The notes under the pieces: generated by a model
Told to the model about the DNA's origin: nothing
Databases searched by the model: none
Seen by the model: only the letters and a program-made list of their open reading frames with translations
In this document: one piece after another, positions 1-64,000 of the stretch
Numbering within the stretch: the first letter of the stretch is position 1
How the letters are laid out: each line of letters opens with the position of its first letter
Virus record (IMG/VR): IMGVR_UViG_3300009068_000024
Span: 73,504 to 137,503 of that record
Source: a virus
DNA length: 64,000 nucleotides
Strand: one strand, 5' to 3'
Made by a program: the position numbers and the translations under genes

Positions 1-1
1 G

Positions 2-3000
2 GGCGGGTATTACGATAATGTCTTTGTTAATGATGAAGAATTTTTAGATAAATTTGGTGGAATAACCGGCCTAGCTCGTTACTCTGACGAGAACTCAAAC
101 GTTAAGCCTGCTGCCGAACCTGTAGCCGAAGCTCAGGTAGAAGAAGAGCCTAAAGAACTTACCGAGGAAGAACGTCAGGCTAACCGAGATGCTTGGACCG
201 AGGCTGGAAAACTTTACAGAGAATATAAAGCTGCAAGCCGAGCAAAGAATAAAAAGCGTGAAGCTAAGCGCCTAAGACAAGAACTAGAGCAGTTCCCTGT
301 TGTAGTGCTACACGAGAAACTTAGAGAACTTAGAGATATTCTAGACAACACTAGAAACTCTTCAACAGATGAAAATGAAAGAAAAGCGGCATCTAAGAGA
401 GCCGCTGAAGTAACTGACGCTATGAAGCAGCTTAATGTACTTACTAACGAGGGTATGAAAGAGGGATCTGTAAAACCAACTGATCCTCTAAAGTTTAACT
501 TTGACGATCTTTTCAAAGAAGTAGAAGCACAGGATGGCATTTCTGAATCTGACGTTGAAGAAGCTGCAGAAGAGCCAGAAGTTGTAGAAGAACCAGCAGC
601 CGAACCTACAGAAGAACCTAAGAAAAACGTCATTGAGACTGCTGGCGGAGTTCTAGATTTTGATGCTTTATCTCCAATGCAACTAGGAAAAATTAAAGCC
701 CACCTTGACAAGAAAGTTCGCTGGAATGGCGAGGTAATGACCTACCATGAACTTTATAGCAGATTTGCTATCGGTAGACACAAGAGCCAAAACCTTAAAG
801 ATGTTGACTATGTAAAAGGTGAGTCAGTTAAGTCTTGGGGACCTATTAAGTATTTCCTTTTTGTAGATGAAAACGGTGGCATGATCGATGTTCCTAAGAT
901 GGTCTACGATGCTTTCAAGCCAAACAGCGATGATCCAAAATTGGATTCAGATGCCACTGCTCCAGTTCAAGAAGCTGAAATGGCTGAAAGACAAAGAAAG
1001 TGGGATGAGCAAGCTAAGGCAAAAGCAGAAGCTGAAGCTGCTAAACCTGCTGAAGAAAAGCCAGAGGAACCTGTTGAAGCTAAGCCGGAAGAGCCTGCTG
1101 CAGCTCCTGCAACTCCAGTAGAAACTCCTAAAGATCTTGGACCGGTTCAAATAACCAAAGATACAGCTAAGCAATATCTAGCCGAAAAGGTAGATGTTGG
1201 GTGGACTATCTATGGTCCAGATGGTTATGCTCTTGGAGTTGTAGTTAAGAAAGATACTCTAGGTAGAGTTGTTCAGCTAACCGTAAGAGGTCCTAACGGG
1301 AAAGAAACTACATATAACTTCAACATGCTTACTAAGCTCAATGCCTTTAGTCCTAAAGACAAAAAAGATATCGAGAAAGCTAATAAGGCTAAGCCGGCTC
1401 AACCTAAGCCAGAACCTAAGCCAGAAGTTGTAGAAGAACCTACTTCAGAAGAAGCTCCAGATAAGATCTCCCGTGAAGACGGTTACAGACTGTTCAATGC
1501 TGTTAAAGAAGTCTATGATTTCATCCACAGAATGAAAAGGACTGACGATCCCGACGCTGCAAAGAAAGATGCAAACGACAAGGTCAATCAGTTAGCAAAG
1601 ATCTTAAATCCTGAAGATGTAGATGATTTTATTAGGTATGTAAATGCTATAAATAAAGAACCAGCACTTATAATGTCTAGCATAGATTATCAAAAGAATT
1701 TTAGTGATTACTTAGACAAATATGCTTCAGGTCAGGGAGTTGCTAACAACCCTATCTACAGATCAGCTGACGGAAAAGAAATCAAAGAAGGTGATTTCTT
1801 GATGGTTGTAGGTGCAGATGGTGCTTTAAAGAAAATACAACTTAGAATCTTTAGAAGACCTAACCCTAGAGCACTCTCAGATAAGACAGACTTCATCGAG
1901 ACAGGCTACTATCTTGAATTTTATAGGGATAAAGATCCTAGAATTGTAAGGATAGGTGACCCTAAAGAGTCATACTCACTAGATAAGGTATTCCACAGTC
2001 AAAATGAAGCTGAAATTAGAAATTTCATCCTCAATGGACGTAAGAGCGAGTCCACACCTGCAACTGCTGCTCCTATTGAATTCATACCTTCTTCAAAAAT
2101 AAGAGGGCTTCAAGCTGGGGATCTTTTCTATATCTATGAAGCTGGCAACGGCTATGCCAAGCAATACATAGTTGGTTCTAATGGAGAGAGTGTATATGAA
2201 GCAGTAAATGGGGAACTTCCAGGAGGGGCTGAAGAAAATGTTATAAGACCTGACGATCTAGACTCTATTGCAGAAAGAGTAGCTACCGGTAGTGGAGAAG
2301 AAGTTTACAGAGGACTTATCCCCACAGATGAAAATGGGAACCCTCTCTCAGCTAGGCAGCACAAAGCTAGACTTGAGTCGGCTGCTACTAGTGCTCCTGA
2401 GATTAAACCTGAAACTAAACCTGAGCCTGAAGCATCTAAGTCTTACAACAAAGACCTAGAAAATGATCTAGCTGTATTTAAAAATGTTCTAGAGAATGCA
2501 ATTGAAAACTTTAGAAACCAGCCTGGTGCAGACAAGAATATCTACAAAGCTGCAGCTAAAGAACTTTACAATGAACTTAAAAAGCTGAACTCACTTTACG
2601 AAGATTCCACTACAAGTGGTGATGATCTAGAGCAAATTCGTAACGTTTATGACGATAAAATCCGTGATCTAGGCGACGTTCAATCAGCTAAAGAAAAGTC
2701 TAACCCTAGCCAAAACCGTGAGGGCGATCAAAGAAATATTACTCAAGATACCGATCAAGTTTCAATTGCAGCTATAGCAGATGCTTTAGCAAATGGCGAT
2801 ATTAATAATGTAAATTCTAATGAAGACCCGTCTGACATATTTGCATCAAAAACCAATTTCGGAGTAAGCATGTTGCTCAAGCAGGTAACAGCTATGAGAC
2901 TTCTCAACTATATGCCAGATGCCAAGTTTGACGATCTACTCAAAGCTTCTATAGAAGTAGATACACATCCGTTGTTTAGACAAGGTGGCGGTCTAGCTAT

Positions 3001-6000
3001 CTATTACATGGACTTTAATTCTGGACAAGCATCATATTCACCACTTCCAGGCCAAAGAAATCCTGTGTGGATATACAATGCCCTCAATGCAGATATGTCA
3101 GATATAAAAGAAGGAACAGAACTTCTAGTTACCGATGCTAATGGTAGCGATAGTCTTTCAAATGTATCAATAATTACTGTAAATAAAGAGCTTTTAAATT
3201 CCGTTCTTAAAACAATGGGAGATACCAATTCAAACAGTATCGTGAGATTTATAAACGATGAGCTCTTCCTTAGAGTGCACTCAAGTTCTAGTCAAGAAGA
3301 TGTTGACGATATAAAGAAGATAATGATATCTCACTTGATTCACAGCTGGGCAATATCTTCTAATGATAGAAGCCTAAAGTCTCATGCTTTGCAAAGTTTA
3401 GCTAGAGAAATATTTGCTATGGACTCTAATTCAACAGCTGGCTGGAATTTTACTTCAAATCTTGCTGATTCTGATCTTGATATGTATAGGGACAGAGGGT
3501 ATATACCTTATGAAGTAAAAGATTTAGTAGATTTCAATAATTATCTAAAGGGATTTATTGATCAAGAAATTAACGATCACAGGACCGTTTATGCTCAGTT
3601 CTTACATGCAATGTACAATGCTACCCAGGATCTACTAAAGGATCAGGGAATAGATGGTTTCGTTCTATACAGAGGAACTACTTCCAAAGAACTTACTGAA
3701 ACCTCTCAAAGTCTAGGATCTACTGGAATATTTAGATCTAATGTTAAGCAGAGACCGATGTCTTCATGGTCAACTGATATCTATCAGGCTGGTAGCTTTG
3801 CATCTAGAGCTTCTGGCAAAGATACAATAGTTATGGCTACAGTAATTCCGGCTGACAAAATTATTTCATTTTCCGGATCTGGATTTGGATCTTACGACGA
3901 GCGTGAGGTTGTTGTTTTAGGTGGAGAGATTAGAGAAGCTTTTGCTATTAGTCATGGATACCCTGGAGTTGTAGATCAAAGTCTTCAAAATCTCAAGACT
4001 GAGGTTGTGGATCAACTTGCAAATAGTAGAAAGGTTCTAGATACTGACCGAGCAAGTGGCCAGCAGGTAGTTCAGGAACAAAGCAAGCCGTCTCAAAACA
4101 GAGAAAACACTATAAACATTGATGACAATGATGGAAACTCAGACTGGATTAAGACAGTAGGCTGGGACCTACCTATCAACGTTGATAATTTCTTAAAGAT
4201 GTTTAATGACAGGGAGCATCTTTCAAACTTTATGTCTAAGCCTACTGCTGAAGGTATGCCTGAAGAAATGCTACGCAACCTATGGCCGGCTGCTGACAAG
4301 TATTTTGACAAGATAGAGTCTGCTCCTAAAGAAGAAGAGCCTAAATACCTACCAGAGCCTTTTGATCCAAGAAACCCTCAAATCGATCTAGATGAGTATT
4401 ACAACTACGACTACACCAGAATGCCTGATGGAACTCCGTTTAACTCTGAAGATCAGCAGCAGATGGATGCGGTAGAGAGAAAATTAAAAAATATTCTTAA
4501 AGGTAGCGATGGCTATGTCAATCCATCTGCTCTAAAAAATACAAAGAACTTTAGAAGAACTATTTACCAGCAGATAATTGCTAAACCTAATGAAAACTCT
4601 TCTACTACAAGAGAGAGCATTCTTAAGCAAATAGAGTTTAGCGATAAACCTGCTGTTGAGTACTACGATGAAACTAGCGGAGTTAACTACATTAGATATG
4701 TAGACACATTCACAGATAAATATGGAAGAAAATACTATCTATCAACTAATATTGATAAGAGTTCTGGTCGTCAAACTGTAATTGCTTACGATGCACAAAA
4801 CTATGAAAACATGGCTCTTCCGGAAGACTACGTAAGAAATGATCAGCCTGTATCTGGAATTAGTGACGTTGGTGTGCTTAGAAGTTCTGTCTATGAAGAT
4901 CCATCTAAATCTGAAATTCAAAGTGCGTTAGTCAGCTATAACTACCAAAGAAGAGGTCTAGCAACAGCTATGGTGGCTGCTCTAGAGAAGAGAATAGGTA
5001 TGCCAGTAGTTCACTCGGAGCACCTGTCTACCATGGGATTTGCTTTCTCTAACAGCATCGACCCTGGCAAGCCTGAGCTACACAATAACGAGAAATCTAT
5101 AAAACTACAGGAAGACAATGCTCCTTCTCAGAATCGTGAAGGATTCTTCAAGAGAAACAAAGCCAAGAAGGAACCTTTTGACCCTACAGATCCTACCGTT
5201 GATCTAGAAAAGTATTACAACTATGACTACACTAAGCTACCTGATGGCACCCCATTTAGTGTCTATCAGCAGCAGCAGATGGATATTCTTAAAGATGCAA
5301 TTGACAACGAAACCGATAACTTTGAAAGAAAACTACGTATCGATGAGAGAAGACGCATCTATCAGGGATATACTGCTAAGCCAAACTTAAAGTCCGGCAC
5401 TAATCTTGAAAGTATTGAAAACCAGGTGGGACTTCTAGATGAAAATACTTCTAGAATGAGCTATAGCGGTGCCGGTAAGCCTTACGCAGATCTTTCACCA
5501 GAATACAAGCAGAGCACTCAGTATATTGATGAGTTCACTGATAAATATGGTAGACAGTATTGGGTAGTTACCAAGGTAGTAAACGGCCTCGGTATGTCAA
5601 ACGTAAAGATCTACGATAAGAGTAAAAACTCAGTGCAGGATCTTCAAGATAATTCAGAGGATAGAACTCCTGTATCTATGCTAGATGTCTTTAATAACAA
5701 AATTAGTATGGTTTACACCTCAGATAGATACCTAAGAAGAGGATTAGCTACTGCGGCCCTTTACCTAGCAAGAAAGCGTTCTGGAAAAGAAGTTCAGCAT
5801 TCAGAAATGCTAACTAATTTTGGTAGAGCATTCTCCCTTTCAGTTGACCCTAACCCTGATCTTCACAGAAACAGTGAGTCAAAAGATGCCCTATCTAACA
5901 ACCAGCCTTCTCAGAACCGTGAAAGAGAATACCTGCCAGAACCTTTTGACCCTAGTGATCGTAAAATTGATATGGATATTATCTATAACTACGATTACAC

Positions 6001-9000
6001 TAAGCTACCTGATGGCACTCCATTCAACGATAAGCAACAAAAAGCAATGGATCACGAGAATAAAATTCTTGAAGAAGCTATAGCTTCCGGAGATGAATCA
6101 AAAATACGTGCAGCTAAAATTTCTAGAAGACATACATATAATACATTTATAACTGTAGCTAACCCAGACTCCAAAACAAACACTGAAACTATAGCTGATC
6201 AGATTACTTTAGGTAAATCTAAACCTAAAAAGTTCACCGGGTTTGTCCGTTACACAGATAATTTTACAGATAAATACGGTAGAAAATATGTGATGTTTAC
6301 TGACATAAGAACCGATGATAAGGGAGATAATTCTGCAATTGTAACAGTGCATGATATGAAGAGTATGTTCCTTGAGAAAATTTTTGTTCCTGAGGGTATG
6401 GAAAATGTTGATCAATTTGGAGGAAAAAGTCTCCACTCAGCTGCGTTAAAAGTTGTCGATGATAATAGAAAAGATCCAGATGCTGCTGCTTATATTGGTA
6501 TGGTACTTACTGATGATGCGTATAGACGCCGCGGTCTTGCAACAGCAATGCTGTACTTAGCTCGTAAGCACTACAGTAAACCTGTTAACCACTCAAGCAC
6601 TCTTACCATGTACGGTAAAGCTTTCTCTAACTCTGTGGATGCTGGAAAACCAGACGTGCACGATTCTTTAGAATCTAAGCAGCTACAGATTGATCTTCTT
6701 AAGGAGAAGGGTCTTCCTGTAGAAGAGTCTGAACTTGATGGCGATGAAATTGATTACGGGCCTAGCCAAAATAGAGAAGGTACTTCAGAACCATCTATTC
6801 TTAATGAATATCGTGAAGTAATTCCTTTAAATAATTCCTATAGAGATAAGAATGACCCTAATTTAGACATTACTGAATGGACTGGCGAAGGTGTCAAAAT
6901 ATATGGAATAGGTAATGGCGGTAATCCACTGGGCTATGTAAAAACTGAAAAGCTTGCTACAATGAAAGGCAATCTTGCAGATATGGAGAGCAGTACATCT
7001 TCTATAGCTCGGGATCTTGAAGACGGTACTGGCTATTTAGAGCCAGTACTAGTTTGGTACAACCCTCTTACTGGAAAAGCTTTTATTGCAGAGGGAAATC
7101 ACAGGGTTGAAGCTGCACGTATAGCTGGAAGAGAATATGTGCCTGTTGTAGTTGGCGTTAGCACTGTAAAGTTTAAAAATCCAACTAAAATGGAGAGAGC
7201 CGGGGGGGTTGGAGATGCATTTTTAAATAAGGATGGAAGTTTAGATAACTTTGAAAATGTTAAAGATGGATCTCTTATAAATCCATACCACTTATTTAAT
7301 GATGAAGATCTTTTATATCCTAAAACTAATTTAGATTCAAGCAATGTTTCTGGACTTACAGATGTACTCAAAATACAATCAGATCTTTTAGATGAACTTA
7401 TGGCTGAAAAGAAAGAACCCGGACCTAATGATATTGTTTATTGGCACGATCCTGACAGTTTTAATGCCAATAGCTCGATTGGGCATATGGGACATGCTTC
7501 AGAAAAATTAAAAAGTATTACTGCTAAAAACATAAGTGAAAACATGCTGTCTTCCGCTAAAGATATGCTAGATGCGGTTCACTACGCCATAACACTTAGT
7601 GAAGCTGTACGTAATAGAATTGGTTCGATAACCTCAGATACCTCGGAAATAGCTAAAAAAGCTATGCAAACTAGAGTAGATAGTTTAAATAGAGATTCTA
7701 TTGTACTAATAATAGATGACTCTTATGATTCTCCATATGAAGGATTACGTTTAGAAACTTTAGGGGAGATATTGGATAATGTGGATCCTCACGAGGAGGG
7801 GGCTTACGGAGATAAATATGATGATCAAAGTATTGATTACAAAGCTCTTTTAAATGATTATTACGACGATTGGGATAGAAAAACATTATTTTTTGATAAT
7901 CCAAAAGATATGGAAGCACTAAAAGAAAAGGTAGCTTCAATTCTTGTTTCACAGTGGGCAGAAACATCTAACGGTAATGATATGGTTTCTCACGCTCTTC
8001 AAATGGCTGCAACTGAAGTATTTAAAATGCCTAATGGATCGTGGGCGGAGTGGAGATTCCCTAAAGGTCAGTATGGGGATCAAATTAAAGAAAATGCGGA
8101 ATATCATTATGGAATATACGGAACAGTACTTAAAGATTTCTTAAAAACTATGTACGACCTTACTCAGGATCGGTTTAAAAACTATGGAATAAAGTATTTA
8201 ACCCTTTACAGAGGTACTGGAGTAGATGAAGAAGCTTTAAAAATGAACATTGATGTTGAACGTTATGGTGTAGGAGATATTGAAGTATTGCAAAGACCTA
8301 TGTCATCATGGTCTTGGCTTAATGGCAGTGCTTTCCAGTTTGCTACTAGTAGAATAAAACATAGAGCAGGAATGTTTATGGGAGCTATAATTCCCGTTGA
8401 TCAGGTTCTTTCTATTCCTGGAACTGGTTTTGGTTGTTTTGAAGAAGCTGAAGTAGTTCTACTAGCAGGAAAAAATAGACTAGTAAGAGCTGTAATTAGT
8501 GATGATTCTCATAAAGTACTTGACCAAAAAACTTTTATTGCTGAAAATGTGGATAAAATACTTTCTTACTTATCAGATGAACTTCCTAAAGATAAAAATG
8601 CTTTTTACAATTTAATAGAGTTCAACAGCAGTTCTTTTAATGATTCTAAGCCTTCTCAAAACCGTGAAAACAAGTCGGTTGACATTGACAGTAGCACAGA
8701 AAACTCTGACTGGATTAAACCTTTTAGATGGGATCTAACTACTAACGTAAAGAGCTTCCTAAATAAATTTAAGACCAAAAAAGATGTCAAAGACTTTATG
8801 GAACTTCCAGCAGCCGAGGCTATTCCAGAAGATCTAAAGAAAGAGCTAGATGCCAAGGAATCAAGTCTTCCAGAAGATTCTTCAGAATCTGGTGAAAAAG
8901 ATACACCGATTTCTCTACAAGAATTGCACAGAACATTTATTACTTCTATATTAATGGGAGCGGGGGATCAGAGAACTAGGCCTATCCCTGGGATTGGACC

Positions 9001-11698
9001 TGAATGGCTACCGGCTAGCGTTAATGAGGATAAGTTAACTAACCTTGAAAGACTTTCCATACATATGTGGTATATGGATGTTATGACTAATGGAGGAGCT
9101 TCTAATGCAACTCTCACCTCTAAAGCAGCTGATTATCTGACTAAATATGTTATCCCTCTTATTGATAGACATAAAGAAGAGTTTATGCTTCTCCCTAACC
9201 ATGACATTTATATCAACAAAGACAATAATGCCGCTATTAAAGTTCTTAGATTTATAACTAATCCAACTAAGAAAAATGGAAAAACTAACGTAAATACTGA
9301 CTATAGGGCAGCCTCTGCTGCTGGAGTAGCTAAATTTGCAAATAAACTTTCAAAAGTTTTAGCTAAAACAAGATTTAAATTCCCTGTCAAAGAACTTCAG
9401 GTAATAATTACTCACCCTAATATTGAAGATTTCTTTAAGAGAATAGATAATGGTGATGGAACTCATAGGCAAAGATTAGCTGGAATAGCTTTCCCTAACC
9501 TCTTTATTCATGGTCAGATTTTAAACGAAGACGATAAAGCTCCTAGTCGTAAACTTACCGAAAACCCTAGACCGGATGCTACCGATTTAGAGGCCACCAT
9601 TGCTCACGAAATAGGTCATATTCTCCACCAAAAAGGTATCATCAATACAGCTGATCCAGCTACAAAAGACACTATTCGTAGATTTATGAATGAATACCCT
9701 CTAACCGATTATGCAAATACAGACGAAGACGAGTATTTAGCTGAGGCATATGCTGGAATGATGTTGTCTGAAGATGGCATTGGCCGATACAAAGAAGTTG
9801 CTGATTGGATTAATAACCAGATCGACACTGTTGATGAAAGAAAAGAAAAAGCTGCTATAGATCTTCTTAAGACTATGCTAGATAAACTTGGTATTCCAGG
9901 TAGCAGCAAGCCTAGCCAAAATAGGGAAGGTTCTAGAGAACAGATTATTGCGTCTGCTGCAAAAGACATTGCTTCTAGCGGAATAGGTTTTGTGCCTGGA
10001 AAAGTTAAAAATGATATAAGCATAGCAACTGACGGTCCTGTAATAAATATCGAAGGATCTCCTAAAAAAGATGCAGTAGCTCCATCTGATCAGGCTACCG
10101 CTATTAAAAATGAAATAATCGATCTAGGACATATGATTCTAGATGATGCTAGAGCTATTTCAGATGAGCAAGCTAGATCTGAAGGTCTTATCCCTGAAGG
10201 ATTTACTGCTGAAGAATATAGAAAAAAACTAAAGAATGATGCTAGAACTGCAGAACTAAATATACTTATAGCAGAAAGTAAGTTTAAGGCTATGTCTCAG
10301 GATCTTATGAGAAATGCTTTTAATAGACTTTCTTACGAAGATAAAGAAGAGGTTTTCCAAAGCTTCAAAAAAGAAAATTCTAAAAATAGCATATTGTCAG
10401 GTAAAGATAAAAATACTTTTGATGCAGAAGAAACTTTTAATATGCTTCTAGTCGAGTATGGTGATGATCTTTCTCATAAGCTTGCTTACGATTACAGTAC
10501 TCGATATCCAGAGTTTACTTTTGATACCGGTAAAACTGTACTACAAAGAACTAGAAACAGGAGCGGAAAACTAACTAAAGAAGTAGAAGAAAGAAAGACT
10601 TTAGTAGACGTTACTTGGGCACATGAGGGACCTGACACTATTCTAAGTATGCTTACCAAGTGGGCAATTCAAACAGGCAAAATTGACATGTCAGATTTTG
10701 CTCAAAAAGCAGCTGAGATAAAAGAGCTAAGAGATCAGCTCAGAACTTCTCCAAAAGCAGAAGATTTTGTAGAAAAGTATCACTCTATAATTGGTAAAAA
10801 TATTAAATCTCAGATGGAAAAAGCGGGAGTTGAATTTGACTCGGTGCCTGCACATGAGTTTTTTAATCAGTATAAGGACTACAAATATGTTAATAGTAAT
10901 GAAAAATTCCAGGATATTAGAATAGATAGAAATAAGAACCTTATTAAAAATCTAGAAGAAACTCTTAGTTTTATTCCTAAAGATATTATTCTAGCTGGAA
11001 TGGAATATCTAGCTAATACTGGTGGAAAACTTGGGGTTCAAATTTCCGACGCACGTGCGCAATTTAAACAGCACTGGAAAAATAAAAATTTAATAAATTC
11101 ATTGAGATGGAAAAAAGAGCAGGGAGATGGAGGATTCTTCCGTGGGAGATCAACTGACGACTACCTACACGAAGTTTGGCATTTCTTCCAGATGATCAAC
11201 CATGATATTGCAGCTTTAGAGCACGCTTTCTCTTATGACAGAATTAAAGCATCTGACAACACTAATATCATTCCGTCAATGGAACTTTATGGAAATTGGG
11301 TAGAAGAATCCTTCTCCGGGGCAAAGGTGGCAGATCCTTATACTGTGAAGGTATATCCTCGTTCAACCAGTAAGTTTACTACCTTCAGTCCGAACAACCA
11401 CAGTGCCGAAGTTATAACTACTACAATGCAGGATCTATTTACTTCTCCTGGTAGCTTCTCTACTCCTAAGGGAGTTACGGTTAAAACTGGAAAAGGCAAA
11501 AATACTACGTTGTTTAGCGATGCTCATATGGATATAGCTACTGGCATTTGGTATACTGATGCCACCATGACAACTAAAATTGACCCTAAGCTGATCACTG
11601 GAATTGAAGGACTAGATCCTTCGAATGACACTGACTGGGATCTAAAAGCTTTTGGAATCGGTCTACTGATGTCGCTATTGAACTGGGAGAATAAGTAA
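2..11698 (+). CDS. Giant multi-domain (polyvalent-type) virion-associated protein, 5'-truncated: 2x ADP-ribosyltransferase-like, 3x GNAT-like, ParB/Srx-like, 2x HExxH zincin-like domains
   Basis: The frame is open from base 2 (GGYYDNVFVNDEEF...), so the ORF-track start at 305 is not the true start. Motifs: LYRG..SSWS..ExEV twice, RRGLATA three times, EGNHRVEAA, HEIGH..EYLAEAY, HEVWH. Lies just upstream of the prohead protease and capsid genes. Confidence 0.85.
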   Translation, partial: GGYYDNVFVNDEEFLDKFGGITGLARYSDENSNVKPAAEPVAEAQVEEEPKELTEEERQANRDAWTEAGKLYREYKAASRAKNKKREAKRLRQELEQFPVVVLHEKLRELRDILDNTRNSSTDENERKAASKRAAEVTDAMKQLNVLTNEGMKEGSVKPTDPLKFNFDDLFKEVEAQDGISESDVEEAAEEPEVVEEPAAEPTEEPKKNVIETAGGVLDFDALSPMQLGKIKAHLDKKVRWNGEVMTYHELYSRFAIGRHKSQNLKDVDYVKGESVKSWGPIKYFLFVDENGGMIDVPKMVYDAFKPNSDDPKLDSDATAPVQEAEMAERQRKWDEQAKAKAEAEAAKPAEEKPEEPVEAKPEEPAAAPATPVETPKDLGPVQITKDTAKQYLAEKVDVGWTIYGPDGYALGVVVKKDTLGRVVQLTVRGPNGKETTYNFNMLTKLNAFSPKDKKDIEKANKAKPAQPKPEPKPEVVEEPTSEEAPDKISREDGYRLFNAVKEVYDFIHRMKRTDDPDAAKKDANDKVNQLAKILNPEDVDDFIRYVNAINKEPALIMSSIDYQKNFSDYLDKYASGQGVANNPIYRSADGKEIKEGDFLMVVGADGALKKIQLRIFRRPNPRALSDKTDFIETGYYLEFYRDKDPRIVRIGDPKESYSLDKVFHSQNEAEIRNFILNGRKSESTPATAAPIEFIPSSKIRGLQAGDLFYIYEAGNGYAKQYIVGSNGESVYEAVNGELPGGAEENVIRPDDLDSIAERVATGSGEEVYRGLIPTDENGNPLSARQHKARLESAATSAPEIKPETKPEPEASKSYNKDLENDLAVFKNVLENAIENFRNQPGADKNIYKAAAKELYNELKKLNSLYEDSTTSGDDLEQIRNVYDDKIRDLGDVQSAKEKSNPSQNREGDQRNITQDTDQVSIAAIADALANGDINNVNSNEDPSDIFASKTNFGVSMLLKQVTAMRLLNYMPDAKFDDLLKASIEVDTHPLFRQGGGLAIYYMDFNSGQASYSPLPGQRNPVWIYNALNADMSDIKEGTELLVTDANGSDSLSNVSIITVNKELLNSVLKTMGDTNSNSIVRFINDELFLRVHSSSSQEDVDDIKKIMISHLIHSWAISSNDRSLKSHALQSLAREIFAMDSNSTAGWNFTSNLADSDLDMYRDRGYIPYEVKDLVDFNNYLKGFIDQEINDHRTVYAQFLHAMYNATQDLLKDQGIDGFVLYRGTTSKELTETSQSLGSTGIFRSNVKQRPMSSWSTDIYQAGSFASRASGKDTIVMATVIPADKIISFSGSGFGSYDEREVVVLGGEIREAFAISHGYPGVVDQSLQNLKTEVVDQLANSRKVLDTDRASGQQVVQEQSKPSQNRENTINIDDNDGNSDWIKTVGWDLPINVDNFLKMFNDREHLSNFMSKPTAEGMPEEMLRNLWPAADKYFDKIESAPKEEEPKYLPEPFDPRNPQIDLDEYYNYDYTRMPDGTPFNSEDQQQMDAVERKLKNILKGSDGYVNPSALKNTKNFRRTIYQQIIAKPNENSSTTRESILKQIEFSDKPAVEYYDETSGVNYIRYVDTFTDKYGRKYYLSTNIDKSSGRQTVIAYDAQNYENMALPEDYVRNDQPVSGISDVGVLRSSVYEDPSKSEIQSALVSYNYQRRGLATAMVAALEKRIGMPVVHSEHLSTMGFAFSNSIDPGKPELHNNEKSIKLQEDNAPSQNREGFFKRNKAKKEPFDPTDPTVDLEKYYNYDYTKLPDGTPFSVYQQQQMDILKDAIDNETDNFERKLRIDERRRIYQGYTAKPNLKSGTNLESIENQVGLLDENTSRMSYSGAGKPYADLSPEYKQSTQYIDEFTDKYGRQYWVVTKVVNGLGMSNVKIYDKSKNSVQDLQDNSEDRTPVSMLDVFNNKISMVYTSDRYLRRGLATAALYLARKRSGKEVQHSEMLTNFGRAFSLSVDPNPDLHRNSESKDALSNNQPSQNREREYLPEPFDPSDRKIDMDIIYNYDYTKLPDGTPFNDKQQKAMDHENKILEEAIASGDESKIRAAKISRRHTYNTFITVANPDSKTNTETIADQITLGKSKPKKFTGFVRYTDNFTDKYGRKYVMFTDIRTDDKGDNSAIVTVHDMKSMFLEKIFVPEGMENVDQFGGKSLHSAALKVVDDNRKDPDAAAYIGMVLTDDAYRRRGLATAMLYLARKHYSKPVNHSSTLTMYGKAFSNSVDAGKPDVHDSLESKQLQIDLLKEKGLPVEESELDGDEIDYGPSQNREGTSEPSILNEYREVIPLNNSYRDKNDPNLDITEWTGEGVKIYGIGNGGNPLGYVKTEKLATMKGNLADMESSTSSIARDLEDGTGYLEPVLVWYNPLTGKAFIAEGNHRVEAARIAGREYVPVVVGVSTVKFKNPTKMERAGGVGDAFLNKDGSLDNFENVKDGSLINPYHLFNDEDLLYPKTNLDSSNVSGLTDVLKIQSDLLDELMAEKKEPGPNDIVYWHDPDSFNANSSIGHMGHASEKLKSITAKNISENMLSSAKDMLDAVHYAITLSEAVRNRIGSITSDTSEIAKKAMQTRVDSLNRDSIVLIIDDSYDSPYEGLRLETLGEILDNVDPHEEGAYGDKYDDQSIDYKALLNDYYDDWDRKTLFFDNPKDMEALKEKVASILVSQWAETSNGNDMVSHALQMAATEVFKMPNGSWAEWRFPKGQYGDQIKENAEYHYGIYGTVLKDFLKTMYDLTQDRFKNYGIKYLTLYRGTGVDEEALKMNIDVERYGVGDIEVLQRPMSSWSWLNGSAFQFATSRIKHRAGMFMGAIIPVDQVLSIPGTGFGCFEEAEVVLLAGKNRLVRAVISDDSHKVLDQKTFIAENVDKILSYLSDELPKDKNAFYNLIEFNSSSFNDSKPSQNRENKSVDIDSSTENSDWIKPFRWDLTTNVKSFLNKFKTKKDVKDFMELPAAEAIPEDLKKELDAKESSLPEDSSESGEKDTPISLQELHRTFITSILMGAGDQRTRPIPGIGPEWLPASVNEDKLTNLERLSIHMWYMDVMTNGGASNATLTSKAADYLTKYVIPLIDRHKEEFMLLPNHDIYINKDNNAAIKVLRFITNPTKKNGKTNVNTDYRAASAAGVAKFANKLSKVLAKTRFKFPVKELQVIITHPNIEDFFKRIDNGDGTHRQRLAGIAFPNLFIHGQILNEDDKAPSRKLTENPRPDATDLEATIAHEIGHILHQKGIINTADPATKDTIRRFMNEYPLTDYANTDEDEYLAEAYAGMMLSEDGIGRYKEVADWINNQIDTVDERKEKAAIDLLKTMLDKLGIPGSSKPSQNREGSREQIIASAAKDIASSGIGFVPGKVKNDISIATDGPVINIEGSPKKDAVAPSDQATAIKNEIIDLGHMILDDARAISDEQARSEGLIPEGFTAEEYRKKLKNDARTAELNILIAESKFKAMSQDLMRNAFNRLSYEDKEEVFQSFKKENSKNSILSGKDKNTFDAEETFNMLLVEYGDDLSHKLAYDYSTRYPEFTFDTGKTVLQRTRNRSGKLTKEVEERKTLVDVTWAHEGPDTILSMLTKWAIQTGKIDMSDFAQKAAEIKELRDQLRTSPKAEDFVEKYHSIIGKNIKSQMEKAGVEFDSVPAHEFFNQYKDYKYVNSNEKFQDIRIDRNKNLIKNLEETLSFIPKDIILAGMEYLANTGGKLGVQISDARAQFKQHWKNKNLINSLRWKKEQGDGGFFRGRSTDDYLHEVWHFFQMINHDIAALEHAFSYDRIKASDNTNIIPSMELYGNWVEESFSGAKVADPYTVKVYPRSTSKFTTFSPNNHSAEVITTTMQDLFTSPGSFSTPKGVTVKTGKGKNTTLFSDAHMDIATGIWYTDATMTTKIDPKLITGIEGLDPSNDTDWDLKAFGIGLLMSLLNWENK
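2705..9928 (+). repeat. Seven dispersed copies of an 18-nt unit encoding PSQNRE
   Basis: Copies at 2705, 4088, 5123, 5906, 6761, 8651 and 9911, all in frame. The peptide is identical while codons differ. Confidence 0.97.
4343..6700 (+). repeat. Three diverged tandem ~250-aa GNAT-containing modules
   Basis: Each has EPFDP..D...YNYDYT(K/R)(L/M)PDGTPF..QQ..MD, then Y.D.FTDKYGR.Y, then RRGLATA (4949, 5735, 6527), then V.HS..L...G.AFS.S.D. Confidence 0.9.
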
Positions 11699-11700
11699 TC

Positions 11701-12072
11701 GTGGATGAAGAACTAGAATACCCGTATGATGAATGGTCTGAAATTTGGAACTTCATTATAGAAGGAGTAGAGATAACCTGGACTCCTCGTCCCCCATACC
11801 TTATAGGGAATGGATCAGATGATGGCGATCACATAATTTTTCAGATAGAGCAATTTATAGATTCCATAAGATCCAAATCAGACGGCACTTTTCTTATCCC
11901 ACCGTCTGGTCCAGAGTTGCTTAAAAGCATAAGTTCAGCCTATACGGTTCTTTTTGCTATAGCTTCTATATATGGACTAGATCCAGAGATAGTATCTTTT
12001 TCCGATAATGCTCCAAAGTGGTCAGACCTAGACCCAAAAGATGACGATGAAGAAGACTATTCAGTCAACTAA
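11701..12072 (+). CDS. Small acidic hypothetical protein coupled to the giant gene
   Basis: GTG start 2 nt after the giant ORF stop, GGGAGA upstream; 123 aa. Confidence 0.7.
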   Translation: MDEELEYPYDEWSEIWNFIIEGVEITWTPRPPYLIGNGSDDGDHIIFQIEQFIDSIRSKSDGTFLIPPSGPELLKSISSAYTVLFAIASIYGLDPEIVSFSDNAPKWSDLDPKDDDEEDYSVN

Positions 12073-12120
12073 TAGATTGTAAATAGACTATATAATAATA
12101 GTTAGAATAGAAGGTATTTA

Positions 12121-12315
12121 ATGAGCATTGATAATATTGTGCAAATAGTAACGGACACATTTGATCCTGAGCAGAAGCCAGAAACTATCTATATCAATTT
12201 AAAAACTGCAACTTTGGAAGAGCTTAAACCATACATTGGTTTAAACGACAAAATCCGAGATGCTTACGGTAGAAAATTCATTGAAGAAATGAACCGTAAA
12301 AAAGACACTAAATAA
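12121..12315 (+). CDS. Hypothetical protein
   Basis: 64-aa ORF with GAAGG upstream that fills the intergenic gap. Confidence 0.65.
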   Translation: MSIDNIVQIVTDTFDPEQKPETIYINLKTATLEELKPYIGLNDKIRDAYGRKFIEEMNRKKDTK

Positions 12316-12321
12316 TAGTAC

Positions 12322-12333
12322 TGATAGAATAGA
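12322..12333 (+). promoter_or_regulatory. Extended -10 promoter candidate (TGATAGAAT) upstream of the protease gene
   Basis: TGnTAGAAT match in intergenic DNA; TAGAATAGA recurs at 12103 and 31215. Confidence 0.5.
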
Positions 12334-12398
12334 ACTGCGTACAAGCGTTATATTTGCCTACGCTGACGTTACCATCCATTATGGAGGATTTTACTTAG

Positions 12399-15300
12399 AT
12401 GTTTGAATCGGAAAACGCCCCCACATTTTCTGGTAGGGATGGGTCATTGGCTCTATTTACCTACGAAAACCGCGGTGTTGTAATTGATACAGATGTCAAT
12501 CTTGTAGTTCAGATTGGACTCTCTGAAGCCCTTTCCTCCTCTAAAGACTGGGAACTTTCTGAAGAAGAGTTCTCTTCTAACGTTCTAGAATTAGTGTCCG
12601 GAGCTCTATCAGATCTTGACATGAAGATCCTTGCCTCAGCTAATAGACTTTACACTATCCCAAAGGGTGCCCAGGCAGAGGCCAAAAAAGCACTTGAGTG
12701 GCATAAAGAACACCACCGTGGCGGTACACCTGTTGGCATGAACACTGCTCGTATCCTTGCTAAGGGTGGACAGATCGGACTGCAAAAGGTTCGCCACATT
12801 GCTAAATACTTCCCTCGTCACGAAGTTGACAAAAAGGGTAAGGGTTGGAAGCCTGGAGAAGACGGCTTCCCAAGCAACGGACGAATCGCGTGGGCCTTGT
12901 GGGGTGGAGACACCGCATGGCGTTGGGCTCAAGCTATCGTTGAACGTGAGAATAAAGCTCTGACTGCTGACGCATATGCCGAATCCGAGTTGACTTCTTA
13001 TCTTCCAGAACGTAATTATGATTCCGATCTAGAAGACTTCACTAAGTCTATGTATTTAGATCCTCTCTCAGCTCCAGACTTTATTGCCAGAGTAAGAATG
13101 GATGGCTCTGGTATTGATCGCCTATATAAAGTAGTACAAACTGGCGACGTCTACGTTTGGGATGACGGTCAGTGGGACAACATTGGTAATATGAATGGGA
13201 CTATTTGGGATTATGACCGTGAGCTTGATGCTGACTATGACAATGTAGATAAGACTCACATATCTATCGATCCAGACTCTGCAATTATTATATCAGCTAG
13301 ACTTCAACAAAACCCATACAAATGCGTATCAATTTCTGACATTGATTTTGATGAAGCTATGCTTGCAGCAGAGGCCTACCGGGAATTAGACCTGGTTGCT
13401 ATAGATAGATCTCTTATTGCTGCTGGAGAAGATCCAATTGGATCTGACGGATATACTCCAGAAGAACGCGCTCAGAATGCACAACGCCAGTCTAGAGACT
13501 ACGGAGGCAAGTTCGCTCCTCAGGGTGGTAGCGCTCCAAGTGGTGCAACCGAGGAACAAAAAGCTATTGCCGAAAGAACTAAGTATAAAACTCCACCTCT
13601 AGGAGATTATTCTCATCCTCTAGACACATCAGGTATTCTTGGACGTCCGCGCTCACCGATTGATAAGCCTCAGGCTCACATCAAGGGTGATCTTCCTGCA
13701 ATGACTTCTAACGATCTACACAACCTTCTTTACGATTGGGCCGGTTGGGTAGACTCTCAGCGTGCTGCAGCCGGAGAAGGTCCTGCTCACGGTATCCAGA
13801 GTTCAGCGGCTAATGAATCTGAAGTACAAGAAAGTAGCGATGTTTTAGCGTACGACCACCCGCTTCTACAAAAATGGATTAAGTCTGTAAACGAACCTAA
13901 AAAGACTCAGTCAGAAAATGAAGATGATTCTTGGGCCAAGCCTGTAGTTGCTGCTACTGAAGCTGCACCTAAGGAAAAAGGCGTAGAGATGACTCCAAAG
14001 ACATCTGACGTCAAGCCTATCTACCTCGCTGTAGTTGCTCAGGATGATCCTCGTGCAGTTTTAAACCTAGTAGCTATTGTTCCAGAAAGTTCTACATCAC
14101 CTAAGCCTATGACTTACGTTCGCAAAGAAGGTAAGTGGGTCCGCGATCCTAGCGTTTTAAATGATTTTAAGTCGGCTACTCCACCGCCAGTAGTTCCTCT
14201 AGATAAAGCAACTTTAAATGACGTTCTTCTTCAAGTTGATGAATCTTCTAAGCCTGTTACTGCTTCAGTTCTTATGGATATTGATCATTTGCTAACTGTT
14301 TTGTGGGGGCCTGATCCTCTAATTTCTGCCGGTGGGCTTGATCGTAACAAGGGTAAGGCAGAAGAACTTCGTCACTATTGGACAGTCGGTAAGGGCGGTC
14401 TAAAGATTAGATGGGGTACTGGAGGAGATTGGACTCGTTGTGTACGTCACCTAGGTAAGTACCTTGGGCCACGTGCCAAGGGTTACTGTGCCCTACGTCA
14501 CAAAGAAGTTACTGGCATGTGGACCGGTGACAAAAAGCACCGTCAGATCTATGGCCACAAGCGTGGTGGAAGAAATGTCTTTAGCACAGAGTTAATCGAA
14601 TCCACAGACAATATTATTGTTAAATCTGAAGTACTAGCTAGAGCAGCTGATGCAAAACTTAGAGTTGGGCTTACAGCTGCTTCCGGACTTGTTACCGAAG
14701 GTTTTAAGTTTAAAATTCCTTTAGTTATTCCTGAAGAAATGGAATCTGGAGATGGACGTTCGTTTATTCGTGGTGCTTTATCTATTCGTGAACTTCCACT
14801 GCCGCTGCTGTGGCAGATGAAAACTGCAGAAGGTCATATGGGATCTGTAGTCGTTGGACGTATTGACCACATGGAACGCACTTCTCAGGGTATTGGAAAT
14901 GCTTATGGAGTATTTGATACTAGCCCGTATGGTAAAGAAGCGCAAAGACTTATTCAACATGGATTTATAAAAGGTGTGTCAGCTGATTTAGATCAGTTTG
15001 AGGCAAAAGAGATCAAGCCAGAAGCTTCTGGAGATAGCGAAGATCCAGGAAAGAGCAAACTTTCTATAAATAAAGCACGCGTAATGGCTGTTACAATTGT
15101 ACCTAAGCCAGCATTTCAAGAATGCAAAATATTAATTGAAAACCCAACAAACATCCAACAGGAGGATACTATGATTGCCGATGGCATCTACCAAGATGAC
15201 TCGGACGCAGCCAATGTTCAAGCACTAATTGCTTGTGGCATTATTGCCGGTGCGATCCCAGTCGTTCCGCCTACTGAATGGTTTGACAACCCGAATCTAA

Positions 15301-16943
15301 CTAAGGCTACTCCTATTACTGTTGATGACAATGGTAGAGTGTTTGGTCATATTGCGGCTTGGAATGTAGACCACATCGGTTTGGCATTTGGAACAAAACC
15401 ACCACGTAGTAAGAGTGGATACGCTTACTTCCACACTGGAGTAGTTAGAACCGAAAACGGTAAAGACGTTCCAGTAGGTCAGCTAACTCTTGCTGGTGGA
15501 CATGCTTCATTGGAAGCTAGTGCTGCCGAAGCAGTTAAGCACTATGACGATACTGCATCTGCCATCGCAGACGTTCACGCAGGTGAAGATTCCTATGGCA
15601 TCTGGGTAGCTGGAGCTTTACGCCCGAGCGCTCAGCCGGAGCAGATTCGTGCACTTCGTGCTTCAGCTCCTTCTGGTGACTGGAGACCTATCCGTGGTGG
15701 ACTAGAACTTGTTGCTGTATGTCAGGTAAACGTTCCAGGATTCCCTATTGCTCGTGCTCGTGTTGCTTCAGGTGCTGTTATGGCTCTAGTAGCTGCTGGT
15801 GCTCTACCTCTAGCTAGAATGAAAGCAGACCCAACTGCAGAGCTCAATGCTCACATTGAAAGACTTCAAAACCTAAACTTTATCGAGTCTGGTAAGTCTA
15901 CAAAGGCTTCCACTGATGAGTATGCAGCAAAGATTGCAGAACTTTCAGCTAGAGTTCGTGATGGTGAGCTAACCTATATTCCTCGTGATGAACGTCAAAA
16001 ATTAGCTAAAGAAGGTAAAGCTCTTCCAGACGGATCATTCCCTATTCAAAACGTAGAAGATCTTCGTGCTGCTATTCATGCTTATGGACGTGCAAAAGAA
16101 AGTCACAAGTCAAATGTTCGTAAGCACATCATTAAGATGGCCGGTAAGTTGAACGTTCGTCACCTCGTCCCAGAGGAATGGAAGGCTCATTCCGAAGATG
16201 CAGTAACTGCAAGTGCAGAAGATCTTCGTTCTAGAATTACTGTTAAGGCTCTACTAGCTAGTGCAGACGAAGCTAAGGCTCGTGTACTTTCTATTAAGGA
16301 TAGCCTGGGAAAAGCATTAGCGGCTGATGGATCCGTTCCGGAGGAAGCTCCGGCTCCAGTAAGTGAGGATAACGTTCCTGTACCGACAGATGGTGCAAAA
16401 GAAGTTATAGGAAACCCTGAAGAAGAGGGCTTCAAATTTACTCCTGGAATCAATCAGCCGCGTGACTACACCGGACGTTTTCAAGACGTTTTAGCTCGAC
16501 TAAAGCAGGATCTTGGGACATCAGGCCTACAAGATGTAGTCGATGAAGTAAATAACGTTGAGAAGGTATATAAGACTGGTAGCTATGCTGATGCAGCTAA
16601 AGCTGGTCAGTCATTGATAGAGCTACTTGATAGAATCGACAGCAAATCTTTGACCGGACCTTCTCTAGAGAATGTTCGTGCAGCATCTAAAGAACTGGGA
16701 AAGGTTATTGGAAACCTACCTCTACCTTTCGGAGATGAGAATGCAAAACTTAGGTTTAGCGATCTACCGCCTGCCTTGAAAAACCTTATGACAAATATGG
16801 TTGACAGGGTAGGTAAAAGACTAGGTGAGAAAGATGGCAGCCAGGCCACCTCCGATATTGCAGAATTTATGCGTGGTGGAGACCTATTTAGTCAAGCAGA
16901 TATATCGTCTGCCATGACTAAAATGCTTAGACTTCTAACTTAA
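12399..16943 (+). CDS. Multi-domain capsid maturation (prohead) protease / scaffold polyprotein
   Basis: HK97-type protease region ~14700-15130 (DGRSF..LPLPLLWQ..GHMGSVVVGRID..GVSADLD..IVPKPAF). GGAGG RBS; directly upstream of the capsid gene. Confidence 0.8.
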   Translation: MFESENAPTFSGRDGSLALFTYENRGVVIDTDVNLVVQIGLSEALSSSKDWELSEEEFSSNVLELVSGALSDLDMKILASANRLYTIPKGAQAEAKKALEWHKEHHRGGTPVGMNTARILAKGGQIGLQKVRHIAKYFPRHEVDKKGKGWKPGEDGFPSNGRIAWALWGGDTAWRWAQAIVERENKALTADAYAESELTSYLPERNYDSDLEDFTKSMYLDPLSAPDFIARVRMDGSGIDRLYKVVQTGDVYVWDDGQWDNIGNMNGTIWDYDRELDADYDNVDKTHISIDPDSAIIISARLQQNPYKCVSISDIDFDEAMLAAEAYRELDLVAIDRSLIAAGEDPIGSDGYTPEERAQNAQRQSRDYGGKFAPQGGSAPSGATEEQKAIAERTKYKTPPLGDYSHPLDTSGILGRPRSPIDKPQAHIKGDLPAMTSNDLHNLLYDWAGWVDSQRAAAGEGPAHGIQSSAANESEVQESSDVLAYDHPLLQKWIKSVNEPKKTQSENEDDSWAKPVVAATEAAPKEKGVEMTPKTSDVKPIYLAVVAQDDPRAVLNLVAIVPESSTSPKPMTYVRKEGKWVRDPSVLNDFKSATPPPVVPLDKATLNDVLLQVDESSKPVTASVLMDIDHLLTVLWGPDPLISAGGLDRNKGKAEELRHYWTVGKGGLKIRWGTGGDWTRCVRHLGKYLGPRAKGYCALRHKEVTGMWTGDKKHRQIYGHKRGGRNVFSTELIESTDNIIVKSEVLARAADAKLRVGLTAASGLVTEGFKFKIPLVIPEEMESGDGRSFIRGALSIRELPLPLLWQMKTAEGHMGSVVVGRIDHMERTSQGIGNAYGVFDTSPYGKEAQRLIQHGFIKGVSADLDQFEAKEIKPEASGDSEDPGKSKLSINKARVMAVTIVPKPAFQECKILIENPTNIQQEDTMIADGIYQDDSDAANVQALIACGIIAGAIPVVPPTEWFDNPNLTKATPITVDDNGRVFGHIAAWNVDHIGLAFGTKPPRSKSGYAYFHTGVVRTENGKDVPVGQLTLAGGHASLEASAAEAVKHYDDTASAIADVHAGEDSYGIWVAGALRPSAQPEQIRALRASAPSGDWRPIRGGLELVAVCQVNVPGFPIARARVASGAVMALVAAGALPLARMKADPTAELNAHIERLQNLNFIESGKSTKASTDEYAAKIAELSARVRDGELTYIPRDERQKLAKEGKALPDGSFPIQNVEDLRAAIHAYGRAKESHKSNVRKHIIKMAGKLNVRHLVPEEWKAHSEDAVTASAEDLRSRITVKALLASADEAKARVLSIKDSLGKALAADGSVPEEAPAPVSEDNVPVPTDGAKEVIGNPEEEGFKFTPGINQPRDYTGRFQDVLARLKQDLGTSGLQDVVDEVNNVEKVYKTGSYADAAKAGQSLIELLDRIDSKSLTGPSLENVRAASKELGKVIGNLPLPFGDENAKLRFSDLPPALKNLMTNMVDRVGKRLGEKDGSQATSDIAEFMRGGDLFSQADISSAMTKMLRLLT

Positions 16944-16967
16944 ATAATAAACAAATAAAAACTAATG

Positions 16968-17062
16968 TAAAATAATAACTAGGTGGAGTGCCTTCACGTT
17001 TCTATGCGTGATAGTCCCTTTACCTTGAACCGATTAGCATGATGCTCAAAATATGACATCAT
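16968..17062 (+). promoter_or_regulatory. -10 box (TAAAAT) followed by a structured 5' leader of the capsid gene
   Basis: AGGTGGAG(16981-88)/CTTTACCT(17018-25) encloses TCACG/CGTGA. Second hairpin ATGATG-c-TCA/TGA-CATCAT at 17039-17062. RBS TAAGGAGG at 17075. Confidence 0.55.
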
Positions 17063-17086
17063 CAACTGTCCTATTAAGGAGGAACA

Positions 17087-19135
17087 GTGGACCACATTAA
17101 ATCACAGGTAGATCGCCTGTCAGAGCTAGATAATGAACAACTATCAGCTCTTCAGGATCAGATCATTGGTGAATTTGAGACGGTCGAAGGCCAAGAGCCT
17201 ACCGCTGAATCAGTTGACGCTATGACGTCACTTGCCGATATGCTTGACGCCTGCAGAGGCGAATCTAAGCGTCGCGAGATGGCCGCCCAGGAGCTTGCAC
17301 AGCAAGCTGCCGAGGCTGCTATGCGCGTTAAGGGTAGTGACGAGGAGAATATGGATGGTGCAATGCCAGCTGAGGATATGCCTGTAGAGGATATGCCAGT
17401 TGAGGAAGTTCCTGCAGAGGAAGTTCCAGCAACTCCAGAAGAAGCCCCAGTAGAGGGAGAACCTGTTGAAGGTACTCCTGAAGAAGAAATGGGCGAGACT
17501 CCTGAGGAAGAGGATGACGAGAAGAAGAAGAAGGCAACTGAATCTACTTACTCCACCGAATCTGTCGATGCGTCTGCTACTGCGGTAGAGGGTTCTGAAC
17601 TTTCAACCGATGAAAATCCAACCGTTGAGGTCGTCGAAGACGTCCCAGCACAAGAACCAGAAGAGGCTCCAGTTGAGGTCGTCGAAGACGTCCCAGCAGA
17701 AGTCCCAGCAGAAGACACAGCGTTTTCTACTGAAGAACCAGCACAAACAACTATTGCTCCAGAAGAGCAGGAAGGGCAGGCCCCAGTGACCGCCACAGCA
17801 GAACAGCCTTTCGAGGCTCCAGCTGACCGTCAGCCTGTAGTTCAGGTTTCAGAGCCAGCACCGGTAGCAATTACCGCTGGTGCTGACATTCCTGGCTACA
17901 CAGCCGGCAGCGAAATTAAAGACATGAGCGAGGTAGCAGTAGCTATGGAGAAGCGTCTCCACTCACTTCGCCGTGTTAACGGAGGAGACGGAGAGCAGCA
18001 CATCGTTGCATCTTTCTCAACCTCTTACCCAGAGTCACGTACTCTATCATCAAATGCAGAAGAGAACACACTTAAGATTGCAGCTGTTGCAGGCCCACAG
18101 GCCCTTGTTGCTTCCGGTGGTCACGCTGCTCCATTTGAAGTAAAGTATGACATCTACTCAATCGGTTCAACCAACGTTCGTCCAGTTCGCGATGCTTTGC
18201 CTCGCTTCCAGGCTGATCGCGGTGGTATCCGATACATCACTCCACCGAGCCTAGCTCTAGGTTTTAGCAACAACACCACGATTGCTACATCTAGACTAGC
18301 CTACGACAATGCTGTAGGACAGTGGACTGCTTCTACCGATCTAACTCCTAGCACCTCAACAAAGACCAGCTTGACAATCACTTCATCATATGAGAACACA
18401 GTGGCTACCTATGCTATGACTCTACAGTTGAAGTTTGGTAACTTGATGACTCGTGCTTACCCAGAGTTGATTGCTCGTCACAACGAACTTGCTCTAGTAC
18501 AGCACGCTCGTGAAGCTGAGCAGAACCTTGTCTCTAGAATCGCAACAGAGTCTACCTCTGTAAGCACTTCTAGCTTGCTTGGTTTTGGTCGCGACTTCTT
18601 GGTACAGGTTCGTCGTGCTGCAACTGCATATCGTCAGCGCCACCGCATTGCTCCAGACACCCAGCTACAGGCAGTAATTCCTGTTTGGTTCTACGATGCA
18701 ATGGCAGCTGACTTGACTCTGTCTATGCCAGGCGACGGTACTCTAGATCTATCAAAAGCTGAAATTAATGGCTATCTAGAGCACGTCAACGTAACAGTTG
18801 TCCCTTACATGGACTCAGACACAAGCTCAAACACAATGATCACAACTCAGAGTGCTAACGCTTTACTAAATGGTTTCCCGAACACTCTAGTTTGGTACCT
18901 ATTCGCTGAAGGTACATTTATCTTCCTTGATGGCGGTACTCTAGACCTAGGTATCGTTCGTGACAGCACCCTTGTTGGCACCAACGACTACATTATGTTC
19001 CTAGAAACATTTGAAAACGTAGCGAAGGTTGGTATCGAGTCTCTCGCGATCACCTCAACCATCAACGTCAACGGTGCTGCTGCAGCTCTACGTGACGTCC
19101 TTGGTGGCGTTACTGCTGCAACAATCGAGTACTAA
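17087..19135 (+). CDS. Major capsid protein with long acidic N-terminal scaffold/delta region
   Basis: Strong RBS and biased codons; E/P-rich N-terminal half; ALVASGG..RPVRDALPRFQADRGGIRY..FLDGGTLDLGIVRDSTL..NDY..F.ETFE core; position after the protease. Confidence 0.88.
   Translation: MDHIKSQVDRLSELDNEQLSALQDQIIGEFETVEGQEPTAESVDAMTSLADMLDACRGESKRREMAAQELAQQAAEAAMRVKGSDEENMDGAMPAEDMPVEDMPVEEVPAEEVPATPEEAPVEGEPVEGTPEEEMGETPEEEDDEKKKKATESTYSTESVDASATAVEGSELSTDENPTVEVVEDVPAQEPEEAPVEVVEDVPAEVPAEDTAFSTEEPAQTTIAPEEQEGQAPVTATAEQPFEAPADRQPVVQVSEPAPVAITAGADIPGYTAGSEIKDMSEVAVAMEKRLHSLRRVNGGDGEQHIVASFSTSYPESRTLSSNAEENTLKIAAVAGPQALVASGGHAAPFEVKYDIYSIGSTNVRPVRDALPRFQADRGGIRYITPPSLALGFSNNTTIATSRLAYDNAVGQWTASTDLTPSTSTKTSLTITSSYENTVATYAMTLQLKFGNLMTRAYPELIARHNELALVQHAREAEQNLVSRIATESTSVSTSSLLGFGRDFLVQVRRAATAYRQRHRIAPDTQLQAVIPVWFYDAMAADLTLSMPGDGTLDLSKAEINGYLEHVNVTVVPYMDSDTSSNTMITTQSANALLNGFPNTLVWYLFAEGTFIFLDGGTLDLGIVRDSTLVGTNDYIMFLETFENVAKVGIESLAITSTINVNGAAAALRDVLGGVTAATIEY
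17624..17698 (+). repeat. Exact 27-nt direct repeat (VEVVEDVPA) in the capsid N-terminal region
   Basis: GTTGAGGTCGTCGAAGACGTCCCAGCA at 17624-17650 and 17672-17698. Confidence 0.9.
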
Positions 19136-19145
19136 AAATCCTGGT

Positions 19146-19171
19146 GTGCCCGGGGCTTCGGCCCCGGGTAC
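19146..19171 (+). terminator. GC-rich hairpin with C(UUCG)G tetraloop after the capsid gene
   Basis: GTGCCCGGGGC-TTCG-GCCCCGGGTAC; no U-tract, so a terminator or mRNA stabiliser. Confidence 0.75.
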
Positions 19172-19206
19172 TCCAACTAAAAACTTATAGACTTTAAGGA
19201 AAATAA

Positions 19207-20358
19207 ATGGCTTTTGATGGAGCTTTTAAGGCCCCCGCTATCGTACCCTCTGCGTTCGGCCTATTTTCTATATTCCCTCCAACTAATCCTACTTCAGGAG
19301 AAAAATGGGTTAGAGGATTTGATCAGTGGTGGGACACTACCCCTAGCTACGTTAGAGTATTAGACGCTAACTACACATCATATACAGTTGCTACAGTAGA
19401 CTCTAACCCTACTGTACCTCTATATAGTCGCCACATCCCATTCTTTATTGAAGTTCAAGATGACAGATCTACTCTAGGTCTCCTTGGTGAAGAACGTATG
19501 GCTCGAGTTCTACGTCAGCTAGAAGGTGTATCACAGAAAGCCTGTGAACTTGAGCTTTGGGACGGTGCCGTTGCTTTGCAAGGATCTTCAACAGATCTTG
19601 TAAACCCGTACCTATCTAAAGGTACTACCCTAACTATTCTTCCTGGACGTAAGTCTGACGGATCGGTTGCAGATTCAACTTCTGATGGAGCTGCTATTTC
19701 TGTTAAACACGGTATTGCTGTTCTAGAGCAGAATATCGGACTCTACTCTTCTGCCGGTGAGCAAGGCTGGATTCACCTTACTCGCGACTCTGCCGCTGTT
19801 CTTAGCTCTTATAATCAAATGGTAGTTGACTATTATGACCCTAATAAAGGTTCTCGCCAACACCTACAAACTTTTGGCGGAACTCCGCTAGTACTCGGCT
19901 CTGGCTATTCAGGTAACGGTCCCGTTGTAAACGTAACTAACAAAGCTGCTGATGGAACTAACGCAACACTAACTACAGCTAATAACCATGGTCTTGCTGT
20001 TGGTGACACTGTAACTGTTACTGGCGTTGACGCTACTTTCAATGGTACTTACACCACAATAACTGGTACCACTGCAACTACTATTAAGTATGCAAAAGCG
20101 GCAACTGTGTCGACTGTTGCTACTACAGGCGGAACTGCACAAATGCAGGCTAACAGCCGCTACAAATGGATTTACGCGTCAGGTGAAGTACGAGTCTATC
20201 TCGGTGACTCTGATCTTGTAAATGATAGTTTAGGTCAAGGCCTTTCTGTCAGCTCAAACCAAAATGACATGAGAATCAAGGCTACCCGCCCTGCTGCGGT
20301 CTACTTTGATACATCCATCCACCTAGGTGTCAAGGTTGACTTGACTCTAACTAACTAA
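19207..20358 (+). CDS. Virion structural protein (probable minor capsid/decoration) with an inserted beta-rich HGL.VGD domain
   Basis: Follows the capsid gene with an AAGGA RBS; Thr-rich insert at ~19924-20145. Confidence 0.6.
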   Translation: MAFDGAFKAPAIVPSAFGLFSIFPPTNPTSGEKWVRGFDQWWDTTPSYVRVLDANYTSYTVATVDSNPTVPLYSRHIPFFIEVQDDRSTLGLLGEERMARVLRQLEGVSQKACELELWDGAVALQGSSTDLVNPYLSKGTTLTILPGRKSDGSVADSTSDGAAISVKHGIAVLEQNIGLYSSAGEQGWIHLTRDSAAVLSSYNQMVVDYYDPNKGSRQHLQTFGGTPLVLGSGYSGNGPVVNVTNKAADGTNATLTTANNHGLAVGDTVTVTGVDATFNGTYTTITGTTATTIKYAKAATVSTVATTGGTAQMQANSRYKWIYASGEVRVYLGDSDLVNDSLGQGLSVSSNQNDMRIKATRPAAVYFDTSIHLGVKVDLTLTN

Positions 20359-20373
20359 TAAGGAGAATAGGTA

Positions 20374-21918
20374 ATGCCTACTCAAGAATATGCAGCCAGC
20401 ATCCAAGGTGTGTCGATCCGTGTCACCCGCCTAGACGCAGCTGGCAACCTACAAACAGGTCCGGGTGATAGCTACACTACATCAGCTTTCATGCGTCTGT
20501 CATTCACCCCAGAGTACGAAGAAGGCGATGAAATCACCGAGAAGGGTGCCAATGGTGCCGTTTGTGTGACTTTCAAGTCTCCTGACACTCTAAAAAGAAT
20601 CACAATGGAACTTGCTATCTGTGAGCCAGACCCTGAGCTTTCTGCACTTCTTTCAGGTGGTCTATTGCTTCGCAAGAACGTGGGAACCTTTGCTTCAGCT
20701 AACAACCTATCAGTAGGTTGGGCTTCACCTGCAGTTGGCGATGACCCAGCTGGTTTCGGTGTTGCTATCGAAGCTTGGTCATGGGCTGTCAAGGATGGTA
20801 AGCGTGCTGGTACACGTCCATACTTCCACTGGGTATTCCCATTCGTTAAGCTACGTCAGTCTGGTGACCGTGTAATTGAGAATGGTGTTCTTGCTAACAC
20901 ATTCCAGGGTTATGGTCTAGGAAATTCCAACTTCTCATCAGGTATTGATGGTCGTTGGGAGTTCCCAACTGCTTCTGAGCGTCCATATGCATACTCACGT
21001 GCTACATGGGCTCCAGTTGGTCTAAATGGTTTCTACACCTGGAACTACGCTGGTGAAGGCACTACTGAGCTTGGTACTCCAAACTACTCAGCTGTTACTT
21101 CTCTTGAGGGTATTAACTACAGCCTATCTACTGAAGCAATCACAACTGCTGGTGCGATCACTCTAGTTACTTCAGCTAGCCACACTTACAGCGTTGGTGA
21201 CAGCATTACAGTCGGTAACGCAGATACTACTTACCTAGTAACTAACAAGGCTGCTACTACTTCTACTGTAACTTTGACACTTGCGTCTGGTCACGGTGTT
21301 GTAGTTGGTGACAAGATCATCGTAGCAATTGGTGACAGTGCATTTGATGGTACTTATGGTGTAGCTACAGTGTCGACTAACGACATTACCTACGCTAAGA
21401 CCAATGCGGTTGCTGTGACTAGCGTTGCTGTAAACAGTTCTTCTGCTGTTGTTACCCGTAACATCTTCAACGGTACATTCACTGCTCTTGCAGGTACAAC
21501 TGGAACTAGCATTTCTGTTGCTCGTCGTGTTGCAATTTCAGCATGTACAGGCGCTACAACTACGGGTACATACACTGCTACAGCTCACGGTCTAGTTACT
21601 GGTCAGCTTGTTACTGTTACTGGATTCTCAACTAACGCAGCATTCAACGTTACCGCTGCTGCTATTACAGTAACTGGTGTAAACACCTTCACTGCAACTA
21701 TCTCAAGCACAACCGCTACAGAAACTATTGCGGCCGTTGCTCAGGTAACTCGTGGTACTGCAATCACAACTACTACAGTTCCTTACGGTGCTAGCGTATC
21801 GTCAGCTGTTGCAGGTACTTCATCTACAACTGGATACAACGTTCCTGGAAGCCTGCTCTACAACGCTGATCAGCCAGTTGACCGCGTAATCAAGTCAAAC
21901 GAGGACCCAACCTCTTAA
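20374..21918 (+). CDS. Major tail (tube) protein with C-terminal beta-rich domains
   Basis: IRVTRLD..G..EYEEGDEITEK.ANG..CV tube-like N-terminus; AAGGAG RBS; high-expression codon bias; followed by a hairpin. Confidence 0.8.
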   Translation: MPTQEYAASIQGVSIRVTRLDAAGNLQTGPGDSYTTSAFMRLSFTPEYEEGDEITEKGANGAVCVTFKSPDTLKRITMELAICEPDPELSALLSGGLLLRKNVGTFASANNLSVGWASPAVGDDPAGFGVAIEAWSWAVKDGKRAGTRPYFHWVFPFVKLRQSGDRVIENGVLANTFQGYGLGNSNFSSGIDGRWEFPTASERPYAYSRATWAPVGLNGFYTWNYAGEGTTELGTPNYSAVTSLEGINYSLSTEAITTAGAITLVTSASHTYSVGDSITVGNADTTYLVTNKAATTSTVTLTLASGHGVVVGDKIIVAIGDSAFDGTYGVATVSTNDITYAKTNAVAVTSVAVNSSSAVVTRNIFNGTFTALAGTTGTSISVARRVAISACTGATTTGTYTATAHGLVTGQLVTVTGFSTNAAFNVTAAAITVTGVNTFTATISSTTATETIAAVAQVTRGTAITTTTVPYGASVSSAVAGTSSTTGYNVPGSLLYNADQPVDRVIKSNEDPTS

Positions 21919-21935
21919 TAACCACTAAATGATGA

Positions 21936-21978
21936 AGGCGGCGTGCCTTGGTGTGCGAGACATGCCAGCACGCCGCTT
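21936..21978 (+). terminator. Hairpin after the major tail gene
   Basis: GCGGCGTGC/GCACGCCGC outer stem with inner TGGTGTG/CATGCCA. Confidence 0.7.
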
Positions 21979-22001
21979 AATTCATATCTAGGAGATATAC
22001 T

Positions 22002-23114
22002 ATGGGAACTTCACTATGGGTCCAACCAGAAGAGCTTGGATCATATGCAAACACTGAGTTCGCTCAGGAGGCTTGCCAGACTGCATCATATTTGATGTGG
22101 ACTATGTCTGGCCGTAAGTTTACTGGTGAAACAACTGTAACTGAGCGTTACGTTTGTGCTAAACGAGCTTATCGCCTTGGACCATCTTCTAGAAACTATT
22201 ATGGAACTTTAATTACTGGTCAGCTCTACAATATTCCTGTAGCTGACTTTAATGAATACACAGAACTTGTGTCCGACGGTCTTTCTCCCGAATCAAGAAT
22301 CAAACTGCGCGGACGTCCTGTAACTAAGATTCACACCGTTAGAAATATGAACGGTGAGATCATTAGCCCAGATCTTTACTACCTTGTAGATCACTCTACC
22401 ATTCAAGCTTCCGCTGGTATTCCATGGACTCCTTGCAACGTTGAAGTTACCTACACCTACGGGTCTCCGATCCCTATGGCTGGAAAAATGGCTGCTCGTA
22501 CTCTTGCTATGGAGTTTGCTAAACTATGGGCTGGCGACGATGACTGTATGCTTCCGCAGCGTATTACATCTATCTCTCGTCAAGGTGTCTCTTACACACT
22601 TCTAGATTCTCAAGACTTTATTGACGATCTTCGCACCGGCGTGTATGTCATTGATTTATTTTTAAAATCTGTTAATCCAGACAAAGCCCGCGCTCGTGCT
22701 CGTGTATTTAGTCCGGATGCTCCGAGAGCTAGACGCTATACTCCAAAGACAGCCGTCTTAACTGAAAATTCTAATTTTGATATATCCGTAGTTCAAAATA
22801 CTTCAGCTACTTGGACATCTGTTGGAAAAACTGGAGCAGATGTTTCTGTCTTCTTTACCGAAGCAGGTTGGACTCCAGTAGTCACTATACGTAGTGCCGG
22901 TGGAAGTAAAAGTTTAGATATTGCATCTAGCAATATAGTTGTAAATAACACAAATAGTTCTGTGTCATTTACAGTTACATACAATGATGCAAGATCAGTG
23001 TTGGGCTTTATTGACCCAGGCACGTGGACTCTGTACGCAACTAAGACCGTAGCCGGTATTACGACCGTATCTGAGCTTGAGACTGGAAACCTCCAGATCA
23101 AGTTAAATAACTAG
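22002..23114 (+). CDS. Head-to-tail adaptor
   Basis: AS.LMW..SGRKF.G, VEVTYTYG.P.P..G..AA..LA.E..K, C.LPQRITSISRQGVSY motifs; position. Confidence 0.7.
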   Translation: MGTSLWVQPEELGSYANTEFAQEACQTASYLMWTMSGRKFTGETTVTERYVCAKRAYRLGPSSRNYYGTLITGQLYNIPVADFNEYTELVSDGLSPESRIKLRGRPVTKIHTVRNMNGEIISPDLYYLVDHSTIQASAGIPWTPCNVEVTYTYGSPIPMAGKMAARTLAMEFAKLWAGDDDCMLPQRITSISRQGVSYTLLDSQDFIDDLRTGVYVIDLFLKSVNPDKARARARVFSPDAPRARRYTPKTAVLTENSNFDISVVQNTSATWTSVGKTGADVSVFFTEAGWTPVVTIRSAGGSKSLDIASSNIVVNNTNSSVSFTVTYNDARSVLGFIDPGTWTLYATKTVAGITTVSELETGNLQIKLNN

Positions 23115-23128
23115 GAAAGAAGATAAAA

Positions 23129-23347
23129 ATGTCAGCTCAAACAAATTTCACTGCTGCCGATATGGTTGTAGTTGATGAAAATGGTATTGTAGCTACAGTT
23201 TCTGCTGCCAAAGTGGTGGAGGAAAGTAAAGTTACTGCAAAACCAGTCGTAAAAAAGGTAGAAGCCAAGGTTGAAGAAGTTAAACCTGAAGTTACTGTAG
23301 AACCTGAGGCTGAAGTTGCTGCAGAAGAAACTCCAGAAGTTAAGTAG
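23129..23347 (+). CDS. Small V/E/K-rich hypothetical protein
   Basis: 72-aa ORF in operon with tight spacing. Confidence 0.65.
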   Translation: MSAQTNFTAADMVVVDENGIVATVSAAKVVEESKVTAKPVVKKVEAKVEEVKPEVTVEPEAEVAAEETPEVK

Positions 23348-23349
23348 GT

Positions 23350-23853
23350 ATGTCTGTGGCAGTGAACATTGGTGATTTTTCTGAGGATGCATTAAACCTC
23401 AAGGATATGATGGACGGAATTCTTGAAAAAGTTGAAACCGTCTTTCAGTCATACAATGTTCCTCTGCCTCAGCGTAGGTACTGGACAATGGGTAATCCAG
23501 CTATTGATTGCGATCAGGTAGTGGTTTCTTTTAGTCAAATGTATTTAGGATCTCCTGGAGATCAAGTAAGCACCCCTCAACGTTGTAACGTCCCTCGTAC
23601 AGCTATTGTAAATATTAGTATTGCCCGTGAAGTTCCCACTGTTGGCATGAATGGACGTCCGCCTACAGGTGAAAAAATTCAACAAGGTGCTGCCTTGTCA
23701 GCGGTTGATGCTTGGGTATTAATGGCTTCTATGAAGTCATTCGATATGTGGGATGGTATCTTTGGGCTAGGTGTTATGGCTACCGTAGAAGCTGGCGACA
23801 TAGAAGGCGGTTTTCAAGTTGTAACTATGGAGCTAACTCTGGCGGTTCCATAA
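23350..23853 (+). CDS. Probable tail completion/terminator-type protein
   Basis: 167 aa, located in the neck gene cluster; function from position only. Confidence 0.5.
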   Translation: MSVAVNIGDFSEDALNLKDMMDGILEKVETVFQSYNVPLPQRRYWTMGNPAIDCDQVVVSFSQMYLGSPGDQVSTPQRCNVPRTAIVNISIAREVPTVGMNGRPPTGEKIQQGAALSAVDAWVLMASMKSFDMWDGIFGLGVMATVEAGDIEGGFQVVTMELTLAVP

Positions 23854-24251
23854 TGGCTAAAACCATAAAAGTGACTTTAGATCACAATAAAATAAATAAT
23901 CTTTTAAACTCCCCTAGAGAAGATGTGGGGAGAGAACTTTCAAGAAGAGCTAAAAGAGTTCAAGTTGCAGCTAAAAGACAGGTTGGAGTTAGAACCGGAA
24001 GACTTAGAAACTCCATACGAGTTTATGGTCACAGTAGAACTGCTAACGGACAACATATGTATATCGGATCTGCCGTTCCGTATGCTCGTCTACATCATGA
24101 TGGCACAAAAAGACATGTAATAGAACCGAAGAGAAAGTCTTATCTTAAGTTTAGAAAGGGTGCGGTCTTTGTTTATAGAAAGAGAGTTAACCATCCTGGT
24201 ACCAAGGCAAATAGGTATTTAACAGATAATTTATACTTATTCTATAGCTAA
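23853..24251 (+). CDS. HK97 gp10-like neck protein
   Basis: VGVRTGRLRNSI, YARLHHDGT, VNHPGT motifs; TAATG coupling places the start at 23853. Confidence 0.7.
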   Translation: MAKTIKVTLDHNKINNLLNSPREDVGRELSRRAKRVQVAAKRQVGVRTGRLRNSIRVYGHSRTANGQHMYIGSAVPYARLHHDGTKRHVIEPKRKSYLKFRKGAVFVYRKRVNHPGTKANRYLTDNLYLFYS

Positions 24252-24296
24252 ATAGCTATAAATACGCAAGTATTCAATACAAACTAAGGATAACAA

Positions 24297-24635
24297 ATGA
24301 CTCGATTTAAAGACTTTGGTACTGGTGATCAGGACCCAAATGCTGAACCAATTTCGTTCAAACTACACGGCCAAGAATTCAAATGCGTAAAGCAGATTCA
24401 AGGCAAAACCATGCTGGAACTTATTTCAGCTAGCTCATCTGATGACCCTAGCAGAAATGCTGATGCAGTAAATATGTTCTTCTCTAAGGTTCTTTTGAAG
24501 GACAGCTACGAACAGTTCCAGGCTCTTCAGGAAGATCCAGAAAAAATTGTTTCGGTTGAAACTCTATCAGAGATCACTTCGTGGCTCATCGAGGAGTATT
24601 CAAGCCGCCCTACAGAGCGGCCATCAGTCTCCTAA
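24297..24635 (+). CDS. Tail assembly chaperone (G-like)
   Basis: AAGGA RBS; 112 aa; first of two overlapping ORFs before the tape measure gene. Confidence 0.75.
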   Translation: MTRFKDFGTGDQDPNAEPISFKLHGQEFKCVKQIQGKTMLELISASSSDDPSRNADAVNMFFSKVLLKDSYEQFQALQEDPEKIVSVETLSEITSWLIEEYSSRPTERPSVS

Positions 24636-25039
24636 GTTGGGGGATTGATCTCTGGCCGTACGTCAACGGAAAGGCATTAGTGAGCGGTCTACAACTTGCA
24701 AGTATGGAAGCATGTGACATGCTTGACGTCCTTCACTATTTCCTCGAAGAAGACTTCAGATACTCTGGCGAATATGAGCCAATTTACAAGGATAACTTTA
24801 GAAAGAATATTTATGATTCTTTGTATGGATCTGACTACAAGTATCTAAGTCAAGATGAAATTAGTCCTGAATTCGATGACATAAGTACACTAGAGGCTCC
24901 AGAGGAAGCTCTCGAGCCCGAAGAGATTATCGAGCCTTTCAATCCGAGAAAAGCTTCGGTAAAACCATATATTGAACCTACCCCGGTATTTGACGGAGAA
25001 CTTCCTTTTGGAAGGCTTCTTGATGAGCCGATGGGTTAA
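24608..25039 (+). CDS. Tail assembly chaperone T-like segment, probably reached by -1 frameshift
   Basis: In the -1 frame relative to the upstream ORF, overlapping its end at CGC-CCT-ACA (24606-24614). Confidence 0.6.
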   Translation, partial: PYRAAISLLSWGIDLWPYVNGKALVSGLQLASMEACDMLDVLHYFLEEDFRYSGEYEPIYKDNFRKNIYDSLYGSDYKYLSQDEISPEFDDISTLEAPEEALEPEEIIEPFNPRKASVKPYIEPTPVFDGELPFGRLLDEPMG

Positions 25040-25065
25040 TTGTAAGAAGGAGGTGAGTCATAGCC

Positions 25066-28000
25066 ATGGTTGGTGTAAATAAAATCGGTGAAGCCGAAAT
25101 TGAAGTAGGAGCCAATACTAAAAAAGCTGATATGCAGCTTGAAGCATTTAGAAGAAGGTTGCAACAAACTGGTCGTGGTTATGACAAACTTTTTAAAGAA
25201 GACATAACTAGGAAATTTTCTGAAAACTTTAGAAAAGGTTTTGAAGTTGGTGTTCTTCGCGGTGTAGAAAAAGGTGAAAATCAATTTTTTCAACTTAATC
25301 GAGGCATAAACGTTGCTGCTTCATCTTTAAATAAGATTAAAGGTCCTGCTGAAATGGCAGCCGATCGTTTTATGAAACTCCAACGTACCGCACTTAAAAT
25401 GCAAGCAGCTTTTGGAACTATAGCCGGAACCATTGGAGATCTAGCTGGAGGTCTTTTATCTGTTGTAGGAGTACTTGGAGCCGCAGCTCCTGCAGCAGTA
25501 GCACTTGGTGGTGCTATGGCATCCGTAGGAGTTGGATTTGTTGGCGTCAAAGTTGCTATGGCAGGTGTCTCGGAGGCCATAACTACGGTTTGGAAATCTC
25601 AAACTGCCTTAAATGATACTTTCCGTGCTGCTGCCCAAGAATATATTGGGTTAAAGTTTGCCGCTGAAGAAGCTGCACTTTCCCAGGAAGACGCGGCTTT
25701 AAAACTTGAGTCTGCACGTGAAGCGTTAGCTCGTGTTCAAGATCTTCCTCCAGATAACCGACTACGTCGTCAGACAGAACTTGCTTTTAAGCAAGCAGAT
25801 TTGCAACTTCGAGAAGCTAAACATAAGAGCGAAGAAGCTTTCAGGGCTGTTAAAAAGGGTATTACAGCTACAAATGCATACCAACCTTTGGCAGCTCTAT
25901 CCGATGTACAACTAGAATTTGTAAAGTTTGTAGTTGCTCTTAGACCGCAAATGCAGCAACTTAAAAAAGAAGTTGCTGAAGGGTTTATTCCTAAACTTAC
26001 AGAATCTATAAATACTGTTATGAAGTATGGATTCCCTATATTTAAAGAAGGACTTAAAGAAGTTGCATCTGCAATGGGAGATGCAACTAAGACTTTTGCA
26101 AGTGCATTTAAAAATCCTCAAAATCTACAGCAGCTAGCTGGTTTCTTTAAAAGTTCTACTGGAATTATTAAAAGTTTTGGTGGAGCTTTAAAGTCATCTT
26201 TTGGTATTCTTATTACTCTTCTTCATGCTTCAGAACCTATAACTAAACGTTTCGCTGATTGGGTAGATAAATATCTTGCAAATCTTGATAAAAAAGTTAA
26301 AGTGGGCAGTTTTACTGGCAGCCTTCAGAGAATGTTTGACCTTGCCGGAGATGTTTCTGCAAGGCTTGGAAAAGCATTTAGCACGGTATTTGATGGAATA
26401 AAAAATATTATTAAAGCAACTTTTCCTAGCGGTCCTAAGAGTGGTGCTGGTGGAGTTTTACTTGATTTTATTGACAGGGTGACTCAGGGATTTGAAAAAT
26501 TTACTGGAAGTAAATCATTTGGTACTTGGCTTGAAAGATCTACTAAGGGTGCTGTATCCGCTTTAGAAACTATCGGTAAGTTTTTAGGTATTTTTGTTGA
26601 CTTAGCTGGTAGTAAAGATACTAAAGCTTTCTGGGACACTCTACAACTTGCTATTCCTTATGTAAAAACTATACTTGAAAATGGTCAAGCGGTCGGTGTG
26701 CAGATTGCAGGTATTTTAGTTGACATAACAAAGATTTTAGCTGCTTTTGGTGATCAAGGTACGCTTGTCACATTTTTTAACTCTCTTAGAGTAATTTTTG
26801 ATGCATTTGCTACTTTTGTAGATTCGCCTATTGTAAAAACAGTAATAGGCTTTCTTGGTCAAATGCATGGACCTCTTCTTGCTATTGCTGGAGTATTAAT
26901 TTTAGCTAAAAAAGGTTTTGAGATACTTTTAGGCTATTTAGCTAAATTTGCAAACATAATGGGCTCTGCCACTATGAAAGTTAGGGCTGCTCAGCAGGCT
27001 CATCAGGCTTGGAACCGAGAAATGAAACTTGGCGGACAAGCAGGAGAAACTTTCTGGCAAAAAATTAAGAGAGCTTCTGCAACAGCTAATAACCAAAAAC
27101 TTTTGGCAATGGGTAGAGAAGCTGGTTTTGCTAAAGATCGTCTAGCTCAGCTAGAACTTCAAATGATTTCCAACTCTAGAACTGCTACTTTGTTCAATGA
27201 GCAAACTCAAGAGAGTACTCATTTAATGCAGTTGGATGCTGCTCAAGCTCAGCAATTGGCCGATAGAATCACCGTTCTTGCTCAAAGGCAGGGTATGGGA
27301 GAGGAAGAGCTAAAGCAGTTAAATGCGCAGCTTAAGGCAAATATTGAAGCTACTAAAGGTGCAAGCATATCTAATCAAGCACTGCTTGCTGGAACTGGAT
27401 TTGAAAATGGTAAGTACAAAGCCCCATATGTAAATATGAATAGTGCTGGTGCTTATGGTCAACCTATGTATGCTGGTGGAGCTAACCCTAATCTAGTTCT
27501 TACAGGTGGTAAAGCTGGATTCAGAGCTGCTGGATCCGCTGTAAAAGGACTATTTAAAGGCATTGGTGGGGGTGGTATCGCTGGTGGTATAGGTATGGGT
27601 CTTACAGCAGCTAGCGGATTATTTGGTCTTGGTACAGGTCAAATGGGCCCTGTTGGTGCAACCACTCAGGCTCTTGCCGGTGTTGCTTCTATGTTTGGTC
27701 CCGGTGGTATGGTTGTCGGTGGTCTTTTATCAGTTGGTGGAACTATTGTTGATGGAATTATAGCTGCAGAAGCTAAACGTCAACAGAATATTAAAGAATT
27801 TAAAATTATAACTGCAAACATGTCAGTTGAAAATTTGAATAGTATCAAGTCATTTGGTGCAAAAGCTGCAGCTGCCGGATTTGCTGGAACTACAGCACTA
27901 GGAACCTTAAGAGCCGGAAGCTTCTCTGAGGCAGCTAGCCAGATGGTTATAGATAATCCAGATATAGGATTAACTAAATCTAAACTACAGCAATCTTTGC

Positions 28001-29259
28001 AAGATTTTGCTATAAGTAATAAGAGGGCTTATCAATTATCTGGAGTTGAGGCTAACCGAACTGCTCTTTTGACTGCAGTTGGAGACCTTAAGAAGAGTTC
28101 TAGTTTAAATGTTCAAGAAATTTCAGGAGCCTTAGGATCTTTATCTTCTATAACTGCTAAGACTCAAAAGGGTGTTTTAGAAGGATTAGTAGGAACCGGT
28201 TTAGTTGGAAAATTAGATATTCCAACTTTAACAAAAGATCTTGCATACAATGAAAAAGGTTTATTAACCTCTGCATCTTTCCAAAAACTTTTAACGGACA
28301 TTTCTAAAATATCCGCCGGTCAACAAATAGAAGTTCCAACTGACAACCCTCCTCTTGGAACTCCTGGACTAAATGATGTGAGAACTAATAAATTTACTCC
28401 AATATCTGCTACTCAAATTAATCCAAACATATATGACTCTTCAGATTTTAGAGGATATAGCAATGTACAGCTAGCTGCTGCTGGCAAGTTTAAATTAGCA
28501 CCTGGTTCGAGAGATATTGCAAAAGAAGCTATTGGAGATTTATTTACTAATAAAAAAGATCTTTTTACAATAAAAGATGGAAAAGTAATCTTTAAAAACT
28601 TAACTACTCAGAACCAAAGCGCTACTGCTGTTGCTAACTTAGCTGGAGCTCTTACTGGAACTCGTGGAAGCATAACTGCAGAAAATAGAGCATATAAACA
28701 ATACAACAATGTTATTTATTCTCCGGATGATTTAAAAAAACTTCAAAGAACTAATACGGCTCTGTATAACGCAGTAGTACAGAGCCGAACTCAGGTTGAA
28801 ACCGGGTATAACGTGGCTGGACAATTCTTCAGTGATGTGTTGCTTCAAAAAGCTCTTAGTAAAATTACGGTTAAAACTGCAGATGGATCTACTGTAAATG
28901 CTTTTGAAGCTTTAGGATCTGGAGGTTTAAAAACTCTTGGTAAAATTGGAGCTGCGACAACTGCTGGAACAACTGGAAACCCTATTCTCGATGCGGCAAA
29001 TGCTAGTGACGCCAAGCAATTAGATACTTTTAAAACAGCCGGTGCTGACATGAAAAGTGGTGCCGCTGAGATAGGTAAAGCTGCCGCTAAATTTGAAGGC
29101 TATGGCGATCTTATTAAAGACAATACAAATAGAGCTATTGCTTTTGCTGTAGTAGCCAGCTCTACTCAAGGAAAGTCAGCTTTAAACTCTGGAAATGTGG
29201 ATAAAATTAATAACTTGATAAATATGGAATTGAAGAAACTAGGATTGAGTACCGAATAA
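25066..29259 (+). CDS. Tape measure protein
   Basis: 1397 aa, A/G-rich helical with hydrophobic segments; AGGAGGTGA RBS; follows the chaperones. Confidence 0.9.
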   Translation: MVGVNKIGEAEIEVGANTKKADMQLEAFRRRLQQTGRGYDKLFKEDITRKFSENFRKGFEVGVLRGVEKGENQFFQLNRGINVAASSLNKIKGPAEMAADRFMKLQRTALKMQAAFGTIAGTIGDLAGGLLSVVGVLGAAAPAAVALGGAMASVGVGFVGVKVAMAGVSEAITTVWKSQTALNDTFRAAAQEYIGLKFAAEEAALSQEDAALKLESAREALARVQDLPPDNRLRRQTELAFKQADLQLREAKHKSEEAFRAVKKGITATNAYQPLAALSDVQLEFVKFVVALRPQMQQLKKEVAEGFIPKLTESINTVMKYGFPIFKEGLKEVASAMGDATKTFASAFKNPQNLQQLAGFFKSSTGIIKSFGGALKSSFGILITLLHASEPITKRFADWVDKYLANLDKKVKVGSFTGSLQRMFDLAGDVSARLGKAFSTVFDGIKNIIKATFPSGPKSGAGGVLLDFIDRVTQGFEKFTGSKSFGTWLERSTKGAVSALETIGKFLGIFVDLAGSKDTKAFWDTLQLAIPYVKTILENGQAVGVQIAGILVDITKILAAFGDQGTLVTFFNSLRVIFDAFATFVDSPIVKTVIGFLGQMHGPLLAIAGVLILAKKGFEILLGYLAKFANIMGSATMKVRAAQQAHQAWNREMKLGGQAGETFWQKIKRASATANNQKLLAMGREAGFAKDRLAQLELQMISNSRTATLFNEQTQESTHLMQLDAAQAQQLADRITVLAQRQGMGEEELKQLNAQLKANIEATKGASISNQALLAGTGFENGKYKAPYVNMNSAGAYGQPMYAGGANPNLVLTGGKAGFRAAGSAVKGLFKGIGGGGIAGGIGMGLTAASGLFGLGTGQMGPVGATTQALAGVASMFGPGGMVVGGLLSVGGTIVDGIIAAEAKRQQNIKEFKIITANMSVENLNSIKSFGAKAAAAGFAGTTALGTLRAGSFSEAASQMVIDNPDIGLTKSKLQQSLQDFAISNKRAYQLSGVEANRTALLTAVGDLKKSSSLNVQEISGALGSLSSITAKTQKGVLEGLVGTGLVGKLDIPTLTKDLAYNEKGLLTSASFQKLLTDISKISAGQQIEVPTDNPPLGTPGLNDVRTNKFTPISATQINPNIYDSSDFRGYSNVQLAAAGKFKLAPGSRDIAKEAIGDLFTNKKDLFTIKDGKVIFKNLTTQNQSATAVANLAGALTGTRGSITAENRAYKQYNNVIYSPDDLKKLQRTNTALYNAVVQSRTQVETGYNVAGQFFSDVLLQKALSKITVKTADGSTVNAFEALGSGGLKTLGKIGAATTAGTTGNPILDAANASDAKQLDTFKTAGADMKSGAAEIGKAAAKFEGYGDLIKDNTNRAIAFAVVASSTQGKSALNSGNVDKINNLINMELKKLGLSTE

Positions 29260-31217
29260 TGGCACGTACAAACTTAATCACTAATGCTTCATTTAGAACG
29301 GCTTCTACCGGAACTACCGGCTGGTCAGCCTTATCTACTGCATCTATCGTAAGAGCCACTACCGGTGGGTTTATTGGGGAATCTTGCTTACAGGTTTACA
29401 GCGTAACGTCTACGTCAACTGGTGTAGTTCTTACCGACTACATAACTATAGATGAGTCGAAAGATTACTCTATATCTGCATATTTGAAAATAGCTTCTAC
29501 AGCTGTAGCCGGATCTATAACAATGACTATTACTTGGTACAACTCTAGTAGCTCGTCTGTCTTATCTTCAACCGCGACTTTAGCTGTTCCAGCTGACGGT
29601 GCTTGGTATAGAATCGGTGAAACAGTTCTTGCTGCAACTATCCCCGCTACTGCTGTAAAAGCTAAAGTTCAGTTTACCCCTACAACGTCTAGCACAATAA
29701 CTAGCTTTAGCCTAGATGCTATTCTTTTTGAGCAAGATTCATATATTGAAGAATTTTATGAAGACTTTGATCAAGTTCCAAGCACCATTCAAAGTCAGGT
29801 AGAAACTAAAGATTCTACAATTCTTGCTGCATCTAAACAAGCACTTGAAAATAATATTGTCAATGCAGCTCTACGTAAGATGCCTACTCCGTATATTAGC
29901 GGACTTAAGCTGAATGCGGACATCAACATCAACGGGCTTGTGCTTAACACGATAGATGAAAATAACGTTGTTTGGGTTTGCACCGATATTAAAGGTTGGT
30001 GGACTCTTCCTGATACTGACGTTCCAGATATTGCACGTGGTTTAGACGATGGTTCATATGACGTTCGTGGACGTTGGAAAGCTAGGGTTATAACTCTTGA
30101 AGGATCTATTCTTCCCCCGCATCCAAACTATATAGCTGCTGCAAGATCTAAACTAATTTCTGCTCTTTCTTCCTTGGTTTACTTAGGAGGTACCTTGTCT
30201 GTAGATGAAGGACCTGTAAAAGTAGCCAAAGTATTTATGATCGGCCAGCCAACAATGGATGTTAAAAATGCTCGTGGACGTATAGATTTCAGTGTTCAAC
30301 TTCGTGCTGGTGATCCTGTTAAATATGAATGGAACTATGAGGCGACTGATGGTTACTACTCAGCTACACCTTTTCCATATAAAGTTTCTGGGTCTATATC
30401 AAACGTCTCCCAGGGAGCTGGAATTCGTAGGTATTACGCAACTAATACTTTTGTTGTGGGTGAGTACGTAACTATTTCAGGAGTGAGTCCATCAGGATAT
30501 AATACAACTTCCACTTCTCCAGTAGCTATTACTAACGTAGATCCAAGTGGTGCTTGGTTTGAAACAGCCGGTACTTCAGCTGGAGCATTTTCAAGCTCTG
30601 CCGGAACTGCAAAGCTAGCTTATTCATCTACATCTATTACCAACAGTGGAAATACGTCTGTTCCGACTATTGTAACTATTACTGGACCGATGTCTAGTGG
30701 AAGTTATATAAACAATCTTACTAATTCAACTTCTATAAAATTAGTTAAACAGTTAAGACCGGCAGGTTATTCTGTGCCTATTGGCTATGTATCTAGATTT
30801 AGCAATGTGGCAACTTTAACTACCTCAAACTCAACTGGTCACGGGTTATTTGTAGGAGATACTGTCACCATTTCTATTAGCGGTTACGGATCTTTTAATG
30901 ATAATCCAGCAACTGTTACTTCAGTTACTACAAATACTTTTACATACGCATCGTCCGGTGCTGATTTGTCGGCTACCAGTGTGTCTAGCTCTACGGCTAC
31001 TCTATTAAATGCTGATACTGCTGTAATTGATACTTACAATCAAACTGTAAAATATCGCGGAATAGCTGACGCTGGACGTTCTATTTTAGATGCAAATATA
31101 GATTGGTTAAGGCTAGTTCCAGGAACTAATACAATTCGAGTTCAAACGCAGGATACTTCGGTATCAGATACGACTACAAAAGTGGTTGTCCAATACCGTT
31201 CCGGCTGGATCGGTTAG
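29259..31217 (+). CDS. Distal tail (Dit-like) protein with N-terminal carbohydrate-binding-like module
   Basis: Follows TMP; GWW.LPD..ARG.DDG, R.ITLEG, FSVQLRAGDP.KY, WLRLVPGTN..YRSGW motifs. Confidence 0.75.
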   Translation: MARTNLITNASFRTASTGTTGWSALSTASIVRATTGGFIGESCLQVYSVTSTSTGVVLTDYITIDESKDYSISAYLKIASTAVAGSITMTITWYNSSSSSVLSSTATLAVPADGAWYRIGETVLAATIPATAVKAKVQFTPTTSSTITSFSLDAILFEQDSYIEEFYEDFDQVPSTIQSQVETKDSTILAASKQALENNIVNAALRKMPTPYISGLKLNADININGLVLNTIDENNVVWVCTDIKGWWTLPDTDVPDIARGLDDGSYDVRGRWKARVITLEGSILPPHPNYIAAARSKLISALSSLVYLGGTLSVDEGPVKVAKVFMIGQPTMDVKNARGRIDFSVQLRAGDPVKYEWNYEATDGYYSATPFPYKVSGSISNVSQGAGIRRYYATNTFVVGEYVTISGVSPSGYNTTSTSPVAITNVDPSGAWFETAGTSAGAFSSSAGTAKLAYSSTSITNSGNTSVPTIVTITGPMSSGSYINNLTNSTSIKLVKQLRPAGYSVPIGYVSRFSNVATLTTSNSTGHGLFVGDTVTISISGYGSFNDNPATVTSVTTNTFTYASSGADLSATSVSSSTATLLNADTAVIDTYNQTVKYRGIADAGRSILDANIDWLRLVPGTNTIRVQTQDTSVSDTTTKVVVQYRSGWIG

Positions 31218-31249
31218 AATAGATACAACGACAATTACGTGAGGTCTAG

Positions 31250-34200
31250 ATGACAGAAGCATATCCAATAGGTACGTCTGCTACAGCAGCTAAGTACACC
31301 TACTATGCCGTTGATATTGTGTCTAATAAAATTCTTGCTCAGATCCCTTTTGAAGACGTTATTTATGAAAGAACTTTAAAAGGTTCAGGAAGTTTTGATG
31401 GAAAGATTTCTATCAATAAACAGACTAAAGATCTTGATCTATACAACTCTTTGCTTCCAGGAAAATCTGCTCTTTACGTTGTTCGTAATGGCGTTTGTAT
31501 GTGGGGCGGTATTATTTGGGGTAGAACCTATGATCTTTTTGGAAGGTCTCTAAACGTCACTGCTTCGGAGTTTACTAGCTATTTAAAGCATCGTATTATA
31601 TGGAAAACATATTCTTATCAATTTACGGCTAATGTATTTAAACAAACAAAAGATCTTCCAGCTATAGTTTCTTTGCAAAATACTAGCAATATAAACTTAA
31701 AAATTCCTATTAAAGTTTTAGATGACTATGGAAATTTAAACACCGTTTACGTTAGCTTTACTAGATCTGATTTGATTCAATACAACGGATACTATCCGCT
31801 GTCTTCTTCTACTACCCCAACAACAACTAAATTTGCCATAACTATTCCAAATATTCCGTCTGGAACTTATACAGACGTGAGTATTTCTGTACGAGTTGAT
31901 ACCTACGAATATCTAAAAGAGTTGATGAAGGAGGCTGCTCAAGACTTTATTGACACTCAATTTGCTAATGAGATTATTACTCCAGGAGTTAAGATTCCAT
32001 ATGAAATTACTAATAAAGTTGCTAGTGGGGGGGTTGTAACCCTAACTACGTCTACTAACCATGATTTGGTGCCGGGTCAAAACGTAGAGATACGAAATGT
32101 AGACGAGAGCGTAGATGGTAATCGTTTAATTTTTGATACTCCTAGCAGTAATACTTTTAGTGTAACTGTTCCTGCCTACAATATAACTAAAGTATCTGCT
32201 AGTGCAACTACTGCAACTGTAGTTGTTGACGTAGTAGACACAAATGACTTATTTAAATTAAGATCTGGCAGTAAAGTGACTATCACCGGTGTTCCAACTT
32301 TTAATGGATATAATTATTTTAATTTTTCAAATGTTAAAATACTTAGCGTAACTAACAATAATACATTTACTTATGCAATAACTAATCCTCGTGGATCTGT
32401 TACTATCACAAATGCCACATCAACTTCTTCTTTAATCACATACACTGGAACAAATACTTTTTCTGTAGGAGATTATGTAACTGTAAAAAATGCAAATAAG
32501 GATAAATTAAACGTAATAAATAGCATTGTAACGTTTGCAAACGGAACTACATTTAAAGTGGCTAATCCTTATGGATCGGTTATTGCCGGTGGGTATAAAT
32601 CAAACTCAGCTACTGCTTACGCGGGAGTGAACACTGCTTCAGGATCTCCAGGAGTTGTTTCTCAGGTAGCTATTCCATCTACTAATATATACACCAATAA
32701 ATATGAAGTAGCTACTAGGGCTTTAAAAACTACTAAACCATATGGCGTGACTTCGGCTAAGAGATCTTATAATGCTGATAAAAGTCTTTTCATAGTCACT
32801 CTTCAATTATCTTTAAGTAAGAGTAGAACTTTTCCTTTTGTTAAAGGAGATACTATAACCACTAGCCTTGCCGGTGACACTAAAAAAGATGTTAATGATA
32901 ATTATATGTACACTGCTTTAACAAATGGAGATGGAGGAGGAGTTGTTCTCACATCCGTGGATGCCGCTAAAAAAACTGTTTCATATGAGCTTACTGGGGT
33001 GTCTACTACAAAAGAAGATGGTACCACTTATCTAGCAGAGCAAACGACTTTTACTACGCTAGCTGGTACAAATACCATAAATTATGCAAATGCAATAACT
33101 GAAGTAGAACTAGGTATCTCGGAGGAAACTCCTCTTAGAACTGATATGTATGTGTATGTTACTGGTGTAGACGGAGCTGGTTGGAGCCAACCACTTTATA
33201 ACGGATTCCATAAAGTAAGTGCTGTCTCTAATACCGATCCTGATACCAACGTAGTTAGTACAAAAATTACTCACTACTCTACACTTGCCGGAATAGCTAC
33301 TTTATACACTAGTAAAAACAACAGCTTTGTCAATGACAATATGCTTACTGTAGCCGGATTCACTGGCTCACTTACTTTTTTAAATGGTTCATTTAAAATA
33401 ATTGATTCAATACAAGGACCTTTAGATCGTTCAAGTTATGTTACTTACTCCATAGATGACAATATTACTAGGGCTAAAACAGCAACAGCCGCTGGTGTAA
33501 CGGGTAGGGTTAAGGGTCAAAATATATTTAGATATGATCTTCCAGAATACGGACCCATGGGTGAGCCAGATGGGGCATACACTGTAACGGAGTACAAAGT
33601 GTATGGTTATGCTGACGATGCAACTGATAAAAGATCTACAGTAAGAATAAAAACCCAGGTTCCGGTTAAATTTAACGTTGGAGATTCTGTATATGTAGCT
33701 ATTGGAGTTGCTGCTGCTGATGGTACTCACAAGGTTGCAACTATTTCTCCAACAAGAGACTCGTTTACCTATAGAGCTTTAGCAATTAATTCAGCTAAGT
33801 ATGCAGCTGGAGATGAAAAATATAAAACTACTAGTGGAACGGTTACAAGAACTAGTGCTCAGTTAGATCAACAAAGTTTAAAATACATGATAACTATTTC
33901 TGGCGTAAGCTGTGAAAACAATGTGGTTACAGTTAGAAAAGATAATCATCAATTCAGTGTTGAAGACTCTATTGATTTAGTGTTTCCTACAGCTTTTCAA
34001 GATTACGACAACAATGGATATAAAGCCACTATTCAATCTGTAGACAATAATAGTTTTACTTATACTCTTACTAATTTTAGAACTGGAGTAACTACTGCAC
34101 CAACATCAGGAGTTGCTCAGATATCTAAATATCAGTTTACAAAAAATACTTCAAATAAAAAATCTGGAACTATAAGATTTACAACAGTTGCTGAGCATTA

Positions 34201-36142
34201 CTATATGGTTGGGTCTAAAGTTACTGTTACAAAAATTAACAGACTTGATGCCGGTAATGTTTTTGCTAAAAGTCTTGCGTGGAGCAATGTTTACACTATT
34301 ACTGAAGTTAGCAATCCAGGTTCAACTGTTAAATGGTTTGAAGTTTATGTTGAAGGTCTAACTAATGCATCAACCATAGAGGTGCAAACTTTGAGCAGCC
34401 CGAACTATGGTAAGGCAGTTTCTACTGCAATGCTGGTTTCAGATGCTAAAGCTCTTACTTCTGGATCTGCAACTACGACTCAACTAACTTACAATGGAAC
34501 TAGCTTACCTTTTTCTACAGGACAAATGCTTACCGTTGTTGGATTTACCGGGGGAAACGCTGCTAGATTAAATGACAAAGGTAAAATAAGTGTTGCATCA
34601 AATAGTCAAGTAAAAGTTGATATAGACGGGGCAACCGCATCCAGCACTTCAACCGGGGCTCCATTTGCTTACGTTAGATTGTATGCATCTGCTTATCTAG
34701 ACTATTCTCAATCAATTACCGCTCAGACTGTTTACGGTATTTCTGCTGTTTCTGGTACAAAAACTATCACTCTATACTCTCCAGGGCATGGTTTTTCTAA
34801 TCAAGATTTAATAAAACTTGTACTTCCAGGTACAGCATACTCCAAATATTATCCAACTGACAGTTCCCCCGTTTTAATTACAAAAATAGATGCTGATACT
34901 TTTAGTTATACAGTAGCTAACGCTATCTCTAGCATTCCTACATCTGGAACTATTACAAATATTACTTTTCCAACTTCCGGAACTGTAAGATTTACGGCTA
35001 CCAATAGTTTTTCTACAAATGATAGAATAACTATAAAAGGTGTACTCCCTGCAGTTTATAATTTAAATGCTGCAACTGTAACTGCTAGAACTAATAGTTA
35101 TTTTGAGATCTCAAGTGCAGAAACTTCTGCTTACGTAGCTTCAAGCGGTATTGCTATGCAAGCTTTGAGTCCTAACGGTACAGCAATAAATGCTCCTTAT
35201 GTATCTATAACCCCAGTTGTATTTTCTAGAAGCTATGGAGAGTTTCCCAACAATGCAAATATTGGTGGATTAGATTTTGATGGCACTACTTATACCGGTA
35301 ATTTCTACCCAAACACCATTGTTCGTGGTAGCGATATGGTCACTCTTGATGCTCATATGGAGCAGTACAGCAACTCAGTAAATGGCTTTAATTATCGAAT
35401 AGATTGTACTTTAGATGCTTCAAGCGGTGTAAGTACTTTTAAACGTAAATTTGTTTTAATACCTATAACTCCTGTAACACTTAAAGAGTATTTAGCTACA
35501 AAAGCAAACGGCGTTCTTCCTAGAGGTGAAGTTGCTCCTCCTTATGCTTTTGGTGCGGACAAGATCACATTTGAGCATCCTGGCAACGTAAAAAATGTTA
35601 GCTTCAGTGAGAGTGCTGAAAACGCTGCTACAAGAATGTTTGTTTCCGGTAATAATGGTGCCGGAGATCCAAACTCTATGGCGCGATTTTCTGGAGCCGC
35701 GGATGGTGGTCTTCTTGAGGCTGGCTGGCCTATCCTAGATAGAGCTGAAAAAATTGACTGGCCTACTCAATATAATCCTTTAGTTATAACTGTTAATAAA
35801 GATAACTGGGGTAACTACGATGCTGAGGCAGATTTCTATTTAACAGCTAAAAGATTCTTATATCAATCTAGACCTCCTCAGGGTGACTTTATAATTAGAG
35901 TTAATGGATCTTTGCCTCCAGTTATTGGTACATATAATCCCGGAGACTGGTGTCAATTAATAGTTGATGATGAGGCTGGATTCATTAATAGTAGATTAGC
36001 TAGCGTACTAGAACCTAGAAAAGATGTCATTCTTAGAAGGATTGACAACATCAAGGTTTCAGTTCCAAATAGCCCTGCATTCCCAGAAGAAATTGATTTG
36101 ACCCTAGTTACAGACTGGGAGGTGGATAAAGTTGGCATATAG
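31250..36142 (+). CDS. Minor tail / baseplate hub protein with ~12 inserted beta-rich repeats
   Basis: N-terminal LYVVRNG..WGGIIW.R and C-terminal YNPGDW..L.VDD..RRI hub-like segments flank a Thr/Ser-rich repeat array. Confidence 0.75.
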   Translation: MTEAYPIGTSATAAKYTYYAVDIVSNKILAQIPFEDVIYERTLKGSGSFDGKISINKQTKDLDLYNSLLPGKSALYVVRNGVCMWGGIIWGRTYDLFGRSLNVTASEFTSYLKHRIIWKTYSYQFTANVFKQTKDLPAIVSLQNTSNINLKIPIKVLDDYGNLNTVYVSFTRSDLIQYNGYYPLSSSTTPTTTKFAITIPNIPSGTYTDVSISVRVDTYEYLKELMKEAAQDFIDTQFANEIITPGVKIPYEITNKVASGGVVTLTTSTNHDLVPGQNVEIRNVDESVDGNRLIFDTPSSNTFSVTVPAYNITKVSASATTATVVVDVVDTNDLFKLRSGSKVTITGVPTFNGYNYFNFSNVKILSVTNNNTFTYAITNPRGSVTITNATSTSSLITYTGTNTFSVGDYVTVKNANKDKLNVINSIVTFANGTTFKVANPYGSVIAGGYKSNSATAYAGVNTASGSPGVVSQVAIPSTNIYTNKYEVATRALKTTKPYGVTSAKRSYNADKSLFIVTLQLSLSKSRTFPFVKGDTITTSLAGDTKKDVNDNYMYTALTNGDGGGVVLTSVDAAKKTVSYELTGVSTTKEDGTTYLAEQTTFTTLAGTNTINYANAITEVELGISEETPLRTDMYVYVTGVDGAGWSQPLYNGFHKVSAVSNTDPDTNVVSTKITHYSTLAGIATLYTSKNNSFVNDNMLTVAGFTGSLTFLNGSFKIIDSIQGPLDRSSYVTYSIDDNITRAKTATAAGVTGRVKGQNIFRYDLPEYGPMGEPDGAYTVTEYKVYGYADDATDKRSTVRIKTQVPVKFNVGDSVYVAIGVAAADGTHKVATISPTRDSFTYRALAINSAKYAAGDEKYKTTSGTVTRTSAQLDQQSLKYMITISGVSCENNVVTVRKDNHQFSVEDSIDLVFPTAFQDYDNNGYKATIQSVDNNSFTYTLTNFRTGVTTAPTSGVAQISKYQFTKNTSNKKSGTIRFTTVAEHYYMVGSKVTVTKINRLDAGNVFAKSLAWSNVYTITEVSNPGSTVKWFEVYVEGLTNASTIEVQTLSSPNYGKAVSTAMLVSDAKALTSGSATTTQLTYNGTSLPFSTGQMLTVVGFTGGNAARLNDKGKISVASNSQVKVDIDGATASSTSTGAPFAYVRLYASAYLDYSQSITAQTVYGISAVSGTKTITLYSPGHGFSNQDLIKLVLPGTAYSKYYPTDSSPVLITKIDADTFSYTVANAISSIPTSGTITNITFPTSGTVRFTATNSFSTNDRITIKGVLPAVYNLNAATVTARTNSYFEISSAETSAYVASSGIAMQALSPNGTAINAPYVSITPVVFSRSYGEFPNNANIGGLDFDGTTYTGNFYPNTIVRGSDMVTLDAHMEQYSNSVNGFNYRIDCTLDASSGVSTFKRKFVLIPITPVTLKEYLATKANGVLPRGEVAPPYAFGADKITFEHPGNVKNVSFSESAENAATRMFVSGNNGAGDPNSMARFSGAADGGLLEAGWPILDRAEKIDWPTQYNPLVITVNKDNWGNYDAEADFYLTAKRFLYQSRPPQGDFIIRVNGSLPPVIGTYNPGDWCQLIVDDEAGFINSRLASVLEPRKDVILRRIDNIKVSVPNSPAFPEEIDLTLVTDWEVDKVGI

Positions 36143-39100
36143 ACGCATACAAAGGAGTAAAGAGCTTTCTGATTATTTAAGAGCTATGAATGAAGATGTT
36201 ACTAAATTAAATAATAGGAACTACGTCACTTCTATTGCCGCAAATGCTATTGGATCTAGTGAAATTGGTGAAGATGTAATTTTAGATAATAAATCTATTT
36301 CCAGTTTAAATTATCTTCCAGGAGTATCTGGTTGGAGAATTGATGGTTACGGAAACTCTGAGTTTGCTAACGTCTACGTTCGTGGGGATATTAATGCTTA
36401 CTCTGGCACTATTGGTTATTGGAATATTAGCCAACCTTTAGTCAAAAGAACTTTTGGAGATTATGTAATTTATGGAACTCTTCTTGAAAGTTCTGATCTA
36501 GGATTGACAGACGACGGAGTTACCTCCGGTACTTACGTCGGTCTTTTTAAATCTTATATAGATGAACAAATTAGCGTACTGTCTGCATCTAGAGATTCTG
36601 AAATTGCAACAATAACTGTTGCGGCGCACAATTATTCTGTAGGGGATTACATTAAAGTTAGGGTTGTTGAAGATTCTAGTTTTAACACCAACTCTTCAAT
36701 AATTGTAGACGTAAGTGATACAACTTATAAATATTATAATGCCGGATCTGACGTAACGGTTGATCAAATCTCTGGCTATTCTATTCTTGCTATAAAAGAT
36801 ATTGCCGGTCTTTATCTTCGAGATTACTCAAGGTCTGAATTTGATTATGGATATTTTTCTAATACTGGTATAAAGTATGTTTCAGCTGAAGATATCAACA
36901 TAATTGAAAATCCTAGCTTTGAATATAAGGATGACAGCGGATCAACGGTATCATCTTTGGTGTCCTGGTCGGCCGGATCTGGACTTACTTTAGCAACTTT
37001 AGATATCAGCTCTGTATATTCTAGCGATAGTGCTTACGGTGGAAAACTTACATGGTCTGGCACTGGGCTATCTACCTATTTATCTTCAAAAATTGACTAT
37101 TCTTCCGGAAGTAGTTATGGCGTATTTAATTCAGGAAAGAGTCTTTACCTTGATCTGACAGTTTTTCCTTACTATGTTCCTGTAGCCAAAACTATAAGCT
37201 CTATAGCAAGTTGGTCAGTGGGAAGTACTTGGTATCTAAAAGTATACTCCACAGCTCACGGATTTTCTGCAGGAGATACTGTATTTTTAGACGTTAATGC
37301 TACTTTTACTAAAGATGGTGTAACAACAACCCACTGTCCGCATACAATTGCTGATGGTACACTTGGATACACCTTCACCGTCCTATCTAGCCCTGCCCCG
37401 GCTAGTAATTATTTTTATGTAAATGCAAATCCAAGTGGAAGTTTTAACGCTCCTGAGCAGACTTTAACAACAGCTTCTGCCACCAGCGTATCTATATCTG
37501 CTTATAAAGCATATGAAGTTGCTTTGGATTTAACTGCAATACAGTTTAGGTATGAAAACGGTACTACAACCCCAATAACTGATGTTGTATCTATTGCAAC
37601 AAAAACTTTATGGGATGATGGAAAAAATAAATACTTATTTAGTAATTCAAATGATTACATTTTTTCTTATATTAAGCATCAAAATGACCCAACTTTCGTG
37701 GTTGAGCCAATGTATAAAACTGATCCTATCATTATTGATGCTGAAAGTCTTGAAACTAGTTACAGAAGCTCTGACATTGATAGTTTAAATGATCAGTTAG
37801 ATTTTTATTTAGATATTCCTGGCTGGTTGCTTAAGCACGATGGTAATTACGTAGTTTCTGGTACAAAAGTGACTAATTCTTCTGGAATAGGTTACATTGT
37901 AGATAATGTTTTATTGTCAACTGCATCTAATTTTTTCTATGGTTCTTATCTAGACACAAATCGTTGGGCTGATGGTAATAATAATCCTGCTCAAGCGTCT
38001 ATTGAAAGCAGTAAAACTTGGTTAAATGTAGACTTAGCGGGTCAATCTGCTAGCCTAGATTATTTTGATTACGTTAAATTTAGAAATAATACTTTTACTA
38101 AAACTATGATTCAGCGGCCATCTTTAAGTATGAGTGATTCTTTAGAATTATATGTACCTTTTTCTGGAAATAATTATGATACACTTACTCTTAGTTCTGG
38201 AGAATATCAGTATTTAGCTGCTTCATCTATTTATAAAAATATTAACTCTAATTTAAAACTTATAACTGGAGACAATAATTCTCAGTTTGAGCTTTCTACT
38301 AGCAGTAGGTATATAGATACTACTACTGGGATTCTAGATTATAGAGTTGCAGCTGTTATATCTGGAAACGTAGAGTCATCATACGGTTCTGAAACTTCTA
38401 CTATTCGAATTGCTAGCGATAAACTTGTTTGGACTTATGTACCAGATGAAATGACAACTGATGAAAAAGTTGTTTTTGATCAAGATCATATACTTTTATC
38501 TGCTCCTCAAACTACTATAGATGGTGATTTATTAGTTACTGGAGCTGCAGTCTATACTGGTGGAGCTAGCTATTCTGGAGATACTTCTTATCAAAGAATA
38601 AGAATTACATCCGTTGATGGTGTTGGAAGCGGTACCCAAGGTTTTCAGTTGGGAGCTACTTCTGGCTTAAATCTTCAAATGGATAGAAATAGTATTCAGG
38701 TATATAGCAATAGCGTTGCATCAGATATAGATATAAATGGTTCAGGTGGATCAGTTAGTATTGGAAGTACCTCATCTGATGTGGCGATTAAAAAACTAAC
38801 TGTTGCAGGATACGTCACTAATACTTCTGGTGGAGTACTAGGCACTGTTGCTACAATACCTAATTCTGGTTTAACGAACTCTGCAATAACAATTAATGGA
38901 TCATCAGTGTCATTGGGCGGTTCAATAACAGTAACAGTTGCAAACTTTAGTGGTTCTGGAACATCAATCACTGGTTTGCAATCTGCTGCTGGTATTGCAC
39001 TACCTATATCAACTGCAAATAACACTACTGCATCTGGTGCTATCACTATTGCAACTGGTACATCGTCTAACTCTGGTACCACAACTGGAACTCTATCTAT

Positions 39101-40706
39101 AAGCACGGGAAATAGTGCAAGTGCTGGAACTTCTGCTTCTGGATCTATTACGATCAAAACAGGCGATGGCCTTGGTGGAGCTGGTAGTACTGGTGGAGTA
39201 ACTATTGATGTTGGCTCTAGCGCTGGAACTGGTCTTGCTGGAACTATTAATATTGGTGCTAATAATTCACCTACTATAAACATTGGTAAAACTTCTTCAT
39301 CTGTATCTATAAAACCTTTAACTGCTGCAGGATACGTCACTAATACTTCTGACGGAACCCTAGGAACTACTACAACCATCCCTAAGTCTGTAGTTGGCCT
39401 TGGTAACGTAGACAATACTTCAGATGTTAATAAGCCAGTATCGACCGCTCAGCAGACTGCGTTGGATTTAAAACTTACTTCTAGTGTTGCAGCATCAACT
39501 TATGCTCCTATAGCATCGCCTACATTTACAGGAACTGTTTCTGGTATTACAAAGACAATGGTTGGGCTTGGTAACGTAGACAATACTTCAGATGTTAATA
39601 AGCCAGTATCGACCGCTCAGCAGACTGCGTTAGATCTAAAGGCAAATAAAAATAATGCTGTATTTACTGGAACTATGCCATCAGTCACTAGCTCTACTTC
39701 TTCAAGTGTTAAGTCTAGTACTGATTTAGTAAACAGAGCATACATAGATTCTGTTGTTAATCCAACAACTTGGAAAGTTTCAGTCGTATGCGCGACTACA
39801 GCAGCTTTAGGTACTTCTGGAAACCTAGTTGGTGGAACTATCACTACTACCTATAATAATGGAACTTCAGGTGTAGGGGCAACTTTAACTATTGCTACTT
39901 CATCAAACTGGACAGCTATTACTATCGATGGATATAGTTTTAACACAAGTGATCGTGTACTTATTAAGAATCAAGCATCAGCTTTTCAAAATGGTATTTA
40001 TACAGTTACAACTAAAGGAACTGTTGGAACAACTACTTCATTTGTTTTTACTAGAGCAACTGACGCAGACACTTCTACAGAAAATTTTGAAAAACACTCC
40101 CTGTATGTTGAGTACGGAACTAATTATGCTGACAATGCTTTTGTAAATATTATAAATGGTGATATTGTAATGGGGACTACCGATATAGTATACAGCCTTG
40201 GTGTTTTTAATTCAACTGTCCCACTTTCAGGATTAGGTAGAATTCCTTACACAAATTCTGATAGAGGGATTACCTATACTGCTCCATATACAAAGACTGG
40301 TCAGGTTTTAAAAAGTGGATTTGCTGCACCTGGTGCAGATTTAGGTTGGTATGATCCAGTCCCATTTGATATGAAAACTGGAAAAATTGCTTCCACTGAC
40401 TGGGATAATGTTGCTAGTCCAGTTGGTGAAGTGATCGTTACTTTTGATGCTGCTTTTCAAACAGGAGCTGTTCCTAATATAACATTTAGTCCGATATCTA
40501 CATCTACAACTACAATTTTTACAGTTACCTTAAAATCAGCCCCTACGGAAACTGGTTTTACTGCCATTATTAGAACTTGGAATGGTACAGCTTTTTCAGT
40601 TACTACGGCTCCTACTGTATATTGGACTGCAGTGCAAGGAGCAAGAATAGTAGGTACTGCATCCAGCACTAATGATGGCAGAACAGACTATGGAACTGTT
40701 GGTTAG
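36132..40706 (+). CDS. Tail fibre / receptor-binding minor tail protein
   Basis: NYLPGVSGWRIDG.G..EF.NV.VRG motif, G/S/T-rich region, VGLGNVDNTSD.NKPVST repeats, DRVLIKNQ...QNGIY motif. Confidence 0.75.
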   Translation: MAYRRIQRSKELSDYLRAMNEDVTKLNNRNYVTSIAANAIGSSEIGEDVILDNKSISSLNYLPGVSGWRIDGYGNSEFANVYVRGDINAYSGTIGYWNISQPLVKRTFGDYVIYGTLLESSDLGLTDDGVTSGTYVGLFKSYIDEQISVLSASRDSEIATITVAAHNYSVGDYIKVRVVEDSSFNTNSSIIVDVSDTTYKYYNAGSDVTVDQISGYSILAIKDIAGLYLRDYSRSEFDYGYFSNTGIKYVSAEDINIIENPSFEYKDDSGSTVSSLVSWSAGSGLTLATLDISSVYSSDSAYGGKLTWSGTGLSTYLSSKIDYSSGSSYGVFNSGKSLYLDLTVFPYYVPVAKTISSIASWSVGSTWYLKVYSTAHGFSAGDTVFLDVNATFTKDGVTTTHCPHTIADGTLGYTFTVLSSPAPASNYFYVNANPSGSFNAPEQTLTTASATSVSISAYKAYEVALDLTAIQFRYENGTTTPITDVVSIATKTLWDDGKNKYLFSNSNDYIFSYIKHQNDPTFVVEPMYKTDPIIIDAESLETSYRSSDIDSLNDQLDFYLDIPGWLLKHDGNYVVSGTKVTNSSGIGYIVDNVLLSTASNFFYGSYLDTNRWADGNNNPAQASIESSKTWLNVDLAGQSASLDYFDYVKFRNNTFTKTMIQRPSLSMSDSLELYVPFSGNNYDTLTLSSGEYQYLAASSIYKNINSNLKLITGDNNSQFELSTSSRYIDTTTGILDYRVAAVISGNVESSYGSETSTIRIASDKLVWTYVPDEMTTDEKVVFDQDHILLSAPQTTIDGDLLVTGAAVYTGGASYSGDTSYQRIRITSVDGVGSGTQGFQLGATSGLNLQMDRNSIQVYSNSVASDIDINGSGGSVSIGSTSSDVAIKKLTVAGYVTNTSGGVLGTVATIPNSGLTNSAITINGSSVSLGGSITVTVANFSGSGTSITGLQSAAGIALPISTANNTTASGAITIATGTSSNSGTTTGTLSISTGNSASAGTSASGSITIKTGDGLGGAGSTGGVTIDVGSSAGTGLAGTINIGANNSPTINIGKTSSSVSIKPLTAAGYVTNTSDGTLGTTTTIPKSVVGLGNVDNTSDVNKPVSTAQQTALDLKLTSSVAASTYAPIASPTFTGTVSGITKTMVGLGNVDNTSDVNKPVSTAQQTALDLKANKNNAVFTGTMPSVTSSTSSSVKSSTDLVNRAYIDSVVNPTTWKVSVVCATTAALGTSGNLVGGTITTTYNNGTSGVGATLTIATSSNWTAITIDGYSFNTSDRVLIKNQASAFQNGIYTVTTKGTVGTTTSFVFTRATDADTSTENFEKHSLYVEYGTNYADNAFVNIINGDIVMGTTDIVYSLGVFNSTVPLSGLGRIPYTNSDRGITYTAPYTKTGQVLKSGFAAPGADLGWYDPVPFDMKTGKIASTDWDNVASPVGEVIVTFDAAFQTGAVPNITFSPISTSTTTIFTVTLKSAPTETGFTAIIRTWNGTAFSVTTAPTVYWTAVQGARIVGTASSTNDGRTDYGTVG
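39399..39631 (+). repeat. Exact 65-nt direct repeat in the tail fibre gene
   Basis: 39399-39463 is identical to 39567-39631 (LGNVDNTSDVNKPVSTAQQTA). Confidence 0.92.
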
Positions 40707-40743
40707 TGATGATAAAATTAAGTAAAGTTTTGGAGGATAAGTA

Positions 40744-40872
40744 ATGTACACGATTCTAAAAATAACTACTGATGAAGTAGACGAATTTATTGTATATAAT
40801 AAACTAACTAATTTAGAGGTTGCTCGCTATTCTACATATAGTGAAGCATTTCAAGATTTATTATCTAGATAA
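40744..40872 (+). CDS. 42-aa hypothetical protein (not in ORF track)
   Basis: GGAGGA RBS at 40732; MYTILKITTDEVDEFIVYNKLTNLEVARYSTYSEAFQDLLSR. Confidence 0.65.
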   Translation: MYTILKITTDEVDEFIVYNKLTNLEVARYSTYSEAFQDLLSR

Positions 40873-40874
40873 AT

Positions 40875-41024
40875 TTAATTTTTAGGTCTAGGTTCTTGCC
40901 TGGGATCTCTAATAAATACAATACCTTGATGTTTTAATTCACAACATCTAGCCAATTTCATCACAACAAATACTTTTTTACATTCATTGCATTGATATGG
41001 ATCTTGCCTATTATTCTGTTTCAC
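40875..41024 (-). CDS. 49-aa zinc-finger-like microprotein (not in ORF track)
   Basis: GTG start; PYQCNECKKVFVVMKLARCCELKH; converges on the 42-aa ORF with a 2-nt gap. Confidence 0.6.
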   Translation of the reverse strand: MKQNNRQDPYQCNECKKVFVVMKLARCCELKHQGIVFIRDPRQEPRPKN

Positions 41025-41132
41025 TCGGGGCCTTACGGTCTACGATTACTATCAATTTATTATCTCACGTGTGTTATATCTCGTTATGCTAGTATTTATG
41101 TATAAAGTTACTATATAACCATAGGAGACAAA

Positions 41133-41693
41133 ATGACCGAATTTATCGGAATATCTGGATTTGCTAGATCTGGAAAAGATACTGCTGCTGATTATTTAGT
41201 AAAAAACCATGGATTTACAAGAATATCTTTTGCCGACCCGATGAGAGAAGCACTACTTGCATTAGACCCTAGTGTATCTTTTGGAATCTCTTCTATAAAA
41301 ATATCTACTCTAGTTAGGCTAGGTGGGTGGGATACGGTAAAAGAAGATTATCCAGAAGTTAGAGAACTTTTACAACGGATGGGTACAGAAGTTGGTCGTA
41401 ATCTTTTTGGAAAAGATTTTTGGGTAGACCAGGCTTTTAAAAAAGCTGAGCAATATGACAAAGTTGTATTTTCAGATTGTAGGTTTATCAATGAAGCCGA
41501 TGCCGTGACAGCTCATGGCGGGTCTGTGTGGCGTATCAACAGAGCCGGACTTCTTGCTCCAAATAATCACGTGTCTGAAAAAGAACTGAATGATTACAAC
41601 TTCAATGTGATCTTTAACAATGACGGTACCCTAGAAGATTTTTATAATAATATTGAAAGACACTTGGAGATTAAATGTCTGATCAAGGAATAG
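41133..41693 (+). CDS. Deoxynucleoside monophosphate kinase
   Basis: GISGFARSGKDT P-loop, SFADP, RELLQRMGTE.GR, DCRF.NE, HVSE. Confidence 0.92.
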   Translation: MTEFIGISGFARSGKDTAADYLVKNHGFTRISFADPMREALLALDPSVSFGISSIKISTLVRLGGWDTVKEDYPEVRELLQRMGTEVGRNLFGKDFWVDQAFKKAEQYDKVVFSDCRFINEADAVTAHGGSVWRINRAGLLAPNNHVSEKELNDYNFNVIFNNDGTLEDFYNNIERHLEIKCLIKE

Positions 41694-42331
41694 CTCTTTT
41701 GTATGCTCGTGTATCTACTCAACTGCAGGTAAGTGACGGAGTTTCATTAGATGTTCAGGAACGTCAACTACGTCAAGCAGCTGAGTTGGCTGGGTATACA
41801 GAGTTTGAACTTATCCGTGAAGAGGGTCGCTCAGGTAAGTCAATTACGGGCCGTCCGGCTCTTACAGCCGCTTTGAAGCGTTTAGATACTGGCACTGCTT
41901 CAGCCCTGTTTGTGACGCGTATCGACCGCCTAGCCCGCTCTACGAAGGACTTTTTGAGCATAATAGACCGGGCAAATGCCAATAAATGGCGTCTAGTTAT
42001 GCTAGATCTAAACCTGGACACAGCCAGCTATCAGGGCCGTTTTGTGGTTACGATTATGTCTGCTCTGGCTGAGATGGAACGTGGCATTATCGCTGAGCGT
42101 CAAAAAGATGTGCATAAAGATCGTCGAGCTCGTGGAATTAAGTGGGGGGTTGATATGGGCCCTAAAAATAAAACTTCTGATGAAGTAAAGGATCTCGTTA
42201 GAAAGCAGAAAGATTCCGGTCTTTCATTCCACGAAATAGCTAGAAGATTAAACAATAATGGCGTACCAACCCAGAATGGAGGGAGATGGTACGCCACTAC
42301 AGTTAAAAATATTTACGATTCTTTAGATTAA
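41675..42331 (+). CDS. Serine recombinase (resolvase/invertase type)
   Basis: YARVST catalytic motif, SGKS..RP.L, RIDRLARS, short C-terminal DNA-binding region. Confidence 0.92.
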   Translation: MSDQGIALLYARVSTQLQVSDGVSLDVQERQLRQAAELAGYTEFELIREEGRSGKSITGRPALTAALKRLDTGTASALFVTRIDRLARSTKDFLSIIDRANANKWRLVMLDLNLDTASYQGRFVVTIMSALAEMERGIIAERQKDVHKDRRARGIKWGVDMGPKNKTSDEVKDLVRKQKDSGLSFHEIARRLNNNGVPTQNGGRWYATTVKNIYDSLD

Positions 42332-43056
42332 TCTCTCTTCATAATCGTTTGAGCAAAACTTCCCGAGAATCCGTAAGTTCCATAATGAGTAGTGTCTACC
42401 CATGGGGCAGCATAAATCTTACCGCCTATAGACTTCCATCTTTCGCAGAAGTAGTAATCTTCTCCTAGTAACTGATTGTTGTCATCAAATTGCATATCAA
42501 AAAATTGAGTAAGCTCTCTTTCAATTTGAACACCGTTGCGGCTACTGACATCTGTATATGTTCTACAACTTGGAGCCAACTCTTCAAAAACTTTTCGACT
42601 TATATATACAAGCCCAGTTCCGACTCTTTCAACTTCCATAGGTTCCGTAATTTTTATTTCTTTACTTGTTGGAACTACTCCGGTAAAAAATCCTGTATAT
42701 TTTTCAAGATCTTCTTCGCCATTTAATGCAGCTTGTCTTACTTGCTCCCAGTTAATGGCTTTTTTAGGGTAGATAGCTCCAATAAAATCTTTACCGGAGT
42801 GGACCATTTCCGCAACTGCAATAGGATCAAAACCAGTATCTGCATCGATAAATAAGATACCGTCGGCTTCTTTGTTTTGAAGCATGTCGTGTACTAAAGC
42901 ATCCCTACCTCTACTTATGATACTTTCATTAATTATTACCGGATAGAACATAGAATCGCCTTTTCCCGCAAGTGTAAAAGACAGTGGTAAAACACTATGC
43001 ATGTATCCACCGTGGCACATACCGCCAAACATTGGGGTTGCAATTGCAATTAACAT
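42328..43056 (-). CDS. GT-A fold glycosyltransferase-like protein
   Basis: IATP.FGG, ES.ISRGR, LFIDAD (DxD), GTG...I.R.VF, GEDYYFC.RW...GG. Confidence 0.7.
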   Translation of the reverse strand: MLIAIATPMFGGMCHGGYMHSVLPLSFTLAGKGDSMFYPVIINESIISRGRDALVHDMLQNKEADGILFIDADTGFDPIAVAEMVHSGKDFIGAIYPKKAINWEQVRQAALNGEEDLEKYTGFFTGVVPTSKEIKITEPMEVERVGTGLVYISRKVFEELAPSCRTYTDVSSRNGVQIERELTQFFDMQFDDNNQLLGEDYYFCERWKSIGGKIYAAPWVDTTHYGTYGFSGSFAQTIMKRD

Positions 43057-43076
43057 AAAACTCCTTGATTGTTAGA

Positions 43077-43102
43077 GGAAGGGGTCTTTTTAGACCCCTT
43101 CC
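43077..43102. terminator. Perfect 11-bp hairpin between the helicase and glycosyltransferase-like genes
   Basis: GGAAGGGGTCT-TTTT-AGACCCCTTCC. Confidence 0.7.
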
Positions 43103-43152
43103 ATGTCTTTCTCCCGAATAGATCCCAAGACACAATTACATCCTATACCACA

Positions 43153-45753
43153 TTAATGGGCTAGGCGAACTGCGACATTCCAATCAATTTCTTTGGATTC
43201 TACAGCTCTTGGAGCAAGAGTTCTATTTTTAATTTCAGCTTTAGAGCCTTGACCTAGAATTTGTAACCCTCTATCTGAAAGTTTTCTGTGAAACGCAATT
43301 TGAGTTAGTGGACGTTCACCACGTTCATCCGACCACATTCTATAAATTGAATACATCTGCTTGACTAAAACTGAAGCTCCCTCATTTTCACGAGTCTCTT
43401 CATTCAAGAACATCCCAATTCGGTCTTCATTCTTACGATAGATCTCAGCTGCCTCAGAAACGGCTGTACACCACCCTAGAGGGTCTCTAGCAGACGATCC
43501 TAGGTATTTTATGGCTCCCTCTACTGCCCAAGCCAAAACAGCCGGTAAACCGCCCTCAGGGTCGAATAGATAAGCTTTTAGATCTGGATCTGGCATTTCA
43601 GGAACATTGCTCCATGGAATAGGTCTAATACGACGCCACATAGCATCGTCATTAATCATAGGACGGTGGTTAGTTGTAATCCATAATTTGGCTTGAGCCT
43701 TAAATGTAAATGGCTTTTCACCTGGAGAACGAGCAGAAATTTCAGATGAACCAGTTAACTTTTTAACAGCATTTTCTTTTAGACGTTCTGATTCTGGAAG
43801 CTCGTCTACCCAGACCATTCGACGACCTCTAAGTTCAGCCCAGTGGTACATATCTGTACTACTTGAGCTAGCACCAGTATCAGCAAGAATGCTGGAGTCA
43901 AGTGGCCAGGCATATTGCTGAGTACCTAGAGCCTTAACGATTGCTTCAACAAACGTGTTTTTACCCGATCCCGGGGGACCATAAACAAGGAACATTAAAT
44001 CTTGATTGTTCAAACCAGTCAGTGTATAGCCAACTGCACGTTGAATCCAGTCTTGTAGTTCTCTATCCCCGCCAGTAGCAAAGTCGATAAACTGCTCCCA
44101 ACGCATATTACGCATTCCTGGGGTGTAAGACAAGGGGATACGCTTTGTGATATGTAGATCTGGTCTACCTTTCATAAGCTCTCCGGTTTTAAGATTGATT
44201 ACACCATTAAGCACACCAAGAAGATATTCATCTCCATCCCAAGATTCAACTGCAGTAATTACTCGACTATCTGAATTAGCACTTTCAATAGCTGCATTTA
44301 ATCTGCTATTTGATCTAACCTGATTGGCCCACTTGATAACTTCGCTACGCTTATCTTCATCTGGATAATTGACTACTTCAGTGGTAATAATTGTTGGTAA
44401 GTGCTTTGCCAGTTCTTTCATTCCAAGATCTTCAGCATCTGGTTTCCAATACTGACCATCCCAAATAAACCAACCAATGCCGGGAGTGTATCTAACTGAC
44501 GATCCAAATGAATCTACTAATCGACGTCCATTACCGATGTCAGATAGAGATCGGTTTCCTGGCTTTCCACCCTCGGCTTCCGAAATAGCGTCGACGTTTT
44601 TAGGGACATCAACGTTTCCACTACTAAATGCATCCGAAATTGATACACCATTATGAGCTGCCTCTGAGATAGAATGACCTACAGTTCCAACCTGAGACTG
44701 TGCTGTTGGGCTAGGGTCTGATTCAGTTTTAGGTTTAGCTGATCTAGATTCTTCTTGAGACCTGTTTGCCCAGTCTTATAGTCCAGGCCAAAGTTTTTCT
44801 GTAATTGGATTTTCAGCAACAAAGTCCATGGCACGGCGGACGTGCATAAGAAGAGAGTTAACACCCTCCAATTCCATTGGCGGACGTACTTTTTCGTAGT
44901 TGAATCGGATCATCAAAGTCTCGATCATCAAACGCTTTTCAGGAGTCTCTACTCCATACTTGTTTGATAGTGCACATGCAAGCTTGTAGATATCTACAGC
45001 ACGTGATCCTTCATCAATTCCTTCTTCAAGAATTTTTGCAATATCAACCCGATCACCTTTATAGTCAAGGTCACCCATCCAACTCCAGTCACCATCAGCG
45101 TGGGACGATCCAGACTTGCGATTCTTTTTACGAATAACCTCTAGTAAAGCTTCCGGGGCATCTGCCATTTCAATTTCCCATGGGGCATGTCCTGGCTTCC
45201 ATTCATAGTTGACTCCAGATCCATGGCGGCTAGGTGCAAGCATCACATACCCATTGTGCTTGATGTCAATACCATTTAAACCGCTAGCTTTTAAATTACC
45301 TACAAACTGTTCTGAATTATCTACTTTAAAAAATAAGTGACGTCCACGTTCAGCTTTACCGTTATATGTATATCTTCCAGTAAGTGCTTCTACAGTGTTT
45401 GGTAATGCACCATCTAAAAGTTCATCTAGTTTTTCAAATGATTCAATACCACCGGATCTAGGGTCAATATCAATGACTATAAATCCAGATGGTTGGCAAA
45501 ACACACCAATGTTGTTGATAGGGGAAGTGCTCCACCAGTTATGAATAACTAGCTGATCATCGGTAGCACGTGCGTTCCACTCACCGATGGCTGGGTGCTT
45601 ACCTACATCTTTAGGTTCACCGTGAATACCGTTGCAAGTACAGCGACCTCCGTCATCAATACCGTGGCAAGGTAGGATCTTCCAGCCTTGTTGGGCATAC
45701 CAGACGGATGCTTTAGATAATTTCTCAATGTGAGTAGATTCAGGTTGAGTCAT
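43153..45753 (-). CDS. Bifunctional primase-polymerase / D5-like SF3 helicase, interrupted by one in-frame TAA at 44776-44778
   Basis: Prim-pol motifs (GKHP, NIG, IDIDPRSGG, GRHLFF, GYVMLAPS.H.SG..YEW) and helicase motifs (GPPGSGKNT, VDE, TNH.P). Both track ORFs share one frame and the 118 codons between them are open and D5_N-like. Confidence 0.88.
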
Positions 45754-45965
45754 AGTTAGTTACCTGCCGTAAATTGTCGTTGCATAAAAAGCCTCTCAAT
45801 AGGAGCTGTATCAAAAACGATACAGCAAAGACGTGAAAAATTCAAGTTGAAATGTAATTTTAATTACTTTTAGAGAAGAAAGCGTAGCACGTCTAGGGCT
45901 AGTCGCCAATCAGAGGATAGGGTACAATTATACACAAGATATCCATCATCAATTAAGGCATTATT

Positions 45966-46295
45966 TTGATCATCGACCAAATTTTTACGACTTCAGCAGT
46001 CATCACTGCAATCGGCATAATCGTCGGCGGAATCCTTGCTGTATACAGATTAGCACATAAAATTCAAAAATCTATTGGATTGGACTCTCAGGGTAGGACA
46101 ATATCTGAAAGATTAGATAAAGTTGAGCACCAACTTTGGGAAAATGGCGGTAGTTCGTTGGCTGATAGGGTAAATACTATTGAACTTCATGTTGTAAAAA
46201 CCCAGGCTGAAGTTGAATTAATTAAGAATTTTGTTATTGGCGTGTCGCCAGCTCCTGCCCCGGCTAAAAAAACTAGACTAAAAAAAGTTAGTTAA
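45966..46295 (+). CDS. Single-TM membrane protein with coiled coil (holin-like candidate)
   Basis: N-terminal hydrophobic helix, then ENGGSSLADRV. Confidence 0.55.
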   Translation: MIIDQIFTTSAVITAIGIIVGGILAVYRLAHKIQKSIGLDSQGRTISERLDKVEHQLWENGGSSLADRVNTIELHVVKTQAEVELIKNFVIGVSPAPAPAKKTRLKKVS

Positions 46296-46361
46296 TACAT
46301 ATAAAAGTACAAAAATGTACTAGTATTAAAAAGACATAAATGACACACTAAGGAGTACGCT

Positions 46362-46625
46362 ATGTCTCTATCGGATAAATTAGCCGAAGCTTCAAAAAAA
46401 TCTGGATCTAAATGTAAATTAGGCGCTTTGCTTGCTGGCACGGTATTGCCTGAAAAAGATTGTAATTATTTAATTGATGTTTTATCTGTACCTGAAGGAG
46501 ATCCGCGTAGAATATCTAATGTAGATATTGCTAGAGTTCTTCGGGATGAAGGATTTGATATTTCAGATAGTTCCGTTGATCGTCATCGCCGCAGAGATTG
46601 CGGTTGCTACAGGAAGGTAGCCTAA
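46362..46625 (+). CDS. Small HTH-like, Cys/His-containing protein
   Basis: AAGGAG RBS; IARVLRDEGFDISDSSVDRHRRRDCGC. Confidence 0.6.
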   Translation: MSLSDKLAEASKKSGSKCKLGALLAGTVLPEKDCNYLIDVLSVPEGDPRRISNVDIARVLRDEGFDISDSSVDRHRRRDCGCYRKVA

Positions 46626-47842
46626 TGGGAATTTCAGATAAATTAGAAACTCTAGCAAGTCCTGGAGTTAGTGGTTCAGATATTAAAACACTTAACACTC
46701 CAGAAGATTGGCGACCACGTTTGGATCTTGACGACTCCAAGGGTGGTTTTGTTGTATCTAAGCCGCATCCGGTCGGTGAGATTCCTGACGCAGCAGACGT
46801 GCTCAAGGACTTTGATCTTGACCCAAACTCTTGGACAGTAACCTCTTTACGTCGTTCTCGTTGGCAAACGTATCATGGTGAATGGTTGGAATCGGTTCGT
46901 GTAAACGTTACTCCAGCTGGATTAGCTATTGCTGATGCTCTAGACGCCGAAGCTCTTATTGATGAAATTAAAAAATGGCGTCCAGAACGCGGTATCAAAG
47001 TTGCTACCGGTGAGGGTGCTTTTATTGTAGCCCCTAGCGATCAGCAGATTGGTAAAAAAGCTAATGGTCAAGGTACCCAGCAGTCAATCGATCGTATTTT
47101 GTATTTAACTGAAGCATCGGTAAGTAGGTTTAAAGATCTTAAAAAGATTGGACTAAACTTAGGGACAATAGTTCTAGCACTTCCGGGAGATCACGTTGAA
47201 GGTCTTACAAGTCAAAATGGACGTTTGCAAGGTCAAGCAGCATCTGACCTAGGTCTTACTGAACAAGTTCGTGTTGCACGTCGTTTGCTTATGGCGCAAA
47301 TTAAAGCTTTAGCTCCCTATGCGGAGCGTATAGTTGTTCCAGTCATCAACGGAAACCACGATGAAGTAACTCGTCAGGTTGCTGCCGATCCCGCTGATGG
47401 CTGGAACGTTGAGATTGCTTCGGCAGTGCAAGATGCATGTGCAGAAAATCCAGCGCTACAACACGTTGAGTTTAGATACCCATCTTCAGGTCATCAGACT
47501 CTTACCCTTAATATCAACGGGACCATGCTTGGATTATTTCATGGTCACCAGGTTGGTAGAGATGTAATGAAATACTTATCTGGTCAAGCAGCAGGTCAAA
47601 CTGCGCTGGGTCTTGCTGATGTTTGGATTTCTGGACATTTCCACAACTTTAAAAGCATGGATATCGGTCAACGTTTATGGCTTCAGTGTCCAACTACCGA
47701 TCCAGGTTCAGAATGGTTCCGTGATCGTGCAGGTCTAGAGTCAAAGCCAGGTCTATTGACACTAGTTATGGGTGGAGATTACGAACCTCGCGAACACATA
47801 AGCGTTCTAGCTGTTAATCCAGATCTTCTTCCATCTCGTTAA
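46625..47842 (+). CDS. Calcineurin-like metallophosphoesterase (Mre11-like nuclease)
   Basis: SDQQIG, GDHVE, GNHD, FHGH, GHFH motifs; TAATG coupling gives the start at 46625. Confidence 0.85.
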   Translation: MGISDKLETLASPGVSGSDIKTLNTPEDWRPRLDLDDSKGGFVVSKPHPVGEIPDAADVLKDFDLDPNSWTVTSLRRSRWQTYHGEWLESVRVNVTPAGLAIADALDAEALIDEIKKWRPERGIKVATGEGAFIVAPSDQQIGKKANGQGTQQSIDRILYLTEASVSRFKDLKKIGLNLGTIVLALPGDHVEGLTSQNGRLQGQAASDLGLTEQVRVARRLLMAQIKALAPYAERIVVPVINGNHDEVTRQVAADPADGWNVEIASAVQDACAENPALQHVEFRYPSSGHQTLTLNINGTMLGLFHGHQVGRDVMKYLSGQAAGQTALGLADVWISGHFHNFKSMDIGQRLWLQCPTTDPGSEWFRDRAGLESKPGLLTLVMGGDYEPREHISVLAVNPDLLPSR

Positions 47843-48359
47843 GATCAACCCCAGCTGCTTCAAGTTCTTCATTAACTTCTTCTTGAGCATCAAACTCTTC
47901 TTGTTTGTCTGCTGTAAGTTTTAAATATGCATTTACTGCATTCACGCTTGTTCTACTTCTCCATGTAAAATCGCACATTATGCAATTTACTAGACGAACA
48001 GTTGCCCATCTACCGCTGTCTGGATTATCTGCAATTAATGGTCTTAAAAATTTGGTTTTAGCCCCGCAATATAGACATTTAGGAAATCGATCATATCTGG
48101 TCTCGGCTTTATCTATGTTTACAGATAAAGTTCGTCTAATTTCATATTCATCATGTCCTCCCCAGATCCCCCAGATCTCCATATTCTCTAAAGCTGATTT
48201 AATGCATTCTTTTCTCACCGGGCAAACAAAACAAAGATTTTTAGCCTTCATTTTATCTTCACTCTTGTGCGAGAAAAAATCTACTTCTCTATTTTCTCTC
48301 TTGGCACATTCAGCATTTTCTTGCCAATCAAAGCCATTACTTGGTTTCCAATTTGTCAT
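47814..48359 (-). CDS. whiB: WhiB-family transcription factor with extra C-terminal zinc ribbon
   Basis: WQ..A.C..AK.LC..CPVRKEC...AL...E.WGIWGG, then CLYC..CIMC. Confidence 0.9.
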   Translation of the reverse strand: MTNWKPSNGFDWQENAECAKRENREVDFFSHKSEDKMKAKNLCFVCPVRKECIKSALENMEIWGIWGGHDEYEIRRTLSVNIDKAETRYDRFPKCLYCGAKTKFLRPLIADNPDSGRWATVRLVNCIMCDFTWRSRTSVNAVNAYLKLTADKQEEFDAQEEVNEELEAAGVDLNEMEEDLD

Positions 48360-48694
48360 ATTATCTCCACCCAAGTTACGGCTTTAGGAGTTTTAACTAT
48401 CTCTCCGTACTCGGTATTTCCATGATTGTTACATACAGTAGGGTATATCTCTTCGTCTATTTCTCCGGCATAGCCGTAAGAAATATGAGCCCTTTCAACA
48501 GCTTTATAACCTTCTCCTAAAGAAACGACTATTCCGTCTCTTTGAAGTGCTGAAGCTAAAGCTCTTCTGATCAGATCTATATCAAGATCTACGTGGTCAT
48601 ACGTATAGAAGATAATAGAAGAAGGCCTGGAGACGGCAAAGCCAGCTCCAGACCATTCAAACCATAGGCATTCGCCTGTACGTTTATCTCGCAT
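48356..48694 (-). CDS. Hypothetical protein
   Basis: 112-aa ORF, GGAG RBS, overlaps the whiB start. Confidence 0.7.
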   Translation of the reverse strand: MRDKRTGECLWFEWSGAGFAVSRPSSIIFYTYDHVDLDIDLIRRALASALQRDGIVVSLGEGYKAVERAHISYGYAGEIDEEIYPTVCNNHGNTEYGEIVKTPKAVTWVEII

Positions 48695-48770
48695 TAGTAA
48701 TCAACTCCACAAATTAATTGTACAGTTTTTTTCGAAAAAATGTTCGAAAACGCGGTTTATTTTTAATTAT

Positions 48771-48989
48771 TTAAATTGAATTTAGAGATATTCCAGTCTT
48801 TACCTGAATATGAGCTGTAACTTTAAACTTATCTGTAGATTCAGAATTTTTGACTTTTAATTCTACAGATAGTTTCTCTGACACTTCAGTTACATCTAGT
48901 TTTAAATAGTTAGCAACATAATTTAAAGCTATGGCCTGTGATTCATAAAAATCAGATGCTTCAAACTCTAGTTCAAATGATGTACGCAT
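48771..48989 (-). CDS. Hypothetical protein
   Basis: 72 aa, TAATG-coupled. Confidence 0.7.
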   Translation of the reverse strand: MRTSFELEFEASDFYESQAIALNYVANYLKLDVTEVSEKLSVELKVKNSESTDKFKVTAHIQVKTGISLNSI

Positions 48990-49408
48990 TATTGGACTCT
49001 CTTCAGTAGGTTTTCAGGTTGATAGTGGGCAGATTTAACCGGAGGGTTTTCTAGATCAGTTAGGTCAACAATAATGTCACCAGATCTGATAGCTACAATA
49101 ACTCCTGGACGTCCATTATGGATCATTCCAAGCTCTCCTGCAAAGGCATCGTTCTTTACTCTAACGATATCTCTAACTTTTAGAGCTCCTCTTTCTGCTT
49201 GAACGTAGACCTCATCTTTAGGGGGTGGTACCAGTGAATGCTCTAGAGCAAGGTGCATGAATATATTGGCGATCTGCTCTGCATCTTCACGTTTGAATTC
49301 TGGAAGTTCTTTCCAAGCATTTAATAGGTGAATTACAGCATTACCGTTACCCATTCGAACATTTAAATTTCCTAACTGGTATTTAACCCAGTCCATATTT
49401 ACCTTCAT
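48989..49408 (-). CDS. Hypothetical protein with C-terminal SH3/KOW-like segment
   Basis: 139 aa; LKVRDIVRVK..HNGRPGVIVAIRSGDIIV. Confidence 0.6.
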   Translation of the reverse strand: MKVNMDWVKYQLGNLNVRMGNGNAVIHLLNAWKELPEFKREDAEQIANIFMHLALEHSLVPPPKDEVYVQAERGALKVRDIVRVKNDAFAGELGMIHNGRPGVIVAIRSGDIIVDLTDLENPPVKSAHYQPENLLKRVQ

Positions 49409-49416
49409 ATTTATCC

Positions 49417-50433
49417 TTAATCTACTAGTTTTAATGCTTTTTCAAGCATCTTTATTGACTGTTTTTTGTTTGGTATCTTAGCTATATAACTCTCTCTTTG
49501 AGCTATAGCTATTAATACTCGTTTTTCTTCAGACATTGAATCTATAGTTGAAGCAAGTAAATTCCACTCGATTCCAATAGATCCTGACTCTTCCCAGAAA
49601 GTTGCTACTGGAGTGAGACTATTTATTGATTGAATGTATCTATATGACCACCAGGTGCCTTCGTTTTTATACGGAGCTAGTAATATTCCTACAGATCTAG
49701 ATATTTGATGTAGCACATCCTTATCCGTAGCTCCTTTATTAAGTTTTGCAGGAGACACAGGTAGTCCGATAGTTTTTGAAATCTTTTTAGTCCACATTGA
49801 CTCGGGCTGATCAGCAGTCCATTTATAGATTCTATCTAGCTGCTCTACTGGATCTTGGATTAGGTAAGAGTCTAAGTTTAGATAGATTATTGATTTTTTA
49901 GCTAGCTCTGGGAGATTCAGTTCTTTATCTGAATAGCTTTGTTTCCAGGGTAGAACTGGCACTAACGTAGTTGGCCAATCTTGATCCAATAAATTATCTA
50001 TGGATTTTAGAATATTTGATTTTAAGTTCTGATCTGAAACTACAGAAGAGTAGCCTTTTTTATTTGAAAAAAATTGTTTAGTTAGAGTCTCTGGATTGTT
50101 TTTTACAGATCTTAAAGTGGTGGCTATTTGAGAGACATTTGGAGCATCTATAAGCAAGCTAAGCTTTTCTGACCCCCAAAGAGAGTTAATTATGTTTAAA
50201 GCACCATAAATTTTATTTGCACTAAGGCTAGTAATAGGTGCAATTCCTACAATTACAGAATCATAGGAATCAAGTTCTTCTTTTGTTATGTCAATTTTGG
50301 GATCTTCCCAGACTACGGTATGTCCAGAATTTTGTAATGCTGAATTGATAGCTGAAGAAAAAGTTAGATTTTTTGTATTAGCGTTTAAGGAAGACTGAGG
50401 CGCGGTCATACCAGTTAATAAAATTTTTGACAT
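49417..50433 (-). CDS. Hypothetical protein, possible GT-B glycosyltransferase-like
   Basis: 338 aa; Rossmann-like start KILLTG; C-terminal GILLAPY..WWSYRYIQSI...TPV. Function uncertain. Confidence 0.45.
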   Translation of the reverse strand: MSKILLTGMTAPQSSLNANTKNLTFSSAINSALQNSGHTVVWEDPKIDITKEELDSYDSVIVGIAPITSLSANKIYGALNIINSLWGSEKLSLLIDAPNVSQIATTLRSVKNNPETLTKQFFSNKKGYSSVVSDQNLKSNILKSIDNLLDQDWPTTLVPVLPWKQSYSDKELNLPELAKKSIIYLNLDSYLIQDPVEQLDRIYKWTADQPESMWTKKISKTIGLPVSPAKLNKGATDKDVLHQISRSVGILLAPYKNEGTWWSYRYIQSINSLTPVATFWEESGSIGIEWNLLASTIDSMSEEKRVLIAIAQRESYIAKIPNKKQSIKMLEKALKLVD

Positions 50434-50450
50434 ATAAACCTTTAATTAGA

Positions 50451-50480
50451 GGGGGGCACTAGTTTTACCTAATGCCCCCC
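50451..50480 (-). terminator. Hairpin after the SSB gene
   Basis: Minus strand GGGGGGCATTAG-GTAAAA-CTAGTGCCCCCC; the G-U pair forms only on the minus strand. Confidence 0.7.
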
Positions 50481-50494
50481 GCAATTACTGCAGA

Positions 50495-51040
50495 TTAGAA
50501 CGGAGCTGCAGGTGGGGCCGGTGGAACTGCTACTCCAGCAGTGCTTGGAGCAGGTGGAGCGGGTGGAGCAGGTGGGGCAGGTGGAGTACTTGCCTGAGCA
50601 GGAATGGTTCCAGCAGTCTGCTGAACATAGTAACGCTTTAGTTCATTGCGCTTGCTACCGTTCCAGGTGCGTGATCCAATCTGAGCACGGAATGAGCGAC
50701 CAATAAGCATTGACTCAATCTGTGCGTTAGTTGGGTTGTTGTTCGTGAAAAACTCACGAGGGAGTCCAAGTGCGGTCATCTTCGAGAAGAAGATATCTAG
50801 AGCATTTGAGCTCCCTGGACTGACTACCAAGTTATCCCAGACGCGGCGCTTGTTGTGTGCGCCACCCTGAACTTCAGTAGTGATCTTGAACATGGTTTTG
50901 CCACTTTGTGAAGTGGTTGCGGAAGCTTCAATGACCTTTAGGTCATAGTCGCCATCTGGAAGTGGTTCGTAATTACCGCCACTTGCAGTTTCGCCAGCAT
51001 CTTTGACTAGGTCGCCCCAGTTGAGAGTACTCATATGCAT
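50495..51040 (-). CDS. ssDNA-binding protein (DUF669-like)
   Basis: YEPLPDGDY..V..A....SQSGK.M, Pro-rich tail ending APF; next to the AAA recombinase. Confidence 0.75.
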   Translation of the reverse strand: MHMSTLNWGDLVKDAGETASGGNYEPLPDGDYDLKVIEASATTSQSGKTMFKITTEVQGGAHNKRRVWDNLVVSPGSSNALDIFFSKMTALGLPREFFTNNNPTNAQIESMLIGRSFRAQIGSRTWNGSKRNELKRYYVQQTAGTIPAQASTPPAPPAPPAPPAPSTAGVAVPPAPPAAPF

Positions 51041-51081
51041 AACTCCTATAGTTATTATTTAGGGTTTAATCGGCTAGGGAT

Positions 51082-51840
51082 CTAAGCCGACTTTTTTTTC
51101 TCGGTCTGTGGACCGAAAATCATGTCGAGCATACGCTCAATACCAAGATCCTGTTGTTCTACAACAGAACCTAAACGGCCTTGAACACGCTCACCGGCAT
51201 CATACTTGTCCGTACGTTCCACGTACATACGGCGTGCCTTGTAAGGCAGCTGAGTAGGATCCGGATTTGGAATATTTTCAATTGCAATAGCACCTAATAC
51301 ATCATAGAAGTATGGAGCTTGAACTGCAAGTTGACCCTGCAAGTAAGGCTTCATGTGACCATTCTGATCAGCACGTGCCATTGCAGTTAGGACTACGGCC
51401 TCTAGAGGCTGAGTTGGGTGCATTGTAAGGTCACGCAGGTCACGAAGTAGTGCACCCATGTGGCGAAGTAGTTCGCCCCACTGTTGCATCTTCATTTGCT
51501 CGGTACCAGCAATGTTGTCCATGCACTTAACCTGCAACTCAGAAATTGAGTCAATGATCAGAGACTTGAACTGGTGCTTACCGGCTTGTAGCCATTGGAA
51601 AGCTTTTAGAACTACGTCATAGTCACGCACTGTAACTACTACTGTATCCCAGGTGCCGTCAGCCACAGGTGGCTCCTCACGCATTGGGTCCCAATACTTT
51701 ACGTTGATTGGTAGGAATCTGTGTCCACCCTCAACGTCTAGCATAAGGCGAGGGTATGGTGCTGTGACAGCAAAAGTTGACTTACCAACCTTTGATTCGC
51801 CATAGACCATGATAGTTAGTGAACGCTGTACATCTGACAT
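51082..51840 (-). CDS. AAA ATPase, Sak4-like single-strand annealing recombinase
   Basis: YGESKVGKST, LDVEGG, IIDSISE. Confidence 0.8.
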   Translation of the reverse strand: MSDVQRSLTIMVYGESKVGKSTFAVTAPYPRLMLDVEGGHRFLPINVKYWDPMREEPPVADGTWDTVVVTVRDYDVVLKAFQWLQAGKHQFKSLIIDSISELQVKCMDNIAGTEQMKMQQWGELLRHMGALLRDLRDLTMHPTQPLEAVVLTAMARADQNGHMKPYLQGQLAVQAPYFYDVLGAIAIENIPNPDPTQLPYKARRMYVERTDKYDAGERVQGRLGSVVEQQDLGIERMLDMIFGPQTEKKKSA

Positions 51841-51842
51841 GC

Positions 51843-52805
51843 TTAGTCACTACCTTTCTTTTCGTCTTGTGATTTGTAATATCCGTATGGGTCGGAGACC
51901 TCATACATATCTTCAATAGCTGCTTCTGCTGATGAACCATCATCAATCATTGGGCAGATAGTGTAGAACTGGCACTTCCACTTGCAATCCTTGGTAGGAC
52001 GTGGGTAAGCGACAAAATTAGGATCCTGACCTGCATCAAGAGCTTTCTTGACACCCATCAGATCTGCAACTGTACCATGAATACGTTGCCAAAAAGAACG
52101 CATTGTAAATACATTGTGTCGAACTTCGATTTGCTCGTAGAACGGAGGTTTAGCGTTTGCAGTACGCTTTACCTTTTTTAGCATAGTAAATATACCACCC
52201 TCGGAACGTTCTTCCGGTGATTTGTTCTGGGCGTGTTCCAACATCATGTAAGTAAGAATTTGCTCGTTCATCTGTGCTTGATTAGCAAAGTCTGCAAACG
52301 AGCCACCGACAGTTTTGAAGTCTCGGAACATACGAACGCCATCAATCTTACGACGAACACGCATATCAAGTTTTCCTTGAAGAATAACTTCTCCGTCAAA
52401 CATTGGCATTTCAATAATCTCTTCAGTAGAGATCATTTCAAGCTCGGCATCAATACCTTCGTCGTCCATCCACTGTAGGTAGCCTTCAAGCATAATTCTA
52501 CCTAGTTCAGCTTCTGATTCAAGATCAGAGGTGTCTCTATACTCAGCTACAAGAGTTTCCATATCCTTCTTTACAAGGGCAGCATGAGCCTCTAGAAGGC
52601 CTATTTCACCGTTAGATGAATAGTACTGATCTAAAGCTTCGTGGATACGAGAACCAAGAGCAAGGGCACCTGTGTAGTCTCTCTGCTTTGGCATAAGACG
52701 TCTGTAGTAGTTAAGCCACCACTTGCGTCGGCAATCTTTGAATACCTGAATCTCTGAGTTAGAGAGACGGTATGGTACAACTTCTTGTGTAGTTTCGTCA
52801 TTCAT
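51843..52805 (-). CDS. PD-(D/E)xK (Cas4/RecB-like) exonuclease
   Basis: S.SEI..F..CRRKW, GS.IH, GKLD, DFKT, Q...Y, C-terminal CKWKCQF..IC. Confidence 0.85.
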   Translation of the reverse strand: MNDETTQEVVPYRLSNSEIQVFKDCRRKWWLNYYRRLMPKQRDYTGALALGSRIHEALDQYYSSNGEIGLLEAHAALVKKDMETLVAEYRDTSDLESEAELGRIMLEGYLQWMDDEGIDAELEMISTEEIIEMPMFDGEVILQGKLDMRVRRKIDGVRMFRDFKTVGGSFADFANQAQMNEQILTYMMLEHAQNKSPEERSEGGIFTMLKKVKRTANAKPPFYEQIEVRHNVFTMRSFWQRIHGTVADLMGVKKALDAGQDPNFVAYPRPTKDCKWKCQFYTICPMIDDGSSAEAAIEDMYEVSDPYGYYKSQDEKKGSD

Positions 52806-52807
52806 GG

Positions 52808-54622
52808 TTATAGCTTACCAGCCTTATCGTCTTTTAGCAACTGTAGTAGTTTGTCTTTATCTTTAACAATCTGTTCAAAGTTATCAGCCTTAGTTTCAAG
52901 AACTTGAATAACACGCTCCTCGATTGTTCCCTCAGTAACGTAATCCATCACAACCACTGAATCGTGGATCTCAGAACCGATTCTGTGAATACGGTCTAGA
53001 GCTTGCTTGTGATCAACTAGTGACCATGGTCTTTGTAGCATAACAAGTCTTCGAGCAGCTGTCAAGGTGACACCAACTCCACCTGCTTGTGCGGTGAATA
53101 GAATCCATTTTATACGACCGGACTGGAAATCGTCAATAGCCTTTTGACGTTCATCTTCATCTTGAGCACCGGTAATTAAACCATGTGCAATACCTTCTTT
53201 AGTTAGGCGTGCGCTTAGAATATCGATTAGCTGACGAGATACGGCACAGACTGCAACAGAATCATCTCCGAAGTCTCCCTCTTTGATGTCATCCATAACA
53301 GCGTCAACCTTACAGGATGGTTCTGCTAAAATTGCTTTAGGCTCTCCAGTAGCTTCATCTACAGACATTTCTGCAAATGAGCTAGCAAACTGTGACAGTC
53401 TAATAGTTTGAGTTAGAACACTGGGTGCTACAACTGCATCACCATTTTCAATCTCGGCAATCATGTTGTCACGCATCTGCTCGTAAGCTTTCTTCTGCTT
53501 AGCTGACATCTCGACGTCGCGACGTTCAAACATCATTTCCGGCAACCAAGGTAGTACACGAGCCTTAAGCATACGACGCATACGAGGGTTGATGGTTGCA
53601 TGGAACTCGTCAGCCATATGAGGCTTTACTCCAAGAACCATCATTCCACCAAAAGCATTAATCATAGTGTCTACCATGCGATCAATCCACTTGGTTTTGC
53701 TAGGCCACTCTTCTGGGGAAATCCAGTGCAGGATTGCCCACATGTCGAGAACGTTATTGGCAATTGGTGTACCAGTAAGTGCGAAACGAATGTCAGCATC
53801 TCCGGTAGCTGCCCATAAAGCACGGGTCTGCTTGGATTTAGGCTCCTTTGAGCGGTGCATTTCATCGGCAATAACTGCTTTGAAATCTATTGAGTTAAGG
53901 TCACGCTTGTGAACTTCACAACGGTTTTCTGAAACTCTATCATCATGCCCACCACACTCTACGCAACGAGCAAGTGCTACTGATCCATAAGGAGCTAGAC
54001 GTGAGTGAGAGCGTAGTGATTCCCAGTTAATTACATAGATGTCTGCCGGAGTTTCAAACTGTTTGCGACGCTGTGCAGCTGATCCTTTAATTACTTGCAC
54101 TGTCGGACCATCTTCTGGCCACCATTTATTGAACTCACGTTGCCAGTTCTTTTTAAGAGTATTAGGGCAAACTATTAGTGCAGGGAACACTGTTTCACCT
54201 TGGTCTTGTAGTGTCTTTAGGGCACGGATAGCCTGAGCTGTTTTACCTAAACCTGGTTCATCGGCAAGTAGTGCACGACGAGCAGTAGTCAAAAACTTCA
54301 CTCCAGCGCGCTGGTGAGGAAATAGGTCTGAATCACCCTCGCCATCTGGAAGTTCTTCTAGATCACGTAAAGCATTGGACGGATCAATTCTATTAGCACG
54401 TTCTGCAATAGCCCATGCTTGAAGACGTTCACCAATAACTAAATCATTTTTAAAGGTAGATCTAAGTGCTAGGCATGTGGCCCAGGAAGTCTGGACACGC
54501 CAAGTTGATGTTTTTGCGTCGTAGCTAGAGCCTGGCACACTTTTGCAAAGCTCTTTGAATCGCCAATCAGCGAAGATGTTGATATGAGAACCAGTCTCAT
54601 TTAGCTCAACTGTTACAGCCAT
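52808..54622 (-). CDS. SNF2-family helicase
   Basis: LADEPGLGKT, DEMH, LTGTP, GGVGVTLT, QALDRIHRIG. Confidence 0.92.
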   Translation of the reverse strand: MAVTVELNETGSHINIFADWRFKELCKSVPGSSYDAKTSTWRVQTSWATCLALRSTFKNDLVIGERLQAWAIAERANRIDPSNALRDLEELPDGEGDSDLFPHQRAGVKFLTTARRALLADEPGLGKTAQAIRALKTLQDQGETVFPALIVCPNTLKKNWQREFNKWWPEDGPTVQVIKGSAAQRRKQFETPADIYVINWESLRSHSRLAPYGSVALARCVECGGHDDRVSENRCEVHKRDLNSIDFKAVIADEMHRSKEPKSKQTRALWAATGDADIRFALTGTPIANNVLDMWAILHWISPEEWPSKTKWIDRMVDTMINAFGGMMVLGVKPHMADEFHATINPRMRRMLKARVLPWLPEMMFERRDVEMSAKQKKAYEQMRDNMIAEIENGDAVVAPSVLTQTIRLSQFASSFAEMSVDEATGEPKAILAEPSCKVDAVMDDIKEGDFGDDSVAVCAVSRQLIDILSARLTKEGIAHGLITGAQDEDERQKAIDDFQSGRIKWILFTAQAGGVGVTLTAARRLVMLQRPWSLVDHKQALDRIHRIGSEIHDSVVVMDYVTEGTIEERVIQVLETKADNFEQIVKDKDKLLQLLKDDKAGKL

Positions 54623-54650
54623 TTAAGCATTTCTTTCTGTCGTTATGAAT

Positions 54651-54700
54651 AGATACTATCAGATATTTTAAAACTTTATTTAAAAAAGTCAATAGTATCT
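54651..54700 (-). promoter_or_regulatory. Sigma70-type promoter bracketed by a 9-bp inverted repeat
   Basis: Minus strand TTGACT-16nt-TAAAAT; AGATACTAT(54651-59)/ATAGTATCT(54692-700). Confidence 0.55.
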
Positions 54701-54704
54701 CTGA

Positions 54705-55175
54705 TTATTTTAGTAATTTTCTAGGGACCCAGCCACTTTTTGCCAATCTTAGCAGGGCGTGTCGGATTGCGTCAAGTGCGTGTCCCTCGCCACCACGGTG
54801 CCAATATTCCAAGATTCTGATCTTTTCATTGTTGAACATAGCTTTAGCATCCGCTGGGGACTGAAAATAGATATCTTCTGGATCTCGTCCAAAATCTAGC
54901 ATGATCTGCTTTAAAATTCCAATTTGTTCCAAGGAATATGGAGCTTGAGAGTTTTTTACAGTTTGTGCGTTGATGGTAAATCTCTCGCATACAACTTCTA
55001 ATCTAGTTTCCCTAGCTTGAGCATAGTTGAAAGCTTTACGAATTGGGTGGGCATATTCATGCTGTTGATATTCCCCGGACCAAAGCATTTCTGGTTCAGA
55101 GTCTGGCTTAACTTCAAACAAAGCAATGCCGCTAGCTTTACCTGGATCTACTGAAAGTATTACTCGTGTTGTCAT
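54705..55175 (-). CDS. RuvC-like Holliday junction resolvase / RNase H-fold nuclease
   Basis: LSVDPG..SG, VVCE.F, H..DA..H. Confidence 0.75.
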   Translation of the reverse strand: MTTRVILSVDPGKASGIALFEVKPDSEPEMLWSGEYQQHEYAHPIRKAFNYAQARETRLEVVCERFTINAQTVKNSQAPYSLEQIGILKQIMLDFGRDPEDIYFQSPADAKAMFNNEKIRILEYWHRGGEGHALDAIRHALLRLAKSGWVPRKLLK

Positions 55176-56998
55176 TATTTGTATTTTTCTCCCCAGTTGT
55201 TTAGTGGACCATCTACATCAGCAGTTAGGGGGACTGCCCAGCCGTCTCGGGTTGTCATGCATTCACGAACTAGCTGTTTAATTTCTTCAGCTTCGCTACG
55301 CGGTGCATTGAGAACTATTTCATCATGTACTGGAACAATAAGATAGTCGGTTAAGTCAGCTCTGTCAAGTTTGATTAAGTTTGCCTTGAATACCTCAGCT
55401 GCTCCACCCTGAATTAGATAATTAACCAGAGTATATACACGATCTTCGTCACAAGGTAAGCGACGTCCGGTCCATGTATGAACATATCCCTGACCCTCGT
55501 CACGAAGTCTACGCATACCAATATCTTCGATTTCCTTTTGAAACGAGATCATTCCGGGGAATCTTTCATCAAAAGCATTAGATACAGCACGCATTTGCTC
55601 TTCCGGAACACCGGCAGTCAAAGCTTGCTTAGCAACACCTGCACCATAAAGGCGTCCATAGACTACACCTTTGATTAGATTACGACGCTTGTCAGACTTA
55701 ACCATTGATGGGTCCTGATAAATTTCTCGACCAATCTCGGTAAAAGGATCAGAGCCAGTTGCATCGGCAAGGTTGAACAAGTTAATTAGGTTTGGATCTT
55801 TAGATAAAGATGCAAACATGCGAAACTCTACCTGATCAAGGTCCGAAGTAATAATTACGTGGTCATCGTCCTTAGGTAGAAACGCACGACGTACAGTGTC
55901 ATCACCCTTAGGTAGAGTCTGCAAAGCGGGAGCCGTGATAGACATACGTCCAGTACGGGCACCCATAGTTTTTACAGACGGGTGTACAAATCCATTGACG
56001 TTATCATTAATAAAATTTAAGAAGTAGGTGCTAGCAAGCTTGTCAGCTTTACGTTGTTTTAAAACAATTTCTGCCAGCTCTCTTACTTGCGGATTTCCAT
56101 CAATAATTAGTTTTTTGAGCTGATCAGCTGAAGCAGACTTTTGACCCGATGGTGTGAGTTCTGTAATTTCTGCTCCAAGAGTTTCTAAAAGTCTGACTAG
56201 TTGAACGTTACTTGTAATGGATGCTCCCCCGTACATACCCTTAGCCCAGTCTTTAACTGATTCAGAGTAAGCAGTAAGTTCATCATATTTTTTGTGAGAG
56301 TAGTCGAGATCGATTCGGGCACCGTTAAGTTCCATACGGGTAACAATTTTACGGGCAGCCATCTCAAGTTCGTAAGCCTGACTATAAGGTTTTCCGGGTC
56401 CACACTTCTCCCAGAATTGCTCAAACAAACGCATAGTAAGAACTGTATCTAGAGCACCATACGCCCAGTAAGGTTCAAAGTTAGTTGGAACAGTGCCCCA
56501 TGTCCAGCCGTTTTTAGACAGTTCTTCATCAAGGTGAGCTTGTAGTGCAGCAGCTTTAGGGTCTACATATTGAGAAGTAAGTTTCTTAAGAGCACCAGAT
56601 CCTAGTGGATCTAGCAACTGAGCCATGATCATGGTGTCATGCGAACGGTGCCAAGGCATACGCCAGCGCGATCTAATTTCAAACCATTTGGCTTCGAATG
56701 CAATATTGTGGCAAACAATCTGTCCATCAAACTTGTCCATAGCTTCATAGAAAACTCCACCCCATTCATTCCAGGGTATAGACCATCCGGTCATTCCGTC
56801 GCCAACTTGTACCAAACGCAGATCGCCATGCCACGGAGATAAAGCATCTGAGCGTGGACGTCCTTCGCGTTCTCCAGTTTCAGTGTCAATAGCTATGGCA
56901 TCATATGGTCGACGTTCTCCCAGCCAAGTTATAAACTTGCCGGCAGACTCTACGCTATCAACCAGATGGAGTTGTACATCATTTAATCCGTTTGTCAT
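55175..56998 (-). CDS. polA: DNA polymerase family A with 3'-5' exonuclease
   Basis: AIDTETG, HN..FE, YGALD; motif A DLDQVEFR, motif B R..IKGVVYG..YG, motif C VHDE. Confidence 0.95.
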   Translation of the reverse strand: MTNGLNDVQLHLVDSVESAGKFITWLGERRPYDAIAIDTETGEREGRPRSDALSPWHGDLRLVQVGDGMTGWSIPWNEWGGVFYEAMDKFDGQIVCHNIAFEAKWFEIRSRWRMPWHRSHDTMIMAQLLDPLGSGALKKLTSQYVDPKAAALQAHLDEELSKNGWTWGTVPTNFEPYWAYGALDTVLTMRLFEQFWEKCGPGKPYSQAYELEMAARKIVTRMELNGARIDLDYSHKKYDELTAYSESVKDWAKGMYGGASITSNVQLVRLLETLGAEITELTPSGQKSASADQLKKLIIDGNPQVRELAEIVLKQRKADKLASTYFLNFINDNVNGFVHPSVKTMGARTGRMSITAPALQTLPKGDDTVRRAFLPKDDDHVIITSDLDQVEFRMFASLSKDPNLINLFNLADATGSDPFTEIGREIYQDPSMVKSDKRRNLIKGVVYGRLYGAGVAKQALTAGVPEEQMRAVSNAFDERFPGMISFQKEIEDIGMRRLRDEGQGYVHTWTGRRLPCDEDRVYTLVNYLIQGGAAEVFKANLIKLDRADLTDYLIVPVHDEIVLNAPRSEAEEIKQLVRECMTTRDGWAVPLTADVDGPLNNWGEKYK

Positions 56999-57018
56999 TT
57001 TCGTCCTTGTATTTATTT

Positions 57019-57264
57019 TTAAAGTAGATCTAATCCATCATCTGGATCATCAAAATCCATTGGAGGAGTTTCCGGGGAATCACGCATATCTTTATTTGGA
57101 AGCATAGCTCCAAAAGCTACAGTCATTCCAACTATATGAGTTGCTTCTTTTTCAGTAAACCCTCCACGTTGTAAAGATTGATACATCTCGTGGAGCTCTA
57201 TAGCAACCATGTCCATGTGGGGTATTGAAAAAACTTCAGTCTGATTATTATCCATATCAGACAT
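57019..57264 (-). CDS. Hypothetical protein
   Basis: HEMYQSLQRGGFTEKEA segment; likely start MSDMD at 57264, after the upstream stop. Confidence 0.65.
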   Translation of the reverse strand: MSDMDNNQTEVFSIPHMDMVAIELHEMYQSLQRGGFTEKEATHIVGMTVAFGAMLPNKDMRDSPETPPMDFDDPDDGLDLL

Positions 57265-57274
57265 ACTAGTGGGT

Positions 57275-57751
57275 TTATGGAATAATTTCAAATTTATAGA
57301 TTTTTTCAATCCCTGTGTCGTTTTTACCAGCATTTTCAAGAAGATTCTGAGCAACATAAGTTAGGTACTTTGATCCATTCTCGTCGTATTTGTACAATGC
57401 ATCTAGGATAGCACTAGCTTCAGCACTAACTTGAGCCCAAAAACGATCTTTTTCTGGAAAAACTAATTCAGCTTCTTGAGTTGGTCTACATTGTTCACAC
57501 GGAGTAGATGATTTAGTTAAAAGATTGTAGTCTATTTCATGTAGATCATATCTTTTAACTAACGGACATGCTGCACCGTGAAAGATTAAGGAGACACCTA
57601 CTCTAGACAAAACGTAAGATCCGCTCTCGGTTTTATAGAGTGCAAACTCTATCCATCGATTGGATCCACGTTTGTAAGAGCTAGATTTTCCAAGCAGCTT
57701 GCCGTTAAATTGAAGCGTTCTAGCTCCATCTTTAACTTCAAAAGTGCTCAT
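57275..57751 (-). CDS. Hypothetical protein
   Basis: 158-aa ORF with H..C..C..C. Confidence 0.7.
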   Translation of the reverse strand: MSTFEVKDGARTLQFNGKLLGKSSSYKRGSNRWIEFALYKTESGSYVLSRVGVSLIFHGAACPLVKRYDLHEIDYNLLTKSSTPCEQCRPTQEAELVFPEKDRFWAQVSAEASAILDALYKYDENGSKYLTYVAQNLLENAGKNDTGIEKIYKFEIIP

Positions 57752-57754
57752 GGG

Positions 57755-57940
57755 TTACTTTTTATCTTTAGATTCTTTTCCAGTGAGTTCAGCTAGCTGC
57801 TTTTCTAGTTCTGCAACTTTAGATCTTTCGGCACCAAGAAGGGCTTCAAGTTCTGCGTTCAGATTCATAGAGCGAGTTAGTTGTTCACGGGTAATGTTTA
57901 GTACATTTCCGATTAGTTCAATTTGGTCTTGTTCAGCCAT
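57755..57940 (-). CDS. Small coiled-coil hypothetical protein
   Basis: 61 aa with a heptad pattern. Confidence 0.7.
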   Translation of the reverse strand: MAEQDQIELIGNVLNITREQLTRSMNLNAELEALLGAERSKVAELEKQLAELTGKESKDKK

Positions 57941-58089
57941 TTGTCTTCCTTAATTTGTAATTTGTATTTATTTTACTTGCTAAATAATTCTATCGTACTT
58001 AATTTTATCTGATTTTTACTATTTAAATCATATTTTAGTGGATAAATATGATACTTTGATATACTGAACACATTAAAGAGTAGGTATAA

Positions 58090-59115
58090 ATGACTTCAAA
58101 TAATTTGGTTCAAAGATCAATTTTTCAGGGGGGCAGGATTGCTCCTATTATTATATCAGATAAACTAACTTCAGGTACTGGACTTATGAATCCATCTGTT
58201 TTTGTTAATTCAAAAGATGAGATTTTTGTAAATTTACGTCATGTAAATTACACTCTTTATCATTCGGAAAACGAGCAGCATTTTATTGGACGCTGGGGGC
58301 CACTTGCATATCTACATCCTGAAACTGATCAGGCTCTTAGAACCACTAACTATATATGCAAATTAGATGACAATTTGTCTATAGCTGGTTATGGTGTAGT
58401 CGATACTTCAGAACTAGATGTGCAACCTTTATGGGAGTTTACTGGTGAAGAAGATTGTCGCCTCGTTGAGTGGGATGGTAAACACTACATCATTGGAGTT
58501 AGAAGAGATACGACAACTCATGGTGAGGGTCGTATGGAACTTAGCGAGATTACTATCAATGAGGGGACTTGGGAAATAAAAGAAGTATCTCGTATTCGTA
58601 TTCCTGCTCCCGGTGATAATAATTCTTACTGCGAAAAGAACTGGATGCCGATTCTTGATAAACCGTTTCATTTTGTGAAGTGGACATCTCCAACTGAAGT
58701 TGTTAGAACTTATCCAGAGCTTCCATCGAGATGTGATCAAGTATCTCTTAATCATGGTTTAACTTCATTAAAAGATCAAAGGGGTGGTTCTCAGGTGGTT
58801 AAATGGGGAAATTTTTATATTGCAATAACTCACGAGGTTGATCTATTTAAAAATTATTTAGGACAAAAAGATGGGTTATACAAACATAAAATTGCAATTT
58901 GGGATGAAAATTTTAAATTAATTGGTCTTTCTACTAAACCATTTACGTTGCTTAATGCAAATATTGAATTTGTAGCTGGAGCTGCAATTTATAAAAATGA
59001 TCTTTTAATATCTTTTGGGTTTCAAGACAATGCATCTTATATACTTCAAATTCCAAATGTAGTTGTGGAAGAATTAATTTCTGATGCTTTATTAGCTGAT
59101 CGACTGAAGGAGTAG
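58090..59115 (+). CDS. Five-bladed beta-propeller glycoside hydrolase/phosphorylase-like protein
   Basis: NPSV, EDCRL, EKNWMP, RGGSQ, IEFVAG, ISFGFQD motifs. Confidence 0.65.
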   Translation: MTSNNLVQRSIFQGGRIAPIIISDKLTSGTGLMNPSVFVNSKDEIFVNLRHVNYTLYHSENEQHFIGRWGPLAYLHPETDQALRTTNYICKLDDNLSIAGYGVVDTSELDVQPLWEFTGEEDCRLVEWDGKHYIIGVRRDTTTHGEGRMELSEITINEGTWEIKEVSRIRIPAPGDNNSYCEKNWMPILDKPFHFVKWTSPTEVVRTYPELPSRCDQVSLNHGLTSLKDQRGGSQVVKWGNFYIAITHEVDLFKNYLGQKDGLYKHKIAIWDENFKLIGLSTKPFTLLNANIEFVAGAAIYKNDLLISFGFQDNASYILQIPNVVVEELISDALLADRLKE

Positions 59116-59121
59116 TTATTA

Positions 59122-59856
59122 ATGTATGAGCAATATTGGAAAGATAATACTTATGAGATCTCGAATCGAGTTTCAAATGTAAAAAAACTTTTAAAAACTT
59201 CTACCCCTTTAAATACTAAATTTATACGTAAAGGTAGTGTCGGGGATGGTGGGTATATTATTGCAGATGATATTAAGTCAGATGATTATCTAGTGTCTTT
59301 TGGTATCGATAACAATGTAGATTTTGAAAAATCAATAAGTGATTATGGTTGTAAATCAGATTTATACGATAACTCTATTGATGATCTTCCATCATCTGTA
59401 AAAAATTCAAGATTTTTTAAAAAAACTATTGGTATACATGAGAATCAGGTTTCTTTAGAAGAATCTTTAAAAGATATAACTGAAGATATTATTTTAAAAG
59501 TAGATATTGAAGGAGCGGAATGGGATATATTTTCTGAAGTTTCTATAGAAGACCTATCTAAATGTAGACAAATATTGATGGAAGTTCATTGGATGCAAAA
59601 TCTAAATGATGAGAATTTTTACAACAGAGCAATTTTAGCTTTTACTAAACTACGCAGCACTCATACCCCGGTTTTTATACATGCAAATAATAATGTTCCT
59701 CTTATGGTGTTGGGGAATTCTCCGGTTCCAATGGTTTTTGAGATTCTCTATCTTAGAACTAATGACTATATTTTTGAAGAAAATAAAGATTTATTTGAAG
59801 GTTTAGTAACTAGAAATGATGTAAATTTTCCAGAGATAGGTCTCAGTTTTCCATGA
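59122..59856 (+). CDS. FkbM-like SAM methyltransferase
   Basis: R.G..GDGGY, SFGI...VDFE, LKVDIEGAEW, Q...EVH, HANN. Confidence 0.8.
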   Translation: MYEQYWKDNTYEISNRVSNVKKLLKTSTPLNTKFIRKGSVGDGGYIIADDIKSDDYLVSFGIDNNVDFEKSISDYGCKSDLYDNSIDDLPSSVKNSRFFKKTIGIHENQVSLEESLKDITEDIILKVDIEGAEWDIFSEVSIEDLSKCRQILMEVHWMQNLNDENFYNRAILAFTKLRSTHTPVFIHANNNVPLMVLGNSPVPMVFEILYLRTNDYIFEENKDLFEGLVTRNDVNFPEIGLSFP

Positions 59857-60422
59857 GTATAACTAATATTAAAGATTTAATGATTGAATTTGCTGAAAAT
59901 CCATTTGATGCCTCTATTAATTTTAAATTAGCATTAGAGTACGATTCATTGGGTCAGCCTGCATCTGCTGTTTCTTACTACTTACGTGCAGCTGAATATG
60001 GATACAAAACTGATCAACTTATTGTTTATACTTCACTTTTAAAAATGTCTTTATGTTTTGAAAAGCAGGGTGATAGGAAACATGCAGTGTCTAACTCTAT
60101 ACTTCAAGCAATTGCCTATTTACCTAAAAGACCAGAAGCTTATTTTCTTTTATCTAAATTTTATGAAAAAAATAGTAGCTGGCAAGAGTGCTATACACAT
60201 GCAGCAATTGGAATGTCAACATTAGACAATCCTTTAGTCAGATTGCCAGCAATTATTGACGGCTACCACGGAGACTATGTTTTAGAATTTCAAATGGCTG
60301 TAAGTGCCTGGTGGATCGGACAAAAAGATGAAAGTTTAAAGATTTTATTAAAGTTAAAAAATTTACCTATGTCTAGCGATTATGAAACTGCAGTAAAGAA
60401 TAATCTAAATATAATTTTATAA
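59853..60422 (+). CDS. TPR-repeat protein
   Basis: A.SYYLRAAE, AIAYLPKRPEAYFLLS helical repeats. Confidence 0.75.
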   Translation: MSITNIKDLMIEFAENPFDASINFKLALEYDSLGQPASAVSYYLRAAEYGYKTDQLIVYTSLLKMSLCFEKQGDRKHAVSNSILQAIAYLPKRPEAYFLLSKFYEKNSSWQECYTHAAIGMSTLDNPLVRLPAIIDGYHGDYVLEFQMAVSAWWIGQKDESLKILLKLKNLPMSSDYETAVKNNLNIIL

Positions 60423-60641
60423 TTAGTTTGAAAATATTTTAGCTTTAGTGCCATCCCATATGACTGTGCCGATGCAAACTATATTCCACTTAACTACCCC
60501 ATTTTCTATAGATTTTTCTCCGACAGCCGTTCCTTTAATTTCTATATCAGATGCTAAAAACTCTTTATCATCTATAAAAATACGCCAAGGAAGAGATCCA
60601 TCGGTGTCTTTGGTATTAAATCTAATTTTTATTTTGCTCAA
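60423..60641 (-). CDS. Hypothetical protein
   Basis: 72 aa, overlaps the upstream gene end, converges on the TPR gene. Confidence 0.65.
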   Translation of the reverse strand: MSKIKIRFNTKDTDGSLPWRIFIDDKEFLASDIEIKGTAVGEKSIENGVVKWNIVCIGTVIWDGTKAKIFSN

Positions 60642-61377
60642 GTTCAGCTCGCTTTTTAGTAGCAGAAATAGCTTGAAGTTCTGGGCTTAGTTCGATGTGT
60701 TCAATTTTATAACCAACATCACGCCCGTAAACAATATTTGTAATGTTTGGCAGCCTTAATTTTAAAGTATCTGGTTCATCTGGAATAAGCTCAACTACTT
60801 GTTGAAAAGTAAAAGGATCTTTTTCAGAAGTATCATAGGTATTACGAATACCAACAAGAACTTGCTCTGTGCGTTCATGTGCTTGCTCTTTTAGTGCTTG
60901 ATGTCCCTCGTGCCAAGGCTGGTAGCGACCAAGCATTAAAGTTGTCGGAGCAGACCAGTCAAATAAACCAAATTTTTCTATAACTTCATTAGCCATTTCT
61001 TTATCTGATTTCCACTCATAAAAAGTATGATCAGCATCGACTACAGGGATCCACATAGCGTCGGTGTCAGCAAAGCGACTAGAAGCAATAGTGTTCATTA
61101 CAATTTTAATGTCTGGGGTGCCAAAAGCTTTGCGAGTCGCTTTAGTTGGGCAAATAAAATCAACAATAACTGTATGGCCTTGTTTAGATAACAATCTAGC
61201 CATCTCACCTAGGCGACGAGCATTTTCTGCTCTATCTTTTTCACTGAACCCGAGGTCTGAATTTAAAGTAGATCTGACTTCATCTGCATTAAGATGAATT
61301 GCGTTTAGACGCTCTTTTAGAGCTTCAGCTAGAGTTGTTTTACCTGAGCCTGGTAGTCCTAGGATTTGAATAATCAT
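60622..61377 (-). CDS. Adenylylsulfate (APS) kinase-like domain fused to an HxGH nucleotidyltransferase domain
   Basis: GLPGSGKTT, LNADEVR, LGFSEKDRAENARR, FICP; then LGRYQPWHEGH..KDPF..ISATK.R. Confidence 0.85.
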   Translation of the reverse strand: MIIQILGLPGSGKTTLAEALKERLNAIHLNADEVRSTLNSDLGFSEKDRAENARRLGEMARLLSKQGHTVIVDFICPTKATRKAFGTPDIKIVMNTIASSRFADTDAMWIPVVDADHTFYEWKSDKEMANEVIEKFGLFDWSAPTTLMLGRYQPWHEGHQALKEQAHERTEQVLVGIRNTYDTSEKDPFTFQQVVELIPDEPDTLKLRLPNITNIVYGRDVGYKIEHIELSPELQAISATKKRAELEQNKN

Positions 61378-62213
61378 TGTAGTTTTGCCTTTGCGTAATT
61401 ATATATTTCTAAGTCTAATGCGTTATTAGCATATATAAGGTCGATGTCGTCCTGTGTGAGCAAGGCTTTTAGGGACTGAGTTGTGTAGGTTGTACCATCT
61501 GAATCGGTGTAACTACTGAAGTTTACATACGGAGCGCCTGTTTTTGTCATTATTTCTGCGTTTATGTCCAAATACTCTTGCTTGATATCTACTTGATAAT
61601 TGTCAAGAATCCACTGAAAAACTTTATCCGTAAATTCACTATGTTTTTCAGTAATGCCTAATATGGTTATTTTATCTACAGTGCTTTTAGCAATTTCTAG
61701 GGATGTAGAATCTTCAAGAAACCAGTCTTTATAGTAATCTTTATACATTTCTGCTCTATTAAGTTCTATTAAAGAACCGTCTTCTCTGTAGACAGACACA
61801 TTATTTATTCTAAAAGAGTCGTCGTCTATTTGACTAGACAAAAACCTAGTGACTAAATTATTTTTTGAATAGTCAGGATCTTCTAATAGATAGTAACGCA
61901 TTTTTTCATAAATTGAATTTAAATTTTTATACGGTTCTTTTTCTTGAAGTTCATTATTCATAAGTAGCCAAATAAAATTACTTACCACCCTGTCTAAAGG
62001 CTCTCTAATTAGGCAAGCACTTTCTATCTCTGGGTATTCTGTAAGTGGTTTGATCCCAAAATGACCATGAATGTAGGCAAACTTTTTGTAGTCATATATG
62101 CCGAATGGTGAGTATGGGTATGAAAGAATGTTTTTAAGATTAAGTAATCTAGCAATTGTTCTTACTGCTAATCCGCCGGTTTTGGGTATGTGTAGCATGT
62201 AAAGTGTTTTCAT
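61374..62213 (-). CDS. Sulfotransferase-family protein
   Basis: HIPKTGG (5'-PSB-like), GHFG, IREPLDRVVS (3'-PB-like), N.LD.E.Y..AK. Confidence 0.85.
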   Translation of the reverse strand: MKTLYMLHIPKTGGLAVRTIARLLNLKNILSYPYSPFGIYDYKKFAYIHGHFGIKPLTEYPEIESACLIREPLDRVVSNFIWLLMNNELQEKEPYKNLNSIYEKMRYYLLEDPDYSKNNLVTRFLSSQIDDDSFRINNVSVYREDGSLIELNRAEMYKDYYKDWFLEDSTSLEIAKSTVDKITILGITEKHSEFTDKVFQWILDNYQVDIKQEYLDINAEIMTKTGAPYVNFSSYTDSDGTTYTTQSLKALLTQDDIDLIYANNALDLEIYNYAKAKLQ

Positions 62214-62221
62214 GATGACTC

Positions 62222-63460
62222 CTAAGTAAATATGTAGTATGAAGCAAGAACTGTAGATGTGCTAGTTTGAGTGAAAGTATTAGTGGACCATCCAGCTATA
62301 GTTCCAGCAGCAGGGAAATTTCCAAATCCAGATGTTGTTGTAGCAAATGGACTAATGGATGTAGTAGAAGTTGAGGTAGTAGTGTAAGAAACTAATGAAG
62401 TTGTCACTGCTGTTCCACTTGTTGTAACTGGACCCCAAACAACTCCATCTGTCTTAAGTTTTGCTGCTGCAGATATAGAACCGATGTTTACTAAAATATC
62501 TTCATCTGATGTAAGTCTTAGGTTTGAGGCAATTGTTGAGTACACTGAACCAGCAGAAATGCTTCTAGCCCAGTTGAGGGTTCCATCTGAGTTTAGTTTT
62601 ACTATAGGGCTAATATTTGTACCGCTAACTGAACCAGATACAAAGTAAACATTTCCAGAAGCATCTATATCGAGTAAAGCACTTGCACTCCACTTATTGT
62701 AGTTTCCTCCTGTGGGGACACTTTTTCTCCAAGTAGCAGTGAGACTGGAGTTAAATTTATACACATATTGACTAGAAACTCCATAAACATTTCCAGAAGC
62801 ATCCCACTTAAGTGTTTCATGGGTCCAATTATATACTGCAAGTTTTGTTAAAGTTGAACTAAGTTTAAAGGTACCAAGACTATAAACCCAAACATTTCCA
62901 GATGGGTCTACCCCTGGAATTCTATATATCGGATTCCCGAGGTAGGTGTTGTACGCCATGGAACCATCAGATTTATTTAGAGTAACTACATAGCCGTCGT
63001 TTGTGTCTTTTGAAAATGCTGCTTCGTGATTAATTGCTGTTACTAATTGAGTGCTATTTAAAATTAAAATTGGTAGTGGACCATTTTGATTAGCATAAGT
63101 TGTTGCTTTTTTAGACCAAACAACACTACCATCACTGAGACTAAGTGCTGTAACTACTGGCATAGCAGATGAATTTATAGTTGAAATGTATATATTTGAA
63201 GAATCTATTGCAAAATATGCGCCTAAACCTGACAACCCTCCATGAGTTTTTGCCCATTGAAAAGTTCCATCTTTAGAATATTTATATAAATATCCATCAT
63301 TTGAAATATACACATTTCCAGAAGAATCGCTAACAATATCTCTACCAGCAAAAGTATTACCATTTGCCTCTACTGACCTTGGAAAAACAAAATATTTATT
63401 GACTATACCTACAACAGCAGTCTTAAAACTTCCAATGAGGCTACCAAGCACTCCAGTCAT
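62222..63460 (-). CDS. Beta-propeller virion-associated protein
   Basis: Repeated D.SGNVY / KY..DG...W blades; TAATG coupling gives the start MTGVLG at 63460. Confidence 0.7.
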   Translation of the reverse strand: MTGVLGSLIGSFKTAVVGIVNKYFVFPRSVEANGNTFAGRDIVSDSSGNVYISNDGYLYKYSKDGTFQWAKTHGGLSGLGAYFAIDSSNIYISTINSSAMPVVTALSLSDGSVVWSKKATTYANQNGPLPILILNSTQLVTAINHEAAFSKDTNDGYVVTLNKSDGSMAYNTYLGNPIYRIPGVDPSGNVWVYSLGTFKLSSTLTKLAVYNWTHETLKWDASGNVYGVSSQYVYKFNSSLTATWRKSVPTGGNYNKWSASALLDIDASGNVYFVSGSVSGTNISPIVKLNSDGTLNWARSISAGSVYSTIASNLRLTSDEDILVNIGSISAAAKLKTDGVVWGPVTTSGTAVTTSLVSYTTTSTSTTSISPFATTTSGFGNFPAAGTIAGWSTNTFTQTSTSTVLASYYIFT

Positions 63461-63999
63461 TATGTCAATCCATTTCCTGAAATGATCCATGAAGTTGCAG
63501 TGATCTTTACAGCTGTTGCCATACCGTAAGCAGCTAAAGTTCTTGTTCCTGTAGTTCCAGTTCCTGCTAAATATAAAGTATTAGTGGTGATTGCAATGCT
63601 AACAGATACAGAAGCTAGGTTTATAAAAGTAATTGTAGTTCCAATTTCAAAAGCAACATCTCCATTTGCTGGAATAGTTATTATTTGAGAAGCGGTGCTT
63701 CCAGAAAAATAAATATGTTTTCCAGCATCTGAAACTGTAAGTGTGTATGATGCAGTTTTAGCATTTTGCGGTATTCCTATGTAACCTACTGAGCTTGCAG
63801 AGGCAGCTGCGCTTGGAGTTGTTGGGGTGGGGGTAGTTCCTTGAATTCCTTGAGTACCCTGTACGCCTTGAATACTAGATCCAACTGTTCCCTGCAAACC
63901 TTGAATACCTTGAATACCTTGAACGCTAGTGCCTGTAGTACCTTGAATACCTTGAATACCTTGAACGCTAGTGCCTGTAGTACCTTGAATACCTTGAAT
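63460..63999 (-). CDS. Collagen-like fibre protein, C-terminal part (start outside window)
   Basis: Frame open to the window end; G-x-Q repeats, then YTL..SDAGK..TIPAN..VAFEIGT..W.ISG.LT fibre-tip domain. Confidence 0.8.
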   Translation of the reverse strand: MQGIQGTTGTSVQGIQGIQGTTGTSVQGIQGIQGLQGTVGSSIQGVQGTQGIQGTTPTPTTPSAAASASSVGYIGIPQNAKTASYTLTVSDAGKHIYFSGSTASQIITIPANGDVAFEIGTTITFINLASVSVSIAITTNTLYLAGTGTTGTRTLAAYGMATAVKITATSWIISGNGLT

Positions 64000-64000
64000 A
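63899..64000 (-). repeat. Tandem 42-nt repeat built from 9-nt CCTTGAATA units
   Basis: Copies at 63899-63940 and 63941-63982, plus a partial third. Confidence 0.9.

Follow-up and report, generated by a model that had tools for sequence, protein, structure and literature searches.

The two giant genes in the head module of this phage encode proteins punctuated by the hexapeptide PSQNRE. This peptide is restricted to the two giants, lies in the linkers between their modules and is replaced in concert, genome-wide, in sister lineages. We propose that PSQNRE is probably a cleavage signal of a phage polyprotein system, in which one phage-encoded protease would recognise the hexapeptide and cut after its terminal Glu. 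The source virus record is 137,503 bp long and has direct terminal repeats; the window analysed (64,000 nucleotides) covers its bases 73504-137503. Giant protein B (5978 aa; genome positions 67265-85201) starts 6238 bases before the window, and residues 2081-5978 of this polyvalent protein are encoded at window positions 2..11698, its ORF being open at the 5' end of the window; this and all window features given below are on the + strand. Giant A (3229 aa; genome positions 57134-66823) is the ORF directly upstream. The head genes are ordered as portal, Dps-like protein, giant A, giant B, a 123-aa ORF with no PHROG or Pfam match (11701..12072), a 1514-aa protein carrying the capsid-maturation protease (12399..16943; phrog_18402, and phrog_3244, "head maturation protease") and the major capsid protein (17087..19135; phrog_777, E 8.5e-74), which has an acidic N-terminal extension of ~250 aa that carries no motif. 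The assignment of giant B to a head module in the initial annotation was thus borne out by its neighbours, with the portal on one side and the protease and major capsid protein on the other.

All seven copies of PSQNRE reported in that annotation were recovered (starting at 2705, 4088, 5123, 5906, 6761, 8651 and 9911), on the + strand, in one frame and within one ORF. A six-frame scan of the whole genome, which had been suggested as a check, gave 11 exact copies, eight in giant B and three in giant A, and none outside these two proteins. From amino acid composition, 0.0007 copies were expected in the 40,801-aa ORF set, and the Poisson P value for at least 11 copies in A and B was 2e-48. Collagen-like G-x-Q repeats and low-complexity runs aside, no other hexapeptide was repeated this often. 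Codons varied between copies as claimed initially (Ser AGC/TCT/TCA, Arg CGT/CGC/AGA/AGG, Gln CAA/CAG, Asn AAC/AAT), with both Ser and both Arg codon families in use and 10 distinct DNA versions among the 11 copies. In sister genomes, we counted 15 DNA versions in 19 copies of the motif (G002) and 17 in 18 (G004). We therefore rejected an origin of the repeat by gene conversion or by a recent duplication of DNA, given the varied DNA versions and the use of both Ser codon families. So many DNA versions of one peptide indicate that the motif was selected as a peptide and not copied as DNA. A path to the Arg codons from Glu via Lys or Gln was also considered and dropped, since orthologous sites compared by eye gave no consistent relation. 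The giants further contain three copies with one mismatch (PSQRRE at A454, PSQNRA at A778, PSQSRE at B251) and two with two mismatches (PSQLRQ at A1749, PSQFRI at B613), and all five of these decayed copies lie at orthologous joints that bear a perfect motif in a sister genome. Five other two-mismatch matches, in unrelated ORFs, look like chance.

By their domain content, A and B are polyvalent proteins, with many unrelated domains per polypeptide and the signature MPTase-PolyVal domain. They are predicted strings of self-contained effector and DNA-handling modules: two exonuclease-like, a UvrD-type helicase, an ArdC-like anti-restriction module, two ADP-ribosyltransferase (ART)-like, three GNAT-like, a ParB-like and several zincins. 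Giant A matched the Pfam families RNase_T (E 1.4e-16), UvrD (2.3e-16), ArdcN (4.7e-16) and MPTase-PolyVal (PF18818; A 2990-3107; 1.2e-28, 100.2 bits vs a cut-off of 27.5), and its C-terminal end is an ArdC-N + MPTase-PolyVal unit. Giant B matched RNase_T (4.2e-11), gave weak GNAT, ParB and zincin matches, and has three HExxH sites (residues 868, 5282 and 5803). Neither the giants nor the 1514-aa protein had a Phage_Mu_F match at E<=0.01.

Within the window, the first PSQNRE (2705..2722; B 2982-2987) occupies a joint that is PSPKEE in G002 and PSPKQE in G004. It is followed by a module with a putative R-S-E ART (2723..4087; YRGT at 3668-3679, SSWS at 3761-3772), an exact copy of the motif (4088..4105; B 3443-3448) and a ~60-aa NSDWIK domain joined to GNAT-like module 1 (4106..5122; module alignment A3; the Pfam match to Acetyltransf_1, E 0.0048, does not reach the curated cut-off). 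Between the ~60-aa domain and GNAT1 lies SAPKEE (4319..4336), at a joint aligned in relatives; the peptide there is PSPKEE in G004 and SAPKEE in all three PSQNRE genomes. This decayed relic of a PSPKEE-type site suggests that a PSPKEE-like peptide came first and that PSQNRE is derived. The next exact copy (5123..5140; B 3788-3793) precedes GNAT-like module 2 (5141..5905), a paralogue in alignment A3 that is 38% identical to module 3. Module 3 (5924..6760; Acetyltransf_1, E 0.0076) is enclosed by the copies at 5906..5923 (B 4049-4054) and 6761..6778 (B 4334-4339); the latter follows a conserved ELDGDEIDYG and is replaced by PSPKEE in G002 and by PNQNRE in G001 and G003. Then come a ParB-like domain with the second putative ART module (6779..8650; phrog_1033, ParB-like, E 5.3e-4), an exact copy (8651..8668; B 4964-4969), a second ~60-aa NSDWIK domain with an HExxH zincin-like module (8669..9910; HEIGH at 9605-9619; weak Pfam matches to Peptidase_M78, E 0.0029, and M48, E 0.027), a last exact copy (9911..9928; B 5384-5389) and the C-terminal HExxH module (9929..11695; HEVWH at 11168-11182). 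The C-terminal module belongs to a rare, usually C-terminal family: a search of 1.84 billion representatives gave 45 relatives at E<=0.001, and in 35 of them the best stretch ended at most 25 residues from the protein C-terminus. It also gave a weak Atlas lead, "DdrB domain", whose score of 0.84 is too low to make it anything beyond a lead.

The domain names proposed initially were backed in part. The GNAT assignment agrees with the weak Pfam matches and with a fold list dominated by GNATs, while ParB-like and zincin correspond to weak matches. The ART naming goes back to the R-S-E pattern seen by eye, to weak Atlas leads for the first module (DRAT, ADPrib_exo_Tox, Mod_ADP_RT; scores 0.79-0.88) and to the finding that the two modules are paralogues of each other (280 aa aligned at 33% identity, E 3e-33); the first module had no Pfam match, and neither ART-like segment had a PDB sequence match.

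We then examined where the motif sits relative to folded domains. Its location in linkers, as first proposed, was confirmed by disordered model tails, low FoldIndex values and stand-alone families that fill the inter-motif segments. Overall FoldIndex averaged -0.04 in A and -0.06 in B, and at the sites it fell to -0.28 and -0.36 (permutation P 0.0003 and <0.0001, respectively). Structure prediction, also suggested at the outset, was run for GNAT3 (AF2 model mc78ca1795e57, mean pLDDT 73.9) and placed both flanking motifs (model residues 21-26 and 306-311) outside the folded core (residues 30-295), in N- and C-terminal tails with pLDDT below 50. Block-mean pLDDT in the core was ~76-97, a surface stretch (56-65) excepted. 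GNAT acetyltransferases dominated the Foldseek and VIA lists for this model, the best structure match being ESCO1 (4mxe_B; Z 7.4, rmsd 4.4 over 113 residues); at E<=0.001, Foldseek gave no match for either this model or that of the protease. In giant A, the ArdC-like family profile (positions 7-303 of 324) begins 8 residues past a motif, and the helicase profile occupies the segment preceding that motif; in giant B, the Pfam and PHROG matches fall inside inter-motif segments. Conservation around 16 sites dipped mildly within 10 residues (0.53-0.55 vs 0.62-0.67), with no clear asymmetry. Linkers lacking the motif also exist, since B 1301-2987 contains long Pro/Glu/Lys-rich stretches with no motif, and we counted this against a cleavage signal.

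The strongest argument that the motif is a functional signal is its concerted switch across homologues. A scan of related phages, as had been advised, revealed motif variants at orthologous joints of sister genomes: PSPKEE at 19 of 19 sites in G002, PSPK[QEK]E at 18 sites in G004, a mixture of PSQKEE and PSPKEE in L009, and PSQNRE or PNQNRE in G001, G003, L086 and L087. The motif described initially as invariant is so within this genome and its closest kin, but relatives carry other peptides. Homologues that keep the domains with no conserved linker motif, named initially as a refutation, were seen in no more than a trivial sense, namely a change of letters. A more distant lineage carries GFAQxPG, with varying codons, in 7-9 copies in the stretches covered; there, the ArdC-like module starts directly after GFAQKPG, as that of A does after PSQNRE. 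In P0003, modules 84-88% identical to those of G001 are nevertheless flanked by PSPKEE instead of PSQNRE. As judged from these comparisons, the motif follows the genome and not the module, which points to one trans-acting reader per genome. The idea of swappable modules also held up, as P0003, which may be a chimeric assembly, is a mosaic of motif-bounded modules, and module number differs between relatives. Among 65 related loci counted for exact 5-mers, 22 were put through gapped-pattern counting, and 17 of these had no repeated motif above shuffles; the trait is thus not general in this phage group, with the proviso that several loci have little or no upstream sequence, so that absence there means little. 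Among cultured relatives, the giant protein of Actinomycetia phage DSL-LC01 (3289 aa) and genes 73-74 of Microbacterium phage Big4 had no junction motif, only Pro/Glu/Ala low complexity.

If PSQNRE is a cleavage signal, cutting of A and B would release ~16 products. The position of the giant genes, flanked by the portal gene on one side and by the protease and capsid genes on the other, would most likely place this cutting inside the procapsid, and the host would receive the products together with the DNA. Glu is the last residue of every PS-type variant, and the head proteases of T4, phiKZ, 201phi2-1 and SPN3US cut C-terminal to Glu (PMC5694885, PMC10052503); we counted this agreement in favour of cleavage. 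GFAQxPG has no Glu and was counted against cleavage after Glu.

The favoured candidate reader, at somewhat short of an even chance, is the neighbouring T4 gp21/assemblin-like capsid protease, encoded ~700 bp downstream of giant B. Its core (residues 779-903; 14733..15107) carries an invariant His813 and Ser861 (H35 and S83 in the alignment, identical in 34 of 34 aligned sequences), and phrog_3244 matched residues 811-912 at E 5.5e-5. An AF2 model (m2e5ce762ae93, mean pLDDT 60) had T4 gp21 as its top VIA-align match (5jbl_A; Z 8.7, rmsd 2.2 over 104 residues), with the varicella-zoster virus (VZV) protease at Z 7.1; a PDB sequence search with the protease alignment returned nothing. From this model, the head module is predicted to encode a protease of the T4 gp21/herpesvirus assemblin fold. 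The core is almost unchanged across the switch between PSQNRE and PSPKEE, with 4 group-specific positions in ~150 residues (~780-930); these (804, 880, 881 and 916) are all mild changes, two of them in a low-confidence loop, and since the motif groups are also clades the comparison amounts to one event. Complex prediction of the core (135 residues, alignment A1) with a 40-residue PSQNRE linker scored 0.00 vs a mark of 0.32 and counts neither way. The capsid protein, the portal and the Dps-like protein contain no motif copy within two mismatches, and the same was true in relatives. The 1514-aa protein contains only PIQNVE (two mismatches) and PSGATE (not conserved), and no PS..E-type motif common to relatives. 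The lack of the motif in the capsid and protease/scaffold proteins was counted against the capsid protease as reader.

That same lack is expected of a reader dedicated to A and B, such as the zincins that the polyproteins themselves carry. These could cut the sites, whether within their own chain or in trans and whether inside the capsid or once injected, with the capsid protease uninvolved; we consider this unlikely. The zincin unit that ends giant A and the three HExxH sites of giant B provide candidates, the giant ORF of the GFAQ lineage likewise ends in an ArdC-like zincin, and zincin processing of polyvalent proteins is predicted in PMC5512222. Moreover, the C-terminal HExxH module of B, C-terminal also in most of its relatives, is the most group-divergent of the conserved modules (85-97% identity within the PSQNRE group, 34-36% to the PSPK group). 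This module looked promising at first as a co-varying reader; it was weakened by P0003, which, if not a chimeric assembly, has six PSPKEE sites alongside a C-terminal module of the PSQNRE type (72% identical). In the GFAQ lineage, BLAST gave no match to the module at E 1e-5. The MPTase-PolyVal domain of A stays nearly constant while the motif changes (0-2 group-specific positions per 60 residues), and the HEIGH module is missing from G002 and P0003.

Quite improbable, in our estimate, is that the motif stays uncut and serves as a repeated docking peptide for a partner in the capsid interior, the scaffold or the portal, or as a tag for a modifying enzyme. Uniformity within a genome with turnover between lineages is what any single binding partner would give, and internal proteins of T4 have known capsid-targeting peptides (PMC5694885). 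Two nearby proteins do vary by motif group, namely the 123-aa ORF (87% identical to G001, 46-54% to G002, G004 and L009) and a 383-aa ORF after the capsid gene. However, docking requires neither a site at every module boundary nor sites at boundaries only, and one targeting signal suffices per polypeptide. The capsid protein and portal are well conserved across motif groups, and the capsid N-terminus, aligned for 7 genomes, had no motif and no group-specific change. Decay of a single site is tolerated even where it leaves two modules fused, as at SAPKEE, which fits optional cuts better than avidity. There is also a slim chance that PSQNRE is read by a protease other than the two classes above. 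Cutting by a host protease after injection, with the motif changing upon a host switch of the phage lineage, is very improbable: it would account for the absence of a clean co-change with the motif in every phage protein examined, protease and HExxH domains included, but no bacterial endoprotease is known to us whose specificity spans six residues in this way, and a host jump is made less likely by the overall closeness of genomes with different motifs (portal 85-89%, capsid protein about 80-89% identity). On reasoning, we set aside ribosome skipping of the 2A type, self-cleavage at Asn and a transglutaminase site, as the variant motifs lack the residues needed.

Polyvalent proteins are thought to be the phages' opening salvo against host defences. 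There have so far been only guesses at how many working enzymes arise from a single protein of 3,000-6,000 residues. A genome-uniform junction peptide makes the processing guess testable, with the natural swaps between PSQNRE, PSPKEE and GFAQxPG as built-in specificity controls, and allows mature products to be predicted from sequence alone. Counting repeated linker peptides could find such systems in metagenomes. The joint evolution of a protease and its dozens of sites could be studied here as well, and should the specificity turn out to be as long as the motif suggests, the enzyme might find use as a sequence-specific protease. We put forward, tentatively and as less likely than not, that these dsDNA phages use a true polyprotein strategy, with a private code of 6-7 residues, a co-evolving phage protease and ~16 effectors derived from two capsid-loaded giants, the code turning over between sisters. 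If so, modules could move between genomes provided that their junctions were rewritten. The code would then act as a socket into which effector cassettes can be plugged, and at the same time would keep the lineages incompatible with one another.

The motif appears to be new, as PSQNRE matched no published paper in our literature search. Among openly accessible main texts, we found none that describes PSQNRE, PSPKEE, PSPKQE, PSQKEE or GPSPKEE as a junction motif, or any junction motif in polyvalent proteins. All head substrates of T4, phiKZ and SPN3US are processed through a single motif. The giants resemble the substrates of T4 gp21, phiKZ gp175 and SPN3US gp245 in their head-gene location, in the gp21/assemblin-fold protease nearby and in a PS motif that ends in Glu, and several sites in one substrate are possible there as well (PMC5694885, PMC10052503). 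The same papers describe T4 Alt as trimmed at both ends and give the cut motifs as A-X-E in SPN3US and ITE and LTE in T4 Alt. In contrast to those systems, the signal here comprises 6-7 fixed residues and not 2 of 3, and would separate many full-size enzyme modules rather than trim propeptides. Neither the capsid protein nor the scaffold/protease protein carries it, sister lineages have replaced it wholesale, and it is known from sequence alone.

Iyer, Burroughs, Anand, de Souza and Aravind (2017; PMC5512222) predicted that polyvalent proteins are head-packaged and processed by zincin or assemblin-like peptidases, and their proteins share with the giants the MPTase-PolyVal, ArdC-N, ART, ParB, helicase and nuclease domains. 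Unlike here, neither a cleavage motif nor a lineage-specific code appears in the main-text passages on cleavage and processing that we consulted. The same source describes the DdrB/DarB-type anti-restriction proteins of phage P1 as large, head-packaged, bearing a C-terminal zincin and processed before or during packaging, with a single cut there where the giants have a repeated code. The many modules of the giants also differ from MuF polymorphic toxins, in which, as Jamet et al. reportedly described in 2017, an N-terminal MuF (Phage_Mu_F) domain is fused to a single C-terminal toxin. In RNA viruses, long consensus sites in the polyproteins are cleaved by a protease that the virus encodes for this purpose (potyvirus NIa, picornavirus 3C). 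There is no homology with these, and the giants belong to a dsDNA tailed phage and contain accessory effectors, not a replication and capsid set. Like them, however, the giants have one long consensus per junction that differs between related viruses, and in RNA viruses it is matched to each virus's own protease.

The initial annotation had described seven PSQNRE hexapeptides in the window, at 2705, 4088, 5123, 5906, 6761, 8651 and 9911. All seven were present at these positions, in one frame of a single ORF that is open at the 5' end of the window. Read on the whole genome, this ORF (giant B) comprises 5978 codons (genome 67265-85201) and lies downstream of a second large ORF, giant A, with 3229 codons (genome 57134-66823). 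The virus record is 137,503 bp long and carries direct terminal repeats; its final 64 kb constitute the window. A six-frame scan of the whole genome detected 11 exact copies of PSQNRE, eight in giant B, three in giant A and none elsewhere, while the composition of the ORF set (40,801 residues) predicts 0.0007 copies. With collagen-like and low-complexity repeats set aside, no other hexapeptide was repeated comparably. The 11 copies are encoded by 10 DNA versions, using both Ser and both Arg codon families, indicating that conservation acts on the peptide and not on the DNA, as had been proposed. The observation as a whole was thus confirmed and could be extended to giant A and to related genomes. 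At the left genome end, outside the window, a 1163-aa ORF (genome 1-3492, minus strand) has some 74 collagen-like triplets (G-x-Q) and is probably a fibre protein.

The two giants are part of a head module in the order portal (phrog_776), ferritin/Dps-like protein, giant A, giant B, a 123-aa ORF, a 1514-aa protein matching 'head maturation protease' families, major capsid protein (phrog_777) and tail genes. By capsid protein, the closest cultured phages were Actinomycetia phage DSL-LC01 (63% identity) and phages of Microbacterium, Arthrobacter and Gordonia. Giant A contains RNase_T, UvrD, ArdC-N and MPTase-PolyVal domains, each above the Pfam cut-off, and giant B an RNase_T domain together with weak GNAT, ParB-like and zincin matches. 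Both are polyvalent proteins as defined in the available text of Iyer et al. 2017 (PMC5512222). The ferritin/Dps-like domain (Pfam Ferritin, 8.1e-15; stretch L002, 1959-3113, corresponding to genome 55959-57116) is fused to DUF5824, and its location, with the portal gene on one side and giant A on the other, is unusual for a Dps-like protein. In the major capsid protein, an acidic Pro/Glu/Val-rich N-terminal extension of about 250 residues (window 17087-17840) precedes the capsid-family match and is nearly identical across the 7 genomes compared.

The position of the motifs relative to folded modules was then considered. After splitting giant A at its motifs, a DNA-helicase family was found to span residues 23-655 of the fourth segment (770 residues), and the match to an ArdC-like anti-restriction family, over positions 7-303 of its 324-position profile, begins 8 residues into the last one. 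For giant B, 15 paralogous and orthologous GNAT-like modules were aligned with their flanking motifs and the third module was folded (mean pLDDT 73.9). GNAT acetyltransferases dominated the fold-match lists for this model, at modest scores. Its core (residues 30-295) was confident, and both flanking motifs (model residues 21-26 and 306-311) sit in tails with pLDDT below 50. FoldIndex, a crude measure, was also much lower at 16 sites than at random positions. Based on these tails and on FoldIndex, the motifs do not lie inside folded domains, in agreement with their initial assignment to linkers.

With the protease region as query, a scan of viral contigs yielded 65 related loci, five of which contain PSQNRE (L004, L005, L007, L008 and L012). 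Three equally close loci have no PSQNRE but repeats of their own: PSPKEE six times in L006, PSQKEE and PSPKEE in L009, and PSPKQE and PSPKEE in L011. Metagenome contigs added two more cases with PSQNRE/PNQNRE and one with PSQKEE/PSPKEE. Full head modules were retrieved for four of the related genomes (G001 to G004). All 19 sites of G002 read PSPKEE and 18 sites of G004 read PSPK[Q/E/K]E; G001 and G003 carry PSQNRE plus decayed forms. Alignment indicated that the joints are orthologous among genomes. Following the conserved ELDGDEIDYG, the joint reads PSQNRE in the genome under study (G000), PNQNRE in G001 and G003, and PSPKEE in G002; preceding the ArdC-like unit, DLEDNG-PSQNRE in G000 is replaced by DLEDTG-PSPKEE in G002. 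Each of the degenerate G000 copies (PSQRRE, PSQNRA, PSQLRQ, PSQSRE and PSQFRI) aligned to a perfect PSPKEE in G002. At window 4319-4336, all three aligned PSQNRE genomes have SAPKEE where G004 has PSPKEE, which suggests that the PSPKEE-like motif is older than PSQNRE and that this joint was abandoned, apparently fusing a domain of about 60 residues to GNAT1. A further peptide, PSPKQL (stretch L070, 4990-5007; residues 1664-1669 of giant A, not within the window), is conserved in G000 to G003, PSQNRE and PSPKEE types alike, and no copy was detected in G004. It may represent either an ancient, inactive site or a portion of a domain.

A protein fragment from a library of 1.84 billion proteins, P0003, combines modules of mixed ancestry. 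Its 2680 residues contain six PSPKEE sites. Modules 1 and 2 are G002-like (77-84% identity, versus 38-43% to PSQNRE genomes), those in the middle share 84-88% identity with G001, and the last one resembles the PSQNRE type (72% identity) more than G002 (36%). Despite this mixture, every junction is PSPKEE. Blocks of similarity match the modules delimited by the motifs, supporting the earlier idea of swappable cassettes; the mosaic reflects either natural cassette exchange or chimeric assembly. Judged from these comparisons, the motif would belong to the genome rather than to the module, and the uniformity of the junctions suggests that each genome has a single trans-acting reader, i.e., whatever protein recognises the motif.

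A second code emerged when gapped patterns were counted in 22 of the 65 loci. In a further lineage (L024, L025, L027, L034 and L056), whose protease regions share 67-71% identity with that of G000, G-F-A-Q-x-P-G occurs in 7-9 copies with varying codons in linkers of giant head-module ORFs (including L034, 2-7333, and L025, 2-7296). The ArdC-like module of this lineage, which aligned to giant A from residue 2814, begins directly after GFAQKPG, just as that of giant A begins directly after PSQNRE. In 17 of the 22 loci no repeated pattern exceeded shuffled controls, and no junction motif was found in the cultured relatives.

We consider it moderately probable that the motifs are cleavage sites. 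Cutting after the final Glu would yield products predicted at 26-190 kDa. A candidate reader is the neighbouring capsid protease, predicted from modelling to be T4 gp21-like. Residues 779-1188 of the 1514-aa protein were folded using 34 relatives, with a mean pLDDT of only 60. Foldseek returned nothing significant for this model; in the VIA-align ranking, T4 gp21 came top (Z 8.7, rmsd 2.2 Å over 104 residues, model residues 1-125), followed by the varicella-zoster protease (Z 7.1). The protease core has an invariant His813 and an invariant Ser861. According to the available text of two papers, the T4, phiKZ, 201phi2-1 and SPN3US proteases of the gp21 fold cleave on the C-terminal side of Glu, and both ends of T4 Alt are trimmed (PMC5694885, PMC10052503); Glu is the last residue of every PS-type motif. 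However, GFAQxPG contains no Glu, only four mild group-specific differences, at residues 804, 880, 881 and 916, separate the protease cores of PSQNRE and PSPK genomes, and in any lineage examined the motif is absent both from the 250-residue acidic N terminus of the capsid protein and from the 1514-aa protein itself. Downstream of the protease core, a second conserved domain of the 1514-aa protein (window 15249-15809, residues 951-1137) is rich in invariant His, Asp and Glu residues and gave a match to phrog_18402 'head maturation protease' (E 6.9e-56); the structure search gave no fold for it, C-terminal helices filling the list.

A zincin domain of the giants is another candidate. The C-terminal HExxH module of giant B (a rare family, usually C-terminal in its proteins) is 34-36% identical between motif groups and 85-97% within the PSQNRE group, but P0003 combines a PSQNRE-type version of it with PSPKEE, the MPTase-PolyVal domain of giant A is unchanged across the motif switch, and the HEIGH module of giant B is absent from G002 and P0003. 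Two small neighbours also diverge between motif groups: the 123-aa ORF (window 11701-12072) is 87% identical to G001 and 46-54% to PSPK-type genomes, and a 383-aa ORF that follows the capsid gene (window 19207-20358) is 85% and 43-46% identical, respectively. The portal, protease and capsid proteins showed 80-89% identity in the same comparison.

Processing of head and ejection proteins at short motifs by the prohead protease was known previously, as described in the available text of PMC5694885 and PMC10052503, and Iyer et al. 2017 predicted, in the text available, cutting of polyvalent proteins by zincin or assemblin-like peptidases (PMC5512222). In the literature found, supplementary files aside, we encountered no long junction peptide that is genome-uniform, stands between full-size modules and differs from one sister lineage to the next through wholesale replacement.
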